From: a virus
Lineage: Duplodnaviria > Heunggongvirae > Uroviricota > Caudoviricetes
Length of the DNA stretch: 46,150 bases
Strand: one strand, 5' to 3'
Virus record (IMG/VR): IMGVR_UViG_2695420763_000017
Location: 1 to 46,150 of that record
Shown here: one piece after another, positions 1-46,150 of the stretch
How the letters are laid out: each line of letters starts with the position of its first letter
Position numbering within the stretch: the first letter of the stretch is position 1
Notes under the pieces: model-generated
Told to the model about the DNA's origin: nothing
Seen by the model: the letters and a program-made list of their open reading frames with translations, nothing else
Databases searched by the model: none
Program-made: the position numbers and the translations under genes

Positions 1-246
1 CTGATGTGTGTGCAGGATGGTCGTACTCACAAACAAATCTGCGAGATGTACAGCCGCGTCAGCCGCGATCCGTTCTGGTGCCGTAACGTGCTCAGCCCGT
101 CGAAGCTGCGGGAAAAATGGGATGAGCTTTCCCTGCGCTTATCGCCGTCCGTCAGCACGTACACAGAAAAACGCGAAGACCCGTACTTCAAAGCCAGTTA
201 CGACAACGTGGACTACAGCCAGATCCCGGCAGGATTCAGGGGGTGA
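1..246 (+). CDS. hypothetical phage protein, 3' fragment (gene begins upstream of window)
   Basis: Open frame from window edge to stop at 244-246; product not recognised; sits just upstream of the nin-like block. Confidence 0.35.
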   Translation: MMCVQDGRTHKQICEMYSRVSRDPFWCRNVLSPSKLREKWDELSLRLSPSVSTYTEKREDPYFKASYDNVDYSQIPAGFRG

Positions 247-248
247 TC

Positions 249-737
249 ATGAGTCTTTTGAATGAAGTTCAGAAATACATTGAAGCCCATCCGGGGTGTA
301 CTTCCGGAGACATTGCGGATGCTTTTGCAGGTTACTCACGGCAGCGCGTTCTGCAGTCAGCAAGCAAGTTACGTCAGAGTGGTCGTGTGGCTCACCGTTG
401 TGAAGGGGATACACGCAGACATTTCCCGCGCCTGACTGAGAGAGCGCAGGAGGCGGAACCGCAACCAGTTCGTGAAACCAGACCTGTGCGCAATTTCTAT
501 GTCGGCACTAACGACCCGCGGGAGATTTTGTGCCTGACCCGCCAGGCGGAAGAACTGGAGTCCAGGGGCTTATACCGTCGTGCTGCAACGGTGTGGATGG
601 CGGCATTCCGTGAAAGCCACTCCCAGCAAGAGCGAAACAATTTTCTTGCGCGTCGTGAGCGGTGCTTACGGAAAAGCAGCAAGCGCGCTGCATCGGGTGA
701 TGAGTGGTATCTGTCAGGGAATTACGTGGGGGCTTAA
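249..737 (+). CDS. PerC/Pch-like domain protein (putative transcriptional regulator)
   Basis: ATG 249 with AGGGGG 6 nt upstream; C-terminal half reads AEELESRGLYRRAATVWMAAF...RRERCL, matching the PerC-family signature as I recall it; stop overlaps next start (TAATG). Confidence 0.6.
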   Translation: MSLLNEVQKYIEAHPGCTSGDIADAFAGYSRQRVLQSASKLRQSGRVAHRCEGDTRRHFPRLTERAQEAEPQPVRETRPVRNFYVGTNDPREILCLTRQAEELESRGLYRRAATVWMAAFRESHSQQERNNFLARRERCLRKSSKRAASGDEWYLSGNYVGA

Positions 738-1063
738 TGACGACGTTAACTCAATGCCAGCAGCAGGTGCTGGATATGCTGATTTCTTATCAGAAAGAAC
801 GTGGCTTCCCGCCAACCAATCAGGAGGTGGCAACCATGCTGGGATACCGTTCAGTGAATGCAGCGGTGGAGCATCTTCGCGCACTGGAGAAAAAAGGCGT
901 CATCACGATAAAGCGTGGCGTGGCCCGGGGCATCACGCTTCATACCGCGGTGAAGGACGACGACAGCGAGGCGGTCGGGATTATCCGCTCACTGCTTGCC
1001 GGTGAGGAAAACGCAAGGCTGCGTGCAACCCACTGGTTACATGAGAGGGGCCTGAAAGTATGA
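737..1063 (+). CDS. LexA N-terminal DNA-binding-domain-like protein (no peptidase domain)
   Basis: QQQVLDMLISYQKERGFPPTNQEVATMLGYRSVNAAVEHLRALEKKGVI closely resembles the LexA winged-HTH; product is only 108 aa so the S24 peptidase domain is absent. Confidence 0.65.
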   Translation: MTTLTQCQQQVLDMLISYQKERGFPPTNQEVATMLGYRSVNAAVEHLRALEKKGVITIKRGVARGITLHTAVKDDDSEAVGIIRSLLAGEENARLRATHWLHERGLKV

Positions 1064-1449
1064 AGCTGATCCTGCCTTTTCCGCCCAGCGTGAACACGTA
1101 CTGGCGACACCCCAACAAAGGGGCGTTTGCAGGTAAGAGCCTGATAAGCGCGGCGGGGCGCAAATTCCAGAGCGCGGCGTGTGCAGCAATAGTTGAGCAG
1201 TTACGTCGTCTGCCAAAACCAACGTCGGCACCTGCTTCAGTGGAGATCGTGTTGTTTCCTCCGGATAACCGGATCCGCGATCTGGACAACTATAACAAGG
1301 CGCTGTTTGACGCCCTGACCCACGCGGGTGTGTGGGAAGACGACAGTCAGGTGAAAAGAATGCTGGTTGAGTGGGGACCGGTTATCCCGAAAGGGAAGGT
1401 CGAGATCACTATCAGTAAGTTCGAGAAAACGGCGGGTGCAGCCGCCTGA
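1060..1449 (+). CDS. rusA: RusA-family Holliday junction resolvase
   Basis: N-terminal LPFPPSVNTYWR and RDLDNYNKALFDALTHAGVWEDDSQV match RusA motifs; start overlaps upstream stop (ATGA). Confidence 0.85.
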   Translation: MKLILPFPPSVNTYWRHPNKGAFAGKSLISAAGRKFQSAACAAIVEQLRRLPKPTSAPASVEIVLFPPDNRIRDLDNYNKALFDALTHAGVWEDDSQVKRMLVEWGPVIPKGKVEITISKFEKTAGAAA

Positions 1450-1468
1450 TTAAGAGGAGAAACGAAGT

Positions 1469-2278
1469 ATGAATAATCTGATGGTCATTGATGGTATTGA
1501 AGTTCGTCGTGATGCTTATGGGCGTTACAGTCTGAACGATCTGCATCGCGCAGCAGTAGCATCTGGTGCAAATGCCAGAACCAAGGAGCCAGGAAAGTTT
1601 CTTTCCAGCCAACAAACTGTTGAGCTTGTTCATGAATTGACCAACACCCAGAATTTGGGTGTTGACCCGGTGAGTGTGATTCATGGGGGAAATGAACGGG
1701 GAACGTATGTCTGCAAGGAACTGGTGTATGCCTATGCAATGTGGATCAGCCCGTCATTCCATCTGAAGGTGATCCGTACTTTCGACATGGTAACCAGCGC
1801 ACCGGAAAAATTATCCGGACAGGCTGCTGACAAGATGCAGGCTGGTGTGATTCTGCTGGACTTTATGCGCCGGGAATTAAACCTGTCTAACTCTTCAGTG
1901 CTTGGTGCCTGTCAGAAACTCCAGGAGGCTGTTGGCTTACCGAATCTGGCACCGCGCTATGCCATTGATGCTCCTGCTGATGCACACGATGGCTCAAGTC
2001 GCCCGACACTGTCACTGAGTGCACTGCTGAAACAGTATGGTATCCGCCTGACGGCTAATCAGGCATATCACCAGATGGTGAAACTGGGGATCGTCGAGCA
2101 GCGCGAACGATACAGCCGTACCGCGATTAACAACATCAAAAAATTCTGGTCGCTGACAGCGAAAGGTTGCATGTTCGGCAAGAACATCACCAGTCCCGCA
2201 AATCCGCGCGAGACGCAGCCGCATTTCTTCGAATCCCGATTCCCTGAGCTGTTAAAGCTGCTCGATACCGTTCATTGA
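1469..2278 (+). CDS. KilA-N domain protein
   Basis: AGGAG RBS then ATG 1469; N-terminus IDGIEVRRDAYGRYSLNDLHRAA fits the KilA-N consensus. Confidence 0.75.
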   Translation: MNNLMVIDGIEVRRDAYGRYSLNDLHRAAVASGANARTKEPGKFLSSQQTVELVHELTNTQNLGVDPVSVIHGGNERGTYVCKELVYAYAMWISPSFHLKVIRTFDMVTSAPEKLSGQAADKMQAGVILLDFMRRELNLSNSSVLGACQKLQEAVGLPNLAPRYAIDAPADAHDGSSRPTLSLSALLKQYGIRLTANQAYHQMVKLGIVEQRERYSRTAINNIKKFWSLTAKGCMFGKNITSPANPRETQPHFFESRFPELLKLLDTVH

Positions 2279-2279
2279 G

Positions 2280-3281
2280 GTGACCGTGAGAGCACTACTG
2301 ACCCCTGAAATTGCCCCGCGTATGGGGATCGTATTGTTCAGGCCAGGTTCAGAGCTGATGCCCCTGTTTATGCAGGGGCGTGTCCTGCTGGAGCCTGAGC
2401 CGGAGCGTTATTCATCTTTCGCCAGTGGTGCCGTTCCGGCGGCATCACAACCGCTGGCGGATGATCCTGCCGTTCGGGCCGTGTTCCGCAATGAGGCAGT
2501 GATCCGTCGTGCTGGTGGCGTGGAATGTCTTGAAAGCTGGTTACTTCGTGAAAAAGGCTGCCAGTGGCCTCATTCCGACTGGCACAGCGAGAACATGACC
2601 ACAATGCGGCACGCGCCGGGCGCAATCCGTCTGTGCTGGCACTGCGATAACCAGTTGCGCGATCAGTTCACGGAACGGCTGGAATCAATGGCAACGGATA
2701 ACTGTGCCCGCTGGGTGTTATCTGTTGTGCGCCGTGATCTCGGTTTTGATGATAGTCACGTTGTGACAATGCCGGAACTGTGCTGGTGGCTGGTTCGTAA
2801 TGACCTGGCGGATGCCTTACCGGAAAGTGCAGCCCGTAAGGCACTGAGATTACCGAAGCCTGTTGTGCCGTCTGTCACCCGGGAAAGTGACCTTGTGCCT
2901 TCGGTTCCTGCCACCAGCATCATCCAGGATAAAGCGAAAAAGGTGCTGGCGCTGAAAGTGGATCCGGAGTCGCCGGAGTCTTTTATGTTACGCCCAAAAC
3001 GTCGCCGCTGGGTTAATGAAAAGTACACGCGCTGGGTTAAGACACAGCCGTGTGCATGTTGTGGAAAGCCTGCTGATGATCCCCACCACCTGATAGGTCA
3101 CGGTCAGGGTGGAATGGGAACAAAAGCGCATGACCTCTTTGTGTTGCCTTTGTGCAGAAAGCATCACGACGAGCTGCATGCGGATACCGTGGCATTTGAA
3201 GAGATGTATGGCTCCCAGCTGGAGCTGATATTTCGTTTTATCGATCGTGCGCTGGCGATCGGCGTAATTACGACAGCTTAA
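2280..3281 (+). CDS. DUF968-like lambdoid protein with C-terminal HNH-like Cys/His motif
   Basis: C-terminus CACCGKPADDPHHLIGHG...PLCRKHHDELH; position between nin genes and Q is typical; start GTG 2280 or 2286. Confidence 0.7.
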   Translation: MTVRALLTPEIAPRMGIVLFRPGSELMPLFMQGRVLLEPEPERYSSFASGAVPAASQPLADDPAVRAVFRNEAVIRRAGGVECLESWLLREKGCQWPHSDWHSENMTTMRHAPGAIRLCWHCDNQLRDQFTERLESMATDNCARWVLSVVRRDLGFDDSHVVTMPELCWWLVRNDLADALPESAARKALRLPKPVVPSVTRESDLVPSVPATSIIQDKAKKVLALKVDPESPESFMLRPKRRRWVNEKYTRWVKTQPCACCGKPADDPHHLIGHGQGGMGTKAHDLFVLPLCRKHHDELHADTVAFEEMYGSQLELIFRFIDRALAIGVITTA

Positions 3282-3302
3282 GTGTATGGAGCGCTGAGAA
3301 GT

Positions 3303-3992
3303 ATGAATCAACAAGACTTGAATTTTGTCAGAATAGAATTACGTCGTGCGCTGTTTGACTTCTCTGGGGGGACAAAAGGGCAGCTTGAGGCTTTCACTGA
3401 ACACCCACCAGCAGACAAAAATGCCACTCCACGCCGTGGAATTCATCTTGTCGAACTCGAAGGTGATAAGGGACCACGCTTTGTTAACTCGCTTTCCGCG
3501 CCATTGTACGTGCAAGAAACACGTAGCCGCCCCAGGCCAATGCCGCCGATAAAAGATGTAGAATTTGAGTCCGCGCCGTGGCGTAGGGCAGTGTCCGCGC
3601 TTAGTGGATACCAGCAGGCTTGGTTGCGGTACTGTTACGGTTTTGACCTTAACTATACGCACCAGGTGATGATGTGTGAATACGTCTGGAAGGCTTATCA
3701 GAAATGCTTGGGTGAAAACTCACTTCAGGAGCGCGTAGTAAAAAAACTAATAGGCCTAGTATGGCTTGCAGGACAGGAAATTGCTGCAACCCGAAACAAT
3801 GAAACCTATAAAGACTACGCTGGTGCGGCGCTGGCCCGTATGGTTAGCGTTGACCGTTCGACATGGTTGCGCGTCTATTCAGGCCACTGGGCTGGGTTAA
3901 AGGCCGCTTTTACCCAGCTTGATGAGTCTGCGCTGGCCATGGCTCTTGAATACTATGAGGATGAAGAAGCTCTCAAAGTGGGAGAAATATGA
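3303..3992 (+). CDS. late-gene antiterminator Q-like protein
   Basis: Position directly upstream of a promoter-like site and a strong terminator, followed by lysis genes; sequence resembles the phage antitermination Q family as I recall it (not verified); alternative GTG start at 3282. Confidence 0.55.
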   Translation: MNQQDLNFVRIELRRALFDFSGGTKGQLEAFTEHPPADKNATPRRGIHLVELEGDKGPRFVNSLSAPLYVQETRSRPRPMPPIKDVEFESAPWRRAVSALSGYQQAWLRYCYGFDLNYTHQVMMCEYVWKAYQKCLGENSLQERVVKKLIGLVWLAGQEIAATRNNETYKDYAGAALARMVSVDRSTWLRVYSGHWAGLKAAFTQLDESALAMALEYYEDEEALKVGEI

Positions 3993-4022
3993 CGTAAATT
4001 TCACTATCTCCTTCAAACGCGC

Positions 4023-4051
4023 TTGCAAAATACAACAAAATAAGCCATATT
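4023..4051 (+). promoter_or_regulatory. putative late promoter (PR'-like)
   Basis: TTGCAA (4023-4028), 17-nt spacer, CATATT (4046-4051), about 35 nt upstream of the terminator hairpin, as expected for a Q-modified late promoter. Confidence 0.3.
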
Positions 4052-4085
4052 GGAAGCATATTTGATATGTTGCCAAAGTTTTATA

Positions 4086-4110
4086 AACCCGCCGACGAGC
4101 GGGTTTTTTG
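4086..4110 (+). terminator. intrinsic terminator (tR'-like)
   Basis: AACCCGC-CGACGA-GCGGGTT hairpin followed by TTTTTT. Confidence 0.7.
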
Positions 4111-4185
4111 ATATGCGACATAACCTATAACATTTTTTATAAAATAAAATATAATTGCTTTACCATTATCCTGTGAGTTGAGCAA

Positions 4186-4971
4186 ATGTATATATTTGAA
4201 TTGACCAAACCTGGCAACTGGCTTGAAAGTGAAGACAAAGAGTGGTCTTGGAAAATAGAACGGCTTTTGGACCATCTTGAATTTGCATTTTATGAGGCTA
4301 ATGTTGCATTAAATTTATTTATGCAGCAGCAAAACAATCAAATAGAACAACAAGGGGTTTCGCAATTGCAATGGGAAAAAGAAATGCAAGAACGAAGAAC
4401 CATCGAAACACTAGTTCGTGAGGAGTTAGGTTTATCCCCTTTTGAGAATCCTGAAAACATACAATTTGAGGTGGACGCGAGGTTTAAACGAGAAAAGTGG
4501 AGTTCTGGTGAAATTCCACGTAGCCACAAACATTGTGTGATTTTTATTTATGCAAAATCTTTTCTTTATTCTCTTGATACTATTGATAAATTTATAAAGG
4601 TTATTTCGAATGAACCTTATGCTCCTGAGTCGATAAAAGCCCTACACGATCAGATAGGTAAAGATTTTCCTGATCTCAGAGGGGTTAGGAATTCAACTCA
4701 ACACCTCGAAGATAGGGCTCGAGGGCTTGGCGCAGGGAGAGAACCGAAGCCTTTGAATCTCCAGCCTATAAGTAATACCTTCATAAATGCACCGCAAGGT
4801 GCTTTGATATTAAATAATCTGAATGGCACCAAATTCGGGTCAACTATGTCTGATGGTCACTATGGTGAAGTGGACATTTCACCTGAATCGTTATCAAAAA
4901 TGCAAAGTATTGTTCAGGGCGTACTTGACTCGTTTAAGTGGGTTGGTAATCAGCAACACTTACCAAGTTAA
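4186..4971 (+). CDS. hypothetical moron protein with HEPN-like R-x4-H motif
   Basis: 261-aa AT-rich ORF with its own TATAAT (4150-4155), bracketed by two terminators; motif R168-NSTQ-H173; product otherwise unrecognised. Confidence 0.7.
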   Translation: MYIFELTKPGNWLESEDKEWSWKIERLLDHLEFAFYEANVALNLFMQQQNNQIEQQGVSQLQWEKEMQERRTIETLVREELGLSPFENPENIQFEVDARFKREKWSSGEIPRSHKHCVIFIYAKSFLYSLDTIDKFIKVISNEPYAPESIKALHDQIGKDFPDLRGVRNSTQHLEDRARGLGAGREPKPLNLQPISNTFINAPQGALILNNLNGTKFGSTMSDGHYGEVDISPESLSKMQSIVQGVLDSFKWVGNQQHLPS

Positions 4972-4993
4972 CTAAACTTAATTATTCATATTA

Positions 4994-5020
4994 AGGCTGC
5001 CATATGGCGGCCTTTTTATT
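4994..5020 (+). terminator. intrinsic terminator
   Basis: AGGCTGCC-ATAT-GGCGGCCT hairpin followed by TTTTTATT. Confidence 0.65.
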
Positions 5021-5064
5021 CCCTTCACTTTTGAGAGGATTCACAGCAATTAAGAGGGGGCTAA

Positions 5065-5451
5065 ATGTCCGATCCGATTTCCGGCACAGGGTTAGCTGCT
5101 GGAGTCCTGACAGGCGCTAGTGTTTATGGACTGCTGACCGGAACTGATTACGGTGTTGTATTTGGCGCATTTGCAGGGGCTGTATTCTACATCGCAACAG
5201 CAGCAGATCTGAGTTTATCGCGTCGACTGGCATATTTTATCGTGTCGTATATTGCCGGAATCCTTTGCTCTGGGTTGGTTGGCTCCAAGCTGGCAAACTT
5301 GACCGGATACAGTGATAAACCTCTGGATGCTATTGGTGCCGTAATCGTCTCTGCTTTAGCCGTTAAAATCCTGACGTTTCTGAATAACCAGGATATCGGT
5401 TCGCTGGTGGCGCTTATAACGCGCCGGGGAGGTTCAGGTGGAGCTAAATGA
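5065..5451 (+). CDS. holin-like membrane protein
   Basis: Strong RBS AGAGGGGG; 128 aa with several Gly/Ala-rich hydrophobic helices; first gene of the lysis cassette. Confidence 0.65.
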   Translation: MSDPISGTGLAAGVLTGASVYGLLTGTDYGVVFGAFAGAVFYIATAADLSLSRRLAYFIVSYIAGILCSGLVGSKLANLTGYSDKPLDAIGAVIVSALAVKILTFLNNQDIGSLVALITRRGGSGGAK

Positions 5452-5719
5452 CCCGACAGCAACTATAAATGCGCTGTTATGTGCTTGTGTTGTTATTACT
5501 CTGATGTTTTATCGTCGTGGTGATTCGCGGCATCGTCCTTGGGTTTCACGTTTAGCCTGGCTGATTACTGTTACATACAGTGCTGTTCCGTTGGCCTATC
5601 TCTGTGGGATTTATCCCCATTCCTCATGGCCCATTATCGTGGCGAATACTATTTTTCTTTCCGTGCTGGTGGCCGTCAGAGGCAACGTTGCACGTCTGGT
5701 TGATCATCTGAGGCACTAA
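5438..5719 (+). CDS. holin/antiholin-like small membrane protein
   Basis: 93 aa, two to three TM helices, charged C-terminus; directly upstream of the endolysin, start overlapping it. Confidence 0.6.
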   Translation: MELNDPTATINALLCACVVITLMFYRRGDSRHRPWVSRLAWLITVTYSAVPLAYLCGIYPHSSWPIIVANTIFLSVLVAVRGNVARLVDHLRH

Positions 5720-6336
5720 TGAACCAACAATTATTTCAAAAGGCGGCTGGTATTAGCGCCGGGCTGGCTGCGCGCTGGTTTCCGCACATTGATGCTGCAA
5801 TGAAAGAGTTTGGAATCACAGCAGTTAACGATCAGGCCATGTTCATTGCACAAGTTGGGCATGAATCTGCTGGTTTTACCTCGCTGGTGGAAAGCTTCAA
5901 CTACTCGGTAGACGGGCTGAAGAAAACCTTTAGTAAACGCCTGACGCCTTATCAGTGTGAAATGCTGGGGCGTGTCGATGGTAATCAGGTAGCCCACCAG
6001 CCGCAAATAGCCAATCTGGTTTATGGTGACCGCATGGGGAATAACAGCCAGGGTGACGGCTGGAAATATCGCGGTCGTGGCCTGCTTCAAATCACCGGCC
6101 GCGAGAACTACGCCAAATGCGGTGCGGCGCTGAAGTTGGATCTGATCAGCACACCAGAGTTGCTGACACAGGAGAAACATGCAGCCCGTTCTGCTGCATG
6201 GTATTTCACATTACGTGGTTGTCTGATGTATTCAGGTGATGTTGTCCGTGTAACGCAGATCATCAACGGTGGCCAGAATGGACTGGCTGACAGAAATAGT
6301 CGTTATAACAAAGCGCGGGCGGCGTTGCTGGTATGA
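5719..6336 (+). CDS. endolysin, glycoside hydrolase family 19 (chitinase-like lysozyme)
   Basis: Motifs [27 protein letters not shown] and RVTQIINGG are typical of GH19 phage lysozymes. Confidence 0.85.
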
Positions 6337-6869
6337 CAGCGGTCTTTGCTTTTGTTCAGGCGCGGTGGAAAACAATCATTGTTTTGCTGATGTTGGCTGG
6401 TGCATTTCTTGCCGGGAACATCTGGAGTGAGCGGGGCTGGCAAAAGAAGTGGGCTGACCACAATAGCATGGAATCTTCACAGGAAGCGAACGCGCAGACT
6501 GCCGCACGCTGGATTGAACAAGGGCGCATAATTGCCCGTGATGAGGCTGTAAAAGATGCACAAGCACAAGCCGCTAAATCTGCTGCCACTGCTGCTGGCC
6601 TGTCTGCCACTGTTAGCCAGTTGCGTACCGAAGCAACAAAGCTTGCCGCACGCCTGGACGCCGCAAAGCACACCGCTGATCTTGCCGCTGCCGTCCGAAG
6701 CAAAACAACCGACGCCGACGCCGGAATGTTCGCCGACATGCTCGGAGATATTGCAGCAGAAGCTAAACGTTATGCTGGAATCGCTGACGAACGCTACACC
6801 GCCGGGATGACGTGTGAACGTATTTACGACTCGTTGAGAGAGTCAAATAACGCTATCCCCCACAATTGA
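6333..6869 (+). CDS. Rz: i-spanin (Rz-like)
   Basis: N-terminal TM helix then Ala/Gln-rich coiled-coil periplasmic domain; immediately after the endolysin. Confidence 0.75.
6556..6810 (+). CDS. Rz1: o-spanin lipoprotein (Rz1-like), embedded in Rz in the +1 frame
   Basis: ATG 6556; signal peptide with lipobox LLAC/LASC; proline-rich mature part; wholly nested in Rz in another frame. Confidence 0.65.
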
Positions 6870-6935
6870 TTTTTTATCATATTCGAACGACTATGAAGGG
6901 TGTAAACAATTATAATCCAGTGATGAATTTTTCAA

Positions 6936-7211
6936 ATGTCAAAGCAAGGATATGCAGTGAGTGGTCATAGTGATGGTTTAGCAGATATTTTGAGCATTGT
7001 AATTGTATTAGCAGTGGAACATTGGATTATCGCATCTCTCATAGTTGGTTTGATTATGTATCTAGTGGGGGCGAGCATAAACGAAAATGCTCAGACAAAT
7101 GCCGGTGCCATTGCATCGGGAATCATAGGGGTATGTGGTCAATTTATTTTTGGTTTTGGCGTTCTGGCTAGCATTATTGGGATTGTTAAATTCATTTGGA
7201 CCCACACCTGA
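6936..7211 (+). CDS. small hydrophobic membrane protein (moron)
   Basis: AT-rich 91-aa ORF with two or three TM helices; no clear SD at 6936, alternative GTG 6957. Confidence 0.45.
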   Translation: MSKQGYAVSGHSDGLADILSIVIVLAVEHWIIASLIVGLIMYLVGASINENAQTNAGAIASGIIGVCGQFIFGFGVLASIIGIVKFIWTHT

Positions 7212-7275
7212 CAGCATCACTTTAGTCAATCATAGCCTCGCAATAGCGGGGCTTTTTAACAACTGAGGTATGAGC

Positions 7276-7473
7276 ATGACAGTAGTTCTTACAGCTAAGC
7301 AGATTGAAGACCTAGCAGCATTCGCGAAAGAAGATGGTCAGCCCCAATACACCATCACCACTGGTACAATCCCGGAATTCGAAGCGGATGATGGCGAGAT
7401 TATCCCTGAATACACAGGGCTGATCGCTTACTCAGAGTCACTTGAGCACGGTGTATTGCAACTCGACGATTAG
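7276..7473 (+). CDS. small acidic hypothetical protein
   Basis: GAGG RBS 7 nt upstream of ATG 7276 (alternative ATG 7270); 65 aa, acidic. Confidence 0.45.
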   Translation: MTVVLTAKQIEDLAAFAKEDGQPQYTITTGTIPEFEADDGEIIPEYTGLIAYSESLEHGVLQLDD

Positions 7474-7536
7474 TGGCATTCAGCAGGCATTCATTAAGTG
7501 TCTGCGATAATGCTATACGTTTTTTGGGGAGTGAAT

Positions 7537-7887
7537 ATGCCACCGCGCACACCAAAGGCTTGCCGTGTTCGCGGCTGTCGCAACACCACAACAGACCCAT
7601 CTGGCTACTGTGAAAATCACAAAGGTGAAGGCTGGAAGTCCTACAAGCCTGGTCAATCACGGCAGCAGCGAGGATACGGAACAAAGTGGGAAGTCATCCG
7701 GGAGCGGATACTTAAGCGCGACAAAGGGCTGTGTCAGAACCATCTACGGCAGGCGATAGTGAAGCAGGCGTCCTGCGTGGACCACATCAAGGCGAAGGCC
7801 CACGGCGGTACTGATGAAGACAGCAACCTTGAAAGCCTGTGCTGGTCGTGTCACGCAGCGAAGACCGCGCGTGAGCGGCTCAAGTGA
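7537..7887 (+). CDS. HNH endonuclease (terminase-associated)
   Basis: CRVRGC...CENH...CVDHIKAKAHGGTDEDSNLESLCWSCH; directly upstream of cos/TerS as in HK97-like phages. Confidence 0.85.
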   Translation: MPPRTPKACRVRGCRNTTTDPSGYCENHKGEGWKSYKPGQSRQQRGYGTKWEVIRERILKRDKGLCQNHLRQAIVKQASCVDHIKAKAHGGTDEDSNLESLCWSCHAAKTARERLK

Positions 7888-7889
7888 TA

Positions 7890-8010
7890 ATTAATGTCAT
7901 CATCAGACTGGGGAGGGGGAGGTCAAATCTCTGCGACCGCGCGCCTTCCGGACTGCCCGCCCCATCGTTTTTTTATACCCGCGAAAAATGAAATTTAACC
8001 AGGAGTGCCG
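7890..8010. other. putative cos/packaging-site region
   Basis: GC-rich block (GGGGAGGGGGAGG...CGACCGCGCGCC...CCCGCCCC) between AT-rich flanks, located between the HNH and TerS genes where cos lies in HK97-type phages; positional inference only. Confidence 0.3.
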
Positions 8011-8013
8011 CAT

Positions 8014-8508
8014 ATGGCTGGAACGGCGGGGCGTTCCGGGCGTCGCCCCAAGCCAACGGCGCGCAAGGCGCTGGCCGGAAACCCCGGCAAGCGAGCCCTG
8101 AACAAAGATGAACCTGTTTTTACGCCCATCAAAGGTGTTGAGCCACCAGAGTGGTTCGCTGAAGAAGATCTCCCTCTCGCCACGATCATGTGGCAACTGA
8201 CAACCAAAGAACTCTGCGGTCAGGGCCTGCTGTGCGTGACTGACCTGGCGGTACTTGAGCGGTGGTGCGTGGCCTATGAGTTCTGGCGACGTGCCGTGAA
8301 AAATATTGCCATACAGGGCAACACCATCACCGGTGCAATGGGCGGCAGGGTCAAAAATCCGGAGCTGACCGCCAAAAAAGAACAGGAGTCCGAGATGAGC
8401 AGCACGGGGGCAATGCTCGGACTCGACCCCAGCAGCCGCCAGCGTCTGATTGGCCTGGCGGGGCAGAAGAAAGCCACTAACCCGTTTCTGAAAATTATCG
8501 AATCATGA
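8014..8508 (+). CDS. terminase small subunit (P27-family-like)
   Basis: AGGAG RBS 8 nt upstream of ATG 8014; basic N-terminus; stop overlaps TerL start (ATGA). Confidence 0.8.
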
Positions 8509-10238
8509 GCCGGAAATCTTACCCCAACGTAAATGCTGCAAATCAGTATGCCCGGGATGTCGTGCGCGGAAAGATTGTTGCCTGCCAGTTTGTGATTCAG
8601 GCCTGCCAGCGCCATCTTGATGACCTGATGGCGGAAAAAAGTAAGTCGTTTCGTTACCGCTTCGACAAGGACCTGGCTGAACGGGCCGCGAAATTTATTC
8701 AGCTGTTGCCGCACACCAAGGGGGAGTGGGCATTCAAACGGATGCCCATCACGCTGGAGCCGTGGCAGCTCTTTGTGATCTGCTGTGCGTTTGGCTGGGT
8801 CAATAAAGGCACCCGGTTGCGCCGCTTCCGGGAGGTGTACACCGAAATCCCCCGTAAGAACGGCAAATCAGCAATCTCTGCCGGTGTTGCCCTGTATTGT
8901 TTTGCCTGTGATAACGAGTTTGGCGCGGAAGTGTATTCCGGTGCCACGACAGAGAAACAGGCGTGGGAAGTCTTTCGCCCGGCGCGACTGATGTGTAAAC
9001 GCACACCCATGCTGACGGAAGCGTTCGGGATTGAGGTTAACGCCTCAAACATGAACCGTCCGGAGGATGGCGCGCGGTTTGAACCGCTGATCGGCAACCC
9101 AGGTGATGGTTCATCACCCCACTGTGCCGTGGTTGATGAATATCACGAGCATGCCACCGATGCGCTTTATACCACAATGCTTACCGGGATGGGGGCGCGA
9201 CGTCAGCCACTGATGTGGGCCATCACCACCGCCGGGTACAACATTGAGGGGCCGTGCTACGACAAGCGGCGGGAAGTCATCGAGATGCTCAACGGCTCGG
9301 TGCCTAACGATGAACTGTTCGGGATCATCTATACCGTTGATGAAGGTGACGACTGGACTGACCCGCAGGTGCTGGAAAAAGCCAATCCAAATATTGGCGT
9401 GTCGGTTTATCGCGAATTTTTGTTAAGTCAGCAGCAGCGTGCGAAAAATAACGCCCGTCTGGCAAACGTCTTTAAAACAAAACACCTCAATATCTGGGTG
9501 TCGGCGCGTTCGGCGTATTTCAACCTGGTGAGCTGGCAGAGCTGCGAGGATAAATCACTGACCCTTGAGCAGTTCGAGGGGCAGCCGTGCATTCTGGCCT
9601 TTGACCTGGCTCGTAAGCTGGATATGAACAGCATGGCGCGACTTTATACCCGCGAGATTGACGGTAAAACGCATTACTACAGTGTGGCCCCGCGCTTCTG
9701 GGTACCGTATGACACGGTGTACAGCGTCGAGAAAAATGAAGATAGACGGACAGCCGAACGCTTTCAGAAATGGGTGGAAATGGGCGTCCTGACCGTTACC
9801 GATGGTGCAGAGGTGGATTATCGCTACATCCTCGAGGAGGCCAAAGCGGCGAACAAAATCAGCCCGGTCAGTGAGTCACCCATCGACCCCTTCGGGGCGA
9901 CCGGGCTGTCACATGACCTTGCTGATGAAGATCTGAATCCCGTCACTATCGTCCAGAACTTCGCCAATATGTCCGATCCGATGAAAGAGCTGGAAGCAGC
10001 GATTGAATCGGGACGCTTTCATCATGACGGCAATCCCATCATGACCTGGTGTATCGGCAATGTGGTCGGCAAAAACATGCCAGGTAACGATGATTTAGTG
10101 AAGCCCGTCAAGGAGCAGGCGGAAAACAAAATCGATGGTGCGGTTGCACTGATTATGACGATCGGTCGGGCAATGCTCAAAGAACCTGACGATTTCCTCT
10201 CATCTCTTGATCCGGACGATGATCTCTTAATTCTATGA
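8505..10238 (+). CDS. terminase large subunit
   Basis: 577 aa; ATPase-like N-terminal half (KNGKSAIS Walker A-like) and nuclease-like C-terminal half; conserved position. Confidence 0.95.
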
Positions 10239-10396
10239 AATCACTAATTGCTGATGTTATCGGGCTGGCTGGTTTTGGCCTGCTTACGTGCGGGGTTTAC
10301 CTGCAGTTTGGTATGGCTCCGGCTCTGATTTTGTCCGGTGCTTTACTGCTGGTGGGCGCACTGGCTATGGCCAGAAGGGGGACGCGTGCTGCTTGA
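10235..10396 (+). CDS. small membrane protein (53 aa)
   Basis: ATG 10235 overlaps the TerL stop; [53 protein letters not shown] gives two hydrophobic helices; below the ORF-track length cutoff. Confidence 0.3.
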
Positions 10397-11612
10397 TGCT
10401 CTGTTCAGAAGTAAATCACTGGAGAATCCTTCCACCCCGATAACCGGTGATGCCGTTGATACTGATGGGCTGTTCCGGGCAGACGTTTATGTCAGTCCTG
10501 AGACTGCGATGAAACTGGCTGCGGTGTATTCCTGTATCTATGTCCTGTCTTCCAGCCTTGCCCAGATGCCGTTGCATGTTATGCGCAGGCACAAGGGGAA
10601 GGTTGAACCCGCACGCGATCATCCGGCGTTTTATCTGGTTCATGATGAGCCCAATACCTGGCAAACCAGCTACAAATGGCGCGAACTGAAGCAACGTCAC
10701 ATCCTTGGCTGGGGGAATGGGTATACCTGGGTGAAACGTAATCGTCGCGGTGAAGTTATATCCCTGGATTGCTGTATGCCGTGGGAAACGACGCTGATGA
10801 ATACTGGTGGCCGATATACCTACGGTTTGTACAACGAATATGGGGCGTTTGCGATCAGTCCGGACGATATGATCCACATCCGTGCGCTGGGTAATAATCA
10901 GAAGATGGGGCTGAGTCCGATTATGCAACATGCCGAAACAATAGGCATGGGGATGAGCGGTCAGAAGTACACAGAAAGCTTCTTCAGCGGTAATGCCCGT
11001 CCGGCGGGGATAGTATCCGTTAAAAGCGGACTCAATAAGGAAAGCTGGGGCTGGCTTAAAGATCAGTGGCAGAAGGCATCGCAGGCGTTACGCCGCCAGG
11101 AAAACAAAACCATGCTGCTGCCAGCCGATCTGGATTACAAGGCACTGACTGTGTCGCCAGTTGACGCTCAGATCATTGACATGATGAAGCTGAACCGTTC
11201 AATGATCGCCGGTATTTTCAATATTCCTGCGCACATGATTAATGACCTCGAAAAAGCCACCTTCTCCAATATTTCTGCGCAGGCGATTCAGTTTGTCCGC
11301 TACACGATGATGCCGTGGGTGACGAACTGGGAGCAGGAGCTTAACCGTCGCTTGTTTACCCGCGCTGAGTTAGCCGCCGGGTATTACGTCAGGTTCAATC
11401 TGACGGGGCTTTTACGCGGAACTCCGCAGGAGCGCGCGCAATTCTATCACTTCGCTATTACCGATGGATGGATGAGCCGTAATGAGGCCCGCGCATTCGA
11501 GGATATGAATCCGGTTGAAGGGCTGGACGAGATGCTGGTAAGCGTGAATGCTGCTAACCTGGCAGGAGATTTTAAGCCCCCAAAAAACGATGAGGGAAAA
11601 ACCAATGAATGA
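10386..11612 (+). CDS. portal protein (HK97-type)
   Basis: About 410 aa following TerL; start ambiguous (GTG 10386 with GGGGGA RBS, or upstream 10338). Confidence 0.9.
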   Translation: MLLDALFRSKSLENPSTPITGDAVDTDGLFRADVYVSPETAMKLAAVYSCIYVLSSSLAQMPLHVMRRHKGKVEPARDHPAFYLVHDEPNTWQTSYKWRELKQRHILGWGNGYTWVKRNRRGEVISLDCCMPWETTLMNTGGRYTYGLYNEYGAFAISPDDMIHIRALGNNQKMGLSPIMQHAETIGMGMSGQKYTESFFSGNARPAGIVSVKSGLNKESWGWLKDQWQKASQALRRQENKTMLLPADLDYKALTVSPVDAQIIDMMKLNRSMIAGIFNIPAHMINDLEKATFSNISAQAIQFVRYTMMPWVTNWEQELNRRLFTRAELAAGYYVRFNLTGLLRGTPQERAQFYHFAITDGWMSRNEARAFEDMNPVEGLDEMLVSVNAANLAGDFKPPKNDEGKTNE

Positions 11613-12207
11613 CCGTGAAATCCGTTGTTACAGCGGTGAGGTGCGTGCTGAGAGGCATGACGATAACCCGGCGCACATTATCGGTTATGGATCGGTGTTT
11701 GACTGTCGTTCTGAGCTGATATTCGGTTCATTCCGCGAAATCATCCGGCCCGGCGCTTTTGACGATGTGCTTGGTGATGATGTACGCGCACTGTTTAACC
11801 ACGATCCTAATTTTATTCTTGGGCGTAGTGCAGCAGGCACGCTGAATCTTTCAGTTGATGAGCGCGGATTACGCTATGACATCCAGGCTCCGGAGACACA
11901 GACCATTCGTGATCTGGTGCTGGCCCCGATGCAACGTGGAGATATTAACCAGTCATCTTTCGCTTTCCGTGTCGCCCGTGACGGTGAGGAGTGGTATCAG
12001 GATGAGGACGGGGTTGTTATTCGCGAGATAACCCGCTTTTCCCGTCTGCTGGATGTCAGTCCTGTGACATATCCTGCCTATCAGGAGGCTGACTCGGCTG
12101 TTCGCTCCATGAAAGCATGGCAGGAGGCGCGCAACAGCGGCGCGCTACAGAAAGCCATTAATCAACGTATGGCGCGTGAACGCGTCCTGACCCTTCTTAA
12201 CGCGTAA
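11605..12207 (+). CDS. prohead protease (HK97-type, S78-like)
   Basis: GAGGG RBS then ATG 11605 overlapping the portal stop; position between portal and capsid. Confidence 0.85.
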   Translation: MNDREIRCYSGEVRAERHDDNPAHIIGYGSVFDCRSELIFGSFREIIRPGAFDDVLGDDVRALFNHDPNFILGRSAAGTLNLSVDERGLRYDIQAPETQTIRDLVLAPMQRGDINQSSFAFRVARDGEEWYQDEDGVVIREITRFSRLLDVSPVTYPAYQEADSAVRSMKAWQEARNSGALQKAINQRMARERVLTLLNA

Positions 12208-12217
12208 AGGAAACATC

Positions 12218-13447
12218 ATGAAACTGCATGAACTGAAACAGAAACGTAATACTATCGCAACTGACATGCGCGCCCTGAATGAAAAAATTGGTGATAACGC
12301 ATGGACGGAAGAGCAGCGCACTGAGTGGAACAAAGCAAAATCCGAACTGGAAGCGCTTGATGAACGAATTGCACGCGAAGAAGAACTGCGTCGTCAGGAT
12401 CAGGCGTACATTGAAAGCAATGAGGAAGAGCAGCGTCAGAATCTTGATCCGGAAAACAATTCGCAACAGGATGAGAAACGAGCTCAGGTTTTTGATAAGT
12501 GGATGCGTCACGGTGCCAGTGAGCTGACATCAGAAGAGCGAAAGGCGTTGCGTGAACTTCGTGCCCAGGGTGTAGCTCAGGATGAAAAGGGCGGATATAC
12601 CGTACCAGAAACATTCCTGGCGAAAGTTGTTGAGAAGATGAAATCCTACGGTGGCATCGCCAGTGTGGCGCAGATTCTGACCACTTCTGACGGTCGCACC
12701 ATGGAGTGGGCAACAGCTGATGGTACTTCCGAAGTTGGTGTTCTGCTGGGCGAAAATGAAGAAGCCGGTGAAGAAGACACCGATTTCGGTATGGGAAGTC
12801 TTGGGGCGCTCAAAATGACATCGAAAATCATTCGTGTGTCTAATGAGTTGCTGCAGGACAGCGCGATCGATATGGAAGCTTATCTTGCCCGTCGCATTGC
12901 TGAACGTATTGGTCGTGGTGAAGCCCGTTATCTGATTCAGGGGACTGGTGCTGGTACGCCTAAACAACCCAAAGGGCTGGCAGCATCAGTGACCGGCACA
13001 ACACAGACTGCCGCGGCAAATGCGGTGAAGTGGCAGGAAATTCTGGCTCTGAAACACAGCATTGATCCTGCATATCGTCGCGGACCGAAATTCCGCCTGG
13101 CATTTAACGATAATACGCTGAAACTGATCAGTGAGATGGAAGACGGTCAGGGACGCCCTTTATGGTTGCCGGATATTGTTGGTGTGGCACCTGCTTCAGT
13201 GTTGAATGTACCTTATGTCATTGATCAGGAAATTGATGATATCGGGGCGGGTAAAAAATTCATGTTCTGTGGTGACTTTGATCGCTTCATTATCCGTCGT
13301 GTGCGATACATGATTCTTAAACGTCTGGTTGAGCGTTACGCGGAATATGATCAGACCGGTTTTCTGGCCTTCCATCGTTTTGACTGTATCCTGGAAGACA
13401 CCTCTGCCATTAAAGCGCTGGTGGGGAAAGGTAGCGTTGGTGGTTGA
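12218..13447 (+). CDS. major capsid protein (HK97 fold)
   Basis: 409 aa with coiled-coil-rich N-terminal delta-domain-like region; follows the protease. Confidence 0.9.
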   Translation: MKLHELKQKRNTIATDMRALNEKIGDNAWTEEQRTEWNKAKSELEALDERIAREEELRRQDQAYIESNEEEQRQNLDPENNSQQDEKRAQVFDKWMRHGASELTSEERKALRELRAQGVAQDEKGGYTVPETFLAKVVEKMKSYGGIASVAQILTTSDGRTMEWATADGTSEVGVLLGENEEAGEEDTDFGMGSLGALKMTSKIIRVSNELLQDSAIDMEAYLARRIAERIGRGEARYLIQGTGAGTPKQPKGLAASVTGTTQTAAANAVKWQEILALKHSIDPAYRRGPKFRLAFNDNTLKLISEMEDGQGRPLWLPDIVGVAPASVLNVPYVIDQEIDDIGAGKKFMFCGDFDRFIIRRVRYMILKRLVERYAEYDQTGFLAFHRFDCILEDTSAIKALVGKGSVGG

Positions 13448-13473
13448 TTAGTCTTTTTACGTAATACAGCACG

Positions 13474-13493
13474 CCGCGTAATGCGGTTTTTTT
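13474..13493 (+). terminator. weak intrinsic terminator after the capsid gene
   Basis: CCGC-GTAAT-GCGG short stem followed by TTTTTTT. Confidence 0.4.
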
Positions 13494-13525
13494 GTGCCCG
13501 CGTTCTGGCGGGCACAGGAGGTTTT

Positions 13526-13849
13526 ATGCTGTTAAAAATGGAAGAGATTAAGCTTCAGCTTCGTCTGGATGATGATTTCTCTGATGAAGATGAGTTGCTT
13601 GAACTACTTGGGAAGGCCGCTCAGAGTCGGACGGAAAACTTCCTTAACCGTACGTTGTATGCAACCGCAGATGACAGGCCTGCGGATGATCCTGATGGGC
13701 TTGTGATATCTGATGATGTGAAGCTGGCGCTCCTGCTACTTGTCAGCCATTTCTACGAAAACCGCTCAACGGTTACAGACGTTGAGAAAATGGAGTTGCC
13801 AATGAGCTTTAACTGGTTGGTTGCTCCTTATCGCCTTATACCACTATGA
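13526..13849 (+). CDS. head-tail connector (gp6-like)
   Basis: AGGAGG RBS then ATG 13526; about 107 aa, acidic; conserved position. Confidence 0.75.
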   Translation: MLLKMEEIKLQLRLDDDFSDEDELLELLGKAAQSRTENFLNRTLYATADDRPADDPDGLVISDDVKLALLLLVSHFYENRSTVTDVEKMELPMSFNWLVAPYRLIPL

Positions 13850-14256
13850 AAATTCGTCAGGCGCAGACCAGCGCAACCTACATTCTGCCTGACCCAGGCG
13901 AGCTGAATAAACGCGTCCTGATCCGCCAGCGGGTGGATATGCCCGCGGATAACTTTGGCGTGGAGCCTCAATACCCGGTTGTGTTCCGGGCATGGGCGAA
14001 GGTTATCCAGACCAGTGCCACCACCTGGCAGGAAACAGCGCAGATCGGAGATGCCATCACCCATTACATCACCATTCGCTACCGCCGGGGGATCACTGCT
14101 GATTATGAGGTGGTCTGTGATGACAGTGTGTACCGGGTGAAACGTCAGCGTGATCTGAACGGGGCGCGGCGCTTTCTGCTGCTGGAGTGTACGGAACTGG
14201 GTGCCGAAGAACAAATGGGAGGACGCAGTGGAGCAGACAGCATTTTTACACGTTGA
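13846..14256 (+). CDS. head closure / head-tail adaptor protein
   Basis: 136 aa, start overlaps upstream stop; conserved position in HK97-like head modules. Confidence 0.7.
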   Translation: MKIRQAQTSATYILPDPGELNKRVLIRQRVDMPADNFGVEPQYPVVFRAWAKVIQTSATTWQETAQIGDAITHYITIRYRRGITADYEVVCDDSVYRVKRQRDLNGARRFLLLECTELGAEEQMGGRSGADSIFTR

Positions 14257-14752
14257 TTTCAAACAACCGGAGGAGATGGAGTTTAATCGTGCCAGGCTCC
14301 GAAAGGCATTTGTTCAAATCGGGCGTGTCTATATGCGTGATGCCCGGCGGCTGGTGATGCGGCGTGGTCGGTCTGCTCCAGGTGAAAACCCCGGCTATCA
14401 GACCGGACGACTTGCGCGTTCTATAGGTTATTACGTCCCCCGTAAAAGCTCCCGTCGTTCTGGCCTGATGGTCAGGATTTCCCCTAACCAGAAAAACGGG
14501 CAGGGTAACCGGCGTTTTCCTGAAGGTTCTGCGTATTATCCGGCGTTTCTGTATTACGGTGTGCGTTATGCCGCATACGGGATGAGCAAAAAGGATAAGC
14601 GCCAGAAAAAGCAGCATTCATCCCGCTGGCGGCTGGCACCACGTAATAACTTTATGGCTGATGTCATCGACCAGCGTCGTTACTGGACACAAAAGTTACT
14701 GTCCCGTGAGTTACAGCGGTCATTACGTCCTGTAAGAAGGAAAAAAACATGA
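14201..14752 (+). CDS. HK97 gp10-like neck/tail-joining protein
   Basis: Basic about 180-aa product; start uncertain (ATG 14201 or ATG 14276). Confidence 0.6.
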   Translation: MPKNKWEDAVEQTAFLHVDFKQPEEMEFNRARLRKAFVQIGRVYMRDARRLVMRRGRSAPGENPGYQTGRLARSIGYYVPRKSSRRSGLMVRISPNQKNGQGNRRFPEGSAYYPAFLYYGVRYAAYGMSKKDKRQKKQHSSRWRLAPRNNFMADVIDQRRYWTQKLLSRELQRSLRPVRRKKT

Positions 14753-15309
14753 AACTGACGCCTGTTATTGCTGCGCTGCGTGCCCGCTGCCCGTATTTTG
14801 AAAACCGGGTGGCAGGCGCGGCCCAGTTCAAAAATCTGCCGGAGGTCGGAAAGCTGAAACTCCCGGCGGCATATGTGGTACCGGGGGATGATTCTCCGGG
14901 AGAAAACAAAAGCCAGACCGACTACTGGCAGGAGCTGAAAGAGGGCTTCTCCGTGGTTGTCATACTGAGTAACGGGCGTGATGAGCGCGGTCAGTTTGCC
15001 TCGTATGATGTGGTGGACGATGTCCGGCAGATGCTCTTTAAGGCCCTGCTGGGCTGGAACCCGGAAGCGTGCGGTAACCCGATTACCTATGACGGCGGCA
15101 CGCTGCTGGATCTGAATCGTCATGAGCTGATTTATCAGTTCGATTTTTCGGTCATCAGCGAGCTGACCGAAGACGATACCCGCCAGCAGGATGAGCTGAA
15201 CAGTCTGGATGAACTGCGAACGCTGGCGATTGATGTTGATTATCTCGATCCCGGTAACGGGCCTGACGGCGATATCGAACATCACACCGAAATAACCCTT
15301 CCTTCCTGA
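14749..15309 (+). CDS. virion structural protein (tail completion/terminator-like)
   Basis: 186 aa, start overlaps upstream stop; precedes the sheath gene. Confidence 0.65.
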   Translation: MKLTPVIAALRARCPYFENRVAGAAQFKNLPEVGKLKLPAAYVVPGDDSPGENKSQTDYWQELKEGFSVVVILSNGRDERGQFASYDVVDDVRQMLFKALLGWNPEACGNPITYDGGTLLDLNRHELIYQFDFSVISELTEDDTRQQDELNSLDELRTLAIDVDYLDPGNGPDGDIEHHTEITLPS

Positions 15310-15317
15310 GAATCTTC

Positions 15318-15488
15318 ATGTTTGTGAAACCTGTTAAAGGGCGGTCAGTGCCTGACCCTGCCCGCGGTGACCTTTTGCCCACCGAAGGGCGAAATGTTGA
15401 CGAGAACAACTACTGGCTGCGCCGTGAAGCAGCGGGTGATATCCGGCGCGTGAATAAAAAGGTGAACACCGATGACGATAAGCTTTAA
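15318..15488 (+). CDS. small protein preceding the sheath gene (56 aa)
   Basis: ATG 15318 to TAA 15486-15488 read by hand; overlaps the sheath start; below the ORF-track cutoff. Confidence 0.3.
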   Translation: MFVKPVKGRSVPDPARGDLLPTEGRNVDENNYWLRREAAGDIRRVNKKVNTDDDKL

Positions 15489-16968
15489 CACCATTCCGTC
15501 GAATACGCTGGTTCCGCTGTTTTATGCGGAAATGGATAACCAGGCGGCGAATACTGCACAGGACAGCGGGGCATCGTTGCTGATTGGTCACGCCAATAAC
15601 GGTGCAGAGATTGTTGCCAACAGTCTGGTGCTGATGCCGTCGGCAGACTATGCACGCCAGATTTGTGGTGCGGGAAGTCAGCTGGCGCGTATGGTCGAGG
15701 CTTATCGCCAGACCGACCCGTTTGGCGAGCTGTATGTGATTGCCGTTCCGGAAGCCACAGGCGCGGCGGCAACGGTTACGCTGACGGTGACCGGGGCGGC
15801 AACCGAAACCGGCACGGTGAATGTTTATGTGGGACGTACCCGCGTGCAGGCACCGGTGACCAACGGCGATAACGTCGCGACGATTGCCAGCAGTATCAAA
15901 GATGCCATTAATGCCGTTCCGGCCCTGCCGTTTACGGCCTCATCTTCGGCAGGCGTGGTCACGCTGACCGCGCGTCATAAGGGGCTTTGCGGGAATGAAA
16001 TTCCTGTCAGCCTCAATTACTACGGCTTTGGTGGGGGCGAAGTGCTGCCAGCGGGCGTACAGATTGCCGTGGCGACGGGGAGCGCCGGAACGGGCGCTCC
16101 GGTTCTCACCGGTGCGGTGGCTGCAATGGCGGATGAGCCGTTTGATTATATTGGCCTGCCGTTCAACGACACGGCCTCCGTTAACACGCTGGTGACCGAG
16201 ATGAACGATACCAGCGGTCGCTGGAGCTATGCGCGTCAGCTGTATGGTCATGTGTATACGGCAAAGACCGGTACGCTGTCAGAACTGGTGACCGCAGGTG
16301 ACCAGTTTAACCAGCAGCACATTACCCTGGCGGGGTACGAAAAAGAGACCCAGACGCCTGCCGACGAGCTGGCGGCAAGCCGTACCGCCCGCGCAGCGGT
16401 GTTTATCCGCAACGATCCGGCACGTCCCACGCAGACCGGTGAGCTGGTGGGTATGCTGCCTGCGCCGAAGGGGAAACGGTTCACGATGACCGAACAACAG
16501 ACCCTGCTGTCTCATGGCGTGGCAACGGCGTATGTCGAAAGCGGGGTACTGCGCATTCAGCGTGATGTCACCACGTACAGGAAAAACGCTTACGGGGTTG
16601 CGGATAACAGCTACCTCGACAGTGAGACGCTGCATACCAGCGCGTATGTACTGCGCAAACTGAAATCCGTCATTACCAGTAAGTACGGGCGTCACAAGCT
16701 TGCCAGTGACGGTACCCGCTTTGGTCCCGGTCAGGCGATTGTCACTCCGGCGGTGATCAAAGGGGAACTGCTGGCAACCTACCGTCAGCTTGAGCGTGCG
16801 GGGATCGTGGAAAACTACGAACTGTTTAAGCAGTACCTGGTTGTGGAGCGTGATGCCAGCGATCCGAACCGCCTGAACACGCTGTTCCCGCCTGACTATG
16901 TTAACCAGTTGCGTGTTTTTGCCGTGGTTAACCAGTTCCGTCTTCAGTATTCAGAGGAGTCTGCATAA
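15472..16968 (+). CDS. contractile tail sheath protein (Mu gpL-like)
   Basis: 498 aa; followed by tube, chaperone and tape measure genes in canonical order. Confidence 0.9.
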   Translation: MTISFNTIPSNTLVPLFYAEMDNQAANTAQDSGASLLIGHANNGAEIVANSLVLMPSADYARQICGAGSQLARMVEAYRQTDPFGELYVIAVPEATGAAATVTLTVTGAATETGTVNVYVGRTRVQAPVTNGDNVATIASSIKDAINAVPALPFTASSSAGVVTLTARHKGLCGNEIPVSLNYYGFGGGEVLPAGVQIAVATGSAGTGAPVLTGAVAAMADEPFDYIGLPFNDTASVNTLVTEMNDTSGRWSYARQLYGHVYTAKTGTLSELVTAGDQFNQQHITLAGYEKETQTPADELAASRTARAAVFIRNDPARPTQTGELVGMLPAPKGKRFTMTEQQTLLSHGVATAYVESGVLRIQRDVTTYRKNAYGVADNSYLDSETLHTSAYVLRKLKSVITSKYGRHKLASDGTRFGPGQAIVTPAVIKGELLATYRQLERAGIVENYELFKQYLVVERDASDPNRLNTLFPPDYVNQLRVFAVVNQFRLQYSEESA

Positions 16969-17324
16969 TGGCCCGTATCGGGGGAACCTGTTATTTCAAA
17001 ATTGACGGTCAGCAGCTATCGCTGACCGGCGGCATTGAGGTGCCCATGAACAGGACGGTCAATGATGACATCATCGGCCTGGACGGTTCAGTGGACCGCA
17101 AGGAAACTCACCGTGCGCCTTATGTCAAAGGGACCTTCAAGGTGCCGAAGAATTTTCCGGTGAGCAAAATCACCTCGTCTGATGAGATGACCATCACTGC
17201 CGAGCTGGCGAACGGTCAGGTCTATGTATTGTCGTCCGCCTGGCTGCACGGAGAAGCGAACCATAATGCCGAAGAAGGCACGGTTGATCTTGAGTTCCAC
17301 GGTGAAGAAGGGGATTACCAGTAA
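16968..17324 (+). CDS. tail tube protein (Mu gpM-like)
   Basis: 118 aa; GAGGAG RBS; ATG overlaps the sheath stop. Confidence 0.85.
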   Translation: MARIGGTCYFKIDGQQLSLTGGIEVPMNRTVNDDIIGLDGSVDRKETHRAPYVKGTFKVPKNFPVSKITSSDEMTITAELANGQVYVLSSAWLHGEANHNAEEGTVDLEFHGEEGDYQ

Positions 17325-17593
17325 TGAAAGAGCTTGAGTTAAAGAAACCGATTATCGCTCATGGTGAGACACTCTCCGTACTGGAGTTTGATGAACCCAC
17401 CGGGAAGGATGTCCGCGAGCTGGGGTATCCCTACCAGATGAATCAGGATGAGTCCGTCAGACTTCTGGCGCATGTGGTGTCGAAATACATTGTGCGGCTG
17501 GCGAAAGTGCCGCAAAGCTCTGTCGACCAGATGTCTCCGGCAGACCTGAATGCAGCGGCGTGGCTTGTGGCTGGTTTTTTCCTCCAGGCCTGA
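17324..17593 (+). CDS. tail assembly chaperone (G-like), zero-frame product
   Basis: 89 aa directly upstream of the tape measure gene; contains the slippery site T_TTT_TTC near its 3' end. Confidence 0.75.
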   Translation: MKELELKKPIIAHGETLSVLEFDEPTGKDVRELGYPYQMNQDESVRLLAHVVSKYIVRLAKVPQSSVDQMSPADLNAAAWLVAGFFLQA

Positions 17594-17742
17594 CGGCTGA
17601 ATACCTCACTGATCGCTTCTTTGACTGCGCCAGCTACTGGCGCATTAATCCCTTCGAATTGCTGAATATGCCGATCAGTGAAATTCCCTTGCTGGTCAGT
17701 CAGGCAAACAGGATAGAGCAGGAGAAACGCACACATGGCTGA
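17575..17742 (+). other. -1 programmed frameshift site and extension (GT-like fusion chaperone)
   Basis: Heptamer T TTT TTC at 17575-17581 in the zero frame; the -1 frame stays open to 17742 and overlaps the tape measure start. Confidence 0.55.
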
Positions 17743-28117: not shown

Positions 28118-29671
28118 ATGGGTATTGAAAGTGAATTGATAGAATTCCTTGAGCGCAGCGTCAAAGATGGTGCGAATAAGGCTAGGGATATTGAAATTGT
28201 AAAATTCTACTATGGTCTAAATGACTCGCCTTGGCCCACATTAGATGAAACTGCAAGCCGATTTGGTGTTGGTACCAGAGAAAGAATTAGGCAGTTACTA
28301 AATTTCAAATTCCGAAATAATGTCAGCAAAAACTCTATTCCATCGCTAGGCAAAGTTATTAAAGTTTTGCAGTCCAGAGAATATTGGTTGCTCTCAGAGT
28401 TTGAAGAAGAAACTTATAATGCGGGGCTGGTCGAGAAGGAAAGCCACTTAAAGGGAATATTTAATTTAATTGAGGATGTCAACCTTGATTGTGGGTTCGA
28501 TTTTTACACTCCGGAGTTAAAGCGAGCCACGAGAAACTCGATTGTAACTAGTAAGAATATATTCTTGATCAGGAATTCTGCTATCAAGAACGTTGAAAAG
28601 TTGCTCAAAAAAGCAAAAATTCTCCCGGGACGCTGCGGTATTGCAAATTTAAATTATCTAAAAGAAGAGATGGGTCAGTACTATTCGCTCGTTTCATTGT
28701 TAATTGCAAATGCGCCTACGTCTTGGGTTAGAGTGATTGACGATAATTACTGGTATGTTTTTGAGAATAGAGATAACACCATTATCAACTACAGCGAAAA
28801 GGTTTTTGGTGTTTTTGAAAACTGTGATCCATCTAGATTGGCAGAGACATATAGAAATGCCCTTAATGGAAGGAGTAATAAGTACCCGTATCCACCAGCA
28901 GAAGTTATCGATGACTATTTAAGAAGTTCTATCTATATGATTAATACGCATTCTGGACTAAAATTCATCGGTGAAAAAAACAAGCTTAATGAGATCGAAA
29001 AAGATTTAATATCTTTTTTGGACTCTTCCGGAAGCGTCTCATTTTCAACGCTTTATAAATATTTGTTGCAAAAAGGTTATGGGAAGCCGCATATATTAAA
29101 AACTACGAATTTTTCACCATTAGTATATGTAGATAAGACCAAAGGTAGAAAACATTATATGTATAGCTTAGTTGGTCATCGAATTTCTGCACATAATAAC
29201 ACCTCAGAGATGGATAAATATGAAATTTATCTTCGTAGATTAAGAGCTCTTCTCGATGTTGGAACGGATGAGACAAGAGAGCAGAAAGCTAGAAAAGAGC
29301 AGCATATTTTACAAGAGTGGCTTTTTAAGGATAAAACGCATGAGACCTGCGCTATCTGCGGAAAAGAGTTCAGCGTAAAAACGTTAGTAACGGCACATAA
29401 AAAGCCGAGATCAGACTGCAATGATGCAGAACGCTTAGATCCATATATTGTAATGCCAGTGTGTTTGATGGGGTGCGATTATCTTTACGAAAATATGTAT
29501 ATCTATATTGACGGTACTGAAATTAAACGTGGTCTGACGTTATCGAACGCAAGGAGTGAATCAAGAGTCATTGATGACCTTGTTGGGCGAAAAGTTGAAC
29601 CAAAATGGCTTTTAGGAAATCAGTCTTATTTTCGTTCGCCTAACAAAGAATTGCAGCGGATAAGTCGCTGA
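28118..29671 (+). CDS. HTH (sigma-70 region-4-like) plus C-terminal HNH-like nuclease protein, unknown function
   Basis: AAGGAG RBS; N-terminal LDETASRFGVGTRERIRQLL; C-terminal CAICGKEF...TAHKKPRSDCNDAERLD...PVCLMGCD (about residues 410-455); AT-rich. Confidence 0.75.
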   Translation: MGIESELIEFLERSVKDGANKARDIEIVKFYYGLNDSPWPTLDETASRFGVGTRERIRQLLNFKFRNNVSKNSIPSLGKVIKVLQSREYWLLSEFEEETYNAGLVEKESHLKGIFNLIEDVNLDCGFDFYTPELKRATRNSIVTSKNIFLIRNSAIKNVEKLLKKAKILPGRCGIANLNYLKEEMGQYYSLVSLLIANAPTSWVRVIDDNYWYVFENRDNTIINYSEKVFGVFENCDPSRLAETYRNALNGRSNKYPYPPAEVIDDYLRSSIYMINTHSGLKFIGEKNKLNEIEKDLISFLDSSGSVSFSTLYKYLLQKGYGKPHILKTTNFSPLVYVDKTKGRKHYMYSLVGHRISAHNNTSEMDKYEIYLRRLRALLDVGTDETREQKARKEQHILQEWLFKDKTHETCAICGKEFSVKTLVTAHKKPRSDCNDAERLDPYIVMPVCLMGCDYLYENMYIYIDGTEIKRGLTLSNARSESRVIDDLVGRKVEPKWLLGNQSYFRSPNKELQRISR

Positions 29672-29758
29672 AGACGGTGTTATGTTGAGACTGCTAACTT
29701 CCTGTTTTTGTTGGTGTTGTCCTAACACTGTCTAATCATGATTGGTGGGCTGGCGGGA

Positions 29759-29940
29759 GTTGAAACCGCAGACACGTCGTATGCAAGAACGTGCTGCGGT
29801 TGGCTGGTCAGCTTCTGATAGTGAGAATATTGAATGATTTCAAGCTGTTATCGATTTTACGTATTTTTTGCATGAAAAGATTAGCACCTCATCCCACCGC
29901 TCCTCCATGATTTTACACCACTGTCTCTAGAGCTCTGTGT
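29759..29940 (+). repeat. leader element copy B (paralogous to 27705-27890)
   Basis: Colinear similarity to copy A including inverted repeat GCAGACACGT-N12-ACGTGCTGC. Confidence 0.55.
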
Positions 29941-30060
29941 GCCAGAAGCGGAAGTTCATACCTCTAAGTGGATATTTTGTTAAAATATGCCATCAAAATC
30001 CTTGCTACCTCATGGTTGACAGTGATAAAAGTTGCACAAATTACTGAGAGAGAAATTACA

Positions 30061-30498
30061 ATGAGTGGAGATACCTCTGAGTTTCCTAATAAACTTCCCA
30101 GAAAGCCAATTGGTTGGCGTGAAGAATATAGTGATTTTACAGGTAGTATTATATTCTATATGATATTCCCGTTGCTTCCATTACTTTTTGAGTCAATTAA
30201 CACAGGAACTCACCCTACAATACAATCATTAACAATTACTGCATCAATATACTCTTTTTCCATCGGTGTATCTTCTCGAGATAAAGCTATTTTTTGCTTA
30301 GGGATTTTTTGTGGTTTCATTCTCGCTTATCTTTACGGTAAAGTTAGTGAGCCAAAAGTTATTATATATACCTGGTACTATGTAGTTACGGTGATACTAC
30401 TGGCTGTAATATTTATATTTCATCTTCTCGAACGATTTAATAAACACGTGGTAGAATGTGAGCCTGTTTTCTCCTTTAAGTTTACGAGAGGTATGTAA
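30061..30498 (+). CDS. small polytopic membrane protein (about 4 TM)
   Basis: GAGAGAG RBS then ATG 30061 (ORF track extends to 29968); hydrophobic helices throughout. Confidence 0.55.
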   Translation: MSGDTSEFPNKLPRKPIGWREEYSDFTGSIIFYMIFPLLPLLFESINTGTHPTIQSLTITASIYSFSIGVSSRDKAIFCLGIFCGFILAYLYGKVSEPKVIIYTWYYVVTVILLAVIFIFHLLERFNKHVVECEPVFSFKFTRGM

Positions 30499-30965
30499 TG
30501 GAGGATATTATATTTATGTATGCTGGGTTGATAGTGTCTTCTTTAGCGGCAATTGTAGGCTTAGCTACATCTATCATGCATACTCGTAAAAAAGTTAAAG
30601 CTAATGAAGAGCTTGCAACTGAAATGGCAAAGAGCTTTAGTGAGCTTGAATCTATCAATAAAAGCATAGGGGATTTGGAAGCGACAATTAAAAGGATAGA
30701 TGAAGATGAATTAAAGTTAAGAATAGCAATTGAATCTTTAAAGGAAATGATTTCTGATGAAAAAAAAGAATCTAGGGATATGTTGAAAACCATCGTTAAT
30801 GATGAGGTGTTCATTAAAGTTCTTCTCGAAAGCTATAAAAAACTGGATACCCAGTCAAAGAAGGAGATTTATTTGACTTTTTCCAAGTCGACAGATAGAG
30901 GCCTTTATCGATATATAAAAAGAATAGCTTCATCAGTACTCGATAACTTAATGGTTAAAATATAA
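30498..30965 (+). CDS. membrane-anchored coiled-coil protein
   Basis: N-terminal TM helix (AGLIVSSLAAIVGLATSIM) then charged heptad-like region; start overlaps upstream stop (ATGTAATGG). Confidence 0.6.
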   Translation: MEDIIFMYAGLIVSSLAAIVGLATSIMHTRKKVKANEELATEMAKSFSELESINKSIGDLEATIKRIDEDELKLRIAIESLKEMISDEKKESRDMLKTIVNDEVFIKVLLESYKKLDTQSKKEIYLTFSKSTDRGLYRYIKRIASSVLDNLMVKI

Positions 30966-31520
30966 ATGCGTGCGCGCGAGATACAATTTCTCGCGCATTG
31001 TGTAACCGGCGACAAAACCCTGTTATCATTATAGCGACCCGTTTAGATGGGCTATTTGTGCCCCAACAGCTTCTGGGTATAGATTTCCTCGGCCCTGTAT
31101 AGATACTTTGCTAAAGAGTATTTTAATGGGATTTTGCTTACGTACCATTCTTCTAACGAATGTCTGCCTTATCCTGTGAGCTGCCTTCGCTCAGCATTGG
31201 CCTGTTTCTCGTTGATTTATATACTGCGACACTAACATAGGCGGATATGTCCGCTCCTCGCTCATAACAGACATTCACTACAGTTATGGCAGAAAGGTAT
31301 GCATGCTGGGTGGGGAAAGTATGAAGGAAAAGAAAACTGCTGCGCTGTTTGTCGTCACGTTTATCTTCATTGGCTATGCAAGTCATAATACAAGGTGGGA
31401 CAAAACTGAGACACATAAGGCCTCACAATGGCTTGCAAGGCTTTACATGTTTTGATGTGGTGGGACGTGTGAGCGCAGTGTTGATGGGGTAATGCTTTGA
31501 ATTAGAAGCGGATTCTTATA

Positions 31521-31566
31521 ATTCGTAATGCGAAGGTCGTAGGTTCGACTCCTATTATCGGCGCCA
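31521..31566 (+). other. att core: 46-nt copy of the 3' half of tRNA-Thr(CGU) (thrW-like), not an intact tRNA
   Basis: ATTCGTAATGCGAAGGTCGTAGGTTCGACTCCTATTATCGGCGCCA matches anticodon loop (CGT), variable loop, T-arm and acceptor 3' strand of enterobacterial tRNA-Thr from memory; no 5' half or D-arm upstream. Confidence 0.75.
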
Positions 31567-31732
31567 TTCTAATGTCTCCCCAAGTCTACTCAAGTATTTA
31601 AAAACCTCTTATAATCCGCATGTTAGCGCCCCTTTTAGTCTTTTGACGTCTACTTAAGTACTCCAAAATCTACAGTCAATTGGGGGTACTTTTGGGGGTA
31701 TTTGCTGTTCGGTTTAGTGGAGGTACCCCCAA

Positions 31733-32947
31733 GTGAAACTCAATGCCCGTCAAATAGACACTGCCAAGCCAAAAGAGAAGGCTTACAAGCTGGCTGATGG
31801 TGGTGGTCTGTATCTCTTGGTAAAACCTAGTGGAGGAAAATATTGGCGCTTCAAGTATCGTGTAGCTGGTAAAGAGAAGCTGTTAGCACTAGGTGTGTAT
31901 CCTGAAGTTACCTTGGCTGATGCTCGTGCAAAACGTGAAGAAGCTAAAAGGGGTATCGCTGGGGGTATCGATCCGATGGAAGCGAAACGAGAGGAAAAGA
32001 TTGCCCGGGAAACGCAGTTAAACAACACCTTCAAAGATATTGCCCTTGAGTGGCACAGCAGCAAATTAAAAAAATGGTCTGCTGGTTATGCTTCAGACAT
32101 CCTCGAAGCCTTCAACAAAGATGTGTTCCCTTACATTGGCAAAAAACCAATCGCCGAAATCAAACTACTTGAACTGCTGAATGTGCTGCGGCGCATCGAG
32201 GGGCGCGGTGCTACCGAAAAAGCCAAAAAAGTGAGGCAGCGATGTGGGGAAGTTTTCCGCTATGCAATTGTCACTGGACGTGCTGAGTATAACCCTGCAC
32301 CGGATCTCACCAGCGCGATGCAAGGTCATGAATCTAATCATTATCCTTTCCTCACAGCCAAAGAATTACCTGATTTTTTCAAGGCATTGTCCAGTTACTC
32401 AGGAAGTGCATTGGTTGTTATGGCGGCTCGTTTACTGATTATCACCGGTTTGCGGACTGGCGAACTGCGCGGTGCATTATGGGATGAAATCGATCTCAAC
32501 AAGGCTATCTGGGAGATACCTGCTTCACGGATGAAAATGCGTCGCCCTCATGTAGTGCCTTTGTCTGAGCAGGCTCTTTCGCTTATTGGGCAGATTAAAG
32601 AACTAACTGGCAATTATCCGCTTATGTTTCCCGGCCGTAATGATCCAAGGAAAACAATGAGCGAGGCTAGCATAAACCAAGTATTTAAACGCATCGGCTA
32701 TAACGGAAAGGTTACTGGTCATGGCTTCCGGCACACTATGAGCACCATTTTGCATGAGCAGGGCTATAACACCGCGTGGATAGAGACACAGCTTGCGCAC
32801 GTCGATAAAAACTCAATTCGTGGCACATACAACCATGCGCAATATCTGGATGGGCGGCGGGAAATGCTTCAGTGGTACGCTGATTATATGGATTCGCTCG
32901 AGCATGGCGGAAATGTGGTGCATGGTGAGTTCGGAAAATGCGGGTGA
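31733..32947 (+). CDS. int: tyrosine integrase, P4 family
   Basis: GTG 31733 with GGAGG RBS; N-terminal arm-binding motif GGLYLLVKPSGGKYWRFKYR; catalytic region with HGFRHT and terminal tyrosine region; immediately downstream of the att core. Confidence 0.95.
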   Translation: MKLNARQIDTAKPKEKAYKLADGGGLYLLVKPSGGKYWRFKYRVAGKEKLLALGVYPEVTLADARAKREEAKRGIAGGIDPMEAKREEKIARETQLNNTFKDIALEWHSSKLKKWSAGYASDILEAFNKDVFPYIGKKPIAEIKLLELLNVLRRIEGRGATEKAKKVRQRCGEVFRYAIVTGRAEYNPAPDLTSAMQGHESNHYPFLTAKELPDFFKALSSYSGSALVVMAARLLIITGLRTGELRGALWDEIDLNKAIWEIPASRMKMRRPHVVPLSEQALSLIGQIKELTGNYPLMFPGRNDPRKTMSEASINQVFKRIGYNGKVTGHGFRHTMSTILHEQGYNTAWIETQLAHVDKNSIRGTYNHAQYLDGRREMLQWYADYMDSLEHGGNVVHGEFGKCG

Positions 32948-33075
32948 CTGGTTGAGTATACAGTAGTAGACTTTGAGCGACGAAAGAAAAGGCTGTGTCT
33001 AGGGTCGCTCCCGAAAATCCGTACACCTCGACGGACTGGTACAGCCACTACAGTAGAGGACGCTGAGGTGTGCGT

Positions 33076-33873
33076 ATGATTGATATTCATGCCGAATTAA
33101 ACGAATACAAAAAAGATTTTATTTCTTTACGTGAATTTCTTGAGGTCGTGCTTAAGGTCGCTGGTGATGATTATGATGTTTCAGATGTCATAACTTGGAT
33201 ACTCAGGAGAATAAGCGGAGAACATATCCGCCTGTACACAGTAAATGAATTTAAGCTGTTGGAATCTTTTTGTAACCCGTATCGGGATGAATTTGATAAT
33301 GATGTTCTTTATAGAAATCTGAATGCGGTTCGGAAACGTGGTTGTTTACCTGGTGAGAGGGATGAAAATGGTTTTCTGGTGTCCGGTTATTGGGAAGATC
33401 CCGAATTTGAGAACATTGGATTTATAAGGGGTGAAATTTTCGCAATTTTTCCCGATGTCCTTGACGCGTTAACGAAGCTGGAAGGCGCTAACTCTTCTGA
33501 AAATGACGAGGCACAAGGACGCGATATTGAAAAGAAAGAGTTGCGTACAGAGGATGATTTATTATCCCAAATCGCAATGCTGGAAAAAGAAAACGCAGAG
33601 TTAAGGGCAAGGATAGAGCAGTTAGAGCAAGAGCGCCCGATACACTTATATAAATACTGGGATAAAGACCCATTAGCTAAGGCTATTGAGATTAGAAACA
33701 GAGAGTGGGCCAATTACGATCCAGAAAATGATTTTGCCACCAGGGGAAATCAAGAAGCGATAACCAGGGAGCTTAAGCAGTGGGGGGCAAGTAATGCACT
33801 TGCAACGCTCATAGAGAGGACTGCCTGCCCTATTAACCGAGACAACAGCCAAAAGAACGCAAAGCCGGATTAA
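33076..33873 (+). CDS. hypothetical acidic coiled-coil protein (cargo next to int)
   Basis: GAGG RBS then ATG 33076; central EKENAELRARIEQLEQE coiled coil; unrecognised. Confidence 0.6.
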   Translation: MIDIHAELNEYKKDFISLREFLEVVLKVAGDDYDVSDVITWILRRISGEHIRLYTVNEFKLLESFCNPYRDEFDNDVLYRNLNAVRKRGCLPGERDENGFLVSGYWEDPEFENIGFIRGEIFAIFPDVLDALTKLEGANSSENDEAQGRDIEKKELRTEDDLLSQIAMLEKENAELRARIEQLEQERPIHLYKYWDKDPLAKAIEIRNREWANYDPENDFATRGNQEAITRELKQWGASNALATLIERTACPINRDNSQKNAKPD

Positions 33874-33888
33874 CGCACCATACCGCAT

Positions 33889-34034
33889 ACCCTGAGGGTG
33901 ATTTACTGTTACCCTGAGGGTATTTTTTTATCTTCCCCGTCAATTTTACCATCACCCTTAGGGTAGATTTCCTCCCGATTACCATCACCCTTAGGGTAGA
34001 TTTCCTTCCGGTAACCATTAGGCCTGAGGGTATG
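33889..34034. promoter_or_regulatory. array of five palindromic sites ACCCT(G/T)AGGGT (putative operator)
   Basis: Sites at 33889-33899, 33911-33921, 33955-33965, 33988-33998 and a variant near 34023; two lie in a 26-bp direct repeat ACCATCACCCTTAGGGTAGATTTCCT. Confidence 0.5.
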
Positions 34035-34100
34035 AAAATATTCGTTATTTCTGTGCCATGATTACCTCGTCAAATTGAGTAGACGTTATGAGGTAAATAT

Positions 34101-34298
34101 ATGTCAAATACGCTTATTCGTTTAACAGAAGTTCAGCGTAGAACTGGATATAGCAAGGCATGGATTTATCGCCTTATGGGGCAAGGTAAATTTCCTGCAT
34201 CAGTTAAAATTGGCTCGCGAGCTATTGCTTTCGTTGAGAGTGAAATTGACGAGTGGATTAATCAGCGTATTGCGGAATCACGCGGAACAGCTACCTGA
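34101..34298 (+). CDS. alpA: AlpA-family transcriptional regulator / excisionase-like protein
   Basis: GAGG RBS; LIRLTEVQRRTGYSKAWIYRLMGQGKFPASVKIGSRAIAFVESEIDEWI matches the AlpA HTH family. Confidence 0.85.
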   Translation: MSNTLIRLTEVQRRTGYSKAWIYRLMGQGKFPASVKIGSRAIAFVESEIDEWINQRIAESRGTAT

Positions 34299-34375
34299 TT
34301 AAATGGCTACGGGGCTATTGCCCCCAGCTATCCACCAGCAAATAAAAGTAACTTAATTCGATAGCAGGAGTTTTT

Positions 34376-35176
34376 ATGAAATTTCCAAAAACGCCCGTAC
34401 AGGGGCGGGGCTTCGTTCGGCCTGAAAACCAGAATCTGCAAAATTTCGGCGAAATTATCCCGATTATTTCCGGCGTTATTGGCGGGAGTGAAACCACTAT
34501 TGTTAGCGCCAGAGCGTTACATAAGGCGTTAGGTGTAGGGCGCGTTTTCCGTTCGTGGATCAAGGGGCGCATTGAAGAATATGGGTTCACGGAAGGCGTG
34601 GATTATGAGGTTGTTGAATATTTGAGCCGACCCGATCCGGTGAGCGCAAAATCTCGCCAGCAAACCGCTCTTGAGTACATCATCACAGTGAACATGGCGA
34701 AAGAACTGGCGATGGTCGAACGTACCGAACAGGGCCGCGCCGTTCGCCAGTACTTTATCAAATGCGAGGAGGAGCTACACAAGGTTGCGCCTGTTCGTTC
34801 CGCAGCGTTACGCCGGGAACTGAAAGCCCGTATCACAGTTGCCAGCTACTTTAAGCCAATGTGTGCCGCGCTGGAGGCGTACCGGGCTGAACTGGGTAAA
34901 AACACACTCCAGCACCACTACACCACGGAAGCGAACATGCTGGCGCGTATCGTGCTGGGTGGCATGACTGCAAAACAGTGGGCACTGGCGAACGGCATTA
35001 CAGGCGAACCACGCGACCACATGAGTACGTTGCAGCTTGAGCACCTTTCTTACCTTGAGCAGAGCAATATCACGCTGATTGAGTTAGGCCAGGACTACCA
35101 CCAGCGGAAGGCTGAATTAATTCGTCTTTCGCAGCGTTGGTTAGCCCGTCGCATGGAGGAAAACAGCCATGTGTAA
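34376..35176 (+). CDS. phage antirepressor-like / regulatory protein
   Basis: AGGAG RBS; 266 aa; N-terminal domain resembles antirepressor/Rha-type regulators (inference from memory). Confidence 0.55.
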   Translation: MKFPKTPVQGRGFVRPENQNLQNFGEIIPIISGVIGGSETTIVSARALHKALGVGRVFRSWIKGRIEEYGFTEGVDYEVVEYLSRPDPVSAKSRQQTALEYIITVNMAKELAMVERTEQGRAVRQYFIKCEEELHKVAPVRSAALRRELKARITVASYFKPMCAALEAYRAELGKNTLQHHYTTEANMLARIVLGGMTAKQWALANGITGEPRDHMSTLQLEHLSYLEQSNITLIELGQDYHQRKAELIRLSQRWLARRMEENSHV

Positions 35177-35635
35177 CGCTCTGACCGTTACAAAAAGAGA
35201 AAGCGCCCCGTTGCCGGAGCGCCTTTGTGAACGAATAGCCTACTGCGCCATATTGCTTACTGTCTACGAGGCAGATTATAGCGTTGTGGTCGCACAGAGT
35301 GAAGGCGCTGATCACCGTTACTACAGCACGCCAGAAATGCAGAATATTTTGCTGCAAAATGTCGTTGGTCACACTGTCCGGAAAGCAAAAAATTTTGCTG
35401 GTGGCGCGACTGATGCGATTTTGTCAGGTCGCCAGGTGCTGATCAATCTGATGTCTGATTTCGTTCTGGATAAAACAAAGGCGACCGCAGAGGGCCGCCA
35501 GTGGGAAAGCTACATACCTGAACGCATCGCCAACAATGCCAGATTTACGGCTGGTGGGCAATGTGTCAGCTTTGCACCAATGACTCTATGTTTAACTGAG
35601 GGTCATTATGGTGAATATGCTGGCTTGCTGGTGGG

Positions 35636-35836
35636 CTATTCCTGCTCTTTAACATTGCCATGCCGCGATGTTTTCCAGGTATGCGACCCCATTTTTGTGC
35701 GCCTGTACTCTTTAAGGAATTTCTCAAGGACAAACGCACAGGGCGCGAATCTGTCTGACTCATGCTCGTACGCTATCTTTCTGCGCTGTCTTTTCCGTGC
35801 CGGTGATGGTGTATTGGTTGATTCTTTGTTGGTCAT
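35636..35836 (-). CDS. small hypothetical basic protein
   Basis: Minus-strand ORF downstream of the RHH gene; ends in the same ...KEQE-stop and shared 17-bp DNA repeat; could be non-coding. Confidence 0.3.
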   Translation of the reverse strand: MTNKESTNTPSPARKRQRRKIAYEHESDRFAPCAFVLEKFLKEYRRTKMGSHTWKTSRHGNVKEQE

Positions 35837-35893
35837 GGCGCTGCCCTGTAAAATAATGCACCGTAGTTCCTCACACCACGGCACCTATAGTGG

Positions 35894-36199
35894 TTATTCC
35901 TGCTCTTTAGCTTTGCGCCGCTGGAGTTCTTCACGCGCGACGGTGACGAGTTGCCCGATTTCCTCGGCAGCTTTGACTCCGATTTTTTCCACCTGCGCTA
36001 GGGCATCGAGCGAAGAAACCAGGGGATTTTCTCCGCTTCCTTCTGCCTGGCGGCGGGCGATTTCACCGCGAACGGCTGTAATCACGAAAGCGGCTATTGT
36101 TTCCCCTTCCGTTTTCGAATTTTCCATTTCCTCGATTACATCATGGGGGAAGCGGATATTTTTCATTTGCGATCTGCTGTTGATGTTTCCTGTTGCCAT
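35894..36199 (-). CDS. Arc/MetJ-type ribbon-helix-helix repressor-like protein
   Basis: KNIRFPHDVIEEMENSKTEGETIAAFVITAVRGEIARR fits a beta-strand plus two-helix RHH fold; transcribed leftward from the divergent region (alternative start 36166). Confidence 0.55.
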   Translation of the reverse strand: MATGNINSRSQMKNIRFPHDVIEEMENSKTEGETIAAFVITAVRGEIARRQAEGSGENPLVSSLDALAQVEKIGVKAAEEIGQLVTVAREELQRRKAKEQE

Positions 36200-36261
36200 C
36201 AGAATGTCCGGTTATTTTGAGGTGTGTACACATTACACCAAAAGGTGTGTTGATAAAACAC

Positions 36262-36291
36262 TTGACACTGTAGCACACTTAAATTTAATTT
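36262..36291 (+). promoter_or_regulatory. putative rightward early promoter within divergent operator region
   Basis: TTGACA (36262-36267), 17-18 nt spacer, TTAATT/TAATTT; flanked by GTGTACAC-type palindromes. Confidence 0.3.
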
Positions 36292-36389
36292 GTATACACA
36301 CCAATTGTTGTGGTGTATATACAGCAACGCCCCGCAGTGGTGGCACACATGCAGGGCGTCTAACCAAACCGTTAAACGAGGTAACGATT

Positions 36390-36755
36390 ATGGCTGGAAC
36401 ACAGCATACCCAAACTCACCCTAAATTTATATACACCTTCCTGGCGGTGCACCGTGATTGCATTGCTGACGGTAAAAACACTGTACACGTAGCCGCCGAT
36501 ACGCTGGTTGATGCCTGCGAGATGCTCAATGACATGGGCTATATCTCGGCAACATGGAAAGGGCGCGAAGAAAACACGCTGTTTATTCAGAAATGCGAAA
36601 ACAATTTTATCTGGCGTTTTATCGCCCTGAGTACGGCACAACCGCGCGTGATTCACATCGAGGCCACCAGCGAACAGGAAGCACGCCAGCAATCTCCTGA
36701 TGGCTGCGTGATGGTATTCGCTGCCCGTATTCGCCAGGAGGTGGAGCATGTGTAA
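36390..36755 (+). CDS. hypothetical protein, first gene of rightward operon
   Basis: GAGG RBS 8 nt upstream of ATG 36390; 121 aa; in-frame distal part of the long 35169-36755 open frame. Confidence 0.6.
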   Translation: MAGTQHTQTHPKFIYTFLAVHRDCIADGKNTVHVAADTLVDACEMLNDMGYISATWKGREENTLFIQKCENNFIWRFIALSTAQPRVIHIEATSEQEARQQSPDGCVMVFAARIRQEVEHV

Positions 36756-45370: not shown

Positions 45371-46150
45371 ATGAAGATGCCCTCAATCAAAGTTATTTCA
45401 CTTATATTAATAGCTATTGTATGGTATTTTTACTTTTCTCATTTCAATCATTGGGATAGCCCGTTAGATATCTTTAATGCTAGCAAATGGATGGGTTTTT
45501 CCAATGATAAAGGTGATTGGGGCACTTTCGGGGATTTTGTAGGAGGTGTGCTTAATCCTATCTTGACCTTCATTACAATTGTTATGCTCATTAATTCCTT
45601 GAAACTTCAACGAGAAGCAAACGAGCAACTAATTAAAGACGAAAGAAGACAAGAGAAAGACGTTCTTCTAAAACGGTTTGAAGACGGTTTTTATAACCTT
45701 ATCTCTTCAGAAAGAGAGGAGTTTAGTTGTTTTACTATTAACATTAACGGAAAAGAATACCGCTCATCTGCTGCTGTTAGTGAATTGGAAGAGGCAATAT
45801 GGGCTTTTATTGAGAAACAAATAGATGAAAAAGGAGCTTGCGAAATTGAGGATGTTAAAAATTACATAAATAAAATTGATGAGGATTCATCTATGGCAAT
45901 ATTTTCCATGGTGCGATGTGTATATGTTGTTTTTAAGGTTGTTAAGGATAAATGCCCTGAAGAACATCAAGATTACTACTTAGATATTTTTATGAATATG
46001 TTACCAGTTAAACTGGTAAATTTAGTTGCTATTGTGTCTGTGTATATGGACTGGAAAAACGTAAAATATATTATTGATGGTGGAAAAGGATTTTCGGATA
46101 ATGAAGCAGTTAAAGAATATATTAATACTTGGAAGGAGTTTCATGAATAA
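45371..46150 (+). CDS. hypothetical membrane protein (259 aa; two N-terminal TM helices plus charged domain)
   Basis: ATG immediately follows upstream TAA; TM1 about residues 6-22, TM2 about 53-76; stop TAA at window end. Confidence 0.7.
   Translation: MKMPSIKVISLILIAIVWYFYFSHFNHWDSPLDIFNASKWMGFSNDKGDWGTFGDFVGGVLNPILTFITIVMLINSLKLQREANEQLIKDERRQEKDVLLKRFEDGFYNLISSEREEFSCFTININGKEYRSSAAVSELEEAIWAFIEKQIDEKGACEIEDVKNYINKIDEDSSMAIFSMVRCVYVVFKVVKDKCPEEHQDYYLDIFMNMLPVKLVNLVAIVSVYMDWKNVKYIIDGGKGFSDNEAVKEYINTWKEFHE

Follow-up and report, generated by a model that had tools for sequence, protein, structure and literature searches.

The gene at positions 737..1063 of the + strand (stop codon included) is a complete gene encoding a 108-aa LexA-type DNA-binding protein, as indicated by its open reading frame, its matches to Pfam PF01726 and PHROG 362, and its dN/dS values. 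It is a real and selected gene that is extremely common, and it belongs to a known annotated kind, the phage regulators that carry a LexA domain and lack the S24 peptidase, for which one analogue has been characterized, in a Gram-positive tectivirus. Our preferred interpretation, held tentatively and with a likelihood that falls a little below even, is that the product is a RecA-insensitive dimeric LexA-type binder of CTGT-type operators that would act during the lytic growth of a lambdoid (SfV/mEp460-like) prophage. Throughout the text, the window refers to the whole stretch of DNA that was analyzed (46,150 nt).

Gene structure, selection and distribution

On the + strand, the reading frame opens with the ATG at 737 and closes with the TGA at 1061-1063, giving the protein MTTLTQCQQQVLDML...HERGLKV. 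The mechanical open reading frame begins at a GTG (704); all homologues begin at ATG 737, the codon that sequence alignments place opposite residue 1 of LexA. For the 108-aa type, 48 distinct alleles gave a dN/dS of 0.085 over the whole gene, with 0.033 in codons 1-69 and 0.195 in codons 70-108; for a 106-aa subfamily, 71 alleles gave 0.22-0.23 in both halves. Purifying selection on both halves indicates that the gene at 737-1063 is functional, including the region that encodes the C-terminal tail. Moreover, product length stays within 104-108 aa throughout the family. A PADLOC defence-system scan returned only a weak generic HTH match.

The protein aligns over residues 1-108 with positions 1-106 of the 106-position profile of PHROG 362, annotated as "transcriptional repressor" (E = 1.1e-59). 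Copies with at least 95% nucleotide identity were found in 50 GenBank phage records, including SfV (orf42), SfII, SfIV, mEp460 (mEp460_046), cdtI, Kati, and Stx2a, Stx2c and Stx2k phages, and the protein is 100% identical to that of phage Kati and 98-99% identical to those of mEp460 and SfV. The gene was also detected in 2233 of 5426 complete Escherichia coli genomes, with a maximum of four copies per genome, where PGAP/RefSeq names it "LexA family transcriptional regulator". The protein shares with the PHROG 362 and PGAP families a full-length match, 95-100% identity and the same operon position, and the names of these families are annotation only. A survey of Stx phages likewise includes a pham called "LexA family transcriptional regulator", with pfam01726 as its only domain and named by annotation only, which is probably the same family (PMC8136144). 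In the literature searched, no functional study of the coliphage LexA-like family was found. Besides, small LexA-domain proteins without S24 are frequent in the predicted viral proteomes of phages infecting many hosts.

Genomic context

At its start, the window holds the 3'-terminal portion of an O-like replication gene. Immediately upstream of the lexA-like gene lies a PerC-like gene (243..737, + strand; Pfam PerC, E = 1.2e-9), the TAA of which overlaps the ATG of the lexA-like gene (TAATG), and immediately downstream the TGA of the lexA-like gene overlaps the ATG (ATGA) of a gene for a RusA Holliday-junction resolvase (1060..1449, + strand; Pfam RusA, E = 6.6e-15). The + strand further encodes, according to Pfam, a KilA-N protein (1469-2278), a DUF968/HNH protein (2280-3281) and the antiterminator Q (3282-3992), and lysis, head and tail genes are found 3' of Q. 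The lexA-like gene is translationally coupled into an operon between the replication genes and Q. A scan found no promoter-like site upstream of the lexA-like gene, and the stems on the + strand within the operon are weak terminator-like structures that are no better than many chance matches, the clear terminator being located at 4085-4106, after Q. The operon begins at cro in mEp460, an annotated relative. Given this operon position, the lexA-like gene is expected to be expressed as an early or delayed-early lytic gene and to be silent in a repressed lysogen.

A Dam methylase cassette separates the PerC-like and lexA-like genes in most relatives and is cleanly missing in the window and in SfIV. 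The gene order methyltransferase, lexA-like, rusA, antirepressor-like (KilA-N or Rha/ANT), DUF968 and Q is kept in a subfamily with 44% identity (locus L295).

LexA-type DNA-binding domain

The initial annotation had described a protein of 108 aa with a LexA winged-HTH head and no S24 domain, and this description was confirmed. Residues 1-69 (737..943, + strand) constitute a winged helix-turn-helix, as indicated by AlphaFold2, Foldseek, phmmer and the strong constraint on codons 1-69. The Pfam family LexA_DNA_bind (PF01726) matched residues 1-65 with an E-value of 2.9e-19 and 69 bits (cutoff of 23.7 bits), covering the full 65-position model, and a phmmer search against the PDB matched residues 2-69 to E. 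coli LexA's DNA-binding domain (1lea, E = 6.9e-16). An AlphaFold2 monomer model of the 108-aa protein, obtained from an alignment of 24 sequences and with a mean pLDDT of 79, showed the topology of LexA, with three helices (residues 6-22, 28-35 and 40-52) and a two-strand wing (residues 56-58 and 66-68), and Foldseek superposed this model on DNA-bound LexA (3jso) at 1.3 Å over 68 columns with approximately 50% identity. The match to the LexA domain is far beyond chance and its coordinates are exact.

The recognition helix SVNAAVEHLRALEKK (residues 39-53; 851..895, + strand) was located by alignments with its counterpart in E. coli LexA, SPNAAEEHLKALARK, to which it is identical at 10 of 15 positions, a higher proportion than in the remainder of the domain. 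The DNA-binding residues of E. coli LexA are given, in PMC13416735 as a secondary source citing Knegtel (1995), as S39, N41, A42, E44 and E45. The phage protein has S, N, A, V and E at these contact positions, so that four of the five are kept (S39, N41, A42 and E45) and E44 is replaced by V, and a second change relative to LexA inside the recognition helix is P40V. Judging from the alignment of relatives, position 44 is non-acidic across the entire family and is a signature of it; several distant subfamilies carry SPNAAAEHLKAL, which equals LexA except at this residue (E44A), and further divergence is seen at positions 42-45 in some subfamilies. Additionally, K53 and the wing residues R64-G65-I66 are invariant among relatives down to approximately 40% identity.

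C-terminal tail in place of the protease

The Pfam search gave no Peptidase_S24 match, and the protein stops at residue 108. Consistently, the NCBIfam equivalog model for lexA (TIGR00498) was matched only over positions 1-91 of 203, with 70.8 bits, which is below the cutoff of 110.95. HMMER pairs the phage segment VGIIRSLLAGE with the cleavage-site region of LexA (VGRVAAGE), which places Ala-Gly 88-89 opposite A84-G85 of LexA. Elsewhere in the family this dipeptide is variable, being replaced by AN, VG or unrelated residues; it is therefore at most a vestige of the LexA cleavage site, and its candidacy as a site of cleavage in trans was rejected for the same lack of conservation. The term "non-cleavable" used in the initial annotation is thus supported by the architecture of the protein.

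Residues 70-108 (944..1060, + strand) comprise a linker predicted with low confidence (residues 70-75) and an amphipathic two-helix hairpin, for which AlphaFold2, the conservation of the region and its dN/dS led us to propose a role as a dimerization module replacing S24. The helices of the tail were predicted at residues 74-87 and 93-102, with a pLDDT of approximately 89 for residues 80-100. An exhaustive HMMER search showed that the tail is kept in the close family and in short relatives down to approximately 40% identity, in the form A-h-x-h-h-R-x-L-h-A...AR..A...L...G (h, hydrophobic). No homologues of the tail were found in the PDB by sequence or by fold, and the LexA structures do not cover it. 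The exhaustive HMMER search also recovered other S24-less proteins with two tandem LexA DNA-binding domains, showing that a second copy of the DNA-binding domain can be supplied by other routes, and numerous fragmentary or fused variants occur in the databases.

It has been reported that LexA dimerizes via its C-terminal domain (PMC9578287), and that the DNA-binding domain of LexA alone behaves as a negative control in a sulA-lacZ assay and becomes an efficient repressor once fused to any dimerizing protein (PMC7160566). By analogy, the phage protein looks like a natural fusion of this type, in which a LexA head is joined to a small conserved amphipathic helical module. Considering the monomer model, we infer that dimerization may be mediated by the tail, in which case the hairpin would take the place of the C-terminal domain of LexA.

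SOS boxes and candidate operators

Exact matches to CTGTN8ACAG were absent from the 46,150 nt of the window, and the 15 one-mismatch matches observed correspond to the chance level (14.2 expected). Using a position weight matrix built from a set of SOS boxes, a single site, GACTGGTTGAGTATACAGTA at 32946 (18.1 bits), exceeded the 95th percentile of shuffled sequences, and it falls in the terminal part of an integrase gene that belongs to a second, different element. Within the phage part of the window, neither the matrix nor the exact-match scan detected an SOS box.

Among 82 related loci carrying the gene, 43 had one or more boxes of at least 18 bits on the same matrix, representing seven distinct sequences at about five positions, with 0.35 expected from shuffling. 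A single box was found in 80 control lambdoid loci, which have a DLP12-type rusA, lack the lexA-like gene and amount to a similar quantity of non-redundant sequence. The boxes were located in a gene for a cI-like S24 repressor, in the first codons of an N6/N4 methylase gene 3' of Q, between rusA and a KilA-N gene, in a divergent intergenic region and near an integrase gene. The independent sites compared are only about five in the loci with the gene and one in the controls. The commonest box, TACTGTATGTAAAAACAGTA, is embedded in the cI-like repressor genes of one clade, recurs in the subfamily with 44% identity, and 15 of the 16 contigs with a box-bearing cI also carry the lexA-like gene. However, an identical box at the same cI codons occurs in ST64B, Klebsiella Kp4871-1, Citrobacter phiNP and Flotzy, all of which lack the lexA-like gene, and the co-occurrence of boxes and gene was therefore rejected as gene-specific evidence. 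Thus, LexA boxes form part of the wiring of these phage lineages, a finding that agrees with binding of SOS boxes by the phage protein and does not demonstrate it.

A private operator was equally elusive. The search for inverted repeats in positions 1-8000 gave no convincing intergenic palindrome, and in two subfamilies the region from -3.5 to +4.5 kb around the gene contained no palindrome that was at the same time intergenic, conserved and common to both.

Proposed function and alternative interpretations

We propose that the protein, which would be synthesized only after prophage derepression or infection, forms a stable dimer that RecA* would be unable to inactivate and binds SOS boxes of the CTGT-N8-ACAG type. 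Binding to these boxes is plausible as a form of LexA mimicry from the sequence of the recognition helix, since N41 and E45 are kept and the helix is nearly identical to that of LexA. The N-terminal domain of LexA alone shows some binding to SOS boxes and some repression, and its removal by ClpXP is needed for full SOS induction (PMC10584840); the phage protein, unlike this natural fragment, would expose no C-terminus recognized by ClpX. In this way, SOS-box promoters could stay repressed, or become repressed again, while the phage grows lytically and the LexA of the host has been cleaved. The candidate targets are the SOS genes of the host, functions of competing mobile elements under SOS control, and the SOS boxes found in the genomes of related phages. 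The occupancy of SOS boxes is argued against by the recognition-helix substitutions E44V and P40V and by the lack of SOS boxes from the phage portion of the window.

A more specific version of this proposal is that, after prophage derepression, the protein acts as an uncleavable LexA surrogate that represses again the SOS boxes just cleared of host LexA by RecA*. Host SOS functions would thereby be shut off, and so would the induction by SOS of competing prophages, colicins and integrons; the protein may also act on the boxes in the repressor, methylase and KilA-N genes of the phage itself. We regard this detailed scenario as doubtful. The decoupling of SOS genes from RecA that the initial annotation had suggested is speculation, and nothing in the literature searched supports such an activity for this family.

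The strongest alternative, which we consider rather unlikely yet worth serious attention, is a transcription factor specific to the phage that, after retargeting, would bind a palindrome of its own in the phage genome and activate or repress a phage promoter (e.g., for late or accessory timing) with no action on SOS boxes. There is a precedent in gp6 of GIL01, a tectivirus of Bacillus thuringiensis, a truncated phage homologue of LexA that binds GaCACAnnTGTGaC instead of LexA boxes, at a site overlapping the -35 region of the late promoter P3, which it activates alongside host LexA (Fornelos et al., 2018; PMC6182141). In a domain alignment that uses a Bacillus LexA sequence, gp6 differs at the equivalents of N41 (the essential K38) and E45; it matches Bacillus LexA at the other three of the five equivalent positions and yet has a new specificity. 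Since one or two substitutions sufficed to retarget gp6, E44V or P40V could do likewise in the coliphage protein, and this reading also accommodates the systematically non-acidic position 44, the further divergence of some subfamilies at positions 42-45, the phage part of the window devoid of SOS boxes, and the abundance of small S24-less LexA-domain proteins in phages of many hosts. On the other hand, the searches near the gene in the two subfamilies and in positions 1-8000 yielded no candidate operator, and the recognition helix has remained closer to LexA than the rest of the domain. Moreover, the positions changed in gp6 are precisely those that the coliphage protein keeps, which favors a retained specificity.

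Rather than regulating transcription, the protein might bind DNA as a helper in phage replication, recombination or methylation, in partnership with RusA or the Dam-type methylase (e.g., by targeting particular sites or by blocking them), although we consider this improbable. The order of the methyltransferase, lexA-like and rusA genes is maintained between subfamilies with 44% identity, start and stop codons overlap, and the winged-helix domain has weak PHROG matches to O-like replication-initiator families. Conserved gene order is nevertheless common in phage early operons in which the genes are not functionally coupled. RusA is also widespread without the lexA-like gene, as in the 80 control loci, the Dam cassette is dispensable, being missing in the window and in SfIV, and the sequence contains no feature that indicates a protein partner.

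Very improbable is a modulation of the host SOS response through protein-protein contacts, either by a heterodimer with LexA, as the initial annotation had raised, or by titration of RecA*/LexA through the LexA-like linker and the tail. The HMMER alignment with LexA does extend into the linker and cleavage-site region, and phage proteins that bind LexA exist, such as gp7 of GIL01 (PMC6182141). Heterodimerization is unlikely, however, because the C-terminal domain through which LexA dimerizes (PMC9578287) is missing from the phage protein. Furthermore, the Ala-Gly dipeptide and its surrounding residues vary in the family, the segment aligned with the LexA linker is predicted by AlphaFold2 to be helical where LexA has a strand, and the strongest purifying selection falls on the DNA-binding domain.

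Finally, a functionless decaying remnant of a captured lexA, as the truncation and the many fragmentary or fused database variants could suggest, is effectively refuted by the dN/dS values of both subfamilies (0.085 and 0.23), the constant product length, the presence of the gene in thousands of E. coli genomes, the conservation of the tail down to 40% identity and the translational coupling to the neighboring genes.

The gene is carried by roughly four in ten E. coli genomes, those with the Stx2 phages of O157:H7 among them. If binding to SOS boxes holds true, induced lambdoid and Stx prophages would bring with them a RecA-proof off-switch for the SOS regulon, which would bear on the induction of Shiga-toxin phages, the competition among co-resident mobile elements and the SOS-driven mutagenesis under antibiotics. 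If instead the protein was retargeted as gp6 was, it would add to the cases in which a phage has reused the LexA head for a regulator of its own. Altogether, the prevalence of the gene in E. coli and Stx phages and a recognition helix close to that of LexA make the hypothesis of a RecA-proof SOS re-repressor worthwhile.

Comparison with known systems

The phage protein shares with E. coli LexA (1lea, 1jhh and 3jso) a winged helix-turn-helix that is approximately 50% identical over residues 2-69 and superposable at 1.3 Å, the recognition helix SxNAAxEHLxAL, K53 and the RGI of the wing, with weak similarity extending into the linker. It differs from LexA in the absence of the S24 Ser-Lys protease/dimerization domain and of a conserved Ala-Gly site, in the substitutions E44V and P40V, and in a novel helical hairpin tail of 35 aa. 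In addition, its gene belongs to a phage operon and is not autoregulated by SOS boxes of its own, and its score falls below the NCBIfam lexA cutoff.

The N-terminal cleavage fragment of LexA (residues 1-84) is similar to the phage protein in having the DNA-binding domain without the C-terminal domain, and this fragment shows partial binding and repression of SOS boxes (PMC10584840). It exposes a ClpX signal and is rapidly degraded, whereas the phage protein ends in ...ERGLKV and has an added folded tail, and with this different C-terminus it is predicted to be stable. The engineered fusions of LexA-DBD(1-87) used in the one- and two-hybrid systems of Dmitrova and Daines-Silver also combine a LexA head with an oligomerization module and are non-cleavable, and they repress the sulA SOS operator, which the domain alone does not (PMC7160566). 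These fusions are artificial and contain the authentic E. coli domain, whereas the domain of the phage protein has diverged by 50% and a dimerizing role of its tail is proposed on the basis of the model.

The only characterized counterpart among phages is gp6 of GIL01, which is 44% identical to the N-terminal domain of the host LexA (Fornelos et al., 2018; PMC6182141). Both are phage-encoded LexA DNA-binding domains without the protease, both genes are located among the early genes, and both were presumably captured from a host lexA. A BLASTP comparison of gp6 with the 108-aa protein gave no alignment at E<=100, leaving a generic domain alignment as the only correspondence, and this lack of pairwise similarity suggests that gp6 was derived independently, from a Gram-positive LexA lineage. 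At 66 aa, gp6 has no C-terminal tail, in contrast to the coliphage protein. Binding to its own palindrome and late activation have been demonstrated for gp6. At the base-reading positions 41 and 45 the coliphage protein is still LexA-like, whereas gp6 has changed there.

Predicted SOS boxes in repressor and methylase genes

In a clade of cI-like S24 repressors, a strong predicted SOS box (e.g., TACTGTATGTAAAAACAGTA) lies within the coding sequence itself, at positions 1546-1565 in mEp460, 3449-3468 in L295, a locus of the 44%-identical subfamily, and 465-484 in the phages ST64B, Kp4871-1, phiNP and Flotzy. This embedded box falls in the linker between the HTH and S24 domains, a region that is hypervariable elsewhere, where the protein reads T-V-[C/Y/H]-x-x-S, and both of its half-sites are conserved over 68-100% protein identity and across four host genera. 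The box is present both with and without the lexA-like gene. The listed loci all lie outside the window, from which the cI-embedded box is absent. An SOS box embedded in the coding sequence of these cI-like S24 repressors is not known to have been described before.

Downstream of Q, another predicted SOS box (TACTGTAAAAATAAACAGTG) overlies codons 3-9 of mEp460_053, which encodes an N6_N4 DNA methylase. This box lies at 10597-10616 in mEp460 and recurs in 25 other loci, approximately +4.6 kb from the lexA-like gene. The window carries another gene at this position instead (4186-4971, PHROG 5322), and no SOS box was found there.

Context and relatives of the lexA-like gene

Most relatives carry a Dam methylase cassette of approximately 654 bp between the PerC-like and lexA-like genes, which is cleanly missing from the window, leaving a TAATG stop/start overlap at 735-739; the Dam-less gene order of SfIV is identical. 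The adjoining PerC-family gene (243-737) encodes a divergent, longer form of 164 aa, and the window holds two genes of this family, the other at 40757-41044. In EPEC and EHEC, PerC/Pch proteins are activators of the LEE virulence regulon. Inside the lexA-like gene, codons 7-13 contain a perfect palindrome (CCAGCAgcaggTGCTGG, 757-773), found in 78 of the 82 related loci. This palindrome probably arises as a side effect of encoding the conserved QQQVL stretch, or else is an mRNA hairpin.

Two tandem LexA_DNA_bind domains without an S24 domain were found in P0156, P0159 and P0163 (about 160 aa), P0132, P0149 and P0155, the last fused to a PTPS-like domain. These proteins are single-chain pseudo-dimers, another answer to the missing LexA dimerisation domain.

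The second element

The last 20 kb of the window (26192-46150) is not SfV-like phage and has the look of an island or P4-like satellite. Its genes, all on the + strand, encode a hexapeptide acetyltransferase (26192-26881), a tyrosine integrase (31733-32947), AntA (34376-35176), a D5-type primase-helicase (38041-39846), a ProQ/FinO protein (40218-40760) and the second PerC-family protein, followed by phage-like genes at 44.4-46.1 kb with 86% identity to a Klebsiella phage. No tRNA gene was found within the window. The 3' end of this element's integrase gene holds the top SOS-like site of the window (GACTGGTTGAGTATACAGTA, 32946-32965), which scored 18.1 bits with a PWM built from SOS boxes; for shuffled sequence, the maximum score has its 95th percentile at 17.1 bits.

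Likeness to antirepressor promoters

The window has a gap of 19 bp between rusA and the KilA-N gene (1469-2278), and no SOS box was found in it. In five related loci, a variant KilA-N gene is set apart from rusA by a spacer of 70-100 bp that contains a predicted SOS box (TACTGTATTTATGAACAGTG; 10114-10133 in L021 and 7880-7899 in L055), and this arrangement resembles LexA-controlled antirepressor promoters.

Follow-up and report, generated by a model that had tools for sequence, protein, structure and literature searches.

A probable embedded spanin pair of the RzpQ/RzoQ family at the end of the lysis cassette of a mosaic Escherichia coli-type prophage

The described systems closest to the locus analyzed here are the rzpQ/rzoQ genes of the Qin prophage of Escherichia coli K-12 and gene 55 of phage N15, which were used for comparison together with Rz/Rz1 of phage lambda and PseT.3/PseT.2 of phage T4. 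Embedded spanins are delimited as a class by criteria attributed to Summer 2007 and Kongari 2018, i.e., an o-spanin gene that is fully enclosed by the i-spanin gene and read in another frame, an i-spanin that is a type II inner-membrane protein with one N-terminal TMD and a helical periplasmic domain, an o-spanin that is a small lipoprotein with a signal for signal peptidase II (SPII), a location in the lysis cassette by holin and endolysin, and two frames that are coding and under selection. For N15, both subunits are catalogued with the embedded architecture, and approximately 70% of the embedded o-spanins run from ~ 0.4–0.5 L to 0.9–1 L of the i-spanin gene (Kongari et al. 2018, PMC6139136). 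In lambda, the starts of Rz and Rz1 are 220 nt apart, so that Rz1 is likewise in the +1 frame, and its mature product measures 40 aa. The rzoQ gene is annotated in the reference K-12 genome following Summer et al. 2007. No experimental work on the RzpQ/RzoQ family came up in a search of the literature for rzoQ and DUF2514, the matches to rzoQ being unrelated strings.

We analyzed a spanin candidate at positions 6333–6869 of a viral stretch of DNA (46,150 nt in its whole length, hereafter the window), which is a mosaic E. coli-type prophage. The locus very probably encodes a genuine two-component spanin with embedded architecture, as the last unit of the lysis cassette in the prophage late operon. 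The features on which the description relies are the following (evidence in brackets):

3282–3992: Q antiterminator (PF06323)
4186–4971, + strand: low-GC open reading frame (ORF) without assigned function
5065–5451, + strand: holin-family gene 1, 128 aa, first in the lysis cassette (PF16931 Phage_holin_8, E = 9e−35; phrog_198 holin)
5438–5719, + strand: holin-family gene 2, 93 aa, 3TM type (Phage_holin_3_7, PF05449, E = 7e−20; phrog_217 holin)
5719–6336, + strand: endolysin, 205 aa, glycoside hydrolase family 19, GH19 (PF00182, E = 7e−8; phrog_181 endolysin, E = 9e−87)
6333–6336, + strand: ATGA, in which the i-spanin start codon (6333) overlaps the endolysin stop (end 6336) (sequence)
6333–6869, + strand: i-spanin gene (RzpQ-like, DUF2514), 178 aa, ATG start (ORF list, Pfam, PHROG)
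6543–6546, + strand: GAGG, Shine-Dalgarno-like site 9 nt 5′ of the o-spanin ATG (sequence)
6556–6810, + strand: o-spanin gene (RzoQ-like lipoprotein), 84 aa, ATG start, +1 frame (ORF list, PHROG)
6556–6621, + strand: predicted type II (lipoprotein) signal peptide, o-spanin residues 1–22 (sequence)
6613–6624, + strand: lipobox L-A-S-C of the o-spanin (sequence)
6622–6807, + strand: mature o-spanin, 62 aa (composition, invariant columns, AF2)
from 7498: HNH endonuclease, small terminase subunit, and further downstream ORFs

The two holin-family genes stand in tandem with a 14-nt overlap, belong to different Pfam families and precede the GH19 endolysin gene, and holin and endolysin are both immediately upstream of the pair. 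The assignment of the endolysin is supported by a RefSeq record whose spanin gene is identical and in which the preceding gene is labeled “glycoside hydrolase family 19 protein”. The spanin pair is the closing unit of a complete lysis cassette (two holin-family genes and a GH19 endolysin) and completes it in the sense that all three envelope-disrupting functions are present in the prophage. The ATGA overlap between the endolysin stop and the i-spanin start allows translational coupling of the two genes. No promoter-like site was found by the promoter scan inside or just upstream of the spanin genes, which fits their expression from the late operon, while the tRNA scan and the Rfam search returned nothing in the spanin region.

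Small ORFs were recorded on both sides of the cassette. The one between the Q antiterminator and the first holin gene (4186–4971, + strand, 261 aa, 33–40% GC) is flanked by terminator-like hairpins at 4085–4106 and 4993–5014 and matches phrog_5322 (unknown function), with no match in Pfam and PADLOC. Stx phages carry stx at this spot between the Q antiterminator and the holin, which is known as the classic position for morons. Directly 3′ of the spanin genes, a strongly hydrophobic ORF of 91 aa (6936–7211, + strand, ~ 38% GC) matches phrog_28582 (unknown function) and gave no match in Pfam, NCBIfam, and PADLOC; a membrane moron and an accessory gene for lysis are both possible identities. No defence-system match was obtained with PADLOC for these flanking small ORFs.

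The outer gene was assigned to DUF2514 (Pfam PF10721, E = 4e−42) with a score of 144.4 bits (cut-off 26) over 161 of the 161 profile positions, and to phrog_312 “Rz-like spanin” with E = 1e−58. Its product has a hydropathy peak at residues ~ 14–32, read as the TMD, and strongly hydrophobic 19-residue windows occur only N-terminally. The AF2 model (single sequence, pLDDT 72) is composed of two helices (residues 2–122 and 127–174) with a break at 123–126, and hydropathy and AF2 together describe a type II inner-membrane protein with one N-terminal TMD and a helical periplasmic domain, as in the class definition above. The protein contains a single cysteine, Cys161, which is invariant in all 65 distinct genes of the comparison set (see below).

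The inner ORF begins 223 nt into the outer gene, i.e., (6556 − 6333) mod 3 = 1, the +1 frame, and spans 0.42–0.89 L, which nearly fits the range given for most embedded spanins (PMC6139136). It lies wholly within the i-spanin gene in this alternative frame, both in the window and in all homologues, and 6556 is the only possible start, since an in-frame TAA is located upstream of the ATG (6550–6552). At the N-terminus of the product, a basic n-region is followed by a hydrophobic core and by the lipobox L-A-S-C (fitting [LVI][ASTVI][GAS]C) ending at Cys23, followed by Val and not Asp, which by sequence makes it a small lipoprotein with an SPII signal; Cys23 is invariant in both o-spanin alignments (A1 and A2). 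The mature part contains 12 Pro in its 62 aa (19%), all of them between mature residues 3 and 61. Invariant alignment columns were P40, L45–A49, Q51, C58, T61, and C62, with Cys58 and Cys62 forming a CxxxC motif. In the AF2 model (52-sequence alignment), a C-terminal helix at residues 62–80 was predicted with pLDDT 93–95 and confidence was low elsewhere, the signal helix being placed at residues 9–21 and the Pro-rich segment having no predicted secondary structure. The initial annotation had described a lipoprotein ORF with a lipobox and a proline-rich sequence, lying wholly inside an Rz-like gene in the +1 frame, and each of these points was borne out, from the frame and the nesting (6556–6810 inside 6333–6869) to the Rz-like character of the outer gene (DUF2514, phrog_312, N-terminal TMD, and helical body).

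In terms of family, the o-spanin matched phrog_11621 “Rz-like spanin” (E = 2e−6) and had 83 homologues in a large protein database, nearly all of 84 aa and with a precomputed PF28595 assignment, whose source names included “putative lipoprotein RzoQ”, “putative Rz1-like lipoprotein, Qin prophage”, and “gp55”. The phmmer matches, down to E = 2.6e−37, were to proteins with a PF28595 assignment, of which some bear the name RzoQ; PF28595 is missing from the Pfam copy used, so that the assignment applies to these homologues and the o-spanin of the window has no direct PF28595 score. No model in the Pfam and NCBIfam copies used matched the o-spanin meaningfully. Qin rzpQ/rzoQ and N15 gene 55 belong to the same families (PF10721 for the large subunit, PF28595/RzoQ for the homologues of the small one). 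Identity to the K-12 Qin and N15 copies is 61–62% for the i-spanin, while for the o-spanin it is, over the full 84 aa, 63% to the ORF within K-12 rzpQ and 62% to the ORF within N15 gene 55. All three loci have in common the +1 embedded position, an o-spanin of 84 aa with Cys23, Cys58, and Cys62, and a C-terminal Cys in the i-spanin, and the pair of the window differs as an allelic variant only, with a divergent N-terminal third of the i-spanin and with Leu in place of Gln at o-spanin position 41. The cassettes themselves are composed differently, with a GH19 endolysin and two holin-family genes in the window versus a lysozyme and a single holin in Qin and N15. At the DNA level, about 2,100 of the 5,426 complete E. 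coli genomes contained rzpQ of the Qin prophage with ~ 80% identity to the gene of the window, and DNA searches also grouped the latter with N15 gene 55. Judged from these matches, the pair is a member of an already known and catalogued spanin family, with a putative function in lysis.

Similarity to lambda was detected in organization and not in sequence. The BLASTP comparisons with lambda Rz (E = 1.8) and lambda Rz1 (E = 3.2) gave no similarity, and Pfam yielded no credible match besides DUF2514 and none to the lambda Rz/Rz1 families, so the pair falls outside the lambda sequence families and its likeness to them lies in architecture and inferred mechanism. Shared with lambda are a type II large subunit with a helical periplasmic domain, a Pro-rich lipoprotein as the small subunit, the position of the pair directly after the endolysin gene, and periplasmic Cys in both subunits. 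The differences concern both subunits. The mature o-spanin of the window is longer than lambda Rz1 (62 vs. 40 aa), and a C-terminal helix is predicted in it with confidence; it has two periplasmic Cys, whereas lambda Rz1 has one Cys and no helix. The i-spanin has one periplasmic Cys compared with two in lambda Rz. In being larger than lambda Rz1, with a predicted C-terminal helix and two periplasmic Cys, the o-spanin resembles T4 PseT.2 (PMC6139136), a likeness by description and not by sequence comparison. However, the T4 genes PseT.3/PseT.2 are separate while those of the window are embedded, and the T4 i-spanin is without periplasmic Cys, unlike the i-spanin of the window with its invariant Cys161. 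The embedded Rz/Rz1-type architecture proposed in the initial annotation holds with two refinements, namely that the family is RzpQ/RzoQ–N15 gp55 and not a sequence homologue of lambda Rz/Rz1, and that the o-spanin differs from lambda Rz1 in its greater length, predicted C-terminal helix, and CxxxC motif. The reading as a spanin pair gains support from the position after the endolysin in the lysis cassette and from selection on the inner frame.

Given the lack of detectable similarity to lambda Rz/Rz1, the mechanism is transferred by analogy, in the outline in which it is described for known spanins. The 84-aa product would be read from its own conserved ribosome site on the same mRNA as the i-spanin, be cut by signal peptidase II and lipidated at Cys23, and be sorted by Lol to the outer membrane, because the residue after Cys23 is Val and not Asp. 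The C-terminal part of the o-spanin would then bind the C-terminal part of the i-spanin, giving a periplasm-spanning complex through the peptidoglycan mesh, in which Cys161 of the i-spanin and Cys58 and Cys62 of the o-spanin probably form disulfide-linked homodimers. Once holin and endolysin had removed the peptidoglycan, the spanin complexes would be free to act and would complete lysis by disrupting the outer membrane, with its fusion to the inner membrane as the most likely way. We also considered whether RzoQ-type o-spanins could represent a mechanistically distinct subtype, with a lipid anchor, a Pro-rich tether of ~ 38 residues, the invariant CxxxC, and a predicted C-terminal helix of 19 residues. 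This helix would pack on the C-terminal i-spanin helix, a contact that Cys161 might lock, unlike the unstructured Pro-rich contact of lambda Rz1; this is a speculative and rather doubtful proposal.

Three other explanations of the locus were weighed against a functional spanin. The one that fares best, although still quite improbable, is that both genes are real but inactive relics of a defective prophage, like the K-12 Qin copy, with no role in lysis here. The same family is indeed carried by the cryptic Qin prophage of K-12, and a near-identical prophage with a DUF968 pseudogene is present in E. coli strain ECZP248, whose spanin gene is 100% identical to that of the window. The window is also a mosaic without an end-to-end match to a complete genome, as none in the complete-genome collection matches positions 1–12000 throughout. 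A further point in favor of decay is a substitution at a nearly invariant o-spanin position, as residue 41 is Leu in the window (CTG, 6676–6678) and Gln (CAG) in at least 90% of the homologues; the codon change is synonymous in the i-spanin frame (GCT for GCA, Ala115). The Leu41 allele, however, recurs in several independent contigs (L001, L004–L010, near-identical prophage copies), and in the window both spanin frames, the lysis cassette, the Q antiterminator, and the DUF968 ORF (333 aa) are intact, as are the genes further downstream, including those for terminase and portal; across 1469–8508, all of the reading frames inspected were intact.

It is less probable that the embedded lipoprotein is expressed for another role, such as lysogenic conversion or exclusion in the manner of Bor, Cor, or Llp. 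Such a role could be argued from the putative nature of the o-spanin function, from a sequence unrelated to lambda Rz1, and from the predicted C-terminal helix that sets it apart from this protein. Against it, in no homologue does the ORF lie outside the i-spanin gene, there is no promoter-like site of its own nearby and the location is the late lysis operon, while the size, the Pro-rich linker, the periplasmic Cys, and the relative position all fit the o-spanin pattern (PMC6139136). With obligate nesting and a late-operon position, a lipoprotein with another role is unlikely.

The third explanation, that the +1 ORF is a non-coding by-product of Ala-rich composition and only the DUF2514 protein is made, would be favored by the length of open frames in this gene and by the absence of the small ORF from PGAP annotations. 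In order to estimate what composition alone can produce, the outer gene was recoded in two ways (n = 20,000 each): synonymous codons were permuted, keeping the Rz protein and its codon usage (shuffles), or codons were redrawn from the codon usage of the window itself (redraws). The +1 frame stayed open for at least 85 codons in 13,767 of the shuffles (69%) and in 9,818 of the redraws (49%), and open runs of 120–145 codons occur in the antisense frames of the i-spanin gene. ORF length was rejected as evidence for a gene on these grounds, with 49–69% of recodings keeping a +1 run this long. In contrast, an embedded ORF with an ATG start, a signal peptide and a lipobox arose in only 60 of 20,000 shuffles and 5 of 20,000 redraws (0.03–0.3%). 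What marks the inner ORF as more than chance is consequently the lipoprotein signal, together with conservation, and not its length.

Conservation was assessed in 83 related genes from viral contigs, K-12 Qin, and N15, of which 65 were distinct at the DNA level, with i-spanin identities of 61–100%. The +1 run was exactly 85 codons long and in the same place in 59 of the 65 distinct genes and was never shorter, whereas the other four alternative frames, serving as controls, varied widely in length. The inner proteins comprised 52 distinct variants, all of them in the +1 frame, with an ATG start, Cys23, and a conserved length (52/52). The GAGG site was invariant in all 65 distinct genes. The embedded ORF was also present in 29 out of 29 further loci of other Enterobacterales (Citrobacter, Kluyvera, Klebsiella, Erwinia, Pantoea, Mixta, Izhakiella, and others). 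One of these, in Mixta tenebrionis (L100, 1177–1707), has the non-canonical lipobox L-T-N-C (Asn at − 1) and was missed by the lipobox filter, the ORF itself being present; either the variant is tolerated or this copy is inactive.

The synonymous divergence of the outer gene dropped 3- to 5-fold within the overlap (dS 0.16 vs. 0.49 upstream and 0.86 downstream; Mann–Whitney p = 1e−5 and p = 3e−7), while dN was similar (0.10 vs. 0.12). The sliding dS profile fell at approximately codons 61–72 and recovered at ~ 150–160, thus bracketing the inner ORF (codons 75–159) and its ribosome site. Suppression of this kind is, at the sequence level, the expected signature of two frames under selection, and regional divergence in mosaic phages could contribute to the profile. 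Taken with the invariant ORF boundaries and the GAGG site, it indicates that both frames are coding and under purifying selection. The +1 ORF as a by-product is very improbable, as the start, stop, Cys23, and GAGG are conserved across the 65 distinct genes and the 29 further loci and synonymous sites are suppressed exactly over the ORF, and a chance ORF is for practical purposes excluded by the conservation and dS tests.

An antisense ORF of 127 aa (6356–6739, − strand) was also considered as a gene and rejected, as the longest antisense runs of the homologues vary between 50 and 175 codons, and it looks like a compositional by-product of the Ala-rich gene.

Beyond correct annotation, the importance of the embedded spanin pair is small. 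Standard pipelines miss the embedded lipoprotein gene; in the three RefSeq records inspected (E. coli ECZP248, L001; an MG1655 assembly, L002; phage N15 NC_001901, L003), only a “DUF2514 domain-containing protein” was annotated by RefSeq/PGAP at the spanin locus, and the embedded ORF was unannotated in 3 out of 3. In Ala-rich coding sequence, the length of an ORF says little about whether it is an embedded gene; what proved informative in this case was the lipoprotein signal, together with the conservation of the ORF boundaries and the suppressed synonymous sites.

Two minor observations were made in the course of these comparisons. A relative of the o-spanin from Salmonella Typhimurium (P0074, 84 aa) matches at both ends, while its middle part (~ residues 29–65) reads like a different frame, so that the record may contain a sequencing error or the protein a compensated double frameshift. 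At 32992–33059 (+ strand) of the window, just after a 404-aa ORF (31733–32947), Rfam reported an int-alpA RNA with 45.5 bits (gathering score 35.8), so that the structural genes of the prophage may be followed downstream by a second integrative element.

What the first reader, a model, noticed from the sequence alone, without database searches (positions are those of the whole stretch)
30061..30965. Translationally coupled pair: polytopic membrane protein plus membrane-anchored coiled-coil protein
Seen: two AT-rich genes overlapping at ATGTAATGG, the first with about four TM helices, the second with one N-terminal TM helix and a long heptad-rich cytoplasmic domain; both lie downstream of leader copy B. 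Inference: architecture typical of superinfection-exclusion or abortive-infection membrane modules.
Basis: inference. Interest (0 to 1): 0.5.

Follow-up and report, generated by a model that had tools for sequence, protein, structure and literature searches.

The report
Uncharacterised two-gene membrane module, likely anti-phage
Two overlapping small membrane-protein genes at the end of an E. coli prophage are one copy of an undescribed gene pair that always travels together, is found across many bacterial phyla, and sits where phages and genomic islands keep anti-phage genes, so it is a good untested candidate for a new phage-defence system.

Summary
Gene A (30061-30498, 145 aa) and gene B (30498-30965, 155 aa) overlap by one base (TAATG). 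They are AT-rich (33% GC) and lie behind the third copy of a repeated leader.

A is a confidently modelled four-helix membrane protein with both ends in the cytoplasm. B has one N-terminal membrane helix and a cytoplasmic heptad-rich helical domain.

Neither protein matches any Pfam, NCBIfam, PADLOC or PDB family. A belongs to phrog_22626 (unknown function) and to a family of at least 373 clusters.

In about 70 distinct loci from Proteobacteria, Cyanobacteria, Gemmatimonadota, Planctomycetota and others, every A gene with readable downstream sequence is followed directly by a B gene. No third gene recurs. A is strongly constrained (dN/dS 0.02-0.14). B evolves faster (0.20-0.32).

The pair sits in accessory slots: after tail-fibre genes here, in the Z/fun phage-exclusion slot of a P2-like phage, and between Q and the lysis genes of a lambdoid phage. 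Elsewhere it lies next to type III restriction-modification, a retron, RES toxin, AIPR or PDC-S54 genes.

Best reading: a new self-contained inner-membrane phage-defence or exclusion module. It resembles RexAB in architecture but is not homologous to it. The function is inferred, not shown.

The parts
29700..29958 (+). Conserved leader or junction sequence (copy B) upstream of the cassette. The sequence specific to this cargo begins at about 29960.
   Evidence: Two further copies lie at about 27640-27900 and about 26000-26150. The same roughly 257 nt occur in 3358 E. coli records, whereas the pair occurs in only 6. In other prophages the leader precedes unrelated cargo genes. There is no Rfam family and no clear sigma-70 promoter.
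30061..30498 (+). Gene A: a 145-aa four-helix inner-membrane protein with both termini in the cytoplasm. Conserved motifs are LPLLPLxxE (helix 1), Y..IGxSS (helix 2) and HxxER(Y/F)N(R/K)H at the cytoplasmic end of helix 4.
   Evidence: Model pLDDT 92.5. Family of 373 clusters. Invariant P37, R125 and H129; near-invariant E44, Y64, S72, G93, H121 and E124. phrog_22626 at E 3.3e-26. dN/dS 0.02-0.14. Topology.
30496..30500 (+). TAATG stop/start overlap (translational coupling signal), with GAGAGG 8-13 nt upstream of the B start.
   Evidence: Overlaps or gaps under about 40 nt between A and B are the rule in homologous loci.
30498..30965 (+). Gene B: a 155-aa protein with one N-terminal membrane helix, a cytoplasmic heptad-rich long helix, and a conserved C-terminal helix pair. 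The family motif is L.QPS.RGR..Y..KL; here it reads KSTDRGLYRYIKRI.
   Evidence: A B-profile HMM finds a partner directly downstream of A in every readable locus. dN/dS 0.20-0.32. Topology. The structure model is low confidence (pLDDT 62).
30975..30997 (+). GC-rich hairpin (GCGCGAGA / TCTCGCGC) 10 nt after the B stop codon. It may mark the transcript end, but the evidence is weak.
   Evidence: Folds at -16.3 kcal/mol but z is only -1.35 against shuffles. There is no T-run, and the terminator scan did not call it.

Best explanation
The two genes form a self-contained, horizontally mobile inner-membrane module whose most likely job is to protect the lysogen against other phages.

Shown:
- A and B are always encoded together and are usually translationally coupled.
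- No third partner gene recurs.
- A is a strongly conserved four-helix membrane protein. Both its ends, and a conserved H-x2-E-R-x-N-x-H cluster, face the cytoplasm.
- B is tethered by one membrane helix and projects a fast-evolving coiled coil into the cytoplasm. That coiled coil ends in a conserved RG...Y helix pair.
- The cassette sits in swappable accessory slots of prophages and in defence or toxin-antitoxin neighbourhoods.

Inferred:
- B is the sensor or regulator and A is the effector.
- On infection B changes state. The trigger could be a phage protein or a phage nucleic acid at the inner face of the membrane.
- A then compromises the membrane, by ion leak or depolarisation or possibly by a metal-dependent reaction at its His/Glu cluster.
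- This stops phage development, as in the abortive infection caused by lambda RexAB.
For: Obligate pairing: 92 loci carry A. Every locus with at least 450 nt downstream has a B-type gene within -50 to +150 nt. The four HMM misses were recovered by eye. No neighbour family recurs in more than 3 of 70 distinct loci.

Selection: A has dN/dS 0.02-0.14 and B 0.20-0.32. In L043, A is 76% identical to the window protein but B only 39%. This is the pattern of a conserved effector with a fast-evolving sensor.

Accessory slots in phages:
- After the tail-fibre assembly gene in this window and in strain D9.
- In a degenerate prophage at thrW.
- Between tail-fibre assembly gene G and sheath gene FI of Peduovirus P2_4A7b. 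In P2 this is the Z/fun phage-exclusion slot and a known site of acquired genes (PMC3091744).
- Between the Q antiterminator and the lysis genes of a lambdoid contig, and beside an integrase in another contig.

Defence or toxin neighbours in unrelated taxa:
- AIPR and DUF3800 in Pectobacterium.
- A CP4-type island with CbtA/CbeA, antirestriction, McrA-like HNH and Mrr genes.
- Type III methylase and helicase directly upstream in a Stahlbacteria locus.
- A RES toxin directly downstream in an Alteromonadaceae locus.
- A type V retron reverse transcriptase 0.8 kb downstream in Photobacterium, and PDC-S54 directly upstream in a Gemmataceae locus.
- A bSEFIR protein in one of ten loci.

Rarity and patchiness: 6 of 5426 complete E. 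coli genomes carry the pair. About 94 related Klebsiella plasmids share the flank but lack the pair.

Cytoplasmic nucleic-acid link: at least 5 family members fuse an RNase H1-type hybrid-binding domain to the cytoplasmic N-terminus of A.
Against: No experiment and no homology ties either protein to a known defence system. PADLOC v2 gave nothing significant.

Roughly half of the distant loci are in ordinary chromosomal surroundings: AcrB and rhodanese, peptidases, LptF/G, and RNase HII.

Assigning sensor and effector roles is inference from evolutionary rates only. The B model is poor, and no A-B complex could be modelled. No clear promoter was found in the leader.
Confidence: 0.45

Rival explanations
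1. Superinfection exclusion at the entry step. The A-B complex sits in the inner membrane and blocks transfer of incoming phage DNA without killing the cell, as T4 Imm or P22 SieA do.
For: Both proteins are inner-membrane proteins. The pair occupies prophage slots next to tail-fibre genes and the P2 Z/fun exclusion slot. Some B variants carry pentapeptide repeats, which can mimic DNA, and some A variants carry a hybrid-binding domain.
Against: Nearly all conserved surface is cytoplasmic. Many homologues are chromosomal and lie beside abortive-infection or toxin-type genes rather than in phages. Entry blockers are usually narrow and phage-lineage specific, not conserved across phyla.
Confidence: 0.15
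2. A membrane homeostasis or stress module unrelated to phages, for example an ion or metal handling protein (A) with a membrane-tethered regulator or scaffold (B), that mobile elements occasionally pick up.
For: The family spans several phyla. About half of the distant loci are in housekeeping surroundings. A has conserved His, Glu and Arg residues at the membrane interface.
Against: The distribution is very patchy: 12 hits in a pattern scan of 185,579 species genomes and 6 of 5426 E. coli genomes. The neighbourhood is never conserved. The pair repeatedly occupies phage accessory slots. B evolves fast.
Confidence: 0.2
3. An addiction or toxin-antitoxin-like pair that stabilises the mobile element. 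A would be a membrane toxin held in check by B.
For: The genes are strictly paired and coupled. The pair is carried on prophages, islands and roughly 110-kb plasmid-like contigs. It lies next to other toxin-antitoxin genes, RES and CbtA/CbeA.
Against: A is highly conserved across phyla, at 145 aa with four helices, unlike the short membrane toxins known so far. No autoregulatory DNA-binding domain is evident. This reading overlaps with abortive infection rather than excluding it.
Confidence: 0.12
4. A phage lysis accessory: a holin or antiholin-like protein (A) with a spanin-like protein (B).
For: B has an N-terminal membrane helix plus coiled coil, like Rz, and a weak phrog_739 'Rz-like spanin' hit at E 0.0059. 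In L037 the pair lies between Q and the lysis genes.
Against: B's charge distribution puts its coiled coil in the cytoplasm, the opposite of Rz. There is no embedded or adjacent lipoprotein partner. Most homologues are not in phages. L037 and the related strain 23CRST025 have their own holin, endolysin and spanin genes. Fold searches gave no significant holin match.
Confidence: 0.03

Closest known systems
Lambda RexAB exclusion system
   Same: A prophage-encoded two-gene module. One partner is a roughly 144-aa protein with four membrane helices (RexB), and a second protein acts at the cytoplasmic face. RexAB works by membrane depolarisation on infection (established knowledge), which is the mechanism proposed here.
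   Different: There is no detectable homology: the A profile against RexB gives hhalign probability 1.2%, and the B profile against RexA gives 0.2%. RexA is a soluble 279-aa protein, whereas B is membrane-anchored and 155 aa. The gene order relative to the membrane partner also differs.
P2 Fun(Z) and other P2-like phage accessory cargo (old, tin; hotspot systems of Rousset et al. 2022, PMC9122126)
   Same: In Peduovirus P2_4A7b the pair occupies exactly the slot between tail-fibre assembly gene G and sheath gene FI. In P2 this slot holds the phage-exclusion gene Z/fun and is a recognised site of horizontally acquired genes. P2 hotspot cargo includes validated systems with membrane-spanning effectors.
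   Different: The hotspot analysed experimentally by Rousset et al. is the cos-proximal A-Q locus, not the Z region. No sequence relationship to Fun, Old or Tin was tested, and none is implied.
Kiwa (KwaAB) and Zorya/MotAB-type membrane defence systems
   Same: A multi-helix membrane protein paired with a second protein in a defence operon.
   Different: No PADLOC hit to KwaA, KwaB or Zor models. B has no acidic residue in its membrane helix (residues 4-27) and no periplasmic domain. Its bulk is cytoplasmic, unlike MotB, ZorB or ExbD.
phrog_22626 (PHROGs family of unknown function)
   Same: Gene A and its phage-borne homologues match it at E 3e-26 to 2e-58.
   Different: The PHROG carries no function, and nothing links it to the partner gene B, which has no PHROG.

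Membership tests
Lambda RexAB | Sequence or profile homology of the multi-helix membrane partner to RexB | tested here: not met
   hhalign of A1 (60 sequences) against lambda RexB: probability 1.2%, 13 aligned columns.
Lambda RexAB | A RexA-type soluble partner | tested here: not met
   hhalign of A3 against lambda RexA: probability 0.2%. B is membrane-anchored.
Lambda RexAB | Infection-triggered membrane depolarisation and exclusion of superinfecting phage | not testable with these tools
   Needs phage challenge and membrane-potential assays.
Any system in PADLOC-DB v2 (including Kiwa, Zorya, Rst and PD-T systems, and PDC candidates) | Significant match of either protein to a system HMM | tested here: not met
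   A: no hits. B: only coiled-coil-type noise (LmuB 1.3e-3, PDC-M09A 9.6e-3). None of 60 A-family members hit anything at E<=0.01.
MotAB / ExbBD / ZorAB-type stator pairs | The single-helix partner has a conserved acidic residue in its membrane helix and a periplasmic C-terminal domain | tested here: not met
   B's membrane helix (IIFMYAGLIVSSLAAIVGLATSIM) has no D or E. K/R distribution puts the C-terminal domain in the cytoplasm in 65 of 68 homologues.
Holin / Rz-type spanin lysis proteins | Periplasmic coiled coil with a lipoprotein partner, located in a lysis cassette | tested here: not met
   phrog_739 at E 0.0059 only. Topology is opposite. Most loci are non-phage. Separate lysis genes are present.
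Prophage accessory (moron or hotspot) cargo | Located in a variable slot between conserved phage genes, with different cargo in related phages | tested here: met
   The same leader is followed by other genes in other E. coli prophages. The pair fills the P2 Z slot and the Q-lysis slot. It is present in 6 of 5426 genomes, against 3358 records with the leader.
Defence-island resident | Enrichment of family members next to known defence genes | tested here: inconclusive
   Defence or toxin genes lie within 5 kb in about 5 of 10 distant genome loci and in most enterobacterial contexts. The sample is small and no background rate was computed.
phrog_22626 | HMM match over the full length | tested here: met
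   E 3.3e-26, residues 17-139 against profile positions 6-130 of 133.

The most novel reading that the evidence does not exclude
The pair is the founding example of an undescribed immune module that spans bacterial phyla and works at the inner membrane. A membrane-tethered coiled-coil protein (B) detects a phage cue at the cytoplasmic face of the membrane. In some lineages this is helped by an RNA-DNA-hybrid-binding domain fused to A, or by pentapeptide or DUF1822 domains fused to B. B then switches on a four-helix effector (A) of a new fold family. A's conserved His/Glu/Arg cluster either gates an ion leak or catalyses a reaction on the membrane.
Probability: 0.3. Interest if true: 0.7.

Novelty: new variant of a known kind. 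Interest (0 to 1): 0.55.

Why it matters
If it is active, this would add a compact (0.9 kb) two-protein membrane defence system built from proteins with no known relatives. It occurs from E. coli prophages to cyanobacteria and planctomycetes.

Membrane-acting defences are among the least understood. Here the strictly conserved pairing, a high-confidence model of A, a short list of invariant residues, and natural domain fusions give immediate handles for testing the mechanism.

It would also show that the slot after the tail-fibre genes, with its shared leader, works as a cargo-exchange site like the P2 and P4 hotspots.

Tried and rejected
Family and structure searches that found nothing significant:
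- Pfam, NCBIfam and PADLOC scans of A, B and 60 A-family members.
- PDB sequence-profile searches. The best hits were E 0.022 (a 100-aa uncharacterised protein) and 0.07.

Blocked or limited steps:
- afdb50 was not available.
The shallow one gave a poor model, so no fold search was run on B.
- Two family-search calls failed on a frame error.
- The first genome scan with the 60-sequence alignment failed for lack of a conserved stretch and was rerun with 10 sequences.

Ideas tested and dropped:
- Homology to RexB and RexA: rejected.
- The leader as the cold-shock-type upstream region of K-12 ynaE: no similarity.
- The leader as a known RNA: only a sub-threshold CssrB hit at E 0.63.
- A promoter in the leader: none by the consensus scan.
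- A terminator after B: the hairpin is no better than shuffles.
- A conserved third gene: none.

Literature: searches for the RefSeq protein ids and for descriptions of such a system found nothing.

Full report
**1. What is in the sequence**

The + strand carries two ORFs, 29968..30498 and 30498..30965. The junction reads GGT-ATG-TAA-TGG, so the stop codon of the first gene and the ATG of the second share base 30498. A GAGAGG lies 8-13 nt upstream of the second start.

It is better supported than the GTG at 29968 that RefSeq uses for its 176-aa product. Homologues in Pectobacterium and in metagenomes are 145-148 aa and do not keep the upstream extension.

The pair is 33% GC. It lies in an AT-rich block (25-31 kb, 34-43% GC) that follows 50-59% GC phage structural genes.

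**2. Where it sits in the window**

The window is E. coli. Upstream lie baseplate, tail-fibre and tail-fibre-assembly genes, ending at 25977. Three cargo units follow:
- a NeuD-type acetyltransferase with a MaoC dehydratase;
- a 517-aa protein;
- the A-B pair.

Each unit is preceded by a copy of a repeated leader. A P4-type integrase at 31733 begins a different island, which other genomes match from about 31250 onward.

The roughly 257-nt leader occurs in 3358 E. coli records, but the pair occurs in only 6 of 5426 complete genomes. In other strains the same leader precedes unrelated genes. The pair is therefore a rare, exchangeable cargo cassette at a common prophage junction.

**3. The two proteins**

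Protein A is modelled with high confidence (pLDDT 92.5, pTM 0.81) as four long helices at 21-48, 54-71, 75-95 and 104-131. Lys and Arg counts across 60 family members place the N-terminus, the loop between helices 2 and 3, and the C-terminus inside the cell.

Protein B has one strongly hydrophobic N-terminal helix. It then has a cluster of basic residues and a helix with a heptad pattern that none of 300 shuffles matched. In 65 of 68 distinct B homologues the basic residues follow the membrane helix, so the long helical domain is cytoplasmic. The B model is low confidence (pLDDT 62).

**4. Not a known family**

- A and B have no significant Pfam, NCBIfam or PADLOC match, and neither do 60 A relatives.
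- Profile searches of the PDB are negative.
- A does match phrog_22626, a phage protein family of unknown function.
- Direct profile comparison with lambda RexB and RexA finds no relationship.

**5. A large, hidden family with an obligate partner**

An exhaustive HMMER search with A found 373 clusters at E<=1e-3 and 72 at E<=1e-10. Nearly all are 115-170 aa.

The alignment shows invariant P37, R125 and H129, and near-invariant L38, P40, E44, Y64, S72, G93, H121 and E124. These form the motifs LPLLPLxxE, Y..IGxSS and HxxER(Y/F)N(R/K)H.

Pattern scans retrieved loci from three collections:
- genomes of Vibrio, Photobacterium, Shewanella, Alteromonadaceae, Rhizobacter, Stahlbacteria, Gemmatimonadota, Prochloron and Gemmataceae;
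- viral contigs;
- metagenomes.

HMMs for A and B were run on all 97 loci. Every A gene with enough downstream sequence is followed on the same strand by a B-type gene, usually overlapping or within about 40 nt. The four apparent exceptions have a B gene that the HMM missed.

B homologues are only 13-19% identical to the window protein. They share the architecture and a C-terminal motif, L.QPS.RGR..Y..KL.

Clustering of 573 neighbouring ORFs from 70 distinct loci found no family present in more than three loci. The module is therefore exactly two genes.

**6. Selection**

Against close and intermediate homologues, A has dN/dS 0.02-0.14 and B 0.20-0.32. In L043, A is 76% identical to the window protein but B only 39%. 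Both genes are functional. A is tightly constrained and B diverges quickly.

**7. Where the module is found**

In phages it occupies accessory slots:
- downstream of the tail-fibre assembly gene here, in strain D9 and in a degenerate thrW prophage;
- between tail-fibre assembly gene G and sheath gene FI of Peduovirus P2_4A7b, which is the position of the P2 exclusion gene Z/fun and a recognised site of acquired genes (PMC3091744);
- between the Q antiterminator and the lysis genes of a lambdoid contig, and beside an integrase in another.

In enterobacterial chromosomes and plasmid-like contigs it lies:
- beside AIPR and DUF3800 genes in Pectobacterium;
- in a CP4-type island with CbtA/CbeA, antirestriction, McrA-like HNH and Mrr genes;
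- in roughly 110-kb contigs whose plasmid relatives share the flank but lack the pair.

In distant bacteria its neighbours include:
- a type III methylase and helicase directly upstream, and a RES toxin directly downstream in another locus;
- a type V retron reverse transcriptase, and PDC-S54;
- a bSEFIR protein, which could not be assigned to a locus.

Other loci look like ordinary chromosome: AcrB, peptidases, LptF/G and RNase HII.

**8. Domain fusions**

At least five A-family members carry an N-terminal RNase H1-type hybrid-binding domain. This fits a cytoplasmic N-terminus and hints at contact with RNA-DNA hybrids or double-stranded RNA.

Some B proteins carry C-terminal pentapeptide repeats or the C-terminal part of DUF1822.

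**9. Interpretation**

The most economical reading rests on five observations:
- strict pairing of the two genes;
- a rare and patchy distribution;
- ever-changing neighbourhoods;
- repeated occupation of phage accessory slots, including a known exclusion slot;
- frequent defence or toxin neighbours.

Together these point to a mobile anti-phage module acting at the inner membrane. Evolutionary rates suggest that B senses and A executes. RexAB is the closest functional analogy, but the pair is not a member of that family.

None of this is demonstrated. Three readings remain open:
- entry-blocking exclusion;
- a non-phage membrane function, supported by the housekeeping contexts;
- an addiction module.

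A lysis role is unlikely, given B's topology and the module's distribution.

**10. Verdict**

The pair is an uncharacterised family and a credible new kind of membrane defence candidate. I give it moderate-to-good interest (0.55) pending a simple phage-challenge experiment.

Noticed in passing
window 29700-29958; also about 27640-27900 and about 26000-26150: A conserved non-coding leader of about 260 nt precedes each of three cargo cassettes. The same sequence is present in 3358 E. coli records, in front of unrelated genes. It has no Rfam family and no clear sigma-70 promoter, and it is not related to the K-12 ynaE upstream region. It could be a shared regulatory 5' region or a recombination junction for cargo exchange.
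   Followed up: partly
window 28118-29671 (+): A 517-aa cargo protein behind leader copy X. Its N-terminus weakly resembles a sigma-70 region-4 helix-turn-helix, including the MzaA defence-associated sigma factor. Its C-terminus has an HNH-like Cys/His motif (phrog_14240 at 8.7e-16). It may be another defence gene. In strain D9 it is annotated as two ORFs.
   Followed up: partly
window 26192-27308 (+): A NeuD/PglD-type hexapeptide acetyltransferase and a MaoC-like dehydratase lie directly after the tail-fibre assembly gene. They may be surface-polysaccharide modification (lysogenic conversion) cargo.
   Followed up: no
window about 31250-46150: A second mobile element starts here, with a P4-type integrase at 31733-32947. 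In other genomes the integrase is followed by AlpA-type regulator and AntA/AntB antirepressor genes. Strain D9 instead has the yagP/pao locus at this position.
   Followed up: no
window 29968-30060; L100 5001-5408 (NC_049390.1 16191-16598): Likely annotation errors. RefSeq starts gene A 31 codons too early, at GTG 29968. In phage P2_4A7b only the last 69 codons of the A homologue are annotated, as gp23.
   Followed up: yes
P0018, P0027, P0043, P0112; L059 4018-4668; L088 455-1807; L063 5408-6184: Natural fusions occur in the family. An RNase H1 N-terminal hybrid-binding domain is fused to A, and pentapeptide repeats or a DUF1822 C-terminal part are fused to B. An RNase HII gene lies directly upstream of the pair in L028.
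   Followed up: partly
L009 7400-7460 and Klebsiella plasmids such as NZ_CP024460.1: Ninety-four non-mobilizable Klebsiella plasmids of about 110 kb share the 60-nt flank next to the pair but not the pair itself. This suggests another variable cargo site in that plasmid or phage-plasmid family.
   Followed up: no

What the first reader, a model, noticed from the sequence alone, without database searches (positions are those of the whole stretch)
31521..32947. tRNA-Thr 3'-half att core directly upstream of a P4-family integrase: tandem elements or internal attP
Seen: 46 nt matching the 3' half of tRNA-Thr(CGU) but no 5' half, with prophage tail and cargo genes to the left and int, alpA, a repressor switch and a primase to the right. 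A 12-mer GTCTACTCAAGT occurs twice between core and int (31584, 31648) but not left of the core. Inference: this is a hybrid junction, most simply attR of the lambdoid prophage fused to attL of a P4/PICI-like element in tandem at thrW. Alternative: one circularly permuted phage genome whose attP-int-early region is on the right.
Basis: partly seen in the sequence, partly recalled or inferred. Interest (0 to 1): 0.55.

Follow-up and report, generated by a model that had tools for sequence, protein, structure and literature searches.

The report
Prophage–satellite tandem junction at thrW
The 46-base tRNA-Thr fragment is the shared attachment-site copy between two independent mobile elements inserted one after the other at the thrW gene, an SfV-type prophage on the left and a small P4-integrase phage satellite on the right; this arrangement is real but ordinary.

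Summary
Window 31521-31566 is the last 46 nt of thrW, 45/46 identical with A->G at 31563. No 5' half is present and no tRNA gene is called.

This sequence is the published attP core of SfI/SfII/SfV/SfX/P22. Phage homology (SfV 97.7%; SfII/SfIV attP arm) stops at 31568-31572. Homology to a satellite that sits alone behind an intact thrW starts at 31521.

A close relative, E. coli F9792, shows the full array: proA, intact thrW, SfV-type int, prophage, 46-nt copy, P4-type int, about 14.6 kb of satellite, short copy TTCCTATTATCG-CACCA, chromosome.

All occupancy states occur among 5426 complete E. coli genomes:
- empty site: 948
- satellite-type int behind intact thrW: 869
- prophage alone: 338
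- this tandem: 52
- reverse order: at least 1

The integrase is 96% identical to that of EcCIMP1, a published, experimentally mobilised thrW PICI. It is 43% identical to P4 Int, and its arm repeats are laid out like P4 attP.

The permuted-phage alternative is rejected. This is a known kind of structure and of low novelty.

The parts
1..31520 (+). Right-hand ~31.5 kb of an SfV-family prophage. It runs from late-early genes through lysis, cos/terminase, head, contractile tail, tail fibre and cargo. Its own attL (intact thrW), int and xis lie upstream of the window.
   Evidence: 97.7% identity to phage SfV over 69% of 7000-31566, beginning at SfV base 1. Colinear with the F9792 prophage, whose left end is thrW followed by int on the minus strand.
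31396..31520 (+). P arm of the prophage attachment site, i.e. the attR arm. The wider block 31247-31520 is conserved with the junction in all 52 tandem genomes.
   Evidence: 96.6-98.3% identity to the attP regions of SfII and SfIV, between gtrA and int. Base-for-base comparison.
31521..31566 (+). 46-nt core, the 3' part of thrW from the anticodon loop to CCA. It serves both as attR core of the prophage and, through its last ~17-20 nt, as attL core of the satellite. A->G at 31563.
   Evidence: Identical apart from 31563 to the 46-base core published for SfI/SfII/SfV/SfX/P22 (PMC3636060).
31550..31568 (+). Satellite core TCCTATTATCGGC(G)CCA plus TT. The inferred 7-nt strand-exchange segment C(A/G)CCATT is 31562-31568.
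   Evidence: The satellite attR in F9792, STEC276, ARS-C101 and MP1 reads TTCCTATTATCG-CACCA, with one G missing. The crossover position is inferred from which side carries the indel. The repeat TCCTATTATC was proposed as the EcCIMP1 core (PMC11773190).
31567..31732 (+). P' arm of the satellite attachment site, i.e. the attL arm, which also contains the int leader.
   Evidence: Identical to the sequence that follows intact thrW in the satellite-only strain STEC276. Conserved layout across the integrase clade.
31584..31595 (+). GTCTAC box 1 (GTCTACTCAAGT)
   Evidence: GTCT.C is invariant and the A is conserved in 11 of 12 P' arms next to four tRNA gene types. A GTCTAC lies at about -148 from the int start in many relatives.
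31648..31659 (+). GTCTAC box 2 (GTCTACTTAAGT), 64 nt after box 1
31668..31673 (+). ATCTAC box 3, within the invariant AAATCTA
   Evidence: Alignment.
31680..31703 (+). Tandem pair of 12-nt arm-type repeats, TTGGGGGTACTT and TTGGGGGTATTT
   Evidence: D3. Same position and layout as the annotated arm repeats of P4 attP. They change together with the inverted copy in the tRNA-Gly-targeting relatives.
31723..31736 (-). Inverted copy of the arm-type repeat (GTACCCCCAAGTGA), overlapping the GTG start of int
   Evidence: I1, I3. P4 has an inverted arm repeat over its int start.
31733..32947 (+). P4-type tyrosine integrase, 404 aa
   Evidence: Pfam domains Arm-DNA-bind_3, Phage_int_M and Phage_integrase. 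43% identity to P4 Int, E=6e-117. 389/404 identical to EcCIMP1 Int.
32992..33059 (+). int-alpA RNA motif (Rfam RF02996)
   Evidence: 45.5 bits against a gathering score of 35.8.
34101..34298 (+). AlpA-family regulator and putative excision factor
   Evidence: Pfam Phage_AlpA, E=2.4e-19.
33070..46150 (+). Body of the satellite: 267-aa ORF, alpA, antA-like gene, regulatory region, small ORFs, DUF4222, D5-type primase-helicase, ProQ/FinO-like, PerC-like, unknowns, HTH/TerS-like 181-aa ORF and two terminal ORFs. Its attR lies about 270 nt beyond the window end.
   Evidence: Colinear with the F9792 and STEC276 satellites. attR position.

Best explanation
Two unrelated integrative elements occupy the same tRNA gene, thrW, head to tail.

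The left element is an SfV-family temperate phage. Its integrase uses a 46-bp core running from the anticodon loop to the CCA end of thrW. Integration rebuilds an intact thrW at the phage's left end, which is outside the window. It leaves the displaced 46-nt 3' part at the right end (attR).

The right element is a roughly 15-kb PICI-like phage satellite. Its P4-type integrase uses only the last ~17-20 nt of the same tRNA. Its arm-type sites are laid out as in P4 attP.

In the array, the 46-nt copy at 31521-31566 is both the prophage's attR core and the satellite's attL core. The satellite's own attR is the short copy TTCCTATTATCG-CACCA and lies about 270 nt beyond the window end.

Each element should be able to leave on its own.
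- Phage Int/Xis would recombine thrW with the junction copy, leaving thrW-satellite.
- Satellite Int, probably with AlpA, would recombine the junction copy with the short distal copy, leaving thrW-prophage-chromosome.

Shown here: the boundaries, the identities of both elements, and the existence of every predicted occupancy state.

Inferred, not shown:
- The crossover segment C(A)CCATT.
- The roles of the GGGGGTA boxes (Int arm sites) and the GTCTAC boxes (Int or AlpA sites).
- The order of arrival, most simply satellite first and phage later into the intact tRNA.
- Dependence of the satellite on a helper phage.
For: 1. Core. The sequence is unique in the window and matches thrW at 45/46 positions. 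It is the same 46 bases published as the attP/attL/attR core of SfI, SfII, SfV, SfX and P22.

2. Left boundary. SfII and SfIV attP homology runs 31396-31572 and 31396-31568. In SfII the core is then followed by the phage's own int on the minus strand. The prophage is 97.7% identical to SfV.

3. Right boundary. Window 31521-35924 is 99.5% identical to STEC276, where the satellite follows an intact thrW directly and ends before the LysR gene.

4. Three att copies in the colinear relative F9792:
- intact thrW followed by the SfII-type P' arm and int;
- the junction copy;
- the short copy before the chromosomal flank.

5. A reconstructed empty site matches strain 88-3493 at 832/832 and is present in 948 genomes. 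Other states: satellite-type int behind intact thrW in 869 genomes, top hits 99.8%; prophage arm, core and chromosome in 338, including strain D9 with the same cargo; tandem in 52; reverse order in ARS-C101.

6. Integrase. P4-type domains, 43% identity to P4 Int, 96% identity to EcCIMP1 Int. EcCIMP1 excision, circularisation and transfer were shown experimentally (PMC11773190).

7. Arm repeats. Tandem GGGGGTA pairs sit in both arms and an inverted copy sits over the int start. P4 attP has the same layout. The boxes are conserved or change together across relatives that sit next to tRNA-Thr, tRNA-Arg (two isoacceptors) or tRNA-Gly (further tRNA targets).

8. Tandem occupation of thrW has experimental precedent. 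SfI integrated at attL of a resident SfX (PMC3306764).

9. Similar partial-tRNA junctions precede related integrases in about 8 of 79 loci from other species and in 4 of 8 IMG/VR contigs.
Against: - The window contains neither outer att copy. The three-copy structure is therefore inferred for this genome from relatives that are 97-99% identical and colinear.
- The exact source genome was not found. The best E. coli match covers 72% of 21151-46150, because cargo segments differ.
- The junction copy carries A->G at 31563, inside the inferred crossover segment. It is absent from all comparators and might impair satellite excision.
- No capsid-size or clear small-terminase gene was identified in the satellite, so helper dependence is unproven.
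- No DNA is shared with the neighbouring prophage.
Confidence: 0.9

Rival explanations
1. The window is one circularly permuted phage genome. The tRNA fragment is its internal attP and the P4-type int is its own integrase.
For: The core lies directly upstream of an int gene, as in a free-phage attP-int module. The window starts and ends at gene boundaries, like a predicted provirus.
Against: - In SfII the core is followed by a different integrase on the opposite strand. That integrase sits next to the intact thrW at the far end of the F9792 prophage.
- No phage record spans the junction: 0 of 170 reach 80% coverage.
- The right-hand block occurs alone behind thrW and the left-hand block occurs alone.
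- No structural or lysis genes lie right of the core.
Confidence: 0.02
2. The junction is a tandem att site, but the right-hand element is a generic or decaying P4-integrase genomic island, not a helper-dependent phage satellite.
For: - Only three of the five PICI core functions are recognisable: int, alpA and primase. De Sousa et al. call this profile ambiguous, Type C.
- thrW also hosts non-satellite islands with the same integrase type, for example the vat/MarR island next to EcCIMP1.
- The primase is frameshifted in F9792.
- The A->G change lies in the inferred crossover segment.
Against: - EcCIMP1 has the same integrase (96%) and the same Type C profile, and was shown to excise and be transduced by a helper phage.
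- In the window, int, alpA and the primase-helicase are full-length.
- Near-identical copies are found in different contexts and in E. ruysiae.
- Size and gene order fit Gram-negative PICIs.
Confidence: 0.2
3. The array arose by homologous recombination or by a rearrangement between two differently occupied thrW loci, not by two successive site-specific integrations.
For: The 46-nt copies and the flanking shared sequence could support RecA-mediated exchange after transfer of DNA from another strain. The end product would be identical, so the sequence cannot exclude it.
Against: - The boundaries fall exactly at the att cores of both elements.
- Sequential site-specific integration into thrW has been reproduced in the laboratory.
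- Both orders of the two elements exist, as expected if each integrase chooses among available copies.
Confidence: 0.05

Closest known systems
EcCIMP1, a phage-inducible chromosomal island of E. coli MP1 (ISME J 2025, PMC11773190)
   Same: - Integrated at tRNA-Thr next to proA, with the flanking repeat TCCTATTATC.
- Integrase 389/404 identical; attL arm 91% identical; attR reads TTCCTATTATCGCACCA, preceded by a GGGGGTA tandem pair.
- Shares AlpA, AntA-type antirepressor, DUF4222, Icd-like and PerC-family genes.
- Also sits in a tandem array, followed by a second island with a truncated integrase of the same type.
   Different: - Beyond int, only weak DNA similarity remains: 70-74% in alpA and antA, and none afterwards.
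- The replication protein is TOPRIM/DUF927 in EcCIMP1 and D5_N/DUF5906/Pox_D5 here.
- EcCIMP1 carries P22-like ejection and DUF2824 genes that are absent here.
- Size is 20 kb against about 15 kb.
- The neighbour is an island on the distal side there, and a prophage on the tRNA side here.
Satellite phage P4 (attP and Int)
   Same: - Integrase family, 43% identity over the full length.
- The core is the last ~20 nt of a tRNA gene.
- Tandem arm-repeat pairs in both arms and an inverted repeat over the int start.
- int lies directly downstream of, and co-oriented with, the tRNA.
   Different: - The target is leuX, not thrW.
- The window element gave no Pfam or PHROG hits of the Psu, Delta, Sid or Epsilon type.
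- Its primase is D5-type and not P4 alpha. It is therefore not a P4-like satellite in the SatelliteFinder sense.
Serotype-converting Shigella phages SfV, SfII, SfI and SfIV (and P22) integrating at thrW
   Same: - Same 46-base core and same P arm.
- 97-98% identity across packaging, head and tail genes.
- The cargo slot lies between the tail-fibre genes and attP.
   Different: The gtrABC O-antigen genes are replaced by a NeuD/PglB-family acetyltransferase, a MaoC-like dehydratase and unknown ORFs.
Tandem SfI-SfX lysogen at thrW (BMC Microbiol 2011, PMC3306764), and PICI/PICI or PICI/prophage tandems discussed by Mageeney et al. (PMC10111431)
   Same: Several elements share one tRNA att site and are separated by internal att copies. 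The incoming phage uses the intact-tRNA (attL) copy.
   Different: Here the two elements use different integrase families and cores of different length within the same tRNA: 46 nt from the anticodon loop, against about 17-20 nt at the 3' end. The internal copy is therefore a hybrid of two unlike att systems.

Membership tests
P4-type (DUF4102/Arm-DNA-bind_3) tyrosine integrases | N-terminal arm-binding domain, central domain and C-terminal tyrosine-recombinase catalytic domain | tested here: met
   Pfam Arm-DNA-bind_3 (3.6e-29), Phage_int_M (6.4e-34) and Phage_integrase (4.3e-26).
P4-type (DUF4102/Arm-DNA-bind_3) tyrosine integrases | Full-length sequence similarity to P4 Int, including the catalytic motifs | tested here: met
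   43% identity, E=6e-117, over residues 1-387. LRTGELR, HGFRHT and RGTYNH align with the corresponding P4 motifs (read from the alignment).
P4-type (DUF4102/Arm-DNA-bind_3) tyrosine integrases | attP with a core at the 3' end of a tRNA gene and repeated arm-type sites on both arms | tested here: met
   P' arm in the window. P arm in F9792, ARS-C101 and MP1. Layout compared with the annotated P4 attP. Binding itself was not tested.
PICI (phage-inducible chromosomal island, Gram-negative type) | Integrase at one end, site-specific integration, size about 10-20 kb, no phage structural or lysis genes | tested here: met
   About 14.6 kb in F9792 and about 14.9 kb inferred here.
PICI (phage-inducible chromosomal island, Gram-negative type) | AlpA (or Stl/MerR) regulator next to int | tested here: met
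   Phage_AlpA, 2.4e-19. The Rfam int-alpA RNA lies between them.
PICI (phage-inducible chromosomal island, Gram-negative type) | Primase/replicase module | tested here: met
   D5_N, DUF5906 and Pox_D5 domains in the 601-aa ORF.
PICI (phage-inducible chromosomal island, Gram-negative type) | Capsid-morphogenesis gene and a small terminase or Rpp packaging-redirection gene | tested here: inconclusive
   Only a weak small-terminase PHROG hit (1.8e-06) and an HTH_17 hit for the 181-aa ORF at 43505-44050. Nothing was found for capsid morphogenesis.
PICI (phage-inducible chromosomal island, Gram-negative type) | Induction, excision and transfer dependent on a helper phage | not testable with these tools
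   Shown only for the relative EcCIMP1 with phage Kapi1.
P4-like satellite (SatelliteFinder definition) | The psu-delta-sid capsid-hijacking operon and epsilon (ash) | tested here: not met
   Of the 20 satellite ORFs scanned with Pfam, none gave a hit of this kind. The ten that were also scanned with PHROGs gave none either. Definition.
SfV-family thrW-integrating prophage (attR end) | 46-base core identical to the thrW 3' part | tested here: met
   45/46.
SfV-family thrW-integrating prophage (attR end) | P-arm homology and SfV-type late genes, ending at the core | tested here: met
SfV-family thrW-integrating prophage (attR end) | gtrABC serotype-conversion genes immediately upstream of attP | tested here: not met
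   Replaced by an acetyltransferase, a dehydratase and unknown ORFs. The phage is therefore SfV-like in backbone and att but is not a gtr converter.

The most novel reading that the evidence does not exclude
The adjacency is not accidental. On this reading the SfV-type prophage is the helper of the neighbouring satellite, and sharing one att copy couples their life cycles. For example, prophage excision would rebuild thrW directly upstream of the satellite int and change its expression. A related reading is that the private A->G change in the inferred 7-nt crossover segment has locked the satellite next to the prophage.

The evidence does not exclude either reading, but it gives no support. 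Co-occurrence is about what independence predicts: 52 tandems observed against roughly 66 expected from the counts. This is a rough figure, because the genomes are not independent. No cos-like or other DNA is shared between the two elements.
Probability: 0.07. Interest if true: 0.45.

Novelty: new member of a known kind. Interest (0 to 1): 0.2.

Why it matters
The main value is for annotation. The window would be read by prophage predictors as one 46-kb virus, but it is two elements that mobilise separately. The boundary can be placed to the base: core 31521-31566, phage to the left, satellite to the right.

The case also gives a clean natural example of one tRNA gene serving two integrase families through nested cores: 46 nt from the anticodon loop, and about 17-20 nt at the 3' end.

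It extends the integrase/att module of the experimentally studied PICI EcCIMP1 to a mosaic relative with a different replication module and different distal genes.

The conserved box architecture of the P' arm could guide binding experiments. It has three (G/A)TCTAC boxes that stay nearly constant across tRNA targets, and GGGGGTA boxes that change together with the integrase. None of this changes current understanding.

Tried and rejected
- Permuted single-phage reading: rejected.
- Helper link through shared DNA or cos between prophage and satellite: blastn found nothing better than 16-nt chance matches, E>=0.09.
- Reverse-order junction built from the F9792 satellite end plus the SfV P' arm: 0 genomes at >=80% coverage. 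The partial hits then led to ARS-C101, where a variant satellite lies between thrW and an SfV-type prophage. The idea that the order is fixed was dropped.
- PADLOC on the cargo and terminal ORFs: no defence-system hit apart from one weak match, 2.4e-4.
- Rfam at gathering threshold: only the int-alpA RNA. There was no tRNA, no C4 RNA and no other regulatory RNA family at gathering threshold.
- Search for the source contig or for the G variant in IMG/VR: 8 contigs carry the junction motif, all with A. No E. coli complete genome covers more than 72% of the right half.
- Extra copies of the 12-mer near alpA and at 44464 as conserved operator sites: not conserved at those places in 17 relatives, where only the P'-arm pair recurs.
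- One literature query failed on term length.
Full report
**Observation**

The stretch 31521-31566 reads ATTCGTAATGCGAAGGTCGTAGGTTCGACTCCTATTATCGGCGCCA. It is unique in the window and none is expected by chance. Against the intact thrW of E. coli F9792 it matches the last 46 nt at 45/46 positions. The only difference is A->G at 31563, the discriminator position. ARAGORN finds no tRNA gene in the window, and the bases to the left are not a tRNA 5' half.

The 12-mer GTCTACTCAAGT is at 31584. The copy at 31648 is GTCTACTTAAGT, 11/12. Two further copies lie deeper in the right-hand element, at 44464 (exact) and 34073 (minus strand, 1 mismatch). That gives four hits against 0.16 expected, none of them left of the core.

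**Left element**

Window 7000-31566 is 97.7% identical to Shigella phage SfV over 69% of its length, starting at SfV base 1. SfII, SfI and SfIV follow closely. The genes are lambdoid late-early genes, a P27-type terminase, an HK97-type head and a Mu-like contractile tail.

With a query that crosses the core, phage homology ends at 31568-31572 (SfIV and SfII attP regions, 98.3% and 96.6%). In SfII this region lies between gtrA and the phage's own int, which is on the opposite strand. The SfII attP reads P arm, 46-nt core, TTTAAATCAATAAGTTACAC. The window has the same P arm and core but a different continuation.

The literature gives exactly these 46 bases as the common core of SfI, SfII, SfV, SfX and P22 at thrW (PMC3636060). 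In place of gtrABC, the window prophage carries other cargo: a NeuD/PglB-family acetyltransferase, a MaoC-like dehydratase and unknown ORFs.

**Right element**

From 31521 onward the window is 99.5% identical to E. coli STEC276. In that strain the same block follows an intact thrW directly and ends before a LysR-family gene.

The block encodes:
- a 404-aa integrase with Arm-DNA-bind_3, Phage_int_M and Phage_integrase domains;
- AlpA;
- an AntA-type antirepressor;
- a DUF4222 protein;
- a D5-type primase-helicase;
- ProQ/FinO-like and PerC-like proteins;
- several unknown ORFs.

It has no structural or lysis genes.

The integrase is 43% identical to P4 Int over its full length. It is 389/404 identical to the integrase of EcCIMP1. 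EcCIMP1 is a published PICI at tRNA-Thr next to proA. Its helper-dependent excision, circularisation and transfer were shown experimentally, and its proposed core is TCCTATTATC (PMC11773190). Beyond int and the att arms the two islands diverge: 70-74% identity in alpA and antA, then nothing, with different primase types. The window element is therefore a mosaic relative of EcCIMP1.

It is not a P4-like satellite in the SatelliteFinder sense, because no psu, delta, sid or epsilon homologues were found. By the same scheme it is a Type C PICI, as EcCIMP1 is.

**The full array in a relative**

F9792 is colinear with the window apart from cargo segments. Its order is as follows:
1. proB-proA
2. intact thrW
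3. TTTAAATCAATAAG (SfII-type P' arm)
4. SfV-type int on the minus strand, then the prophage
5. P arm
6. 46-nt copy
7. satellite P' arm and P4-type int, then 14.6 kb of satellite
8. GGGGGTATCTTTGGGGGTATC...TGTTCCTATTATCG-CACCA
9. TTTAAATCAAGTAG
10. LysR gene

There are thus three att copies, and the middle one is the feature under study. The window stops at the stop codon of the last satellite ORF, about 270 nt short of the third copy.

**Population test**

I built the junctions that excision of either or both elements would leave and searched 5426 complete E. coli genomes.

| Site state | Genomes | Detail |
|---|---|---|
| Empty site (proA-thrW-TTTAAATCAAG-LysR) | 948 | one match at 832/832 |
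| Intact thrW followed by satellite P' arm and int | 869 | best 99.8% |
| Prophage P arm, core and chromosomal flank | 338 | includes strain D9, same prophage cargo, no satellite |
| Tandem junction as in the window | 52 | |

The opposite order is thrW, satellite, short core, SfV P' arm and int. It was not found with the exact F9792 satellite end. It does exist with a variant satellite in ARS-C101. Both elements are therefore separate insertions, and either att copy can be used.

From these counts, independence would predict roughly 66 tandems against 52 seen. This rough figure gives no sign that the two elements attract each other.

**How the site is built**

The satellite attL arm (31567-31732) contains, in order:
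- GTCTAC boxes at 31584 and 31648;
- an ATCTAC box at 31668;
- a tandem pair TTGGGGGTACTT and TTGGGGGTATTT at 31680-31703;
- an inverted copy, GTACCCCCAAGTGA, over the GTG start of int.

The distal arm in F9792, ARS-C101 and MP1 carries another GGGGGTA tandem pair about 75 nt before the short core. P4 attP is annotated with the same arrangement: a tandem pair in each arm and an inverted repeat over the int start, with GGGGGCA boxes there.

Integrase relatives were collected from 79 loci in other species. Those above about 70% identity lie some 165 nt downstream of an intact tRNA-Thr(CGU). More distant ones lie next to tRNA-Arg, -Gly, -SeC, -Ser or -Phe. In an alignment of twelve P' arms next to tRNA-Thr, tRNA-Arg (two isoacceptors) or tRNA-Gly:
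- GTCTAC box 2 and the AAATCTA core of box 3 are invariant, and box 1 is nearly so (GTCT.C invariant);
- the GGGGGTA boxes change together, including the inverted copy, to GTGTATA and TATACAC in the tRNA-Gly group.

I read the GGGGGTA boxes as integrase arm-type sites. I read the GTCTAC boxes as sites for a more conserved partner, either AlpA acting as directionality factor or a second integrase contact. Both readings are inference.

**Crossover position**

In four independent arrays the satellite's distal copy lacks one G (TTCCTATTATCG-CACCA), while attL keeps the tRNA's GG. The downstream TTC against TTT difference stays with the satellite's P' side. If the missing G belongs to the satellite attP, exchange must occur between these two markers. 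That places it within C-A-C-C-A-T-T, window 31562-31568.

The private A->G at 31563 lies in this segment. It is absent from all comparators and from 8 IMG/VR contigs that carry the motif. By analogy with other tyrosine recombinases, a mismatch there could lower satellite excision. This is untested, and the partner copy lies outside the window.

**Order of arrival**

The phage core begins in the anticodon loop, so the phage can use only a copy that contains the 46 nt. The satellite needs only the 3' end, so it can use the intact tRNA or the 46-nt copy. The window's order therefore arises in one of two ways:
- the phage enters the intact thrW of a satellite carrier, as SfI did with a resident SfX (PMC3306764);
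- the satellite enters the attR copy of a lysogen.

The sequence cannot decide between them.

**Generality**

About 8 of the 79 cross-species loci have a partial tRNA in front of the related int. Examples are tRNA-Thr fragments in Phytobacter and Morganella and tRNA-Arg fragments in Xenorhabdus and Photorhabdus. Two of the latter are preceded by a P-arm motif resembling that of the SfV family.

In IMG/VR, four contigs show the satellite behind intact thrW, three show the same phage arm as here, and one shows a different phage arm. PICI/prophage and PICI/PICI tandems are an accepted category in the literature.

**Verdict**

It describes a known kind of structure built from a known phage family and a relative of a known PICI. 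Interest is low. The practical value is a base-accurate boundary between two elements that would otherwise be merged into one provirus.

Noticed in passing
window 32992-33059 (+): Rfam int-alpA RNA motif (RF02996), 45.5 bits against a gathering score of 35.8. It lies just after the int stop codon and before a 267-aa ORF of unknown function that precedes alpA.
   Followed up: no
window 35169-36755 (+); also L001 18911-20218: A stop-free frame of 528 codons (435 in F9792) runs across the regulatory region between antA and the Icd-like/primase operon. It is antisense to small RHH-like ORFs. Only its last ~50 residues match anything (Icd-like / PHROG 'transcriptional repressor'). The frame stays open even though 35924-36609 is a replaced segment relative to F9792 and STEC276. 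It may be a shadow ORF, but its length is unusual.
   Followed up: partly
window 33888-34033: Five palindromic CCT(G/T)AGGGTA boxes, two of them inside 33-nt direct repeats, lie immediately upstream of alpA. They are candidate operator sites for a satellite regulator.
   Followed up: no
window 44051-44272: Four to five AAAAGTGTCAA(G/C) iteron-like repeats in both orientations lie directly downstream of a 181-aa HTH protein with a weak small-terminase PHROG hit (43505-44050). This is a candidate replication origin or packaging site.
   Followed up: no
window 34073-34084 (-) and 44464-44475 (+): Two more copies of the GTCTACTCAAGT motif. One lies 17 nt upstream of alpA and one 68 nt upstream of the terminal two-gene block. 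All four copies are in the satellite. These two are not conserved at equivalent places in 17 relatives.
   Followed up: partly
window 26192-30965: The prophage cargo slot, where SfV-family phages carry gtrABC, holds other genes instead. They are a NeuD/PglB/VioB-family sugar acetyltransferase, a MaoC-like dehydratase, and 517-, 176- and 155-aa ORFs with no family or PADLOC hit. The same cargo occurs in strain D9 without the satellite. It may be a different surface-polysaccharide modification module.
   Followed up: partly
window 31563: An A->G substitution at the tRNA discriminator position of the junction copy. It is private to this window, absent from F9792, STEC276, ARS-C101, MP1 and 8 IMG/VR contigs. 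It falls in the inferred satellite crossover segment.
   Followed up: partly
L050 and L054 (Xenorhabdus japonica, Photorhabdus heterorhabditis), about 290-120 nt upstream of the int match: A partial tRNA-Arg(UCU) precedes a related P4-type int. It is itself preceded by GGTGGGACGTGTGAGCGC...GCGGTAAT, which resembles the SfV-family P arm. This suggests the same phage-satellite pairing at a different tRNA in other genera.
   Followed up: no
L005 (E. coli ARS-C101) 4542-21242: An array in the reverse order: thrW, a variant satellite (same int and alpA, but a RepA-type helicase replaces the D5 primase), the short core, and an SfV-type int with its prophage.
   Followed up: yes
window 37754-38044 and 40757-41044; L002 15645-15824 and 16752-17246: Both the SfV-type prophage family (in F9792) and the satellite encode DUF4222 and PerC-family proteins. 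Cross-talk between them is possible but was not examined. No DNA similarity was found between the two elements.
   Followed up: no

What the first reader, a model, noticed from the sequence alone, without database searches (positions are those of the whole stretch)
33076..34034. Cargo gene beside int followed by a five-site palindromic operator array
Seen: an unrecognised acidic coiled-coil protein directly after int, then five copies of the near-palindrome ACCCT(G/T)AGGGT within about 145 bp, two embedded in a 26-bp direct repeat, ending about 65 bp before alpA. Inference: a multi-site operator controlling alpA (and thereby excision/replication), bound by a dimeric regulator, possibly AlpA itself or the RHH repressor; the cargo gene sits in the int-proximal slot where satellites often carry accessory genes.
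Basis: partly seen in the sequence, partly recalled or inferred. Interest (0 to 1): 0.55.

Follow-up and report, generated by a model that had tools for sequence, protein, structure and literature searches.

The report
Conserved operator array before satellite alpA
A phased cluster of short DNA palindromes sits just upstream of alpA, the master-switch gene of an E. coli phage satellite. It is real and conserved from E. coli to Herbaspirillum, and it always travels with the conserved tail domain of the neighbouring 'cargo' protein, so that protein is a likelier binder than AlpA or the RHH protein.

Summary
There are four perfect ACCCT(G/T)AGGGT sites (33889, 33911, 33954, 33987) and one degenerate proximal site (34021-34031). 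They lie between a 265-aa acidic leucine-zipper protein and alpA, inside a PICI-type satellite next to a partial tRNA-Thr.

The array is conserved. In 37 distinct related intergenic regions the sites are kept while the spacers diverge. The central base is free. Site spacings fall only at about 22, 33, 43 and 54 bp. The proximal element ends 24 nt before an invariant extended -10 (TGnnATnAT, 34054-34062). It is therefore very probably a protein-binding operator array of the alpA promoter.

The proposed binders do not fit. Array type does not follow the AlpA recognition helix or the RHH allele.

Array type does follow the C-terminal domain (CTD) of the upstream 'cargo' protein. This is a rare, unannotated roughly 70-aa domain, always C-terminal, behind a leucine zipper and a swappable N-terminus. 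In Herbaspirillum the CTD gene and the same array occur together with no alpA nearby.

My best reading (about 0.5) is that the 'cargo' is the array's cognate dimeric regulator. DNA binding by it is not shown: the fold searches were uninformative and the protein is acidic.

The orphan Rfam motif int-alpA RNA is this gene's 5' leader.

The parts
31542..31566 (+). 3' end of tRNA-Thr (partial copy). It marks the junction between the upstream prophage and the satellite, i.e. the satellite's left attachment site.
   Evidence: ARAGORN finds no complete tRNA in the window. The sequence GGTTCGACTCCTATTATCGGCGCCA occurs once. Related elements sit directly after an annotated tRNA-Thr.
31733..32947 (+). 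Tyrosine integrase of the satellite.
   Evidence: Pfam Arm-DNA-bind_3, Phage_int_M and Phage_integrase.
32992..33059 (+). Rfam RF02996 'int-alpA RNA' motif, here the 5' leader of the 'cargo' gene.
   Evidence: 45.5 bits against a gathering score of 35.8. The same motif lies directly upstream of the homologous gene in 10 of 20 related loci scanned, including Aggregatibacter and beta-proteobacterial loci.
33076..33552 (+). 'Cargo' protein, N-terminal part: a conserved first 20 or so residues followed by a variable, swappable middle.
   Evidence: Alignment A1. Mosaic comparison with L017: homology stops at 33087 and resumes weakly at 33646.
33553..33636 (+). Leucine-zipper coiled coil (residues about 160-187), presumably the dimerisation element.
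   Evidence: The heptad pattern is read from the sequence. The AF2 model has one long helix with pLDDT 90-94. The only PDB sequence matches are bZIP, bHLH-zip and other coiled coils.
33637..33873 (+). Conserved C-terminal domain (CTD): PI.L..Y..DPL.LAIEIRNREWANYDP...TRGNQ.AI..EL...G.S...A..IE..ACPI.R.
   Evidence: Invariant columns in A1 and A2. Only 51 representative clusters among 1.84 billion proteins carry it, essentially always at the C-terminus (one apparent fusion aside). AF2 gives a three-helix bundle. A CTD-encoding gene lies directly upstream of the array in every evaluable locus.
33889..33899 (.). Site 1, ACCCTGAGGGT; centre about -175 from the inferred start.
33911..33921 (.). Site 2, ACCCTGAGGGT; centre about -153. 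It is followed by T7 (33923-33929), which makes it terminator-like in this element only.
   Evidence: The T-run is not conserved in A4.
33954..33964 (.). Site 3, ACCCTTAGGGT; centre about -110.
33987..33997 (.). Site 4, ACCCTTAGGGT; centre about -77.
33946..34011 (+). 33-bp tandem duplication that carries sites 3 and 4; copy number varies between strains.
34012..34032 (.). Proximal composite element TAACCATTAGGCCTGAGGGTA. It is a long palindrome with the same half-sites 8 bp apart (perfect in L016: TACCCTGAGGCCTCAGGGTA).
   Evidence: It ends 24 nt before the -10 hexamer.
34054..34062 (+). Inferred extended -10 of the alpA promoter (TGcCATGAT). The inferred start is about 34069.
   Evidence: TGnnATnAT is invariant in 12 diverged intergenic regions (A4). 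The consensus scan finds no -35/-10 promoter in 32900-34450. The start site is inferred, not measured.
34062..34096 (+). Leader hairpin that pairs an anti-SD (UUACCUCGU) with the alpA Shine-Dalgarno (AUGAGGUAA).
   Evidence: Equivalent hairpins with other sequences occur in L016, L004, L006, L014 and L005 (z -2.3 to -4.5). In the window alone z is only -0.9.
34101..34298 (+). alpA, the satellite's master activator gene.
   Evidence: Pfam Phage_AlpA, E 2.4e-19. Its role is taken from PMC6092414 and PMC11773190.

Best explanation
The palindromes are a cooperative, helically phased operator array of the alpA promoter of a Gram-negative PICI-type satellite.

In this model it dimerises through its leucine zipper. 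It places its two conserved C-terminal three-helix domains on the ACCCT and AGGGT half-sites. Several dimers occupy one face of the DNA from about -175 to about -43.

The swappable N-terminal and middle part would be the input (sensor) domain. The array plus this protein would then gate transcription of alpA, and with it excision and replication of the satellite.

A hairpin that hides the alpA ribosome-binding site in read-through transcripts would make alpA depend on initiation at this one promoter.

What is shown: the sites, their conservation, their phasing, the conserved -10, and the exclusive genomic coupling of the array to the CTD.

What is inferred: that the CTD binds DNA, the transcription start, and the sensor role. 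The sign of regulation (repressor or activator) is open. The position wholly upstream of a weak promoter that lacks a -35 fits activation at least as well as repression.
For: 1. Real and non-random: 8 strand-hits against 0.86 expected, all within 110 bp.

2. Footprint-like conservation. In 12 diverged intergenic regions the sites are conserved and the spacers are not (A4). Window and L017 share no detectable homology across the distal array (33775-33978), yet both keep the sites.

3. Symmetric recognition. In 47 distinct sites the positions ACCCT and AGGGT are each held in at least 43 of 47 sites (the inner CCCT/AGGG in at least 45), and the central base is free (A9 C12 G12 T14).

4. Phasing. 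The 73 spacings fall only at 21-25, 31-34, 42-44 and 55 bp. The resultant vector length is 0.90 at a period of 10.5-10.8 bp.

5. Promoter geometry. An invariant TGnnATnAT lies 24-25 nt after the proximal AGGGTA in the E. coli/Salmonella-type alignment, and Photorhabdus has a -10-like hexamer at the same spacing.

6. Coupling to the CTD.
- An unbiased scan of IMG/VR for two palindromes found 48 loci. Of these, 35 are this module and 13 are unrelated repeats. Every evaluable module has the CTD gene ending directly before the array.
- The same holds in Salmonella, Yersinia, Xenorhabdus and a beta-proteobacterial satellite; Photorhabdus and Aggregatibacter keep the CTD gene next to alpA with half-sites or degenerate sites.
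- In Herbaspirillum frisingense (L057) and its relative L071, the CTD gene plus a four-site array occur with no alpA nearby. The sites are kept while the spacers have diverged.

7. Specificity tracks the upstream gene's C-terminus. A homologous but diverged CTD (L004/L012; hhalign probability 89.5% for L012) goes with TAGTRCCCACC arrays. A non-homologous C-terminus (L006, L102, L103, L106) goes with ACCGCAATTGCGG arrays.

8. No other neighbour tracks the array: not integrase or att type, the AntA/B gene, RHH or AlpA.

9. The architecture of zipper plus small helical domain suits a dimer reading a short palindrome.
Against: DNA binding by the CTD is not shown.
- The whole protein is acidic (pI 4.7) and the CTD is only neutral (pI 7.1).

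The coupling could be partly physical linkage. The array starts about 15 bp after the stop codon. Recombination between satellites seems to use the conserved int/leader and alpA as flanks: the window and L006 break at 33049 and at 34191, inside alpA. The array would therefore be co-inherited with the gene's 3' end whatever its function.

PICIs studied experimentally (EcCICFT073, EcCIMP1) have no such gene between int and alpA, yet their alpA promoter is induced by helper phage and by AlpA itself. A cis-encoded reader is therefore not a general requirement.

Half-sites also occur as direct repeats 6-7 bp apart (L016, L007) and in the opposite relative orientation (L010). This is unusual for a rigid dimer.
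Confidence: 0.5

Rival explanations
1. The array is the landing pad for a helper-phage-encoded DNA-binding protein that switches on the satellite. The model is phage P2 Cox, which binds arrays of cox boxes to activate the P4 late promoter PLL upstream of vis, the alpA homologue. Different array types would then tune satellites to different helpers. The CTD gene would merely be linked.
For: Helper phages, not SOS itself, induce the alpA promoter of EcCICFT073 and EcCIMP1, and the phage inducer is unidentified (PMC6092414, PMC11773190). The array lies wholly upstream (-43 to -175) of a weak promoter with no -35, in phase. That is the geometry of an activator. The P2 Cox / P4 PLL precedent is recalled from the literature and was not checked here.
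Against: The same motif is kept from E. coli to Herbaspirillum together with the CTD gene, across hosts whose phages differ. No ACCCTKAGGGT site (up to 1 mismatch) occurs in the 31 kb of adjacent prophage in the window. This rival gives no reason why the CTD should be retained, even as a 64-84 aa remnant ORF, while the rest of the gene is swapped.
Confidence: 0.2
2. The sites are AlpA's own binding sites, used for the positive autoregulation known in PICIs.
For: AlpA activates its own promoter in EcCICFT073 and probably in EcCIMP1, so AlpA must act somewhere in this region. In the window/L006 mosaic, the first 30 or so codons of alpA (the helix-turn-helix) are swapped together with the array. 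EcCIMP1, which has no CTD gene, has one AGGGTAgctcTACCCT about 165 bp upstream of an alpA with the window-type helix.
Against: The recognition helix does not track array type. RRTGYSKAW(I/L)YRLM occurs with ACCCTnAGGGT (window), GTACCCACC (L004) and ACCGCAATTGCGG (L103). RRTGYGRAWIY(K/R)LI occurs with ACCGCAATTGCGG (L006, L102) and TAGTRCCCACC (L012). L073's AlpA (GLSRSAIYSLEK) sits behind the same TACCCTnAGGGTA motif. L057 and L071 keep the array without a nearby alpA. Proteins of this excisionase-like family usually bind as monomers to direct repeats (general knowledge), whereas these sites are tight dyads.
Confidence: 0.1
3. The palindromes act at the RNA or transcription level only. They would be small hairpins in read-through transcripts from int and the cargo gene that terminate or insulate transcription, with no dedicated protein.
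For: Sites 1 and 2 score as terminator-like, and site 2 is followed by T7. The array sits at the 3' end of a gene, and in L057 it lies between convergent genes.
Against: The T-run is not conserved. The stem would be 4-5 bp with a 1-3 nt loop. The loop-closing T and A are invariant, while the stem shows essentially no compensatory variation. Half-sites also occur as direct repeats that cannot pair. Helical phasing has no meaning for RNA hairpins.
Confidence: 0.05
4. The ribbon-helix-helix (YlcI/YnfO-type) protein at 35894-36199 (minus strand) binds the array.
For: RHH proteins bind as dimers to short repeats, and one is encoded about 2 kb downstream.
Against: L001 (array identical to the window) and L006 (a different array) encode the identical RHH WP_000201462.1. 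The window has a different RHH allele with the same array as L001. Several array-bearing loci show no such gene nearby.
Confidence: 0.02

Closest known systems
P4 late promoter PLL with its Vis, Cox and Delta/Ogr control (satellite phage P4)
   Same: It is a satellite promoter placed directly upstream of the alpA-family gene (vis) that opens the lytic and replication operon. It is controlled through several protein-binding repeats upstream of the promoter. Related satellites here also carry P4-type C4/isrK immunity RNAs downstream.
   Different: The P4 sites are cox boxes and TGT-N12-ACA activator sites, read by helper or P4 proteins (recalled, not tested here). Here the sites are 11-bp dyads, and the only co-inherited candidate reader is a new protein encoded in cis. 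The window itself has no C4/isrK hit.
SaPI/PICI master repressor Stl and its operators (Gram-positive PICIs)
   Same: A satellite-encoded regulator next to int, with a DNA-binding part and a variable part that would sense the helper phage. It gates the first lytic operon. This is the role the present gene would fill.
   Different: Stl is transcribed divergently and has an N-terminal helix-turn-helix. Gram-negative PICIs are said to lack a known repressor and to use the activator AlpA (PMC6092414). There is no sequence or fold relationship. Repression is not shown here.
Cooperative multi-operator arrays of phage repressors and activators (lambda OR/OL, OmpR/PhoB-type phased sites)
   Same: Dyad-symmetric sites with a free centre, several copies in helical register, and the proximal copy abutting the -35 region.
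   Different: Much shorter sites (5+1+5). Two spacing classes of the same half-sites (N1 and N8). Variable copy number through tandem duplication.
Rfam RF02996 int-alpA RNA motif
   Same: Present in the window at 32992-33059, above the gathering score, between int and alpA as the family name says.
   Different: It is not the array. It lies about 0.9 kb upstream, as the leader of the intervening protein gene. The palindromes match no Rfam family (best hit RAGATH-25, 16 bits against 49 needed).
IS10 transposase 'fold-back inhibition'
   Same: A hairpin buries the ribosome-binding site only in transcripts that start upstream of the gene's own promoter. This protects a dangerous gene from read-through.
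   Different: Inferred here from the position of the conserved -10 relative to the 5' arm. No start-site data. The IS10 precedent is recalled from the literature.

Membership tests
Gram-negative PICI-type phage satellite (context of the finding) | Integrase at the left end next to a tRNA attachment site, with genes co-directional. | tested here: met
   int at 31733-32947 follows a partial tRNA-Thr 3' end. Nearly all ORFs run on the + strand.
Gram-negative PICI-type phage satellite (context of the finding) | An alpA-family regulator after int and a primase/replicase (D5_N, DUF5906) further on, with ori repeats downstream of it. | tested here: met
   Phage_AlpA at E 2e-19. Primase at 38041-39846 with D5_N, DUF5906 and Pox_D5. 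Repeats GGTAGACNGTTGGTAGACAGTT at 40095-40211.
Gram-negative PICI-type phage satellite (context of the finding) | Induction and transfer by a helper phage. | not testable with these tools
   A prophage with Mu-like tail genes lies in tandem upstream, but helper dependence needs experiment.
Protein-binding operator array of a promoter | Repeated, symmetric sites conserved against diverged spacers. | tested here: met
   A4 alignment and the 47-site matrix.
Protein-binding operator array of a promoter | Fixed geometry relative to promoter elements, and helical phasing. | tested here: met
   The proximal half-site lies 24-25 nt before an invariant TGnnATnAT. Spacings cluster at multiples of about 10.8 bp.
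Protein-binding operator array of a promoter | Demonstrated binding of a protein and an effect on transcription. | not testable with these tools
   Needs EMSA or footprinting and reporter assays.
AlpA autoregulatory sites | Site sequence co-varies with the AlpA DNA-reading residues. | tested here: not met
   The same helix occurs with three array types, and the same array with two helices.
RHH (YlcI/YnfO) operator | Site sequence co-varies with the RHH allele. | tested here: not met
   The identical RHH occurs with different arrays, and different RHH alleles with the identical array.
Integrase arm-type or excision sites | Within a few hundred bp of the att core, and co-varying with integrase/att type. 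| tested here: not met
   The array is 2.3 kb from the att core. The same array occurs in thrW-inserted and tRNA-Gly-inserted elements with clearly different int-upstream repeats, and those repeats do track int.
Intrinsic terminator | A stable GC-rich hairpin followed by a conserved U-run. | tested here: not met
   Only site 2 in this element has a T7 tail, and the tail is not conserved.
Replication-origin iterons | Direct repeats next to, or downstream of, the initiator gene. | tested here: not met
   The sites are dyads 4 kb upstream of the primase. A separate repeat pair sits just after the primase gene.
Known DNA-binding domain families (for the CTD) | A significant sequence or fold match to a characterised DNA-binding domain. 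| tested here: inconclusive
Rfam RF02996 int-alpA RNA | A covariance-model score above the gathering threshold. | tested here: met
   45.5 bits against 35.8 at 32992-33059. This applies to the leader of the upstream gene, not to the array.

The most novel reading that the evidence does not exclude
The int-proximal 'cargo' is the missing satellite-encoded sensor-regulator of a large subfamily of Gram-negative PICIs. It would use a new DNA-binding domain (the CTD) on a leucine zipper to read the ACCCTnAGGGT array at the alpA promoter. Exchangeable N-terminal modules would detect particular helper phages. The orphan int-alpA RNA motif would be its regulatory leader. It would be the functional counterpart of Stl, and would explain how these satellites couple helper detection to alpA induction.
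Probability: 0.3. Interest if true: 0.8.

Novelty: new variant of a known kind. Interest (0 to 1): 0.6.

Why it matters
How Gram-negative PICIs sense their helper phage and fire alpA is an open question. The inducer is unidentified, and no satellite-encoded repressor is known (PMC6092414).

This locus offers a concrete, testable control module at exactly that switch. It consists of a conserved operator array, a conserved weak promoter, and a leader hairpin that insulates alpA from read-through. It also includes an uncharacterised protein family with swappable input domains whose conserved tail never separates from the array.

The finding also gives the orphan Rfam motif int-alpA RNA a genetic context, as the leader of that protein's gene.

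If the protein binds the array, its C-terminal domain is a new DNA-binding domain. The N-terminal swaps would then be a natural library of helper-phage sensors. About 146 of 5,426 complete E. coli genomes carry this version of the module.

Tried and rejected
- Family libraries (Pfam, PHROGs, NCBIfam, PADLOC) gave nothing for six cargo variants.
- A tblastn search of the CTD against 50,697 deposited phage genomes gave no match. A blastn search of the region found only one alpA-like stretch.
- The genome-contig scan with the cargo alignment returned only 4 loci, because the collection holds one genome per species.
- The IMG/VR scan for the type-2 array pattern (TAGTRCCCAC x2) returned 24 unrelated loci and no satellites. 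The type-3 pattern returned 4 satellites and 6 unrelated loci.
- The 13 non-satellite loci with two ACCCTNAGGGT copies are coding repeats or other phages' tandem repeats. They have no CTD-like neighbour.
- EcCIMP1 was checked for a CTD remnant and has none.
- Pseudomonas AlpA, an antiterminator with the binding element GGGACG, is a larger Q-like protein and not a useful model.
- Rejected readings: integrase arm sites, iterons, terminators, a coding region on the minus strand (the 61-aa ORF at 33833-34018 is an artefact of the repeats, since indels and spacers are not codon-like in A4), and REP-like elements.
- Literature searches found no description of the array or of the protein family.
Full report
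CONTEXT. The window is E. coli chromosome. Positions 1 to about 31000 are the late region of a prophage with Mu-like baseplate and tail genes. A partial tRNA-Thr 3' end follows (31542-31566), and ARAGORN finds no complete tRNA. Then comes a PICI-type satellite with these genes: integrase (31733-32947), a 265-aa unannotated protein (33076-33873), alpA (34101-34298), an AntA/B protein, a ribbon-helix-helix protein on the minus strand, small icd-like and DUF4222-like ORFs, a D5-type primase (38041-39846), ProQ/FinO and others. The cargo-array-alpA stretch is present at 80% coverage or more in 146 of 5,426 complete E. coli genomes, always chromosomal.

THE OBSERVATION. It is correct.
- Four perfect ACCCT(G/T)AGGGT sites lie at 33889, 33911, 33954 and 33987, and a degenerate GGCCTGAGGGT lies at 34021. 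Shuffles of the window give 0.86 strand-hits against 8 observed, all within 110 bp.
- Sites 3 and 4 lie in a 33-bp tandem duplication (33946-34011). Its copy number differs between strains: one copy in L002 and L003, and three copies of its site in L046.
- The protein is acidic (pI 4.7) and has a four-heptad leucine zipper at about residues 160-186.

IS THE ARRAY FUNCTIONAL? I collected related loci in three ways: by similarity in E. coli genomes, through homologues of the upstream protein, and by an unbiased pattern scan of IMG/VR for two palindromes 10-40 bp apart. The scan gave 48 loci. Thirty-five are this same module and 13 are unrelated repeats.

Thirty-seven distinct intergenic sequences lie between a CTD-family gene and alpA; about 30 of them carry an ACCCTnAGGGT-type array of 3-6 sites. 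In those, spacings between neighbouring sites fall only at 21-25, 31-34, 42-44 and 52-55 bp. For sites with at most one mismatch the resultant vector is 0.90 at a period of 10.5-10.8 bp. In 47 distinct sites the ten half-site positions are each held in at least 43 of 47 sites and the central base is free.

An alignment of 12 diverged intergenic regions shows the sites conserved and the spacers not (A4). Window and L017 have no detectable homology across the distal array, yet both keep the sites. The motif persists in Salmonella, Yersinia and Xenorhabdus, and Photorhabdus keeps half-sites and degenerate copies. It appears with altered inner bases in a low-GC metagenome (TACTATnATAGTA). In Aggregatibacter-like loci the half-sites face the other way. 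It is unchanged in beta-proteobacteria.

PROMOTER GEOMETRY. A4 contains an invariant TGnnATnAT (window 34054-34062, TGcCATGAT), which is an extended -10. The consensus scan finds no -35/-10 promoter anywhere in 32900-34450, so this is a weak promoter without a -35.

The proximal element ends 24 nt before the hexamer, and Photorhabdus has a -10-like hexamer 25 nt after its proximal site. That element is really a long palindrome with the same half-sites 8 bp apart. It is perfect in L016 (TACCCTGAGGCCTCAGGGTA) and has a degenerate left half in the window (34012-34032).

With an inferred start near 34069, the site centres lie at about -43/-46, -77, -110, -153 and -175.

Directly after the -10 begins the 5' arm of a hairpin that pairs with the alpA Shine-Dalgarno sequence. 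Equivalent hairpins with different sequences occur in other alpA leaders (UCUCCCGU/ACGGGAGA in L006, CUCCGU/ACGGAG in L014), with z -2.3 to -4.5. The window's own hairpin is not significant alone (-8.2 kcal/mol, z -0.9).

My inference is that transcripts started at PalpA lack the anti-SD arm, while read-through transcripts from int and the cargo gene carry it. alpA translation would then depend on this promoter.

WHO READS THE ARRAY? [quoted passage not shown] The inducer is unknown, and no repressor is known in Gram-negative PICIs (PMC6092414, PMC11773190). I compared array type with each neighbouring gene.
- RHH: L001 has the window's array and L006 has ACCGCAATTGCGGT, yet both encode the identical RHH WP_000201462.1. 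The window has another RHH allele.
- Integrase/att: the same array occurs in elements inserted at thrW and at a tRNA-Gly. Their int-upstream repeats differ (TGGGGGTA versus GTATAG) and track int, not the array.
- AlpA: the window-type helix RRTGYSKAW(I/L)YRLM occurs with ACCCTnAGGGT (window), GTACCCACC (L004) and ACCGCAATTGCGG (L103). The helix RRTGYGRAWIY(K/R)LI occurs with ACCGCAATTGCGG (L006, L102, L106) and TAGTRCCCACC (L012). A beta-proteobacterial AlpA with GLSRSAIYSLEK sits behind TACCCTnAGGGTA.
- Downstream genes vary freely.

Only one thing tracks the array: the C-terminal 70 or so residues of the upstream protein.

THE UPSTREAM PROTEIN. Its homologues share a short N-terminus, a variable middle, a zipper and a strongly conserved C-terminal domain (CTD).
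- An exhaustive phmmer search of 1.84 billion representatives finds only 51 clusters. The CTD is essentially always at the C-terminus of proteins of 67-515 aa; one apparent fusion protein (P0056) carries only its N-terminal half.
- In every evaluable locus the CTD-encoding gene ends directly before the array. In Photorhabdus cinerea only a 64-aa CTD ORF and one site remain, and in Xenorhabdus the CTD sits in a separate 84-aa ORF.
- In Herbaspirillum frisingense (L057) and a 79%-identical relative (L071/L072), the order is an XRE-type gene, the CTD protein, then a four-site array. No alpA is in the fetched flank of L071. In L057 only a distant alpA-like gene lies 2.9 kb away. The sites are kept while the spacers diverge.
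- A diverged but homologous CTD (L012; hhalign probability 89.5%, E 2e-6) accompanies the TAGTRCCCACC arrays. A non-homologous C-terminus accompanies the ACCGCAATTGCGG arrays.
- The gene is preceded by the Rfam motif int-alpA RNA (RF02996; window 32992-33059, 45.5 bits). That motif also precedes the homologous gene in 10 of 20 related loci scanned.

The coupling is confounded by adjacency. Recombination between satellites appears to use the int/leader region and alpA as flanks: the window and L006 break at 33049 and at 34191. The array would therefore be inherited with the gene's 3' end in any case.

EcCICFT073 and EcCIMP1 have no such gene, yet they are helper-inducible.

The strongest arguments beyond linkage are three. 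The CTD is retained while the rest of the gene is swapped. The Herbaspirillum arrangement lacks alpA. And the identical motif persists across gamma- and beta-proteobacteria together with only this protein.

VERDICT. That the palindromes form a protein-binding operator array of PalpA I hold at about 0.8. A helper-phage activator, on the model of P2 Cox at the P4 PLL promoter (recalled, not checked), gets about 0.2. AlpA itself gets about 0.1. The RNA-only and RHH readings are unlikely. Whether the array represses or activates is open; its position entirely upstream of a weak promoter fits activation at least as well.

No paper in the searchable library describes the array or the protein family.

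Noticed in passing
window 32992-33059 (+): The Rfam int-alpA RNA motif (RF02996, 45.5 bits) lies between int and the cargo gene and ends at that gene's ribosome-binding region. The same placement was found in 10 of 20 related loci scanned, including type-3 cargo (L006), Aggregatibacter and beta-proteobacteria. It is absent at gathering score from L004, L012, L013, L057 and L071. The motif's function is unknown; here it looks like a 5' leader.
   Followed up: partly
window 34062-34096 (+): A hairpin sequesters the alpA Shine-Dalgarno, and its 5' arm starts right at the conserved -10. Other alpA leaders have equivalent hairpins with different sequences. This suggests insulation of alpA translation from read-through transcription.
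   Followed up: partly
window 40095-40211: Two copies of a 38-nt repeat containing GGTAGAC(C/A)GTTGGTAGACAGTT lie just downstream of the primase gene. This is probably the satellite's replication origin.
   Followed up: no
window 31585-31735: Repeats upstream of int: GTCTACT(N)AAGT-like copies, plus TGGGGGTAC, TGGGGGTAT and an inverted GGTACCCCCA overlapping the int start. They co-vary with integrase/att type (tRNA-Gly-site elements have GTATAG repeats instead), so they are likely arm-type or int-regulatory sites.
   Followed up: partly
L004:2803-3017, L012:2775-3021, L006:2845-2958, L011:2858-3013, L005:2843-3009: Other PICIs carry different element-specific repeats in the same slot before alpA: TAGTRCCCACC, ACCGCAATTGCGGT, CCCAAATTGGG and TTCC..GGAA. 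Each goes with a different C-terminus of the upstream gene. The L006 half-site TATCACCGCAA resembles the lambda OR3 half-site, but with a different spacing.
   Followed up: partly
window 31000-46150 versus L004, L005, L010, L012, L013, L017, L073, L074: P4-type immunity RNAs (Rfam C4, isrK) are found in many related satellites. None is found in the window's satellite, even at E up to 0.1.
   Followed up: no
window 35169-36755 (+) and 35634-35916: A 528-aa ORF spans a region that PGAP annotates in relatives as several small genes on both strands (RHH, icd-like), so it is probably spurious. A 25-nt repeat GGCTATTCCTGCTCTTTAACATTGC occurs at 35634 and 35892, each just after the end of a minus-strand small gene as annotated in relatives.
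   Followed up: no
window 28118-30965: Between the prophage tail-fibre region and the satellite lie a 517-aa protein and two small membrane-like ORFs of low GC. These are possibly prophage accessory or defence genes. The equivalent region in strain F9792 differs in content.
   Followed up: no
L070 (IMGVR_UViG_3300037313_000197): An unrelated viral contig carries 21 ACCCTNAGGGT palindromes scattered over 8 kb. No CTD or alpA gene is present.
   Followed up: no
L013:2553-2979 (EcCIMP1): The experimentally studied PICI EcCIMP1 has no gene and no CTD remnant between int and alpA. It does have one AGGGTAgctcTACCCT dyad about 165 bp upstream of an alpA with the window-type recognition helix.
   Followed up: partly

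What the first reader, a model, noticed from the sequence alone, without database searches (positions are those of the whole stretch)
35636..36390. Divergent regulatory switch: leftward Arc-like RHH repressor operon and shared 17-bp repeat at two gene ends
Seen: minus-strand ORF 35894-36199 has an RHH-like N-terminus and is transcribed away from a palindrome-rich intergenic region (GTGTACAC-type repeats, 36200-36390) that also carries a rightward TTGACA promoter. A second minus-strand ORF (35636-35836) ends with the same KEQE-stop, encoded by a nearly identical 17-bp DNA repeat (35634-35650 and 35892-35908). Inference: the element's immunity switch; the repeat may be a duplicated gene end or a site for recombination or processing.
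Basis: partly seen in the sequence, partly recalled or inferred. Interest (0 to 1): 0.45.

Follow-up and report, generated by a model that had tools for sequence, protein, structure and literature searches.

The report
Satellite control region with nested antisense genes
This is the on/off control region of a phage-parasitising island (a PICI satellite) in E. coli, where a small probable repressor gene sits backwards inside a long reading frame of the replication operon it appears to control; the 17-bp repeat is a recombination scar.

Summary
The window holds an EcCICFT073-type PICI satellite integrated at tRNA-Thr.

- **ylcI (35894-36199, minus)** is a real YlcI/YnfO-family gene with a ribbon-helix-helix (RHH) fold.
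- **Operators.** Its N-terminal residues co-vary, class for class over 78 loci, with 10-11-bp repeats. These repeats straddle two conserved back-to-back promoters. The rightward one (TTGACA 36262-67) drives an icd/kil-like to primase operon. YlcI is therefore the probable satellite repressor.
- **A long plus-strand frame.** ylcI, orf66 and the "intergenic" operators all lie inside a stop-free frame, 35169-36755. Its ATG overlaps the antA stop codon and it runs in frame into the Icd-like gene.
- **Conservation of that frame.** It stays open through ylcI in 18 of 18 fetched genomic loci, in about 72 of 73 viral-contig loci, in EcCICFT073 and in a Pasteurella satellite.
- **P4 parallel.** P4 Eta carries the same Icd-like domain, so this is a P4 eta/kil-type nested gene. 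The CI (C4) RNA of P4 is absent; the antisense RHH gene occupies the same stretch of the long frame.
- **The repeat** (25 nt, 22/25 identical) bounds a 258-bp orf66 cassette. It is rare among relatives, so it is a scar, not a conserved site.

The parts
34101..34298 (+). alpA (AlpA/Vis-type HTH regulator), the upstream gene of the rightward read-through unit
   Evidence: Pfam Phage_AlpA 2.4e-19. RefSeq annotation.
34376..35176 (+). antA/antB (Bro-network) gene. Its stop codon is overlapped by the start codon of the long frame.
   Evidence: Pfam AntA 2.5e-23. The overlap reads ATGTGTAA.
35169..36755 (+). Long stop-free frame (528 codons from the ATG), Eta-like. It runs antisense through orf66 and ylcI, through the promoter/operator region, and in frame into the Icd/Kil-like gene.
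   Evidence: ORF list. Open through ylcI in 18/18 genomic loci and about 72/73 viral-contig loci. Resampling and shuffle tests. 1378 database homologues at E <= 1e-5; the best-scoring ones are 379-598 aa and many are named Icd-like. C-terminal NF033153 domain shared with P4 Eta.
36390..36755 (+). Icd/Kil-like short form (121 aa) with its own Shine-Dalgarno (SD) sequence and ATG
   Evidence: NF033153 6e-23. Residues 3-22 align to P4 Eta 135-154. SD and ATG conserved in the aligned loci.
35894..36199 (-). ylcI: YlcI/YnfO-family RHH protein, the probable repressor
35636..35836 (-). orf66: small basic ORF (phrog_21027) downstream of ylcI. Its coding status is not fully resolved.
   Evidence: phrog_21027 2.5e-32. 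Intact in 7 fetched loci with two C-terminal types. T-rich plus strand, consistent with a purine-rich minus coding strand. The strand test on codon positions was ambiguous.
35634..35658 (.). Left copy of the 25-nt direct repeat (3' end of orf66)
35892..35916 (.). Right copy of the 25-nt direct repeat (3' end of ylcI). The copies are 258 bp apart.
   Evidence: Single-copy junction in L019/L020.
35858..35884 (-). Terminator-like hairpin between ylcI and orf66
   Evidence: Consensus scan only.
35480..35499 (-). Intrinsic-terminator-like hairpin plus T run: likely end of the leftward ylcI(-orf66) unit
   Evidence: The block 35469-35569 is conserved in L015, L018 and L019, and its 3' part in L016 and L020.
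36221..36254 (.). Operator-like copies next to ylcI: GGTGTGTACAC at 36221-31, inverted ACATTACACC at 36231-40, GGTGTGTTGAT at 36244-54
   Evidence: Equivalent element-specific motifs at about +22 and +45 in other loci.
36230..36235 (-). Leftward -10 hexamer (TAATGT on the minus strand) for ylcI
   Evidence: A TAnnnT hexamer ends 29-30 nt before the ylcI ATG in 15 of 17 loci.
36262..36291 (+). Rightward promoter: -35 TTGACA at 36262-67, 18-nt spacer, -10 TAATTT at 36286-91
   Evidence: The -35 sits at the same offset in 16 of 18 loci, with a TAnnnT hexamer 17-18 nt downstream. The generic consensus scan did not score it.
36292..36322 (.). Operator-like inverted pair over the -10/transcription-start region: GTATACACACC at 36292-302 and GGTGTATATAC at 36312-22
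   Evidence: (I10).
36327..36366 (+). Conserved GC-rich leader hairpin followed by UCUAACCA
   Evidence: Present in all 18 loci with compensatory changes at 3 pairs. Single-sequence fold of the whole leader has z = -1.32.
36370..36386 (+). Small hairpin CGTTA/TAACG with the SD sequence GAGG (36378-81) in its loop, just before the icd ATG
   Evidence: The stem sequence changes in pairs between loci, by inspection.

Best explanation
The interval is the regulatory core of a Gram-negative PICI satellite of the EcCICFT073 type. It is built on the plan of the phage P4 eta/kil region, but with a protein repressor where P4 has an RNA.

**Shown by computation**
1. ylcI encodes a real RHH protein with a long C-terminal helix.
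2. Four to five element-specific 10-11-bp sites, about 23 bp apart, straddle two back-to-back promoters. One is the leftward ylcI promoter. The other is a conserved rightward TTGACA-N17/18-TAnnnT promoter for the operon icd/kil-like, small ORFs, DUF4222 and primase.
3. The site sequence tracks YlcI residues about 8-17, class by class.
4. A plus-strand frame starts at an ATG that overlaps the stop of the upstream gene. It stays open antisense through orf66, ylcI and the operators, and usually joins the Icd-like gene in frame.
5. The Icd-like domain is shared with P4 Eta/Kil.
6. The P4 immunity RNAs are absent.

**Inferred**
- In the quiescent island, YlcI binds the operators, shuts the rightward promoter and autoregulates its own.
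- When a helper phage induces AlpA, transcription from the alpA promoter reads through antA into the long frame.
- Ribosomes coupled from antA translate that frame. As with P4 eta on PLL transcripts, this would keep Rho from terminating the roughly 1.2 kb that would otherwise be untranslated.
- The replication operon would then be expressed regardless of YlcI, while antisense transcription through ylcI would lower repressor supply.

**The repeat**
The 25-nt repeat is the duplicated 3' end of ylcI. It marks the edges of a 258-bp, in-frame orf66 cassette gained or lost by recombination.
For: **Element identity**
- RefSeq context is tRNA-Thr, int, alpA, antA, [orf66 and ylcI leftward], icd-like, DUF4222, DUF5906 primase, ProQ/FinO, PerC.
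- EcCICFT073 has the same layout and a 434-codon plus frame.

**ylcI is real**
- NF041551 at 64 bits.
- pLDDT 80.5.
- Divergence ratio of codon positions 1 to 2 is 1.19, like alpA 1.22, primase 1.25 and icd 1.22.
- Conserved -10 and SD.
- T-rich plus strand over 35550-36250.

**Operators**
- The copies cluster at 36221-36437.
- The layout is conserved in 18 loci.
- There is a near one-to-one mapping between the N-terminal peptide and the 10-mer after the -35 across 78 loci. Examples: AKSQLTTVRV with TGTGTTTCAY (22 loci), A/TKSQSLTARI with TGTAAGCCAC (22), NKSQQLNARF with TGGTATTCAC (11), KSQMTTIRVP with TGTATATCAC (10).

**Long frame**
- Open through ylcI in 18/18 loci, always in the frame whose third positions coincide with those of ylcI.
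- Synonymous resampling gives P = 0.03-0.3 per locus for the full-length genes.
- The 189-nt promoter region is open in 11/16 loci, with shuffle P of 0.005-0.066 each. In four of the other five it closes 169-178 nt past the ylcI start, close to the icd start (20 nt before the annotated start in L016); L002 closes after 58 nt.
- Of 73 unique viral-contig loci, 72 stay open at least 160 nt past the ylcI start and 63 at least 350 nt.
- The start codon overlaps or abuts the upstream stop (ATGA, stop-ATG with a 1-nt overlap, ATGTGTAA) in most loci.
- The arrangement recurs in Pasteurella phage Pmp7.
- As a control, the same frame at the DLP12 ylcI of K-12 closes 28 and 50 nt outside the gene.

**P4 link**
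- P4 Eta residues 145-192 match NF033153 at 1.2e-20, as does the window protein.
- The kil-start peptides align.
- The P4 vis stop overlaps the eta ATGs.
- The mechanism is summarised in PMC10111431, citing Forti 1999.
- AlpA activates ORF3-lacZ, and AlpA overexpression gives pri-dependent replication in EcCICFT073 (PMC6092414).

**Repeat as a junction**.
Against: - There are no expression, binding or ribosome data of any kind. The promoters, operators and the anti-termination role are all inferred.
- The ylcI N-terminal codons lie within 100 bp of the operators. Their co-variation could therefore come from linkage within exchanged modules.
- The loci are related and mosaic, so per-locus probabilities cannot simply be multiplied.
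- With codons permuted within each gene, the per-locus probabilities rise to 0.15-0.65.
- The N-terminal 400 nt of the long frame shows no protein-level purifying selection. Substitutions by codon position are 20/10/9. This fits a translated spacer but equally fits no function for the peptide.
- Foldseek matches to Arc were not significant (E about 2.5), and Pfam RHH families are below threshold.
- The generic promoter scan did not score either promoter.
- One genomic locus (L002) and two viral-contig loci (L034, L083) have the frame broken.
Confidence: 0.6

Rival explanations
1. Only the minus-strand genes are real. The long plus frame is a shadow ORF, produced by the Tyr-free YlcI sequence and by composition, and gene callers and PGAP propagate it as 'Icd-like protein'.
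For: - The plus frame shares third codon positions with ylcI, so it inherits its constraint (my frame arithmetic).
- The K-12 DLP12 ylcI also has that frame open within the gene.
- The N-terminal part of the long frame shows no coding-type substitution pattern.
- Given the orf66 protein, an open plus frame is unsurprising (P = 0.15-0.9).
Against: - The frame also stays open across the AT-rich promoter region (P = 0.005-0.066 per locus).
- It stays open for 100-860 nt beyond the ylcI stop.
- Its ATG overlaps or abuts the upstream stop codon in most loci.
- Insertions and deletions are in frame (258 and 255 nt cassettes, a 3-nt gap).
- The arrangement holds from Enterobacterales to Pasteurella.
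- P4 has an experimentally studied equivalent.
Confidence: 0.15
2. Only the long plus ORF (an Eta-like protein) is real, and ylcI and orf66 are spurious antisense ORFs.
For: - Many assemblies annotate the long ORF and not ylcI.
- PGAP labels plus-strand pseudogenes over the region.
- The Pmp7 record annotates only the long ORF.
- The strand test for orf66 is ambiguous.
Against: - YlcI matches a curated family that also occurs in lambdoid prophages in a different context.
- It has a confident RHH model.
- It has a normal ratio of position-1 to position-2 divergence for the minus frame.
- It has a conserved SD and -10.
- The minus strand is purine-rich over this stretch.
- A specificity-matched repeat set lies next to it.
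- The plus-frame peptide over this stretch is Cys-rich and repetitive and matches no family except at the Icd-like C-terminus.
Confidence: 0.05
3. The repeat is a functional site. Read on the plus strand, the left copy is TGCTCTTTAACAT, 12 of 13 matches to the rrn boxA (TGCTCTTTAACAA, consensus from my memory). It could recruit NusB/NusE to protect the rightward read-through transcript from Rho. Alternatively it could be a dedicated recombination or processing site.
For: - BoxA-like strings lie on the plus strand at 35643, 35706 and 35901.
- A read-through transcript that must resist Rho is exactly where a boxA would be useful (inference from the P4 model).
- The left copy is better conserved between the window and L018 (23/26) than its surroundings (70%).
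Against: - No boxA-like sequence occurs on that strand in the eight non-E. coli loci with the same architecture. Overall counts are 16 on plus and 11 on minus, near my estimate of the chance expectation.
- The string is simply the reverse complement of the codons for (A/V)-K-E-Q.
- Only 3 of 40 orf66-bearing relatives carry the repeat.
- The YlcI C-terminus varies across the family.
- This was noticed post hoc.
Confidence: 0.08
4. Immunity is RNA-based as in P4, P1 and P7. A small RNA from the leader would pair with repeated targets, and the GGTGTRTAYAC repeats would be RNA pairing sites, not protein operators.
For: - The motif occurs in both orientations, including a perfect 10-nt complement between 36312-21 and 36428-37 inside the icd coding region (I9).
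- The conserved leader hairpin has no assigned function.
- A candidate antisense sRNA lies at 35190-35268.
Against: - No C4, c4-a1b1 or isrK match appears in the window even at E <= 10, nor in 18 related loci at gathering score. P4 scores 74.9 bits for C4.
- Half of the motif copies lie upstream of the predicted rightward transcription start.
- The copies track the RHH N-terminal sequence.
- The copy inside icd is not conserved.
Confidence: 0.07

Closest known systems
Phage-plasmid P4 left-operon control region: vis(orf88)-eta/kil nested genes, promoters PLL/PLE, CI RNA, Rho-dependent terminator timm (Forti et al. 1999, as summarised in PMC10111431)
   Same: - The gene order is collinear: alpA/vis-type gene, then a long ORF whose 3' part is a short Icd/Kil-like gene, then small ORFs, then the primase.
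- The NF033153 domain is shared, and the kil-start peptide and DNA are similar.
- The long-ORF start is coupled to the upstream stop.
- A promoter lies inside the long ORF.
   Different: - P4 carries the CI (Rfam C4) RNA plus isrK/seqA-type targets inside eta. This element and 18 relatives have none.
- Instead they carry an RHH protein gene antisense inside the long ORF, with DNA operators.
- The long ORF is 330-580 codons here against 198 in P4.
- No psu, sid or delta genes are annotated in the island.
Gram-negative PICIs, model EcCICFT073 (Fillol-Salom et al. 2018, PMC6092414; zone scheme in PMC10111431)
   Same: - EcCICFT073 has the same gene order, including orf66-like, a 59-aa YlcI and Icd-like, and a 434-codon plus frame.
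- AlpA is the helper-induced activator there.
   Different: - The literature I could search states that a global repressor in Gram-negative PICIs is unclear.
- It describes immunity RNAs in the Bro zone.
- It does not mention YlcI, RHH or the antisense nesting.
P22 immI region (Arc and Mnt RHH repressors controlling Pant; from my own knowledge)
   Same: Small RHH repressor or repressors, divergent promoters with overlapping operators, and an antirepressor-family gene in the neighbourhood.
   Different: - There is no detectable sequence relationship to Arc. The Foldseek match has E about 2.5.
- YlcI has an extra 45-residue C-terminal helix.
- The target operon here is icd/kil to primase, not ant.
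- P22 has no overlapping long ORF.
P1/P7 immI (c4 RNA-icd-ant; from my own knowledge)
   Same: An Icd-family cell-division inhibitor is the first translated gene of a tightly controlled operon, next to an antirepressor-family gene.
   Different: Control in P1 is by the c4 antisense RNA. No C4-family RNA is present here.
YlcI (DLP12) and YnfO (Qin) of E. coli K-12
   Same: They share the N-terminal YlcI_YnfO_N domain.
   Different: - The K-12 ylcI is 64 aa and lies divergent from nohD near the packaging genes.
- It has no long antisense frame beyond the gene.
- I found no study that assigns it a function.

Membership tests
YlcI/YnfO family (NCBIfam NF041551) | N-terminal 42-residue domain scoring above the curated cut-off | tested here: met
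   64.2 bits against a cut-off of 30, residues 9-50. phrog_6522 matches the full length at 9e-49.
Ribbon-helix-helix (Arc/MetJ/CopG) DNA-binding proteins | N-terminal strand followed by two helices, superposable on solved RHH domains | tested here: met
Ribbon-helix-helix (Arc/MetJ/CopG) DNA-binding proteins | Sequence-profile membership in a curated RHH family | tested here: inconclusive
   PF07704 (an RHH-clan family, from my knowledge) scores 18.8 bits against a cut-off of 28.3. 16 of 25 relatives give the same weak match. Foldseek matches to Arc have E about 2.5. The PDB profile search found nothing relevant.
Ribbon-helix-helix (Arc/MetJ/CopG) DNA-binding proteins | Dimerises and binds repeated operator half-sites | not testable with these tools
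   Indirect only: clustered repeats that co-vary with the N-terminal peptide.
Icd/Kil-like cell-division inhibitor (NCBIfam NF033153) | 48-residue domain scoring above the curated cut-off | tested here: met
   80.6 bits against a cut-off of 25, residues 73-116 of the short form. The same domain is found in P4 Eta 145-192. Inhibition of division was not tested.
P4-type eta/kil nested-gene control | The short gene is the in-frame 3' part of a longer ORF that begins next to the upstream alpA/vis-side gene | tested here: met
   35169-36755 contains 36390-36755 in frame, and its ATG overlaps the antA stop. The same holds in most relatives.
P4-type eta/kil nested-gene control | A promoter internal to the long ORF drives the short form | tested here: inconclusive
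   The conserved TTGACA-N17/18-TAnnnT sits at a fixed position. No transcript data exist, and the generic scan did not score it.
P4-type eta/kil nested-gene control | Immunity by CI (C4-family) RNA pairing with seqA/seqC targets | tested here: not met
   No C4, c4-a1b1 or isrK match in the window at E <= 10, nor in 18 related loci at gathering score. The P4 positive control scored 74.9 bits.
P4-type eta/kil nested-gene control | Translation of the long ORF prevents Rho-dependent termination | not testable with these tools
   Inferred from the conserved open frame and the start-codon coupling.
P4-like satellite (core set int, alpA, alpha, epsilon, psu, sid, delta; de Sousa and Rocha, PMC8628076) | Presence of psu, sid and delta | tested here: not met
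   None is annotated in the 14 kb of island covered. PHROG scans of the downstream ORFs found none. The right end of the island lies outside the window.
Gram-negative PICI (PMC6092414, PMC10111431) | The order int, alpA, Bro zone, primase/replication zone, integrated at a specific site | tested here: met
   tRNA-Thr, int, alpA, antA, then DUF4222, DUF5906 primase and PerC. The layout matches EcCICFT073. Helper-dependent induction was not tested.
BoxA (NusB/NusE) antitermination element | A boxA consensus on the transcribed strand, conserved among relatives | tested here: not met
   A 12/13 match lies at 35643-35655, but none occurs in the non-E. coli loci and there is no overall enrichment.

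The most novel reading that the evidence does not exclude
YlcI is the missing master repressor of Gram-negative PICIs. Its gene and the Eta-like frame form a conserved pair of fully nested, antisense, both-translated genes. The pair works as a mutually exclusive switch. Leftward expression of ylcI silences the icd-primase promoter. AlpA-driven rightward transcription, kept alive by translation of the frame that overlaps ylcI, bypasses that repression and at the same time interferes with ylcI expression.
Probability: 0.35. Interest if true: 0.75.

Novelty: new variant of a known kind. Interest (0 to 1): 0.6.

Why it matters
- **A candidate for an open question.** The founding paper on Gram-negative PICIs says it is unclear whether these islands have a global repressor (PMC6092414). 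This analysis points to a specific, widespread candidate that is also present in the model island EcCICFT073. It comes with predicted operators and with natural specificity classes that can be swapped to test it.
- **A variant of a studied mechanism.** The P4 eta/kil logic, where translation of a long frame protects a read-through transcript, appears to be conserved well beyond P4. Here a protein occupies the place where P4 has its immunity RNA, and its gene is embedded antisense in the frame.
- **An unusual gene arrangement.** Conserved antisense-nested coding of about 300 nt, held from Enterobacterales to Pasteurellaceae, is uncommon in bacteria.
- **An annotation conflict explained.** The same DNA is labelled YlcI, a 379-598-aa "Icd-like protein", a pseudogene or a "transcriptional repressor" in different records. 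This analysis accounts for all four labels.
- **How common it is.** DNA similar to the locus occurs in roughly a quarter to a third of complete E. coli genomes.

Tried and rejected
- **Rfam.** Only the int-alpA RNA reached gathering score in the window. A permissive scan of 35000-37000 gave two chance-level hits, R1162 antisense RNA at 17.9 bits and an IRES. The idea of a C4/CI RNA upstream of icd was therefore dropped, with P4 as the positive control.
- **PDB sequence-profile search.** Nothing relevant.
- **tblastn against phage genomes.** Icd-like and YlcI each gave a single hit. P4 was missed by BLAST, and the link came only through the NCBIfam profile.
- **Homology beyond the repeat.** The similarity stops at about 33 nt; the flanks score as shuffles do (P = 0.35). 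orf66 is therefore not a diverged copy of ylcI.
- **Strand test for orf66 by codon-position divergence.** Ambiguous: 0.127/0.139/0.277.
- **Resampling for orf66.** Uninformative.
- **Protein-level selection in the N-terminal part of the long frame.** None seen.
- **BoxA reading of the repeat.** Not conserved.
- **GC skew as a sign of Rho-loading sites.** Only weak.
- **Generic promoter scan.** Missed both promoters that comparison supports.
- **Forti 1999.** PMC94026 is not held, so P4 facts are cited through PMC10111431.
Full report
**1. What the window is**

The DNA is E. coli chromosome. The region 35400-36800 matches 1337 of 5426 complete genomes, 11 of them at 99.7% over the full length.

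In the RefSeq record of strain E189 the order is proBA, tRNA-Thr, integrase, a hypothetical gene, an AlpA-type HTH gene and antA/antB. Then come two leftward genes, a 66-aa hypothetical and a YlcI/YnfO family protein. After them, rightward, come an Icd-like protein, four small ORFs, DUF4222, a DUF5906 primase, ProQ/FinO and PerC.

This is the published layout of a Gram-negative phage-inducible chromosomal island (PICI): integration zone, Bro zone, replication zone (PMC10111431). The model island EcCICFT073 has the same gene order through this region, including a 59-aa YlcI and an orf66-like gene.

**2.

- Both minus-strand ORFs exist and both end in KEQE-stop.
- The repeat is 16/17 at the stated coordinates and 22/25 over 35634-35658 and 35892-35916, with a 15-nt exact core.
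- The core is far above chance: none of 100 shuffles gave three matches.
- The GGTGTRTnnAC motif has its only three perfect copies in 46 kb within 36221-36322. Six of its 15 near-copies lie within 217 nt.
- TTGACA is at 36262-36267.

**3. ylcI is a real RHH gene**

- It matches NCBIfam YlcI_YnfO_N at 64 bits against a cut-off of 30.
- The database search returned 138 relatives at E <= 0.001, mostly about 100 aa, across Enterobacterales.
- Their alignment shows an RHH-like pattern and almost no tyrosine.
- The AlphaFold model (pLDDT 80.5) has an extended N-terminal segment, helices at 19-28 and 35-54, and a long helix at 59-100.
- Across 17 loci the divergence at minus-frame codon positions 1, 2 and 3 is 0.240, 0.201 and 0.531. 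The ratio of position 1 to position 2 is 1.19, like the controls alpA (1.22), primase (1.25) and icd (1.22). If only the plus frame were coding, this ratio should invert, because plus position 1 is minus position 2.
- A GGAG-type Shine-Dalgarno sequence (SD) and a TAnnnT hexamer ending 29-30 nt before the ATG are conserved.
- The plus strand is T-rich over 35550-36250, which fits a purine-rich minus coding strand.

**4. The promoter and operator layout**

In 18 loci from six genera the same plan recurs after the ylcI start:

- element-specific 9-11-nt motif copies near +22, +45, +68 and +90;
- a -35 hexamer (TTGACA or TTGACG) at about +61;
- a TAnnnT hexamer 17-18 nt further on.

In the window these are copies at 36221-31, 36231-40, 36244-54, 36292-302 and 36312-22. 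The leftward -10 is at 36230-35, the rightward -35 at 36262-67 and the rightward -10 at 36286-91.

The motif changes from element to element together with YlcI residues about 8-17. Over 78 loci the mapping is nearly one-to-one:

| YlcI residues 8-17 | 10-mer after the -35 | loci |
|---|---|---|
| AKSQLTTVRV | TGTGTTTCAY | 22 |
| A/TKSQSLTARI | TGTAAGCCAC | 22 |
| NKSQQLNARF | TGGTATTCAC | 11 |
| KSQMTTIRVP | TGTATATCAC | 10 |

Xenorhabdus/Photorhabdus and E. coli elements that share the peptide also share the motif. This is what a repressor with its operators would show. Because peptide and sites lie within 100 bp of each other, co-inheritance is an alternative reading.

**5. The region is not intergenic in the plus frame**

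- The frame 35169-36755 (528 codons from the ATG) is open through orf66, ylcI and the promoter region. It is the frame of the Icd-like gene.
- Its third codon positions coincide with those of ylcI (my arithmetic).
- The same relative frame is open through the whole of ylcI in all 18 genomic loci, with total lengths of 150-537 codons.
- Synonymous resampling of each full-length ylcI gives an open frame with probability 0.03-0.3. Permuting codons within the gene gives 0.15-0.65.
- The 189 nt after the ylcI start are open in 11 of 16 loci, where shuffles give 0.005-0.066. In four of the other five loci the frame closes 169-178 nt after the ylcI start, close to the icd start (20 nt before the annotated start in L016). 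L002 closes after 58 nt.
- In most loci the first ATG of the frame overlaps or abuts the stop of the preceding rightward gene. Examples are ATGTGTAA in the window, L017 and L018, ATGA in L005, and a 1-nt overlap of stop and ATG in L004, L006, L008 and L009.
- Of 73 non-identical IMG/VR loci, chosen by YlcI similarity and not by ORF intactness, 72 keep the frame open at least 160 nt past the ylcI start. 63 keep it open at least 350 nt, into icd. One has a stop inside ylcI.
- EcCICFT073 has a 434-codon frame.
- Pasteurella phage Pmp7 has a 59-aa YlcI-like ORF antisense inside a 224-aa ORF with an Icd-like C-terminus.
- Public databases hold 1378 homologues of the long ORF at E <= 1e-5. The best-scoring ones are 379-598 aa, and many are named "Icd-like protein". 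PGAP sometimes labels the stretch a pseudogene.
- As a control, at the DLP12 ylcI of K-12 the same frame closes 28 and 50 nt outside the gene.
- The first 400 nt of the window's long frame differ from L017 at codon positions 1, 2 and 3 by 20, 10 and 9 substitutions. The peptide there is therefore not under selection, only the openness of the frame.

**6. Link to P4**

- The P4 Eta ORF (198 aa) carries the NF033153 Icd-like domain at residues 145-192, as does the window protein.
- The window's Icd-like N-terminus aligns to Eta 135-154. That is next to the ATG that follows the P4 Shine-Dalgarno sequence, which I take to be the kil start.
- The stop of P4 vis overlaps the eta start codons.
- PMC10111431, citing Forti et al. 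1999, describes the mechanism. A constitutive promoter inside eta gives a transcript that is terminated through the CI RNA. Kil is the truncated product. Full-length Eta is translated only from an upstream late promoter and is coupled to the alpA homologue. Its translation prevents termination.
- P4 scores 74.9 bits for Rfam C4, plus isrK and c4-a1b1. The window has none at E <= 10, and 18 related loci have none at gathering score.
- So the nested eta/kil plan is kept, while an antisense RHH gene occupies the stretch that in P4 holds the immunity RNA.

**7. Proposed mechanism**

This section is inference, except where a call is cited.

- In the quiescent island, YlcI binds the sites over both promoters, possibly as a dimer of dimers through its long C-terminal helix. 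It would repress the icd-to-primase promoter and its own.
- A helper phage induces alpA, and AlpA activates its own promoter and ORF3-lacZ. AlpA overexpression gives excision and pri-dependent replication in EcCICFT073 (PMC6092414).
- The read-through transcript crosses antA into the long frame. Coupled translation would keep Rho off the 1.2 kb that are antisense to orf66 and ylcI.
- The replication operon would then be expressed whatever the state of the internal promoter. This parallels P4 PLL transcripts, which read through because eta is translated.
- Antisense transcription through ylcI would at the same time reduce repressor synthesis.

**8. The repeat**

- L019 and L020 lack orf66. They carry one repeat copy whose left flank is that of the window's left copy and whose right flank is that of the right copy.
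- The window therefore differs by a 258-bp segment bounded by the repeat.
- L018, only 70% identical, has both copies 255 bp apart. Both spacings keep the plus frame.
- Similarity stops after about 33 nt.
- The left junction of the window type occurs at 80% coverage or more in 116 complete E. coli genomes. The single-copy junction occurs in 43.
- Among 60 viral-contig loci with enough sequence, 40 have orf66 and only 3 of those have the repeat. Most orf66 alleles end differently, in TKSD or TEPD.
- The repeat is thus a duplicated ylcI 3' end at a mosaic junction, not a conserved site.

**9. orf66**

- It is intact in seven fetched loci. It starts 58 nt after the ylcI stop and has a conserved basic N-terminus and an ERFAPC motif.
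- It matches phrog_21027.
- It lies on the purine-rich minus strand.
- The codon-position strand test is ambiguous.
- I treat it as a probable gene of unknown function. A terminator-like hairpin at 35480-35499 on the minus strand probably ends the leftward unit.

**10. Novelty and limits**

- I found no paper that assigns YlcI/YnfO a function.
- None of the retrieved PICI and satellite papers uses the term ribbon-helix-helix.
- The 2018 PICI paper calls the existence of a repressor unclear.
- The 2023 paper describes immunity RNAs, not this protein or the nesting.
- Everything functional here is inferred from sequence comparison.
- The loci are related and mosaic, and the codon-usage table used was entered from memory.

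Noticed in passing
window 35190-35303, minus strand: Candidate small RNA of about 75 nt. It has a promoter-like TTCACT-17-TATAAT (35303..35275) and a strong terminator hairpin (35225..35200) with a U run; the fold has z = -2.45. The -10 and the terminator are conserved in L016, L017, L019 and L020, where the -10 reads TGATATAAT in three of them, although the spacer varies. It is antisense to the 5' part of the long plus frame. No Rfam match.
   Followed up: partly
window 36327-36366, plus strand: A GC-rich hairpin followed by UCUAACCA in the leader of the Icd-like gene. It is present in all 18 related loci, with compensatory changes at three pairs. Its function is unknown. The tail is C/A-rich and G-poor, so a Rho-loading or processing role is possible.
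   Followed up: partly
window 35643-35655, plus strand (also 35706 and 35901): The left repeat copy reads TGCTCTTTAACAT on the plus strand, 12 of 13 matches to the rrn boxA consensus as I remember it. It is not conserved in the non-E. coli loci, so it is probably a by-product of the K-E-Q codons.
   Followed up: yes
window 32992-33059, plus strand: Rfam int-alpA RNA motif (RF02996, 45.5 bits against a gathering score of 35.8) between the integrase gene and the next ORF. The same motif occurs in L005, L006, L008 and L009.
   Followed up: no
window 35300-35560: A block about 97% identical between the window and L017, better conserved than the flanking coding DNA. It contains the inverted repeat 35339-35353 / 35384-35398 and the leftward terminator. 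Parts of it are shared with L015, L016, L018, L019 and L020.
   Followed up: partly
window 36312-36321 and 36428-36437: A perfect 10-nt inverted repeat (GGTGTATATA / TATATACACC) links the last operator copy to codons 13-16 of the Icd-like gene. The downstream copy is not conserved in relatives.
   Followed up: partly
L014 (P4) 8168-8584; L021 (Pmp7) 3083-3757; phrog_6196 and phrog_1743: The label 'transcriptional repressor' on Icd/Eta-like ORFs in PHROGs and in phage records probably descends from the early P4 'cI gene product' ORF annotation. P4 immunity is now attributed to the CI RNA, so the label is likely misleading.
   Followed up: partly
L012 (E. coli 95NR1) 2744-3688: A related island keeps orf66-like DNA and the Icd-like gene but lacks ylcI and its operators; about 235 nt replace about 427 nt. 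It has no C4 RNA either, so its mode of control is unclear.
   Followed up: no
L024 (EcCICFT073) 6474-6653; L018 2874-3071; L021 3501-3680: Short YlcI forms (59-65 aa) keep the RHH domain and, in EcCICFT073 and L018, the RRKAKEQE-type tail, but lack the long C-terminal helix. The oligomerisation part therefore appears dispensable or variable.
   Followed up: no
window 40230-41044: The island encodes a ProQ/FinO-family RNA-binding protein directly upstream of a PerC-family regulator. Whether it acts on the structured icd leader or on the candidate small RNA was not examined.
   Followed up: no
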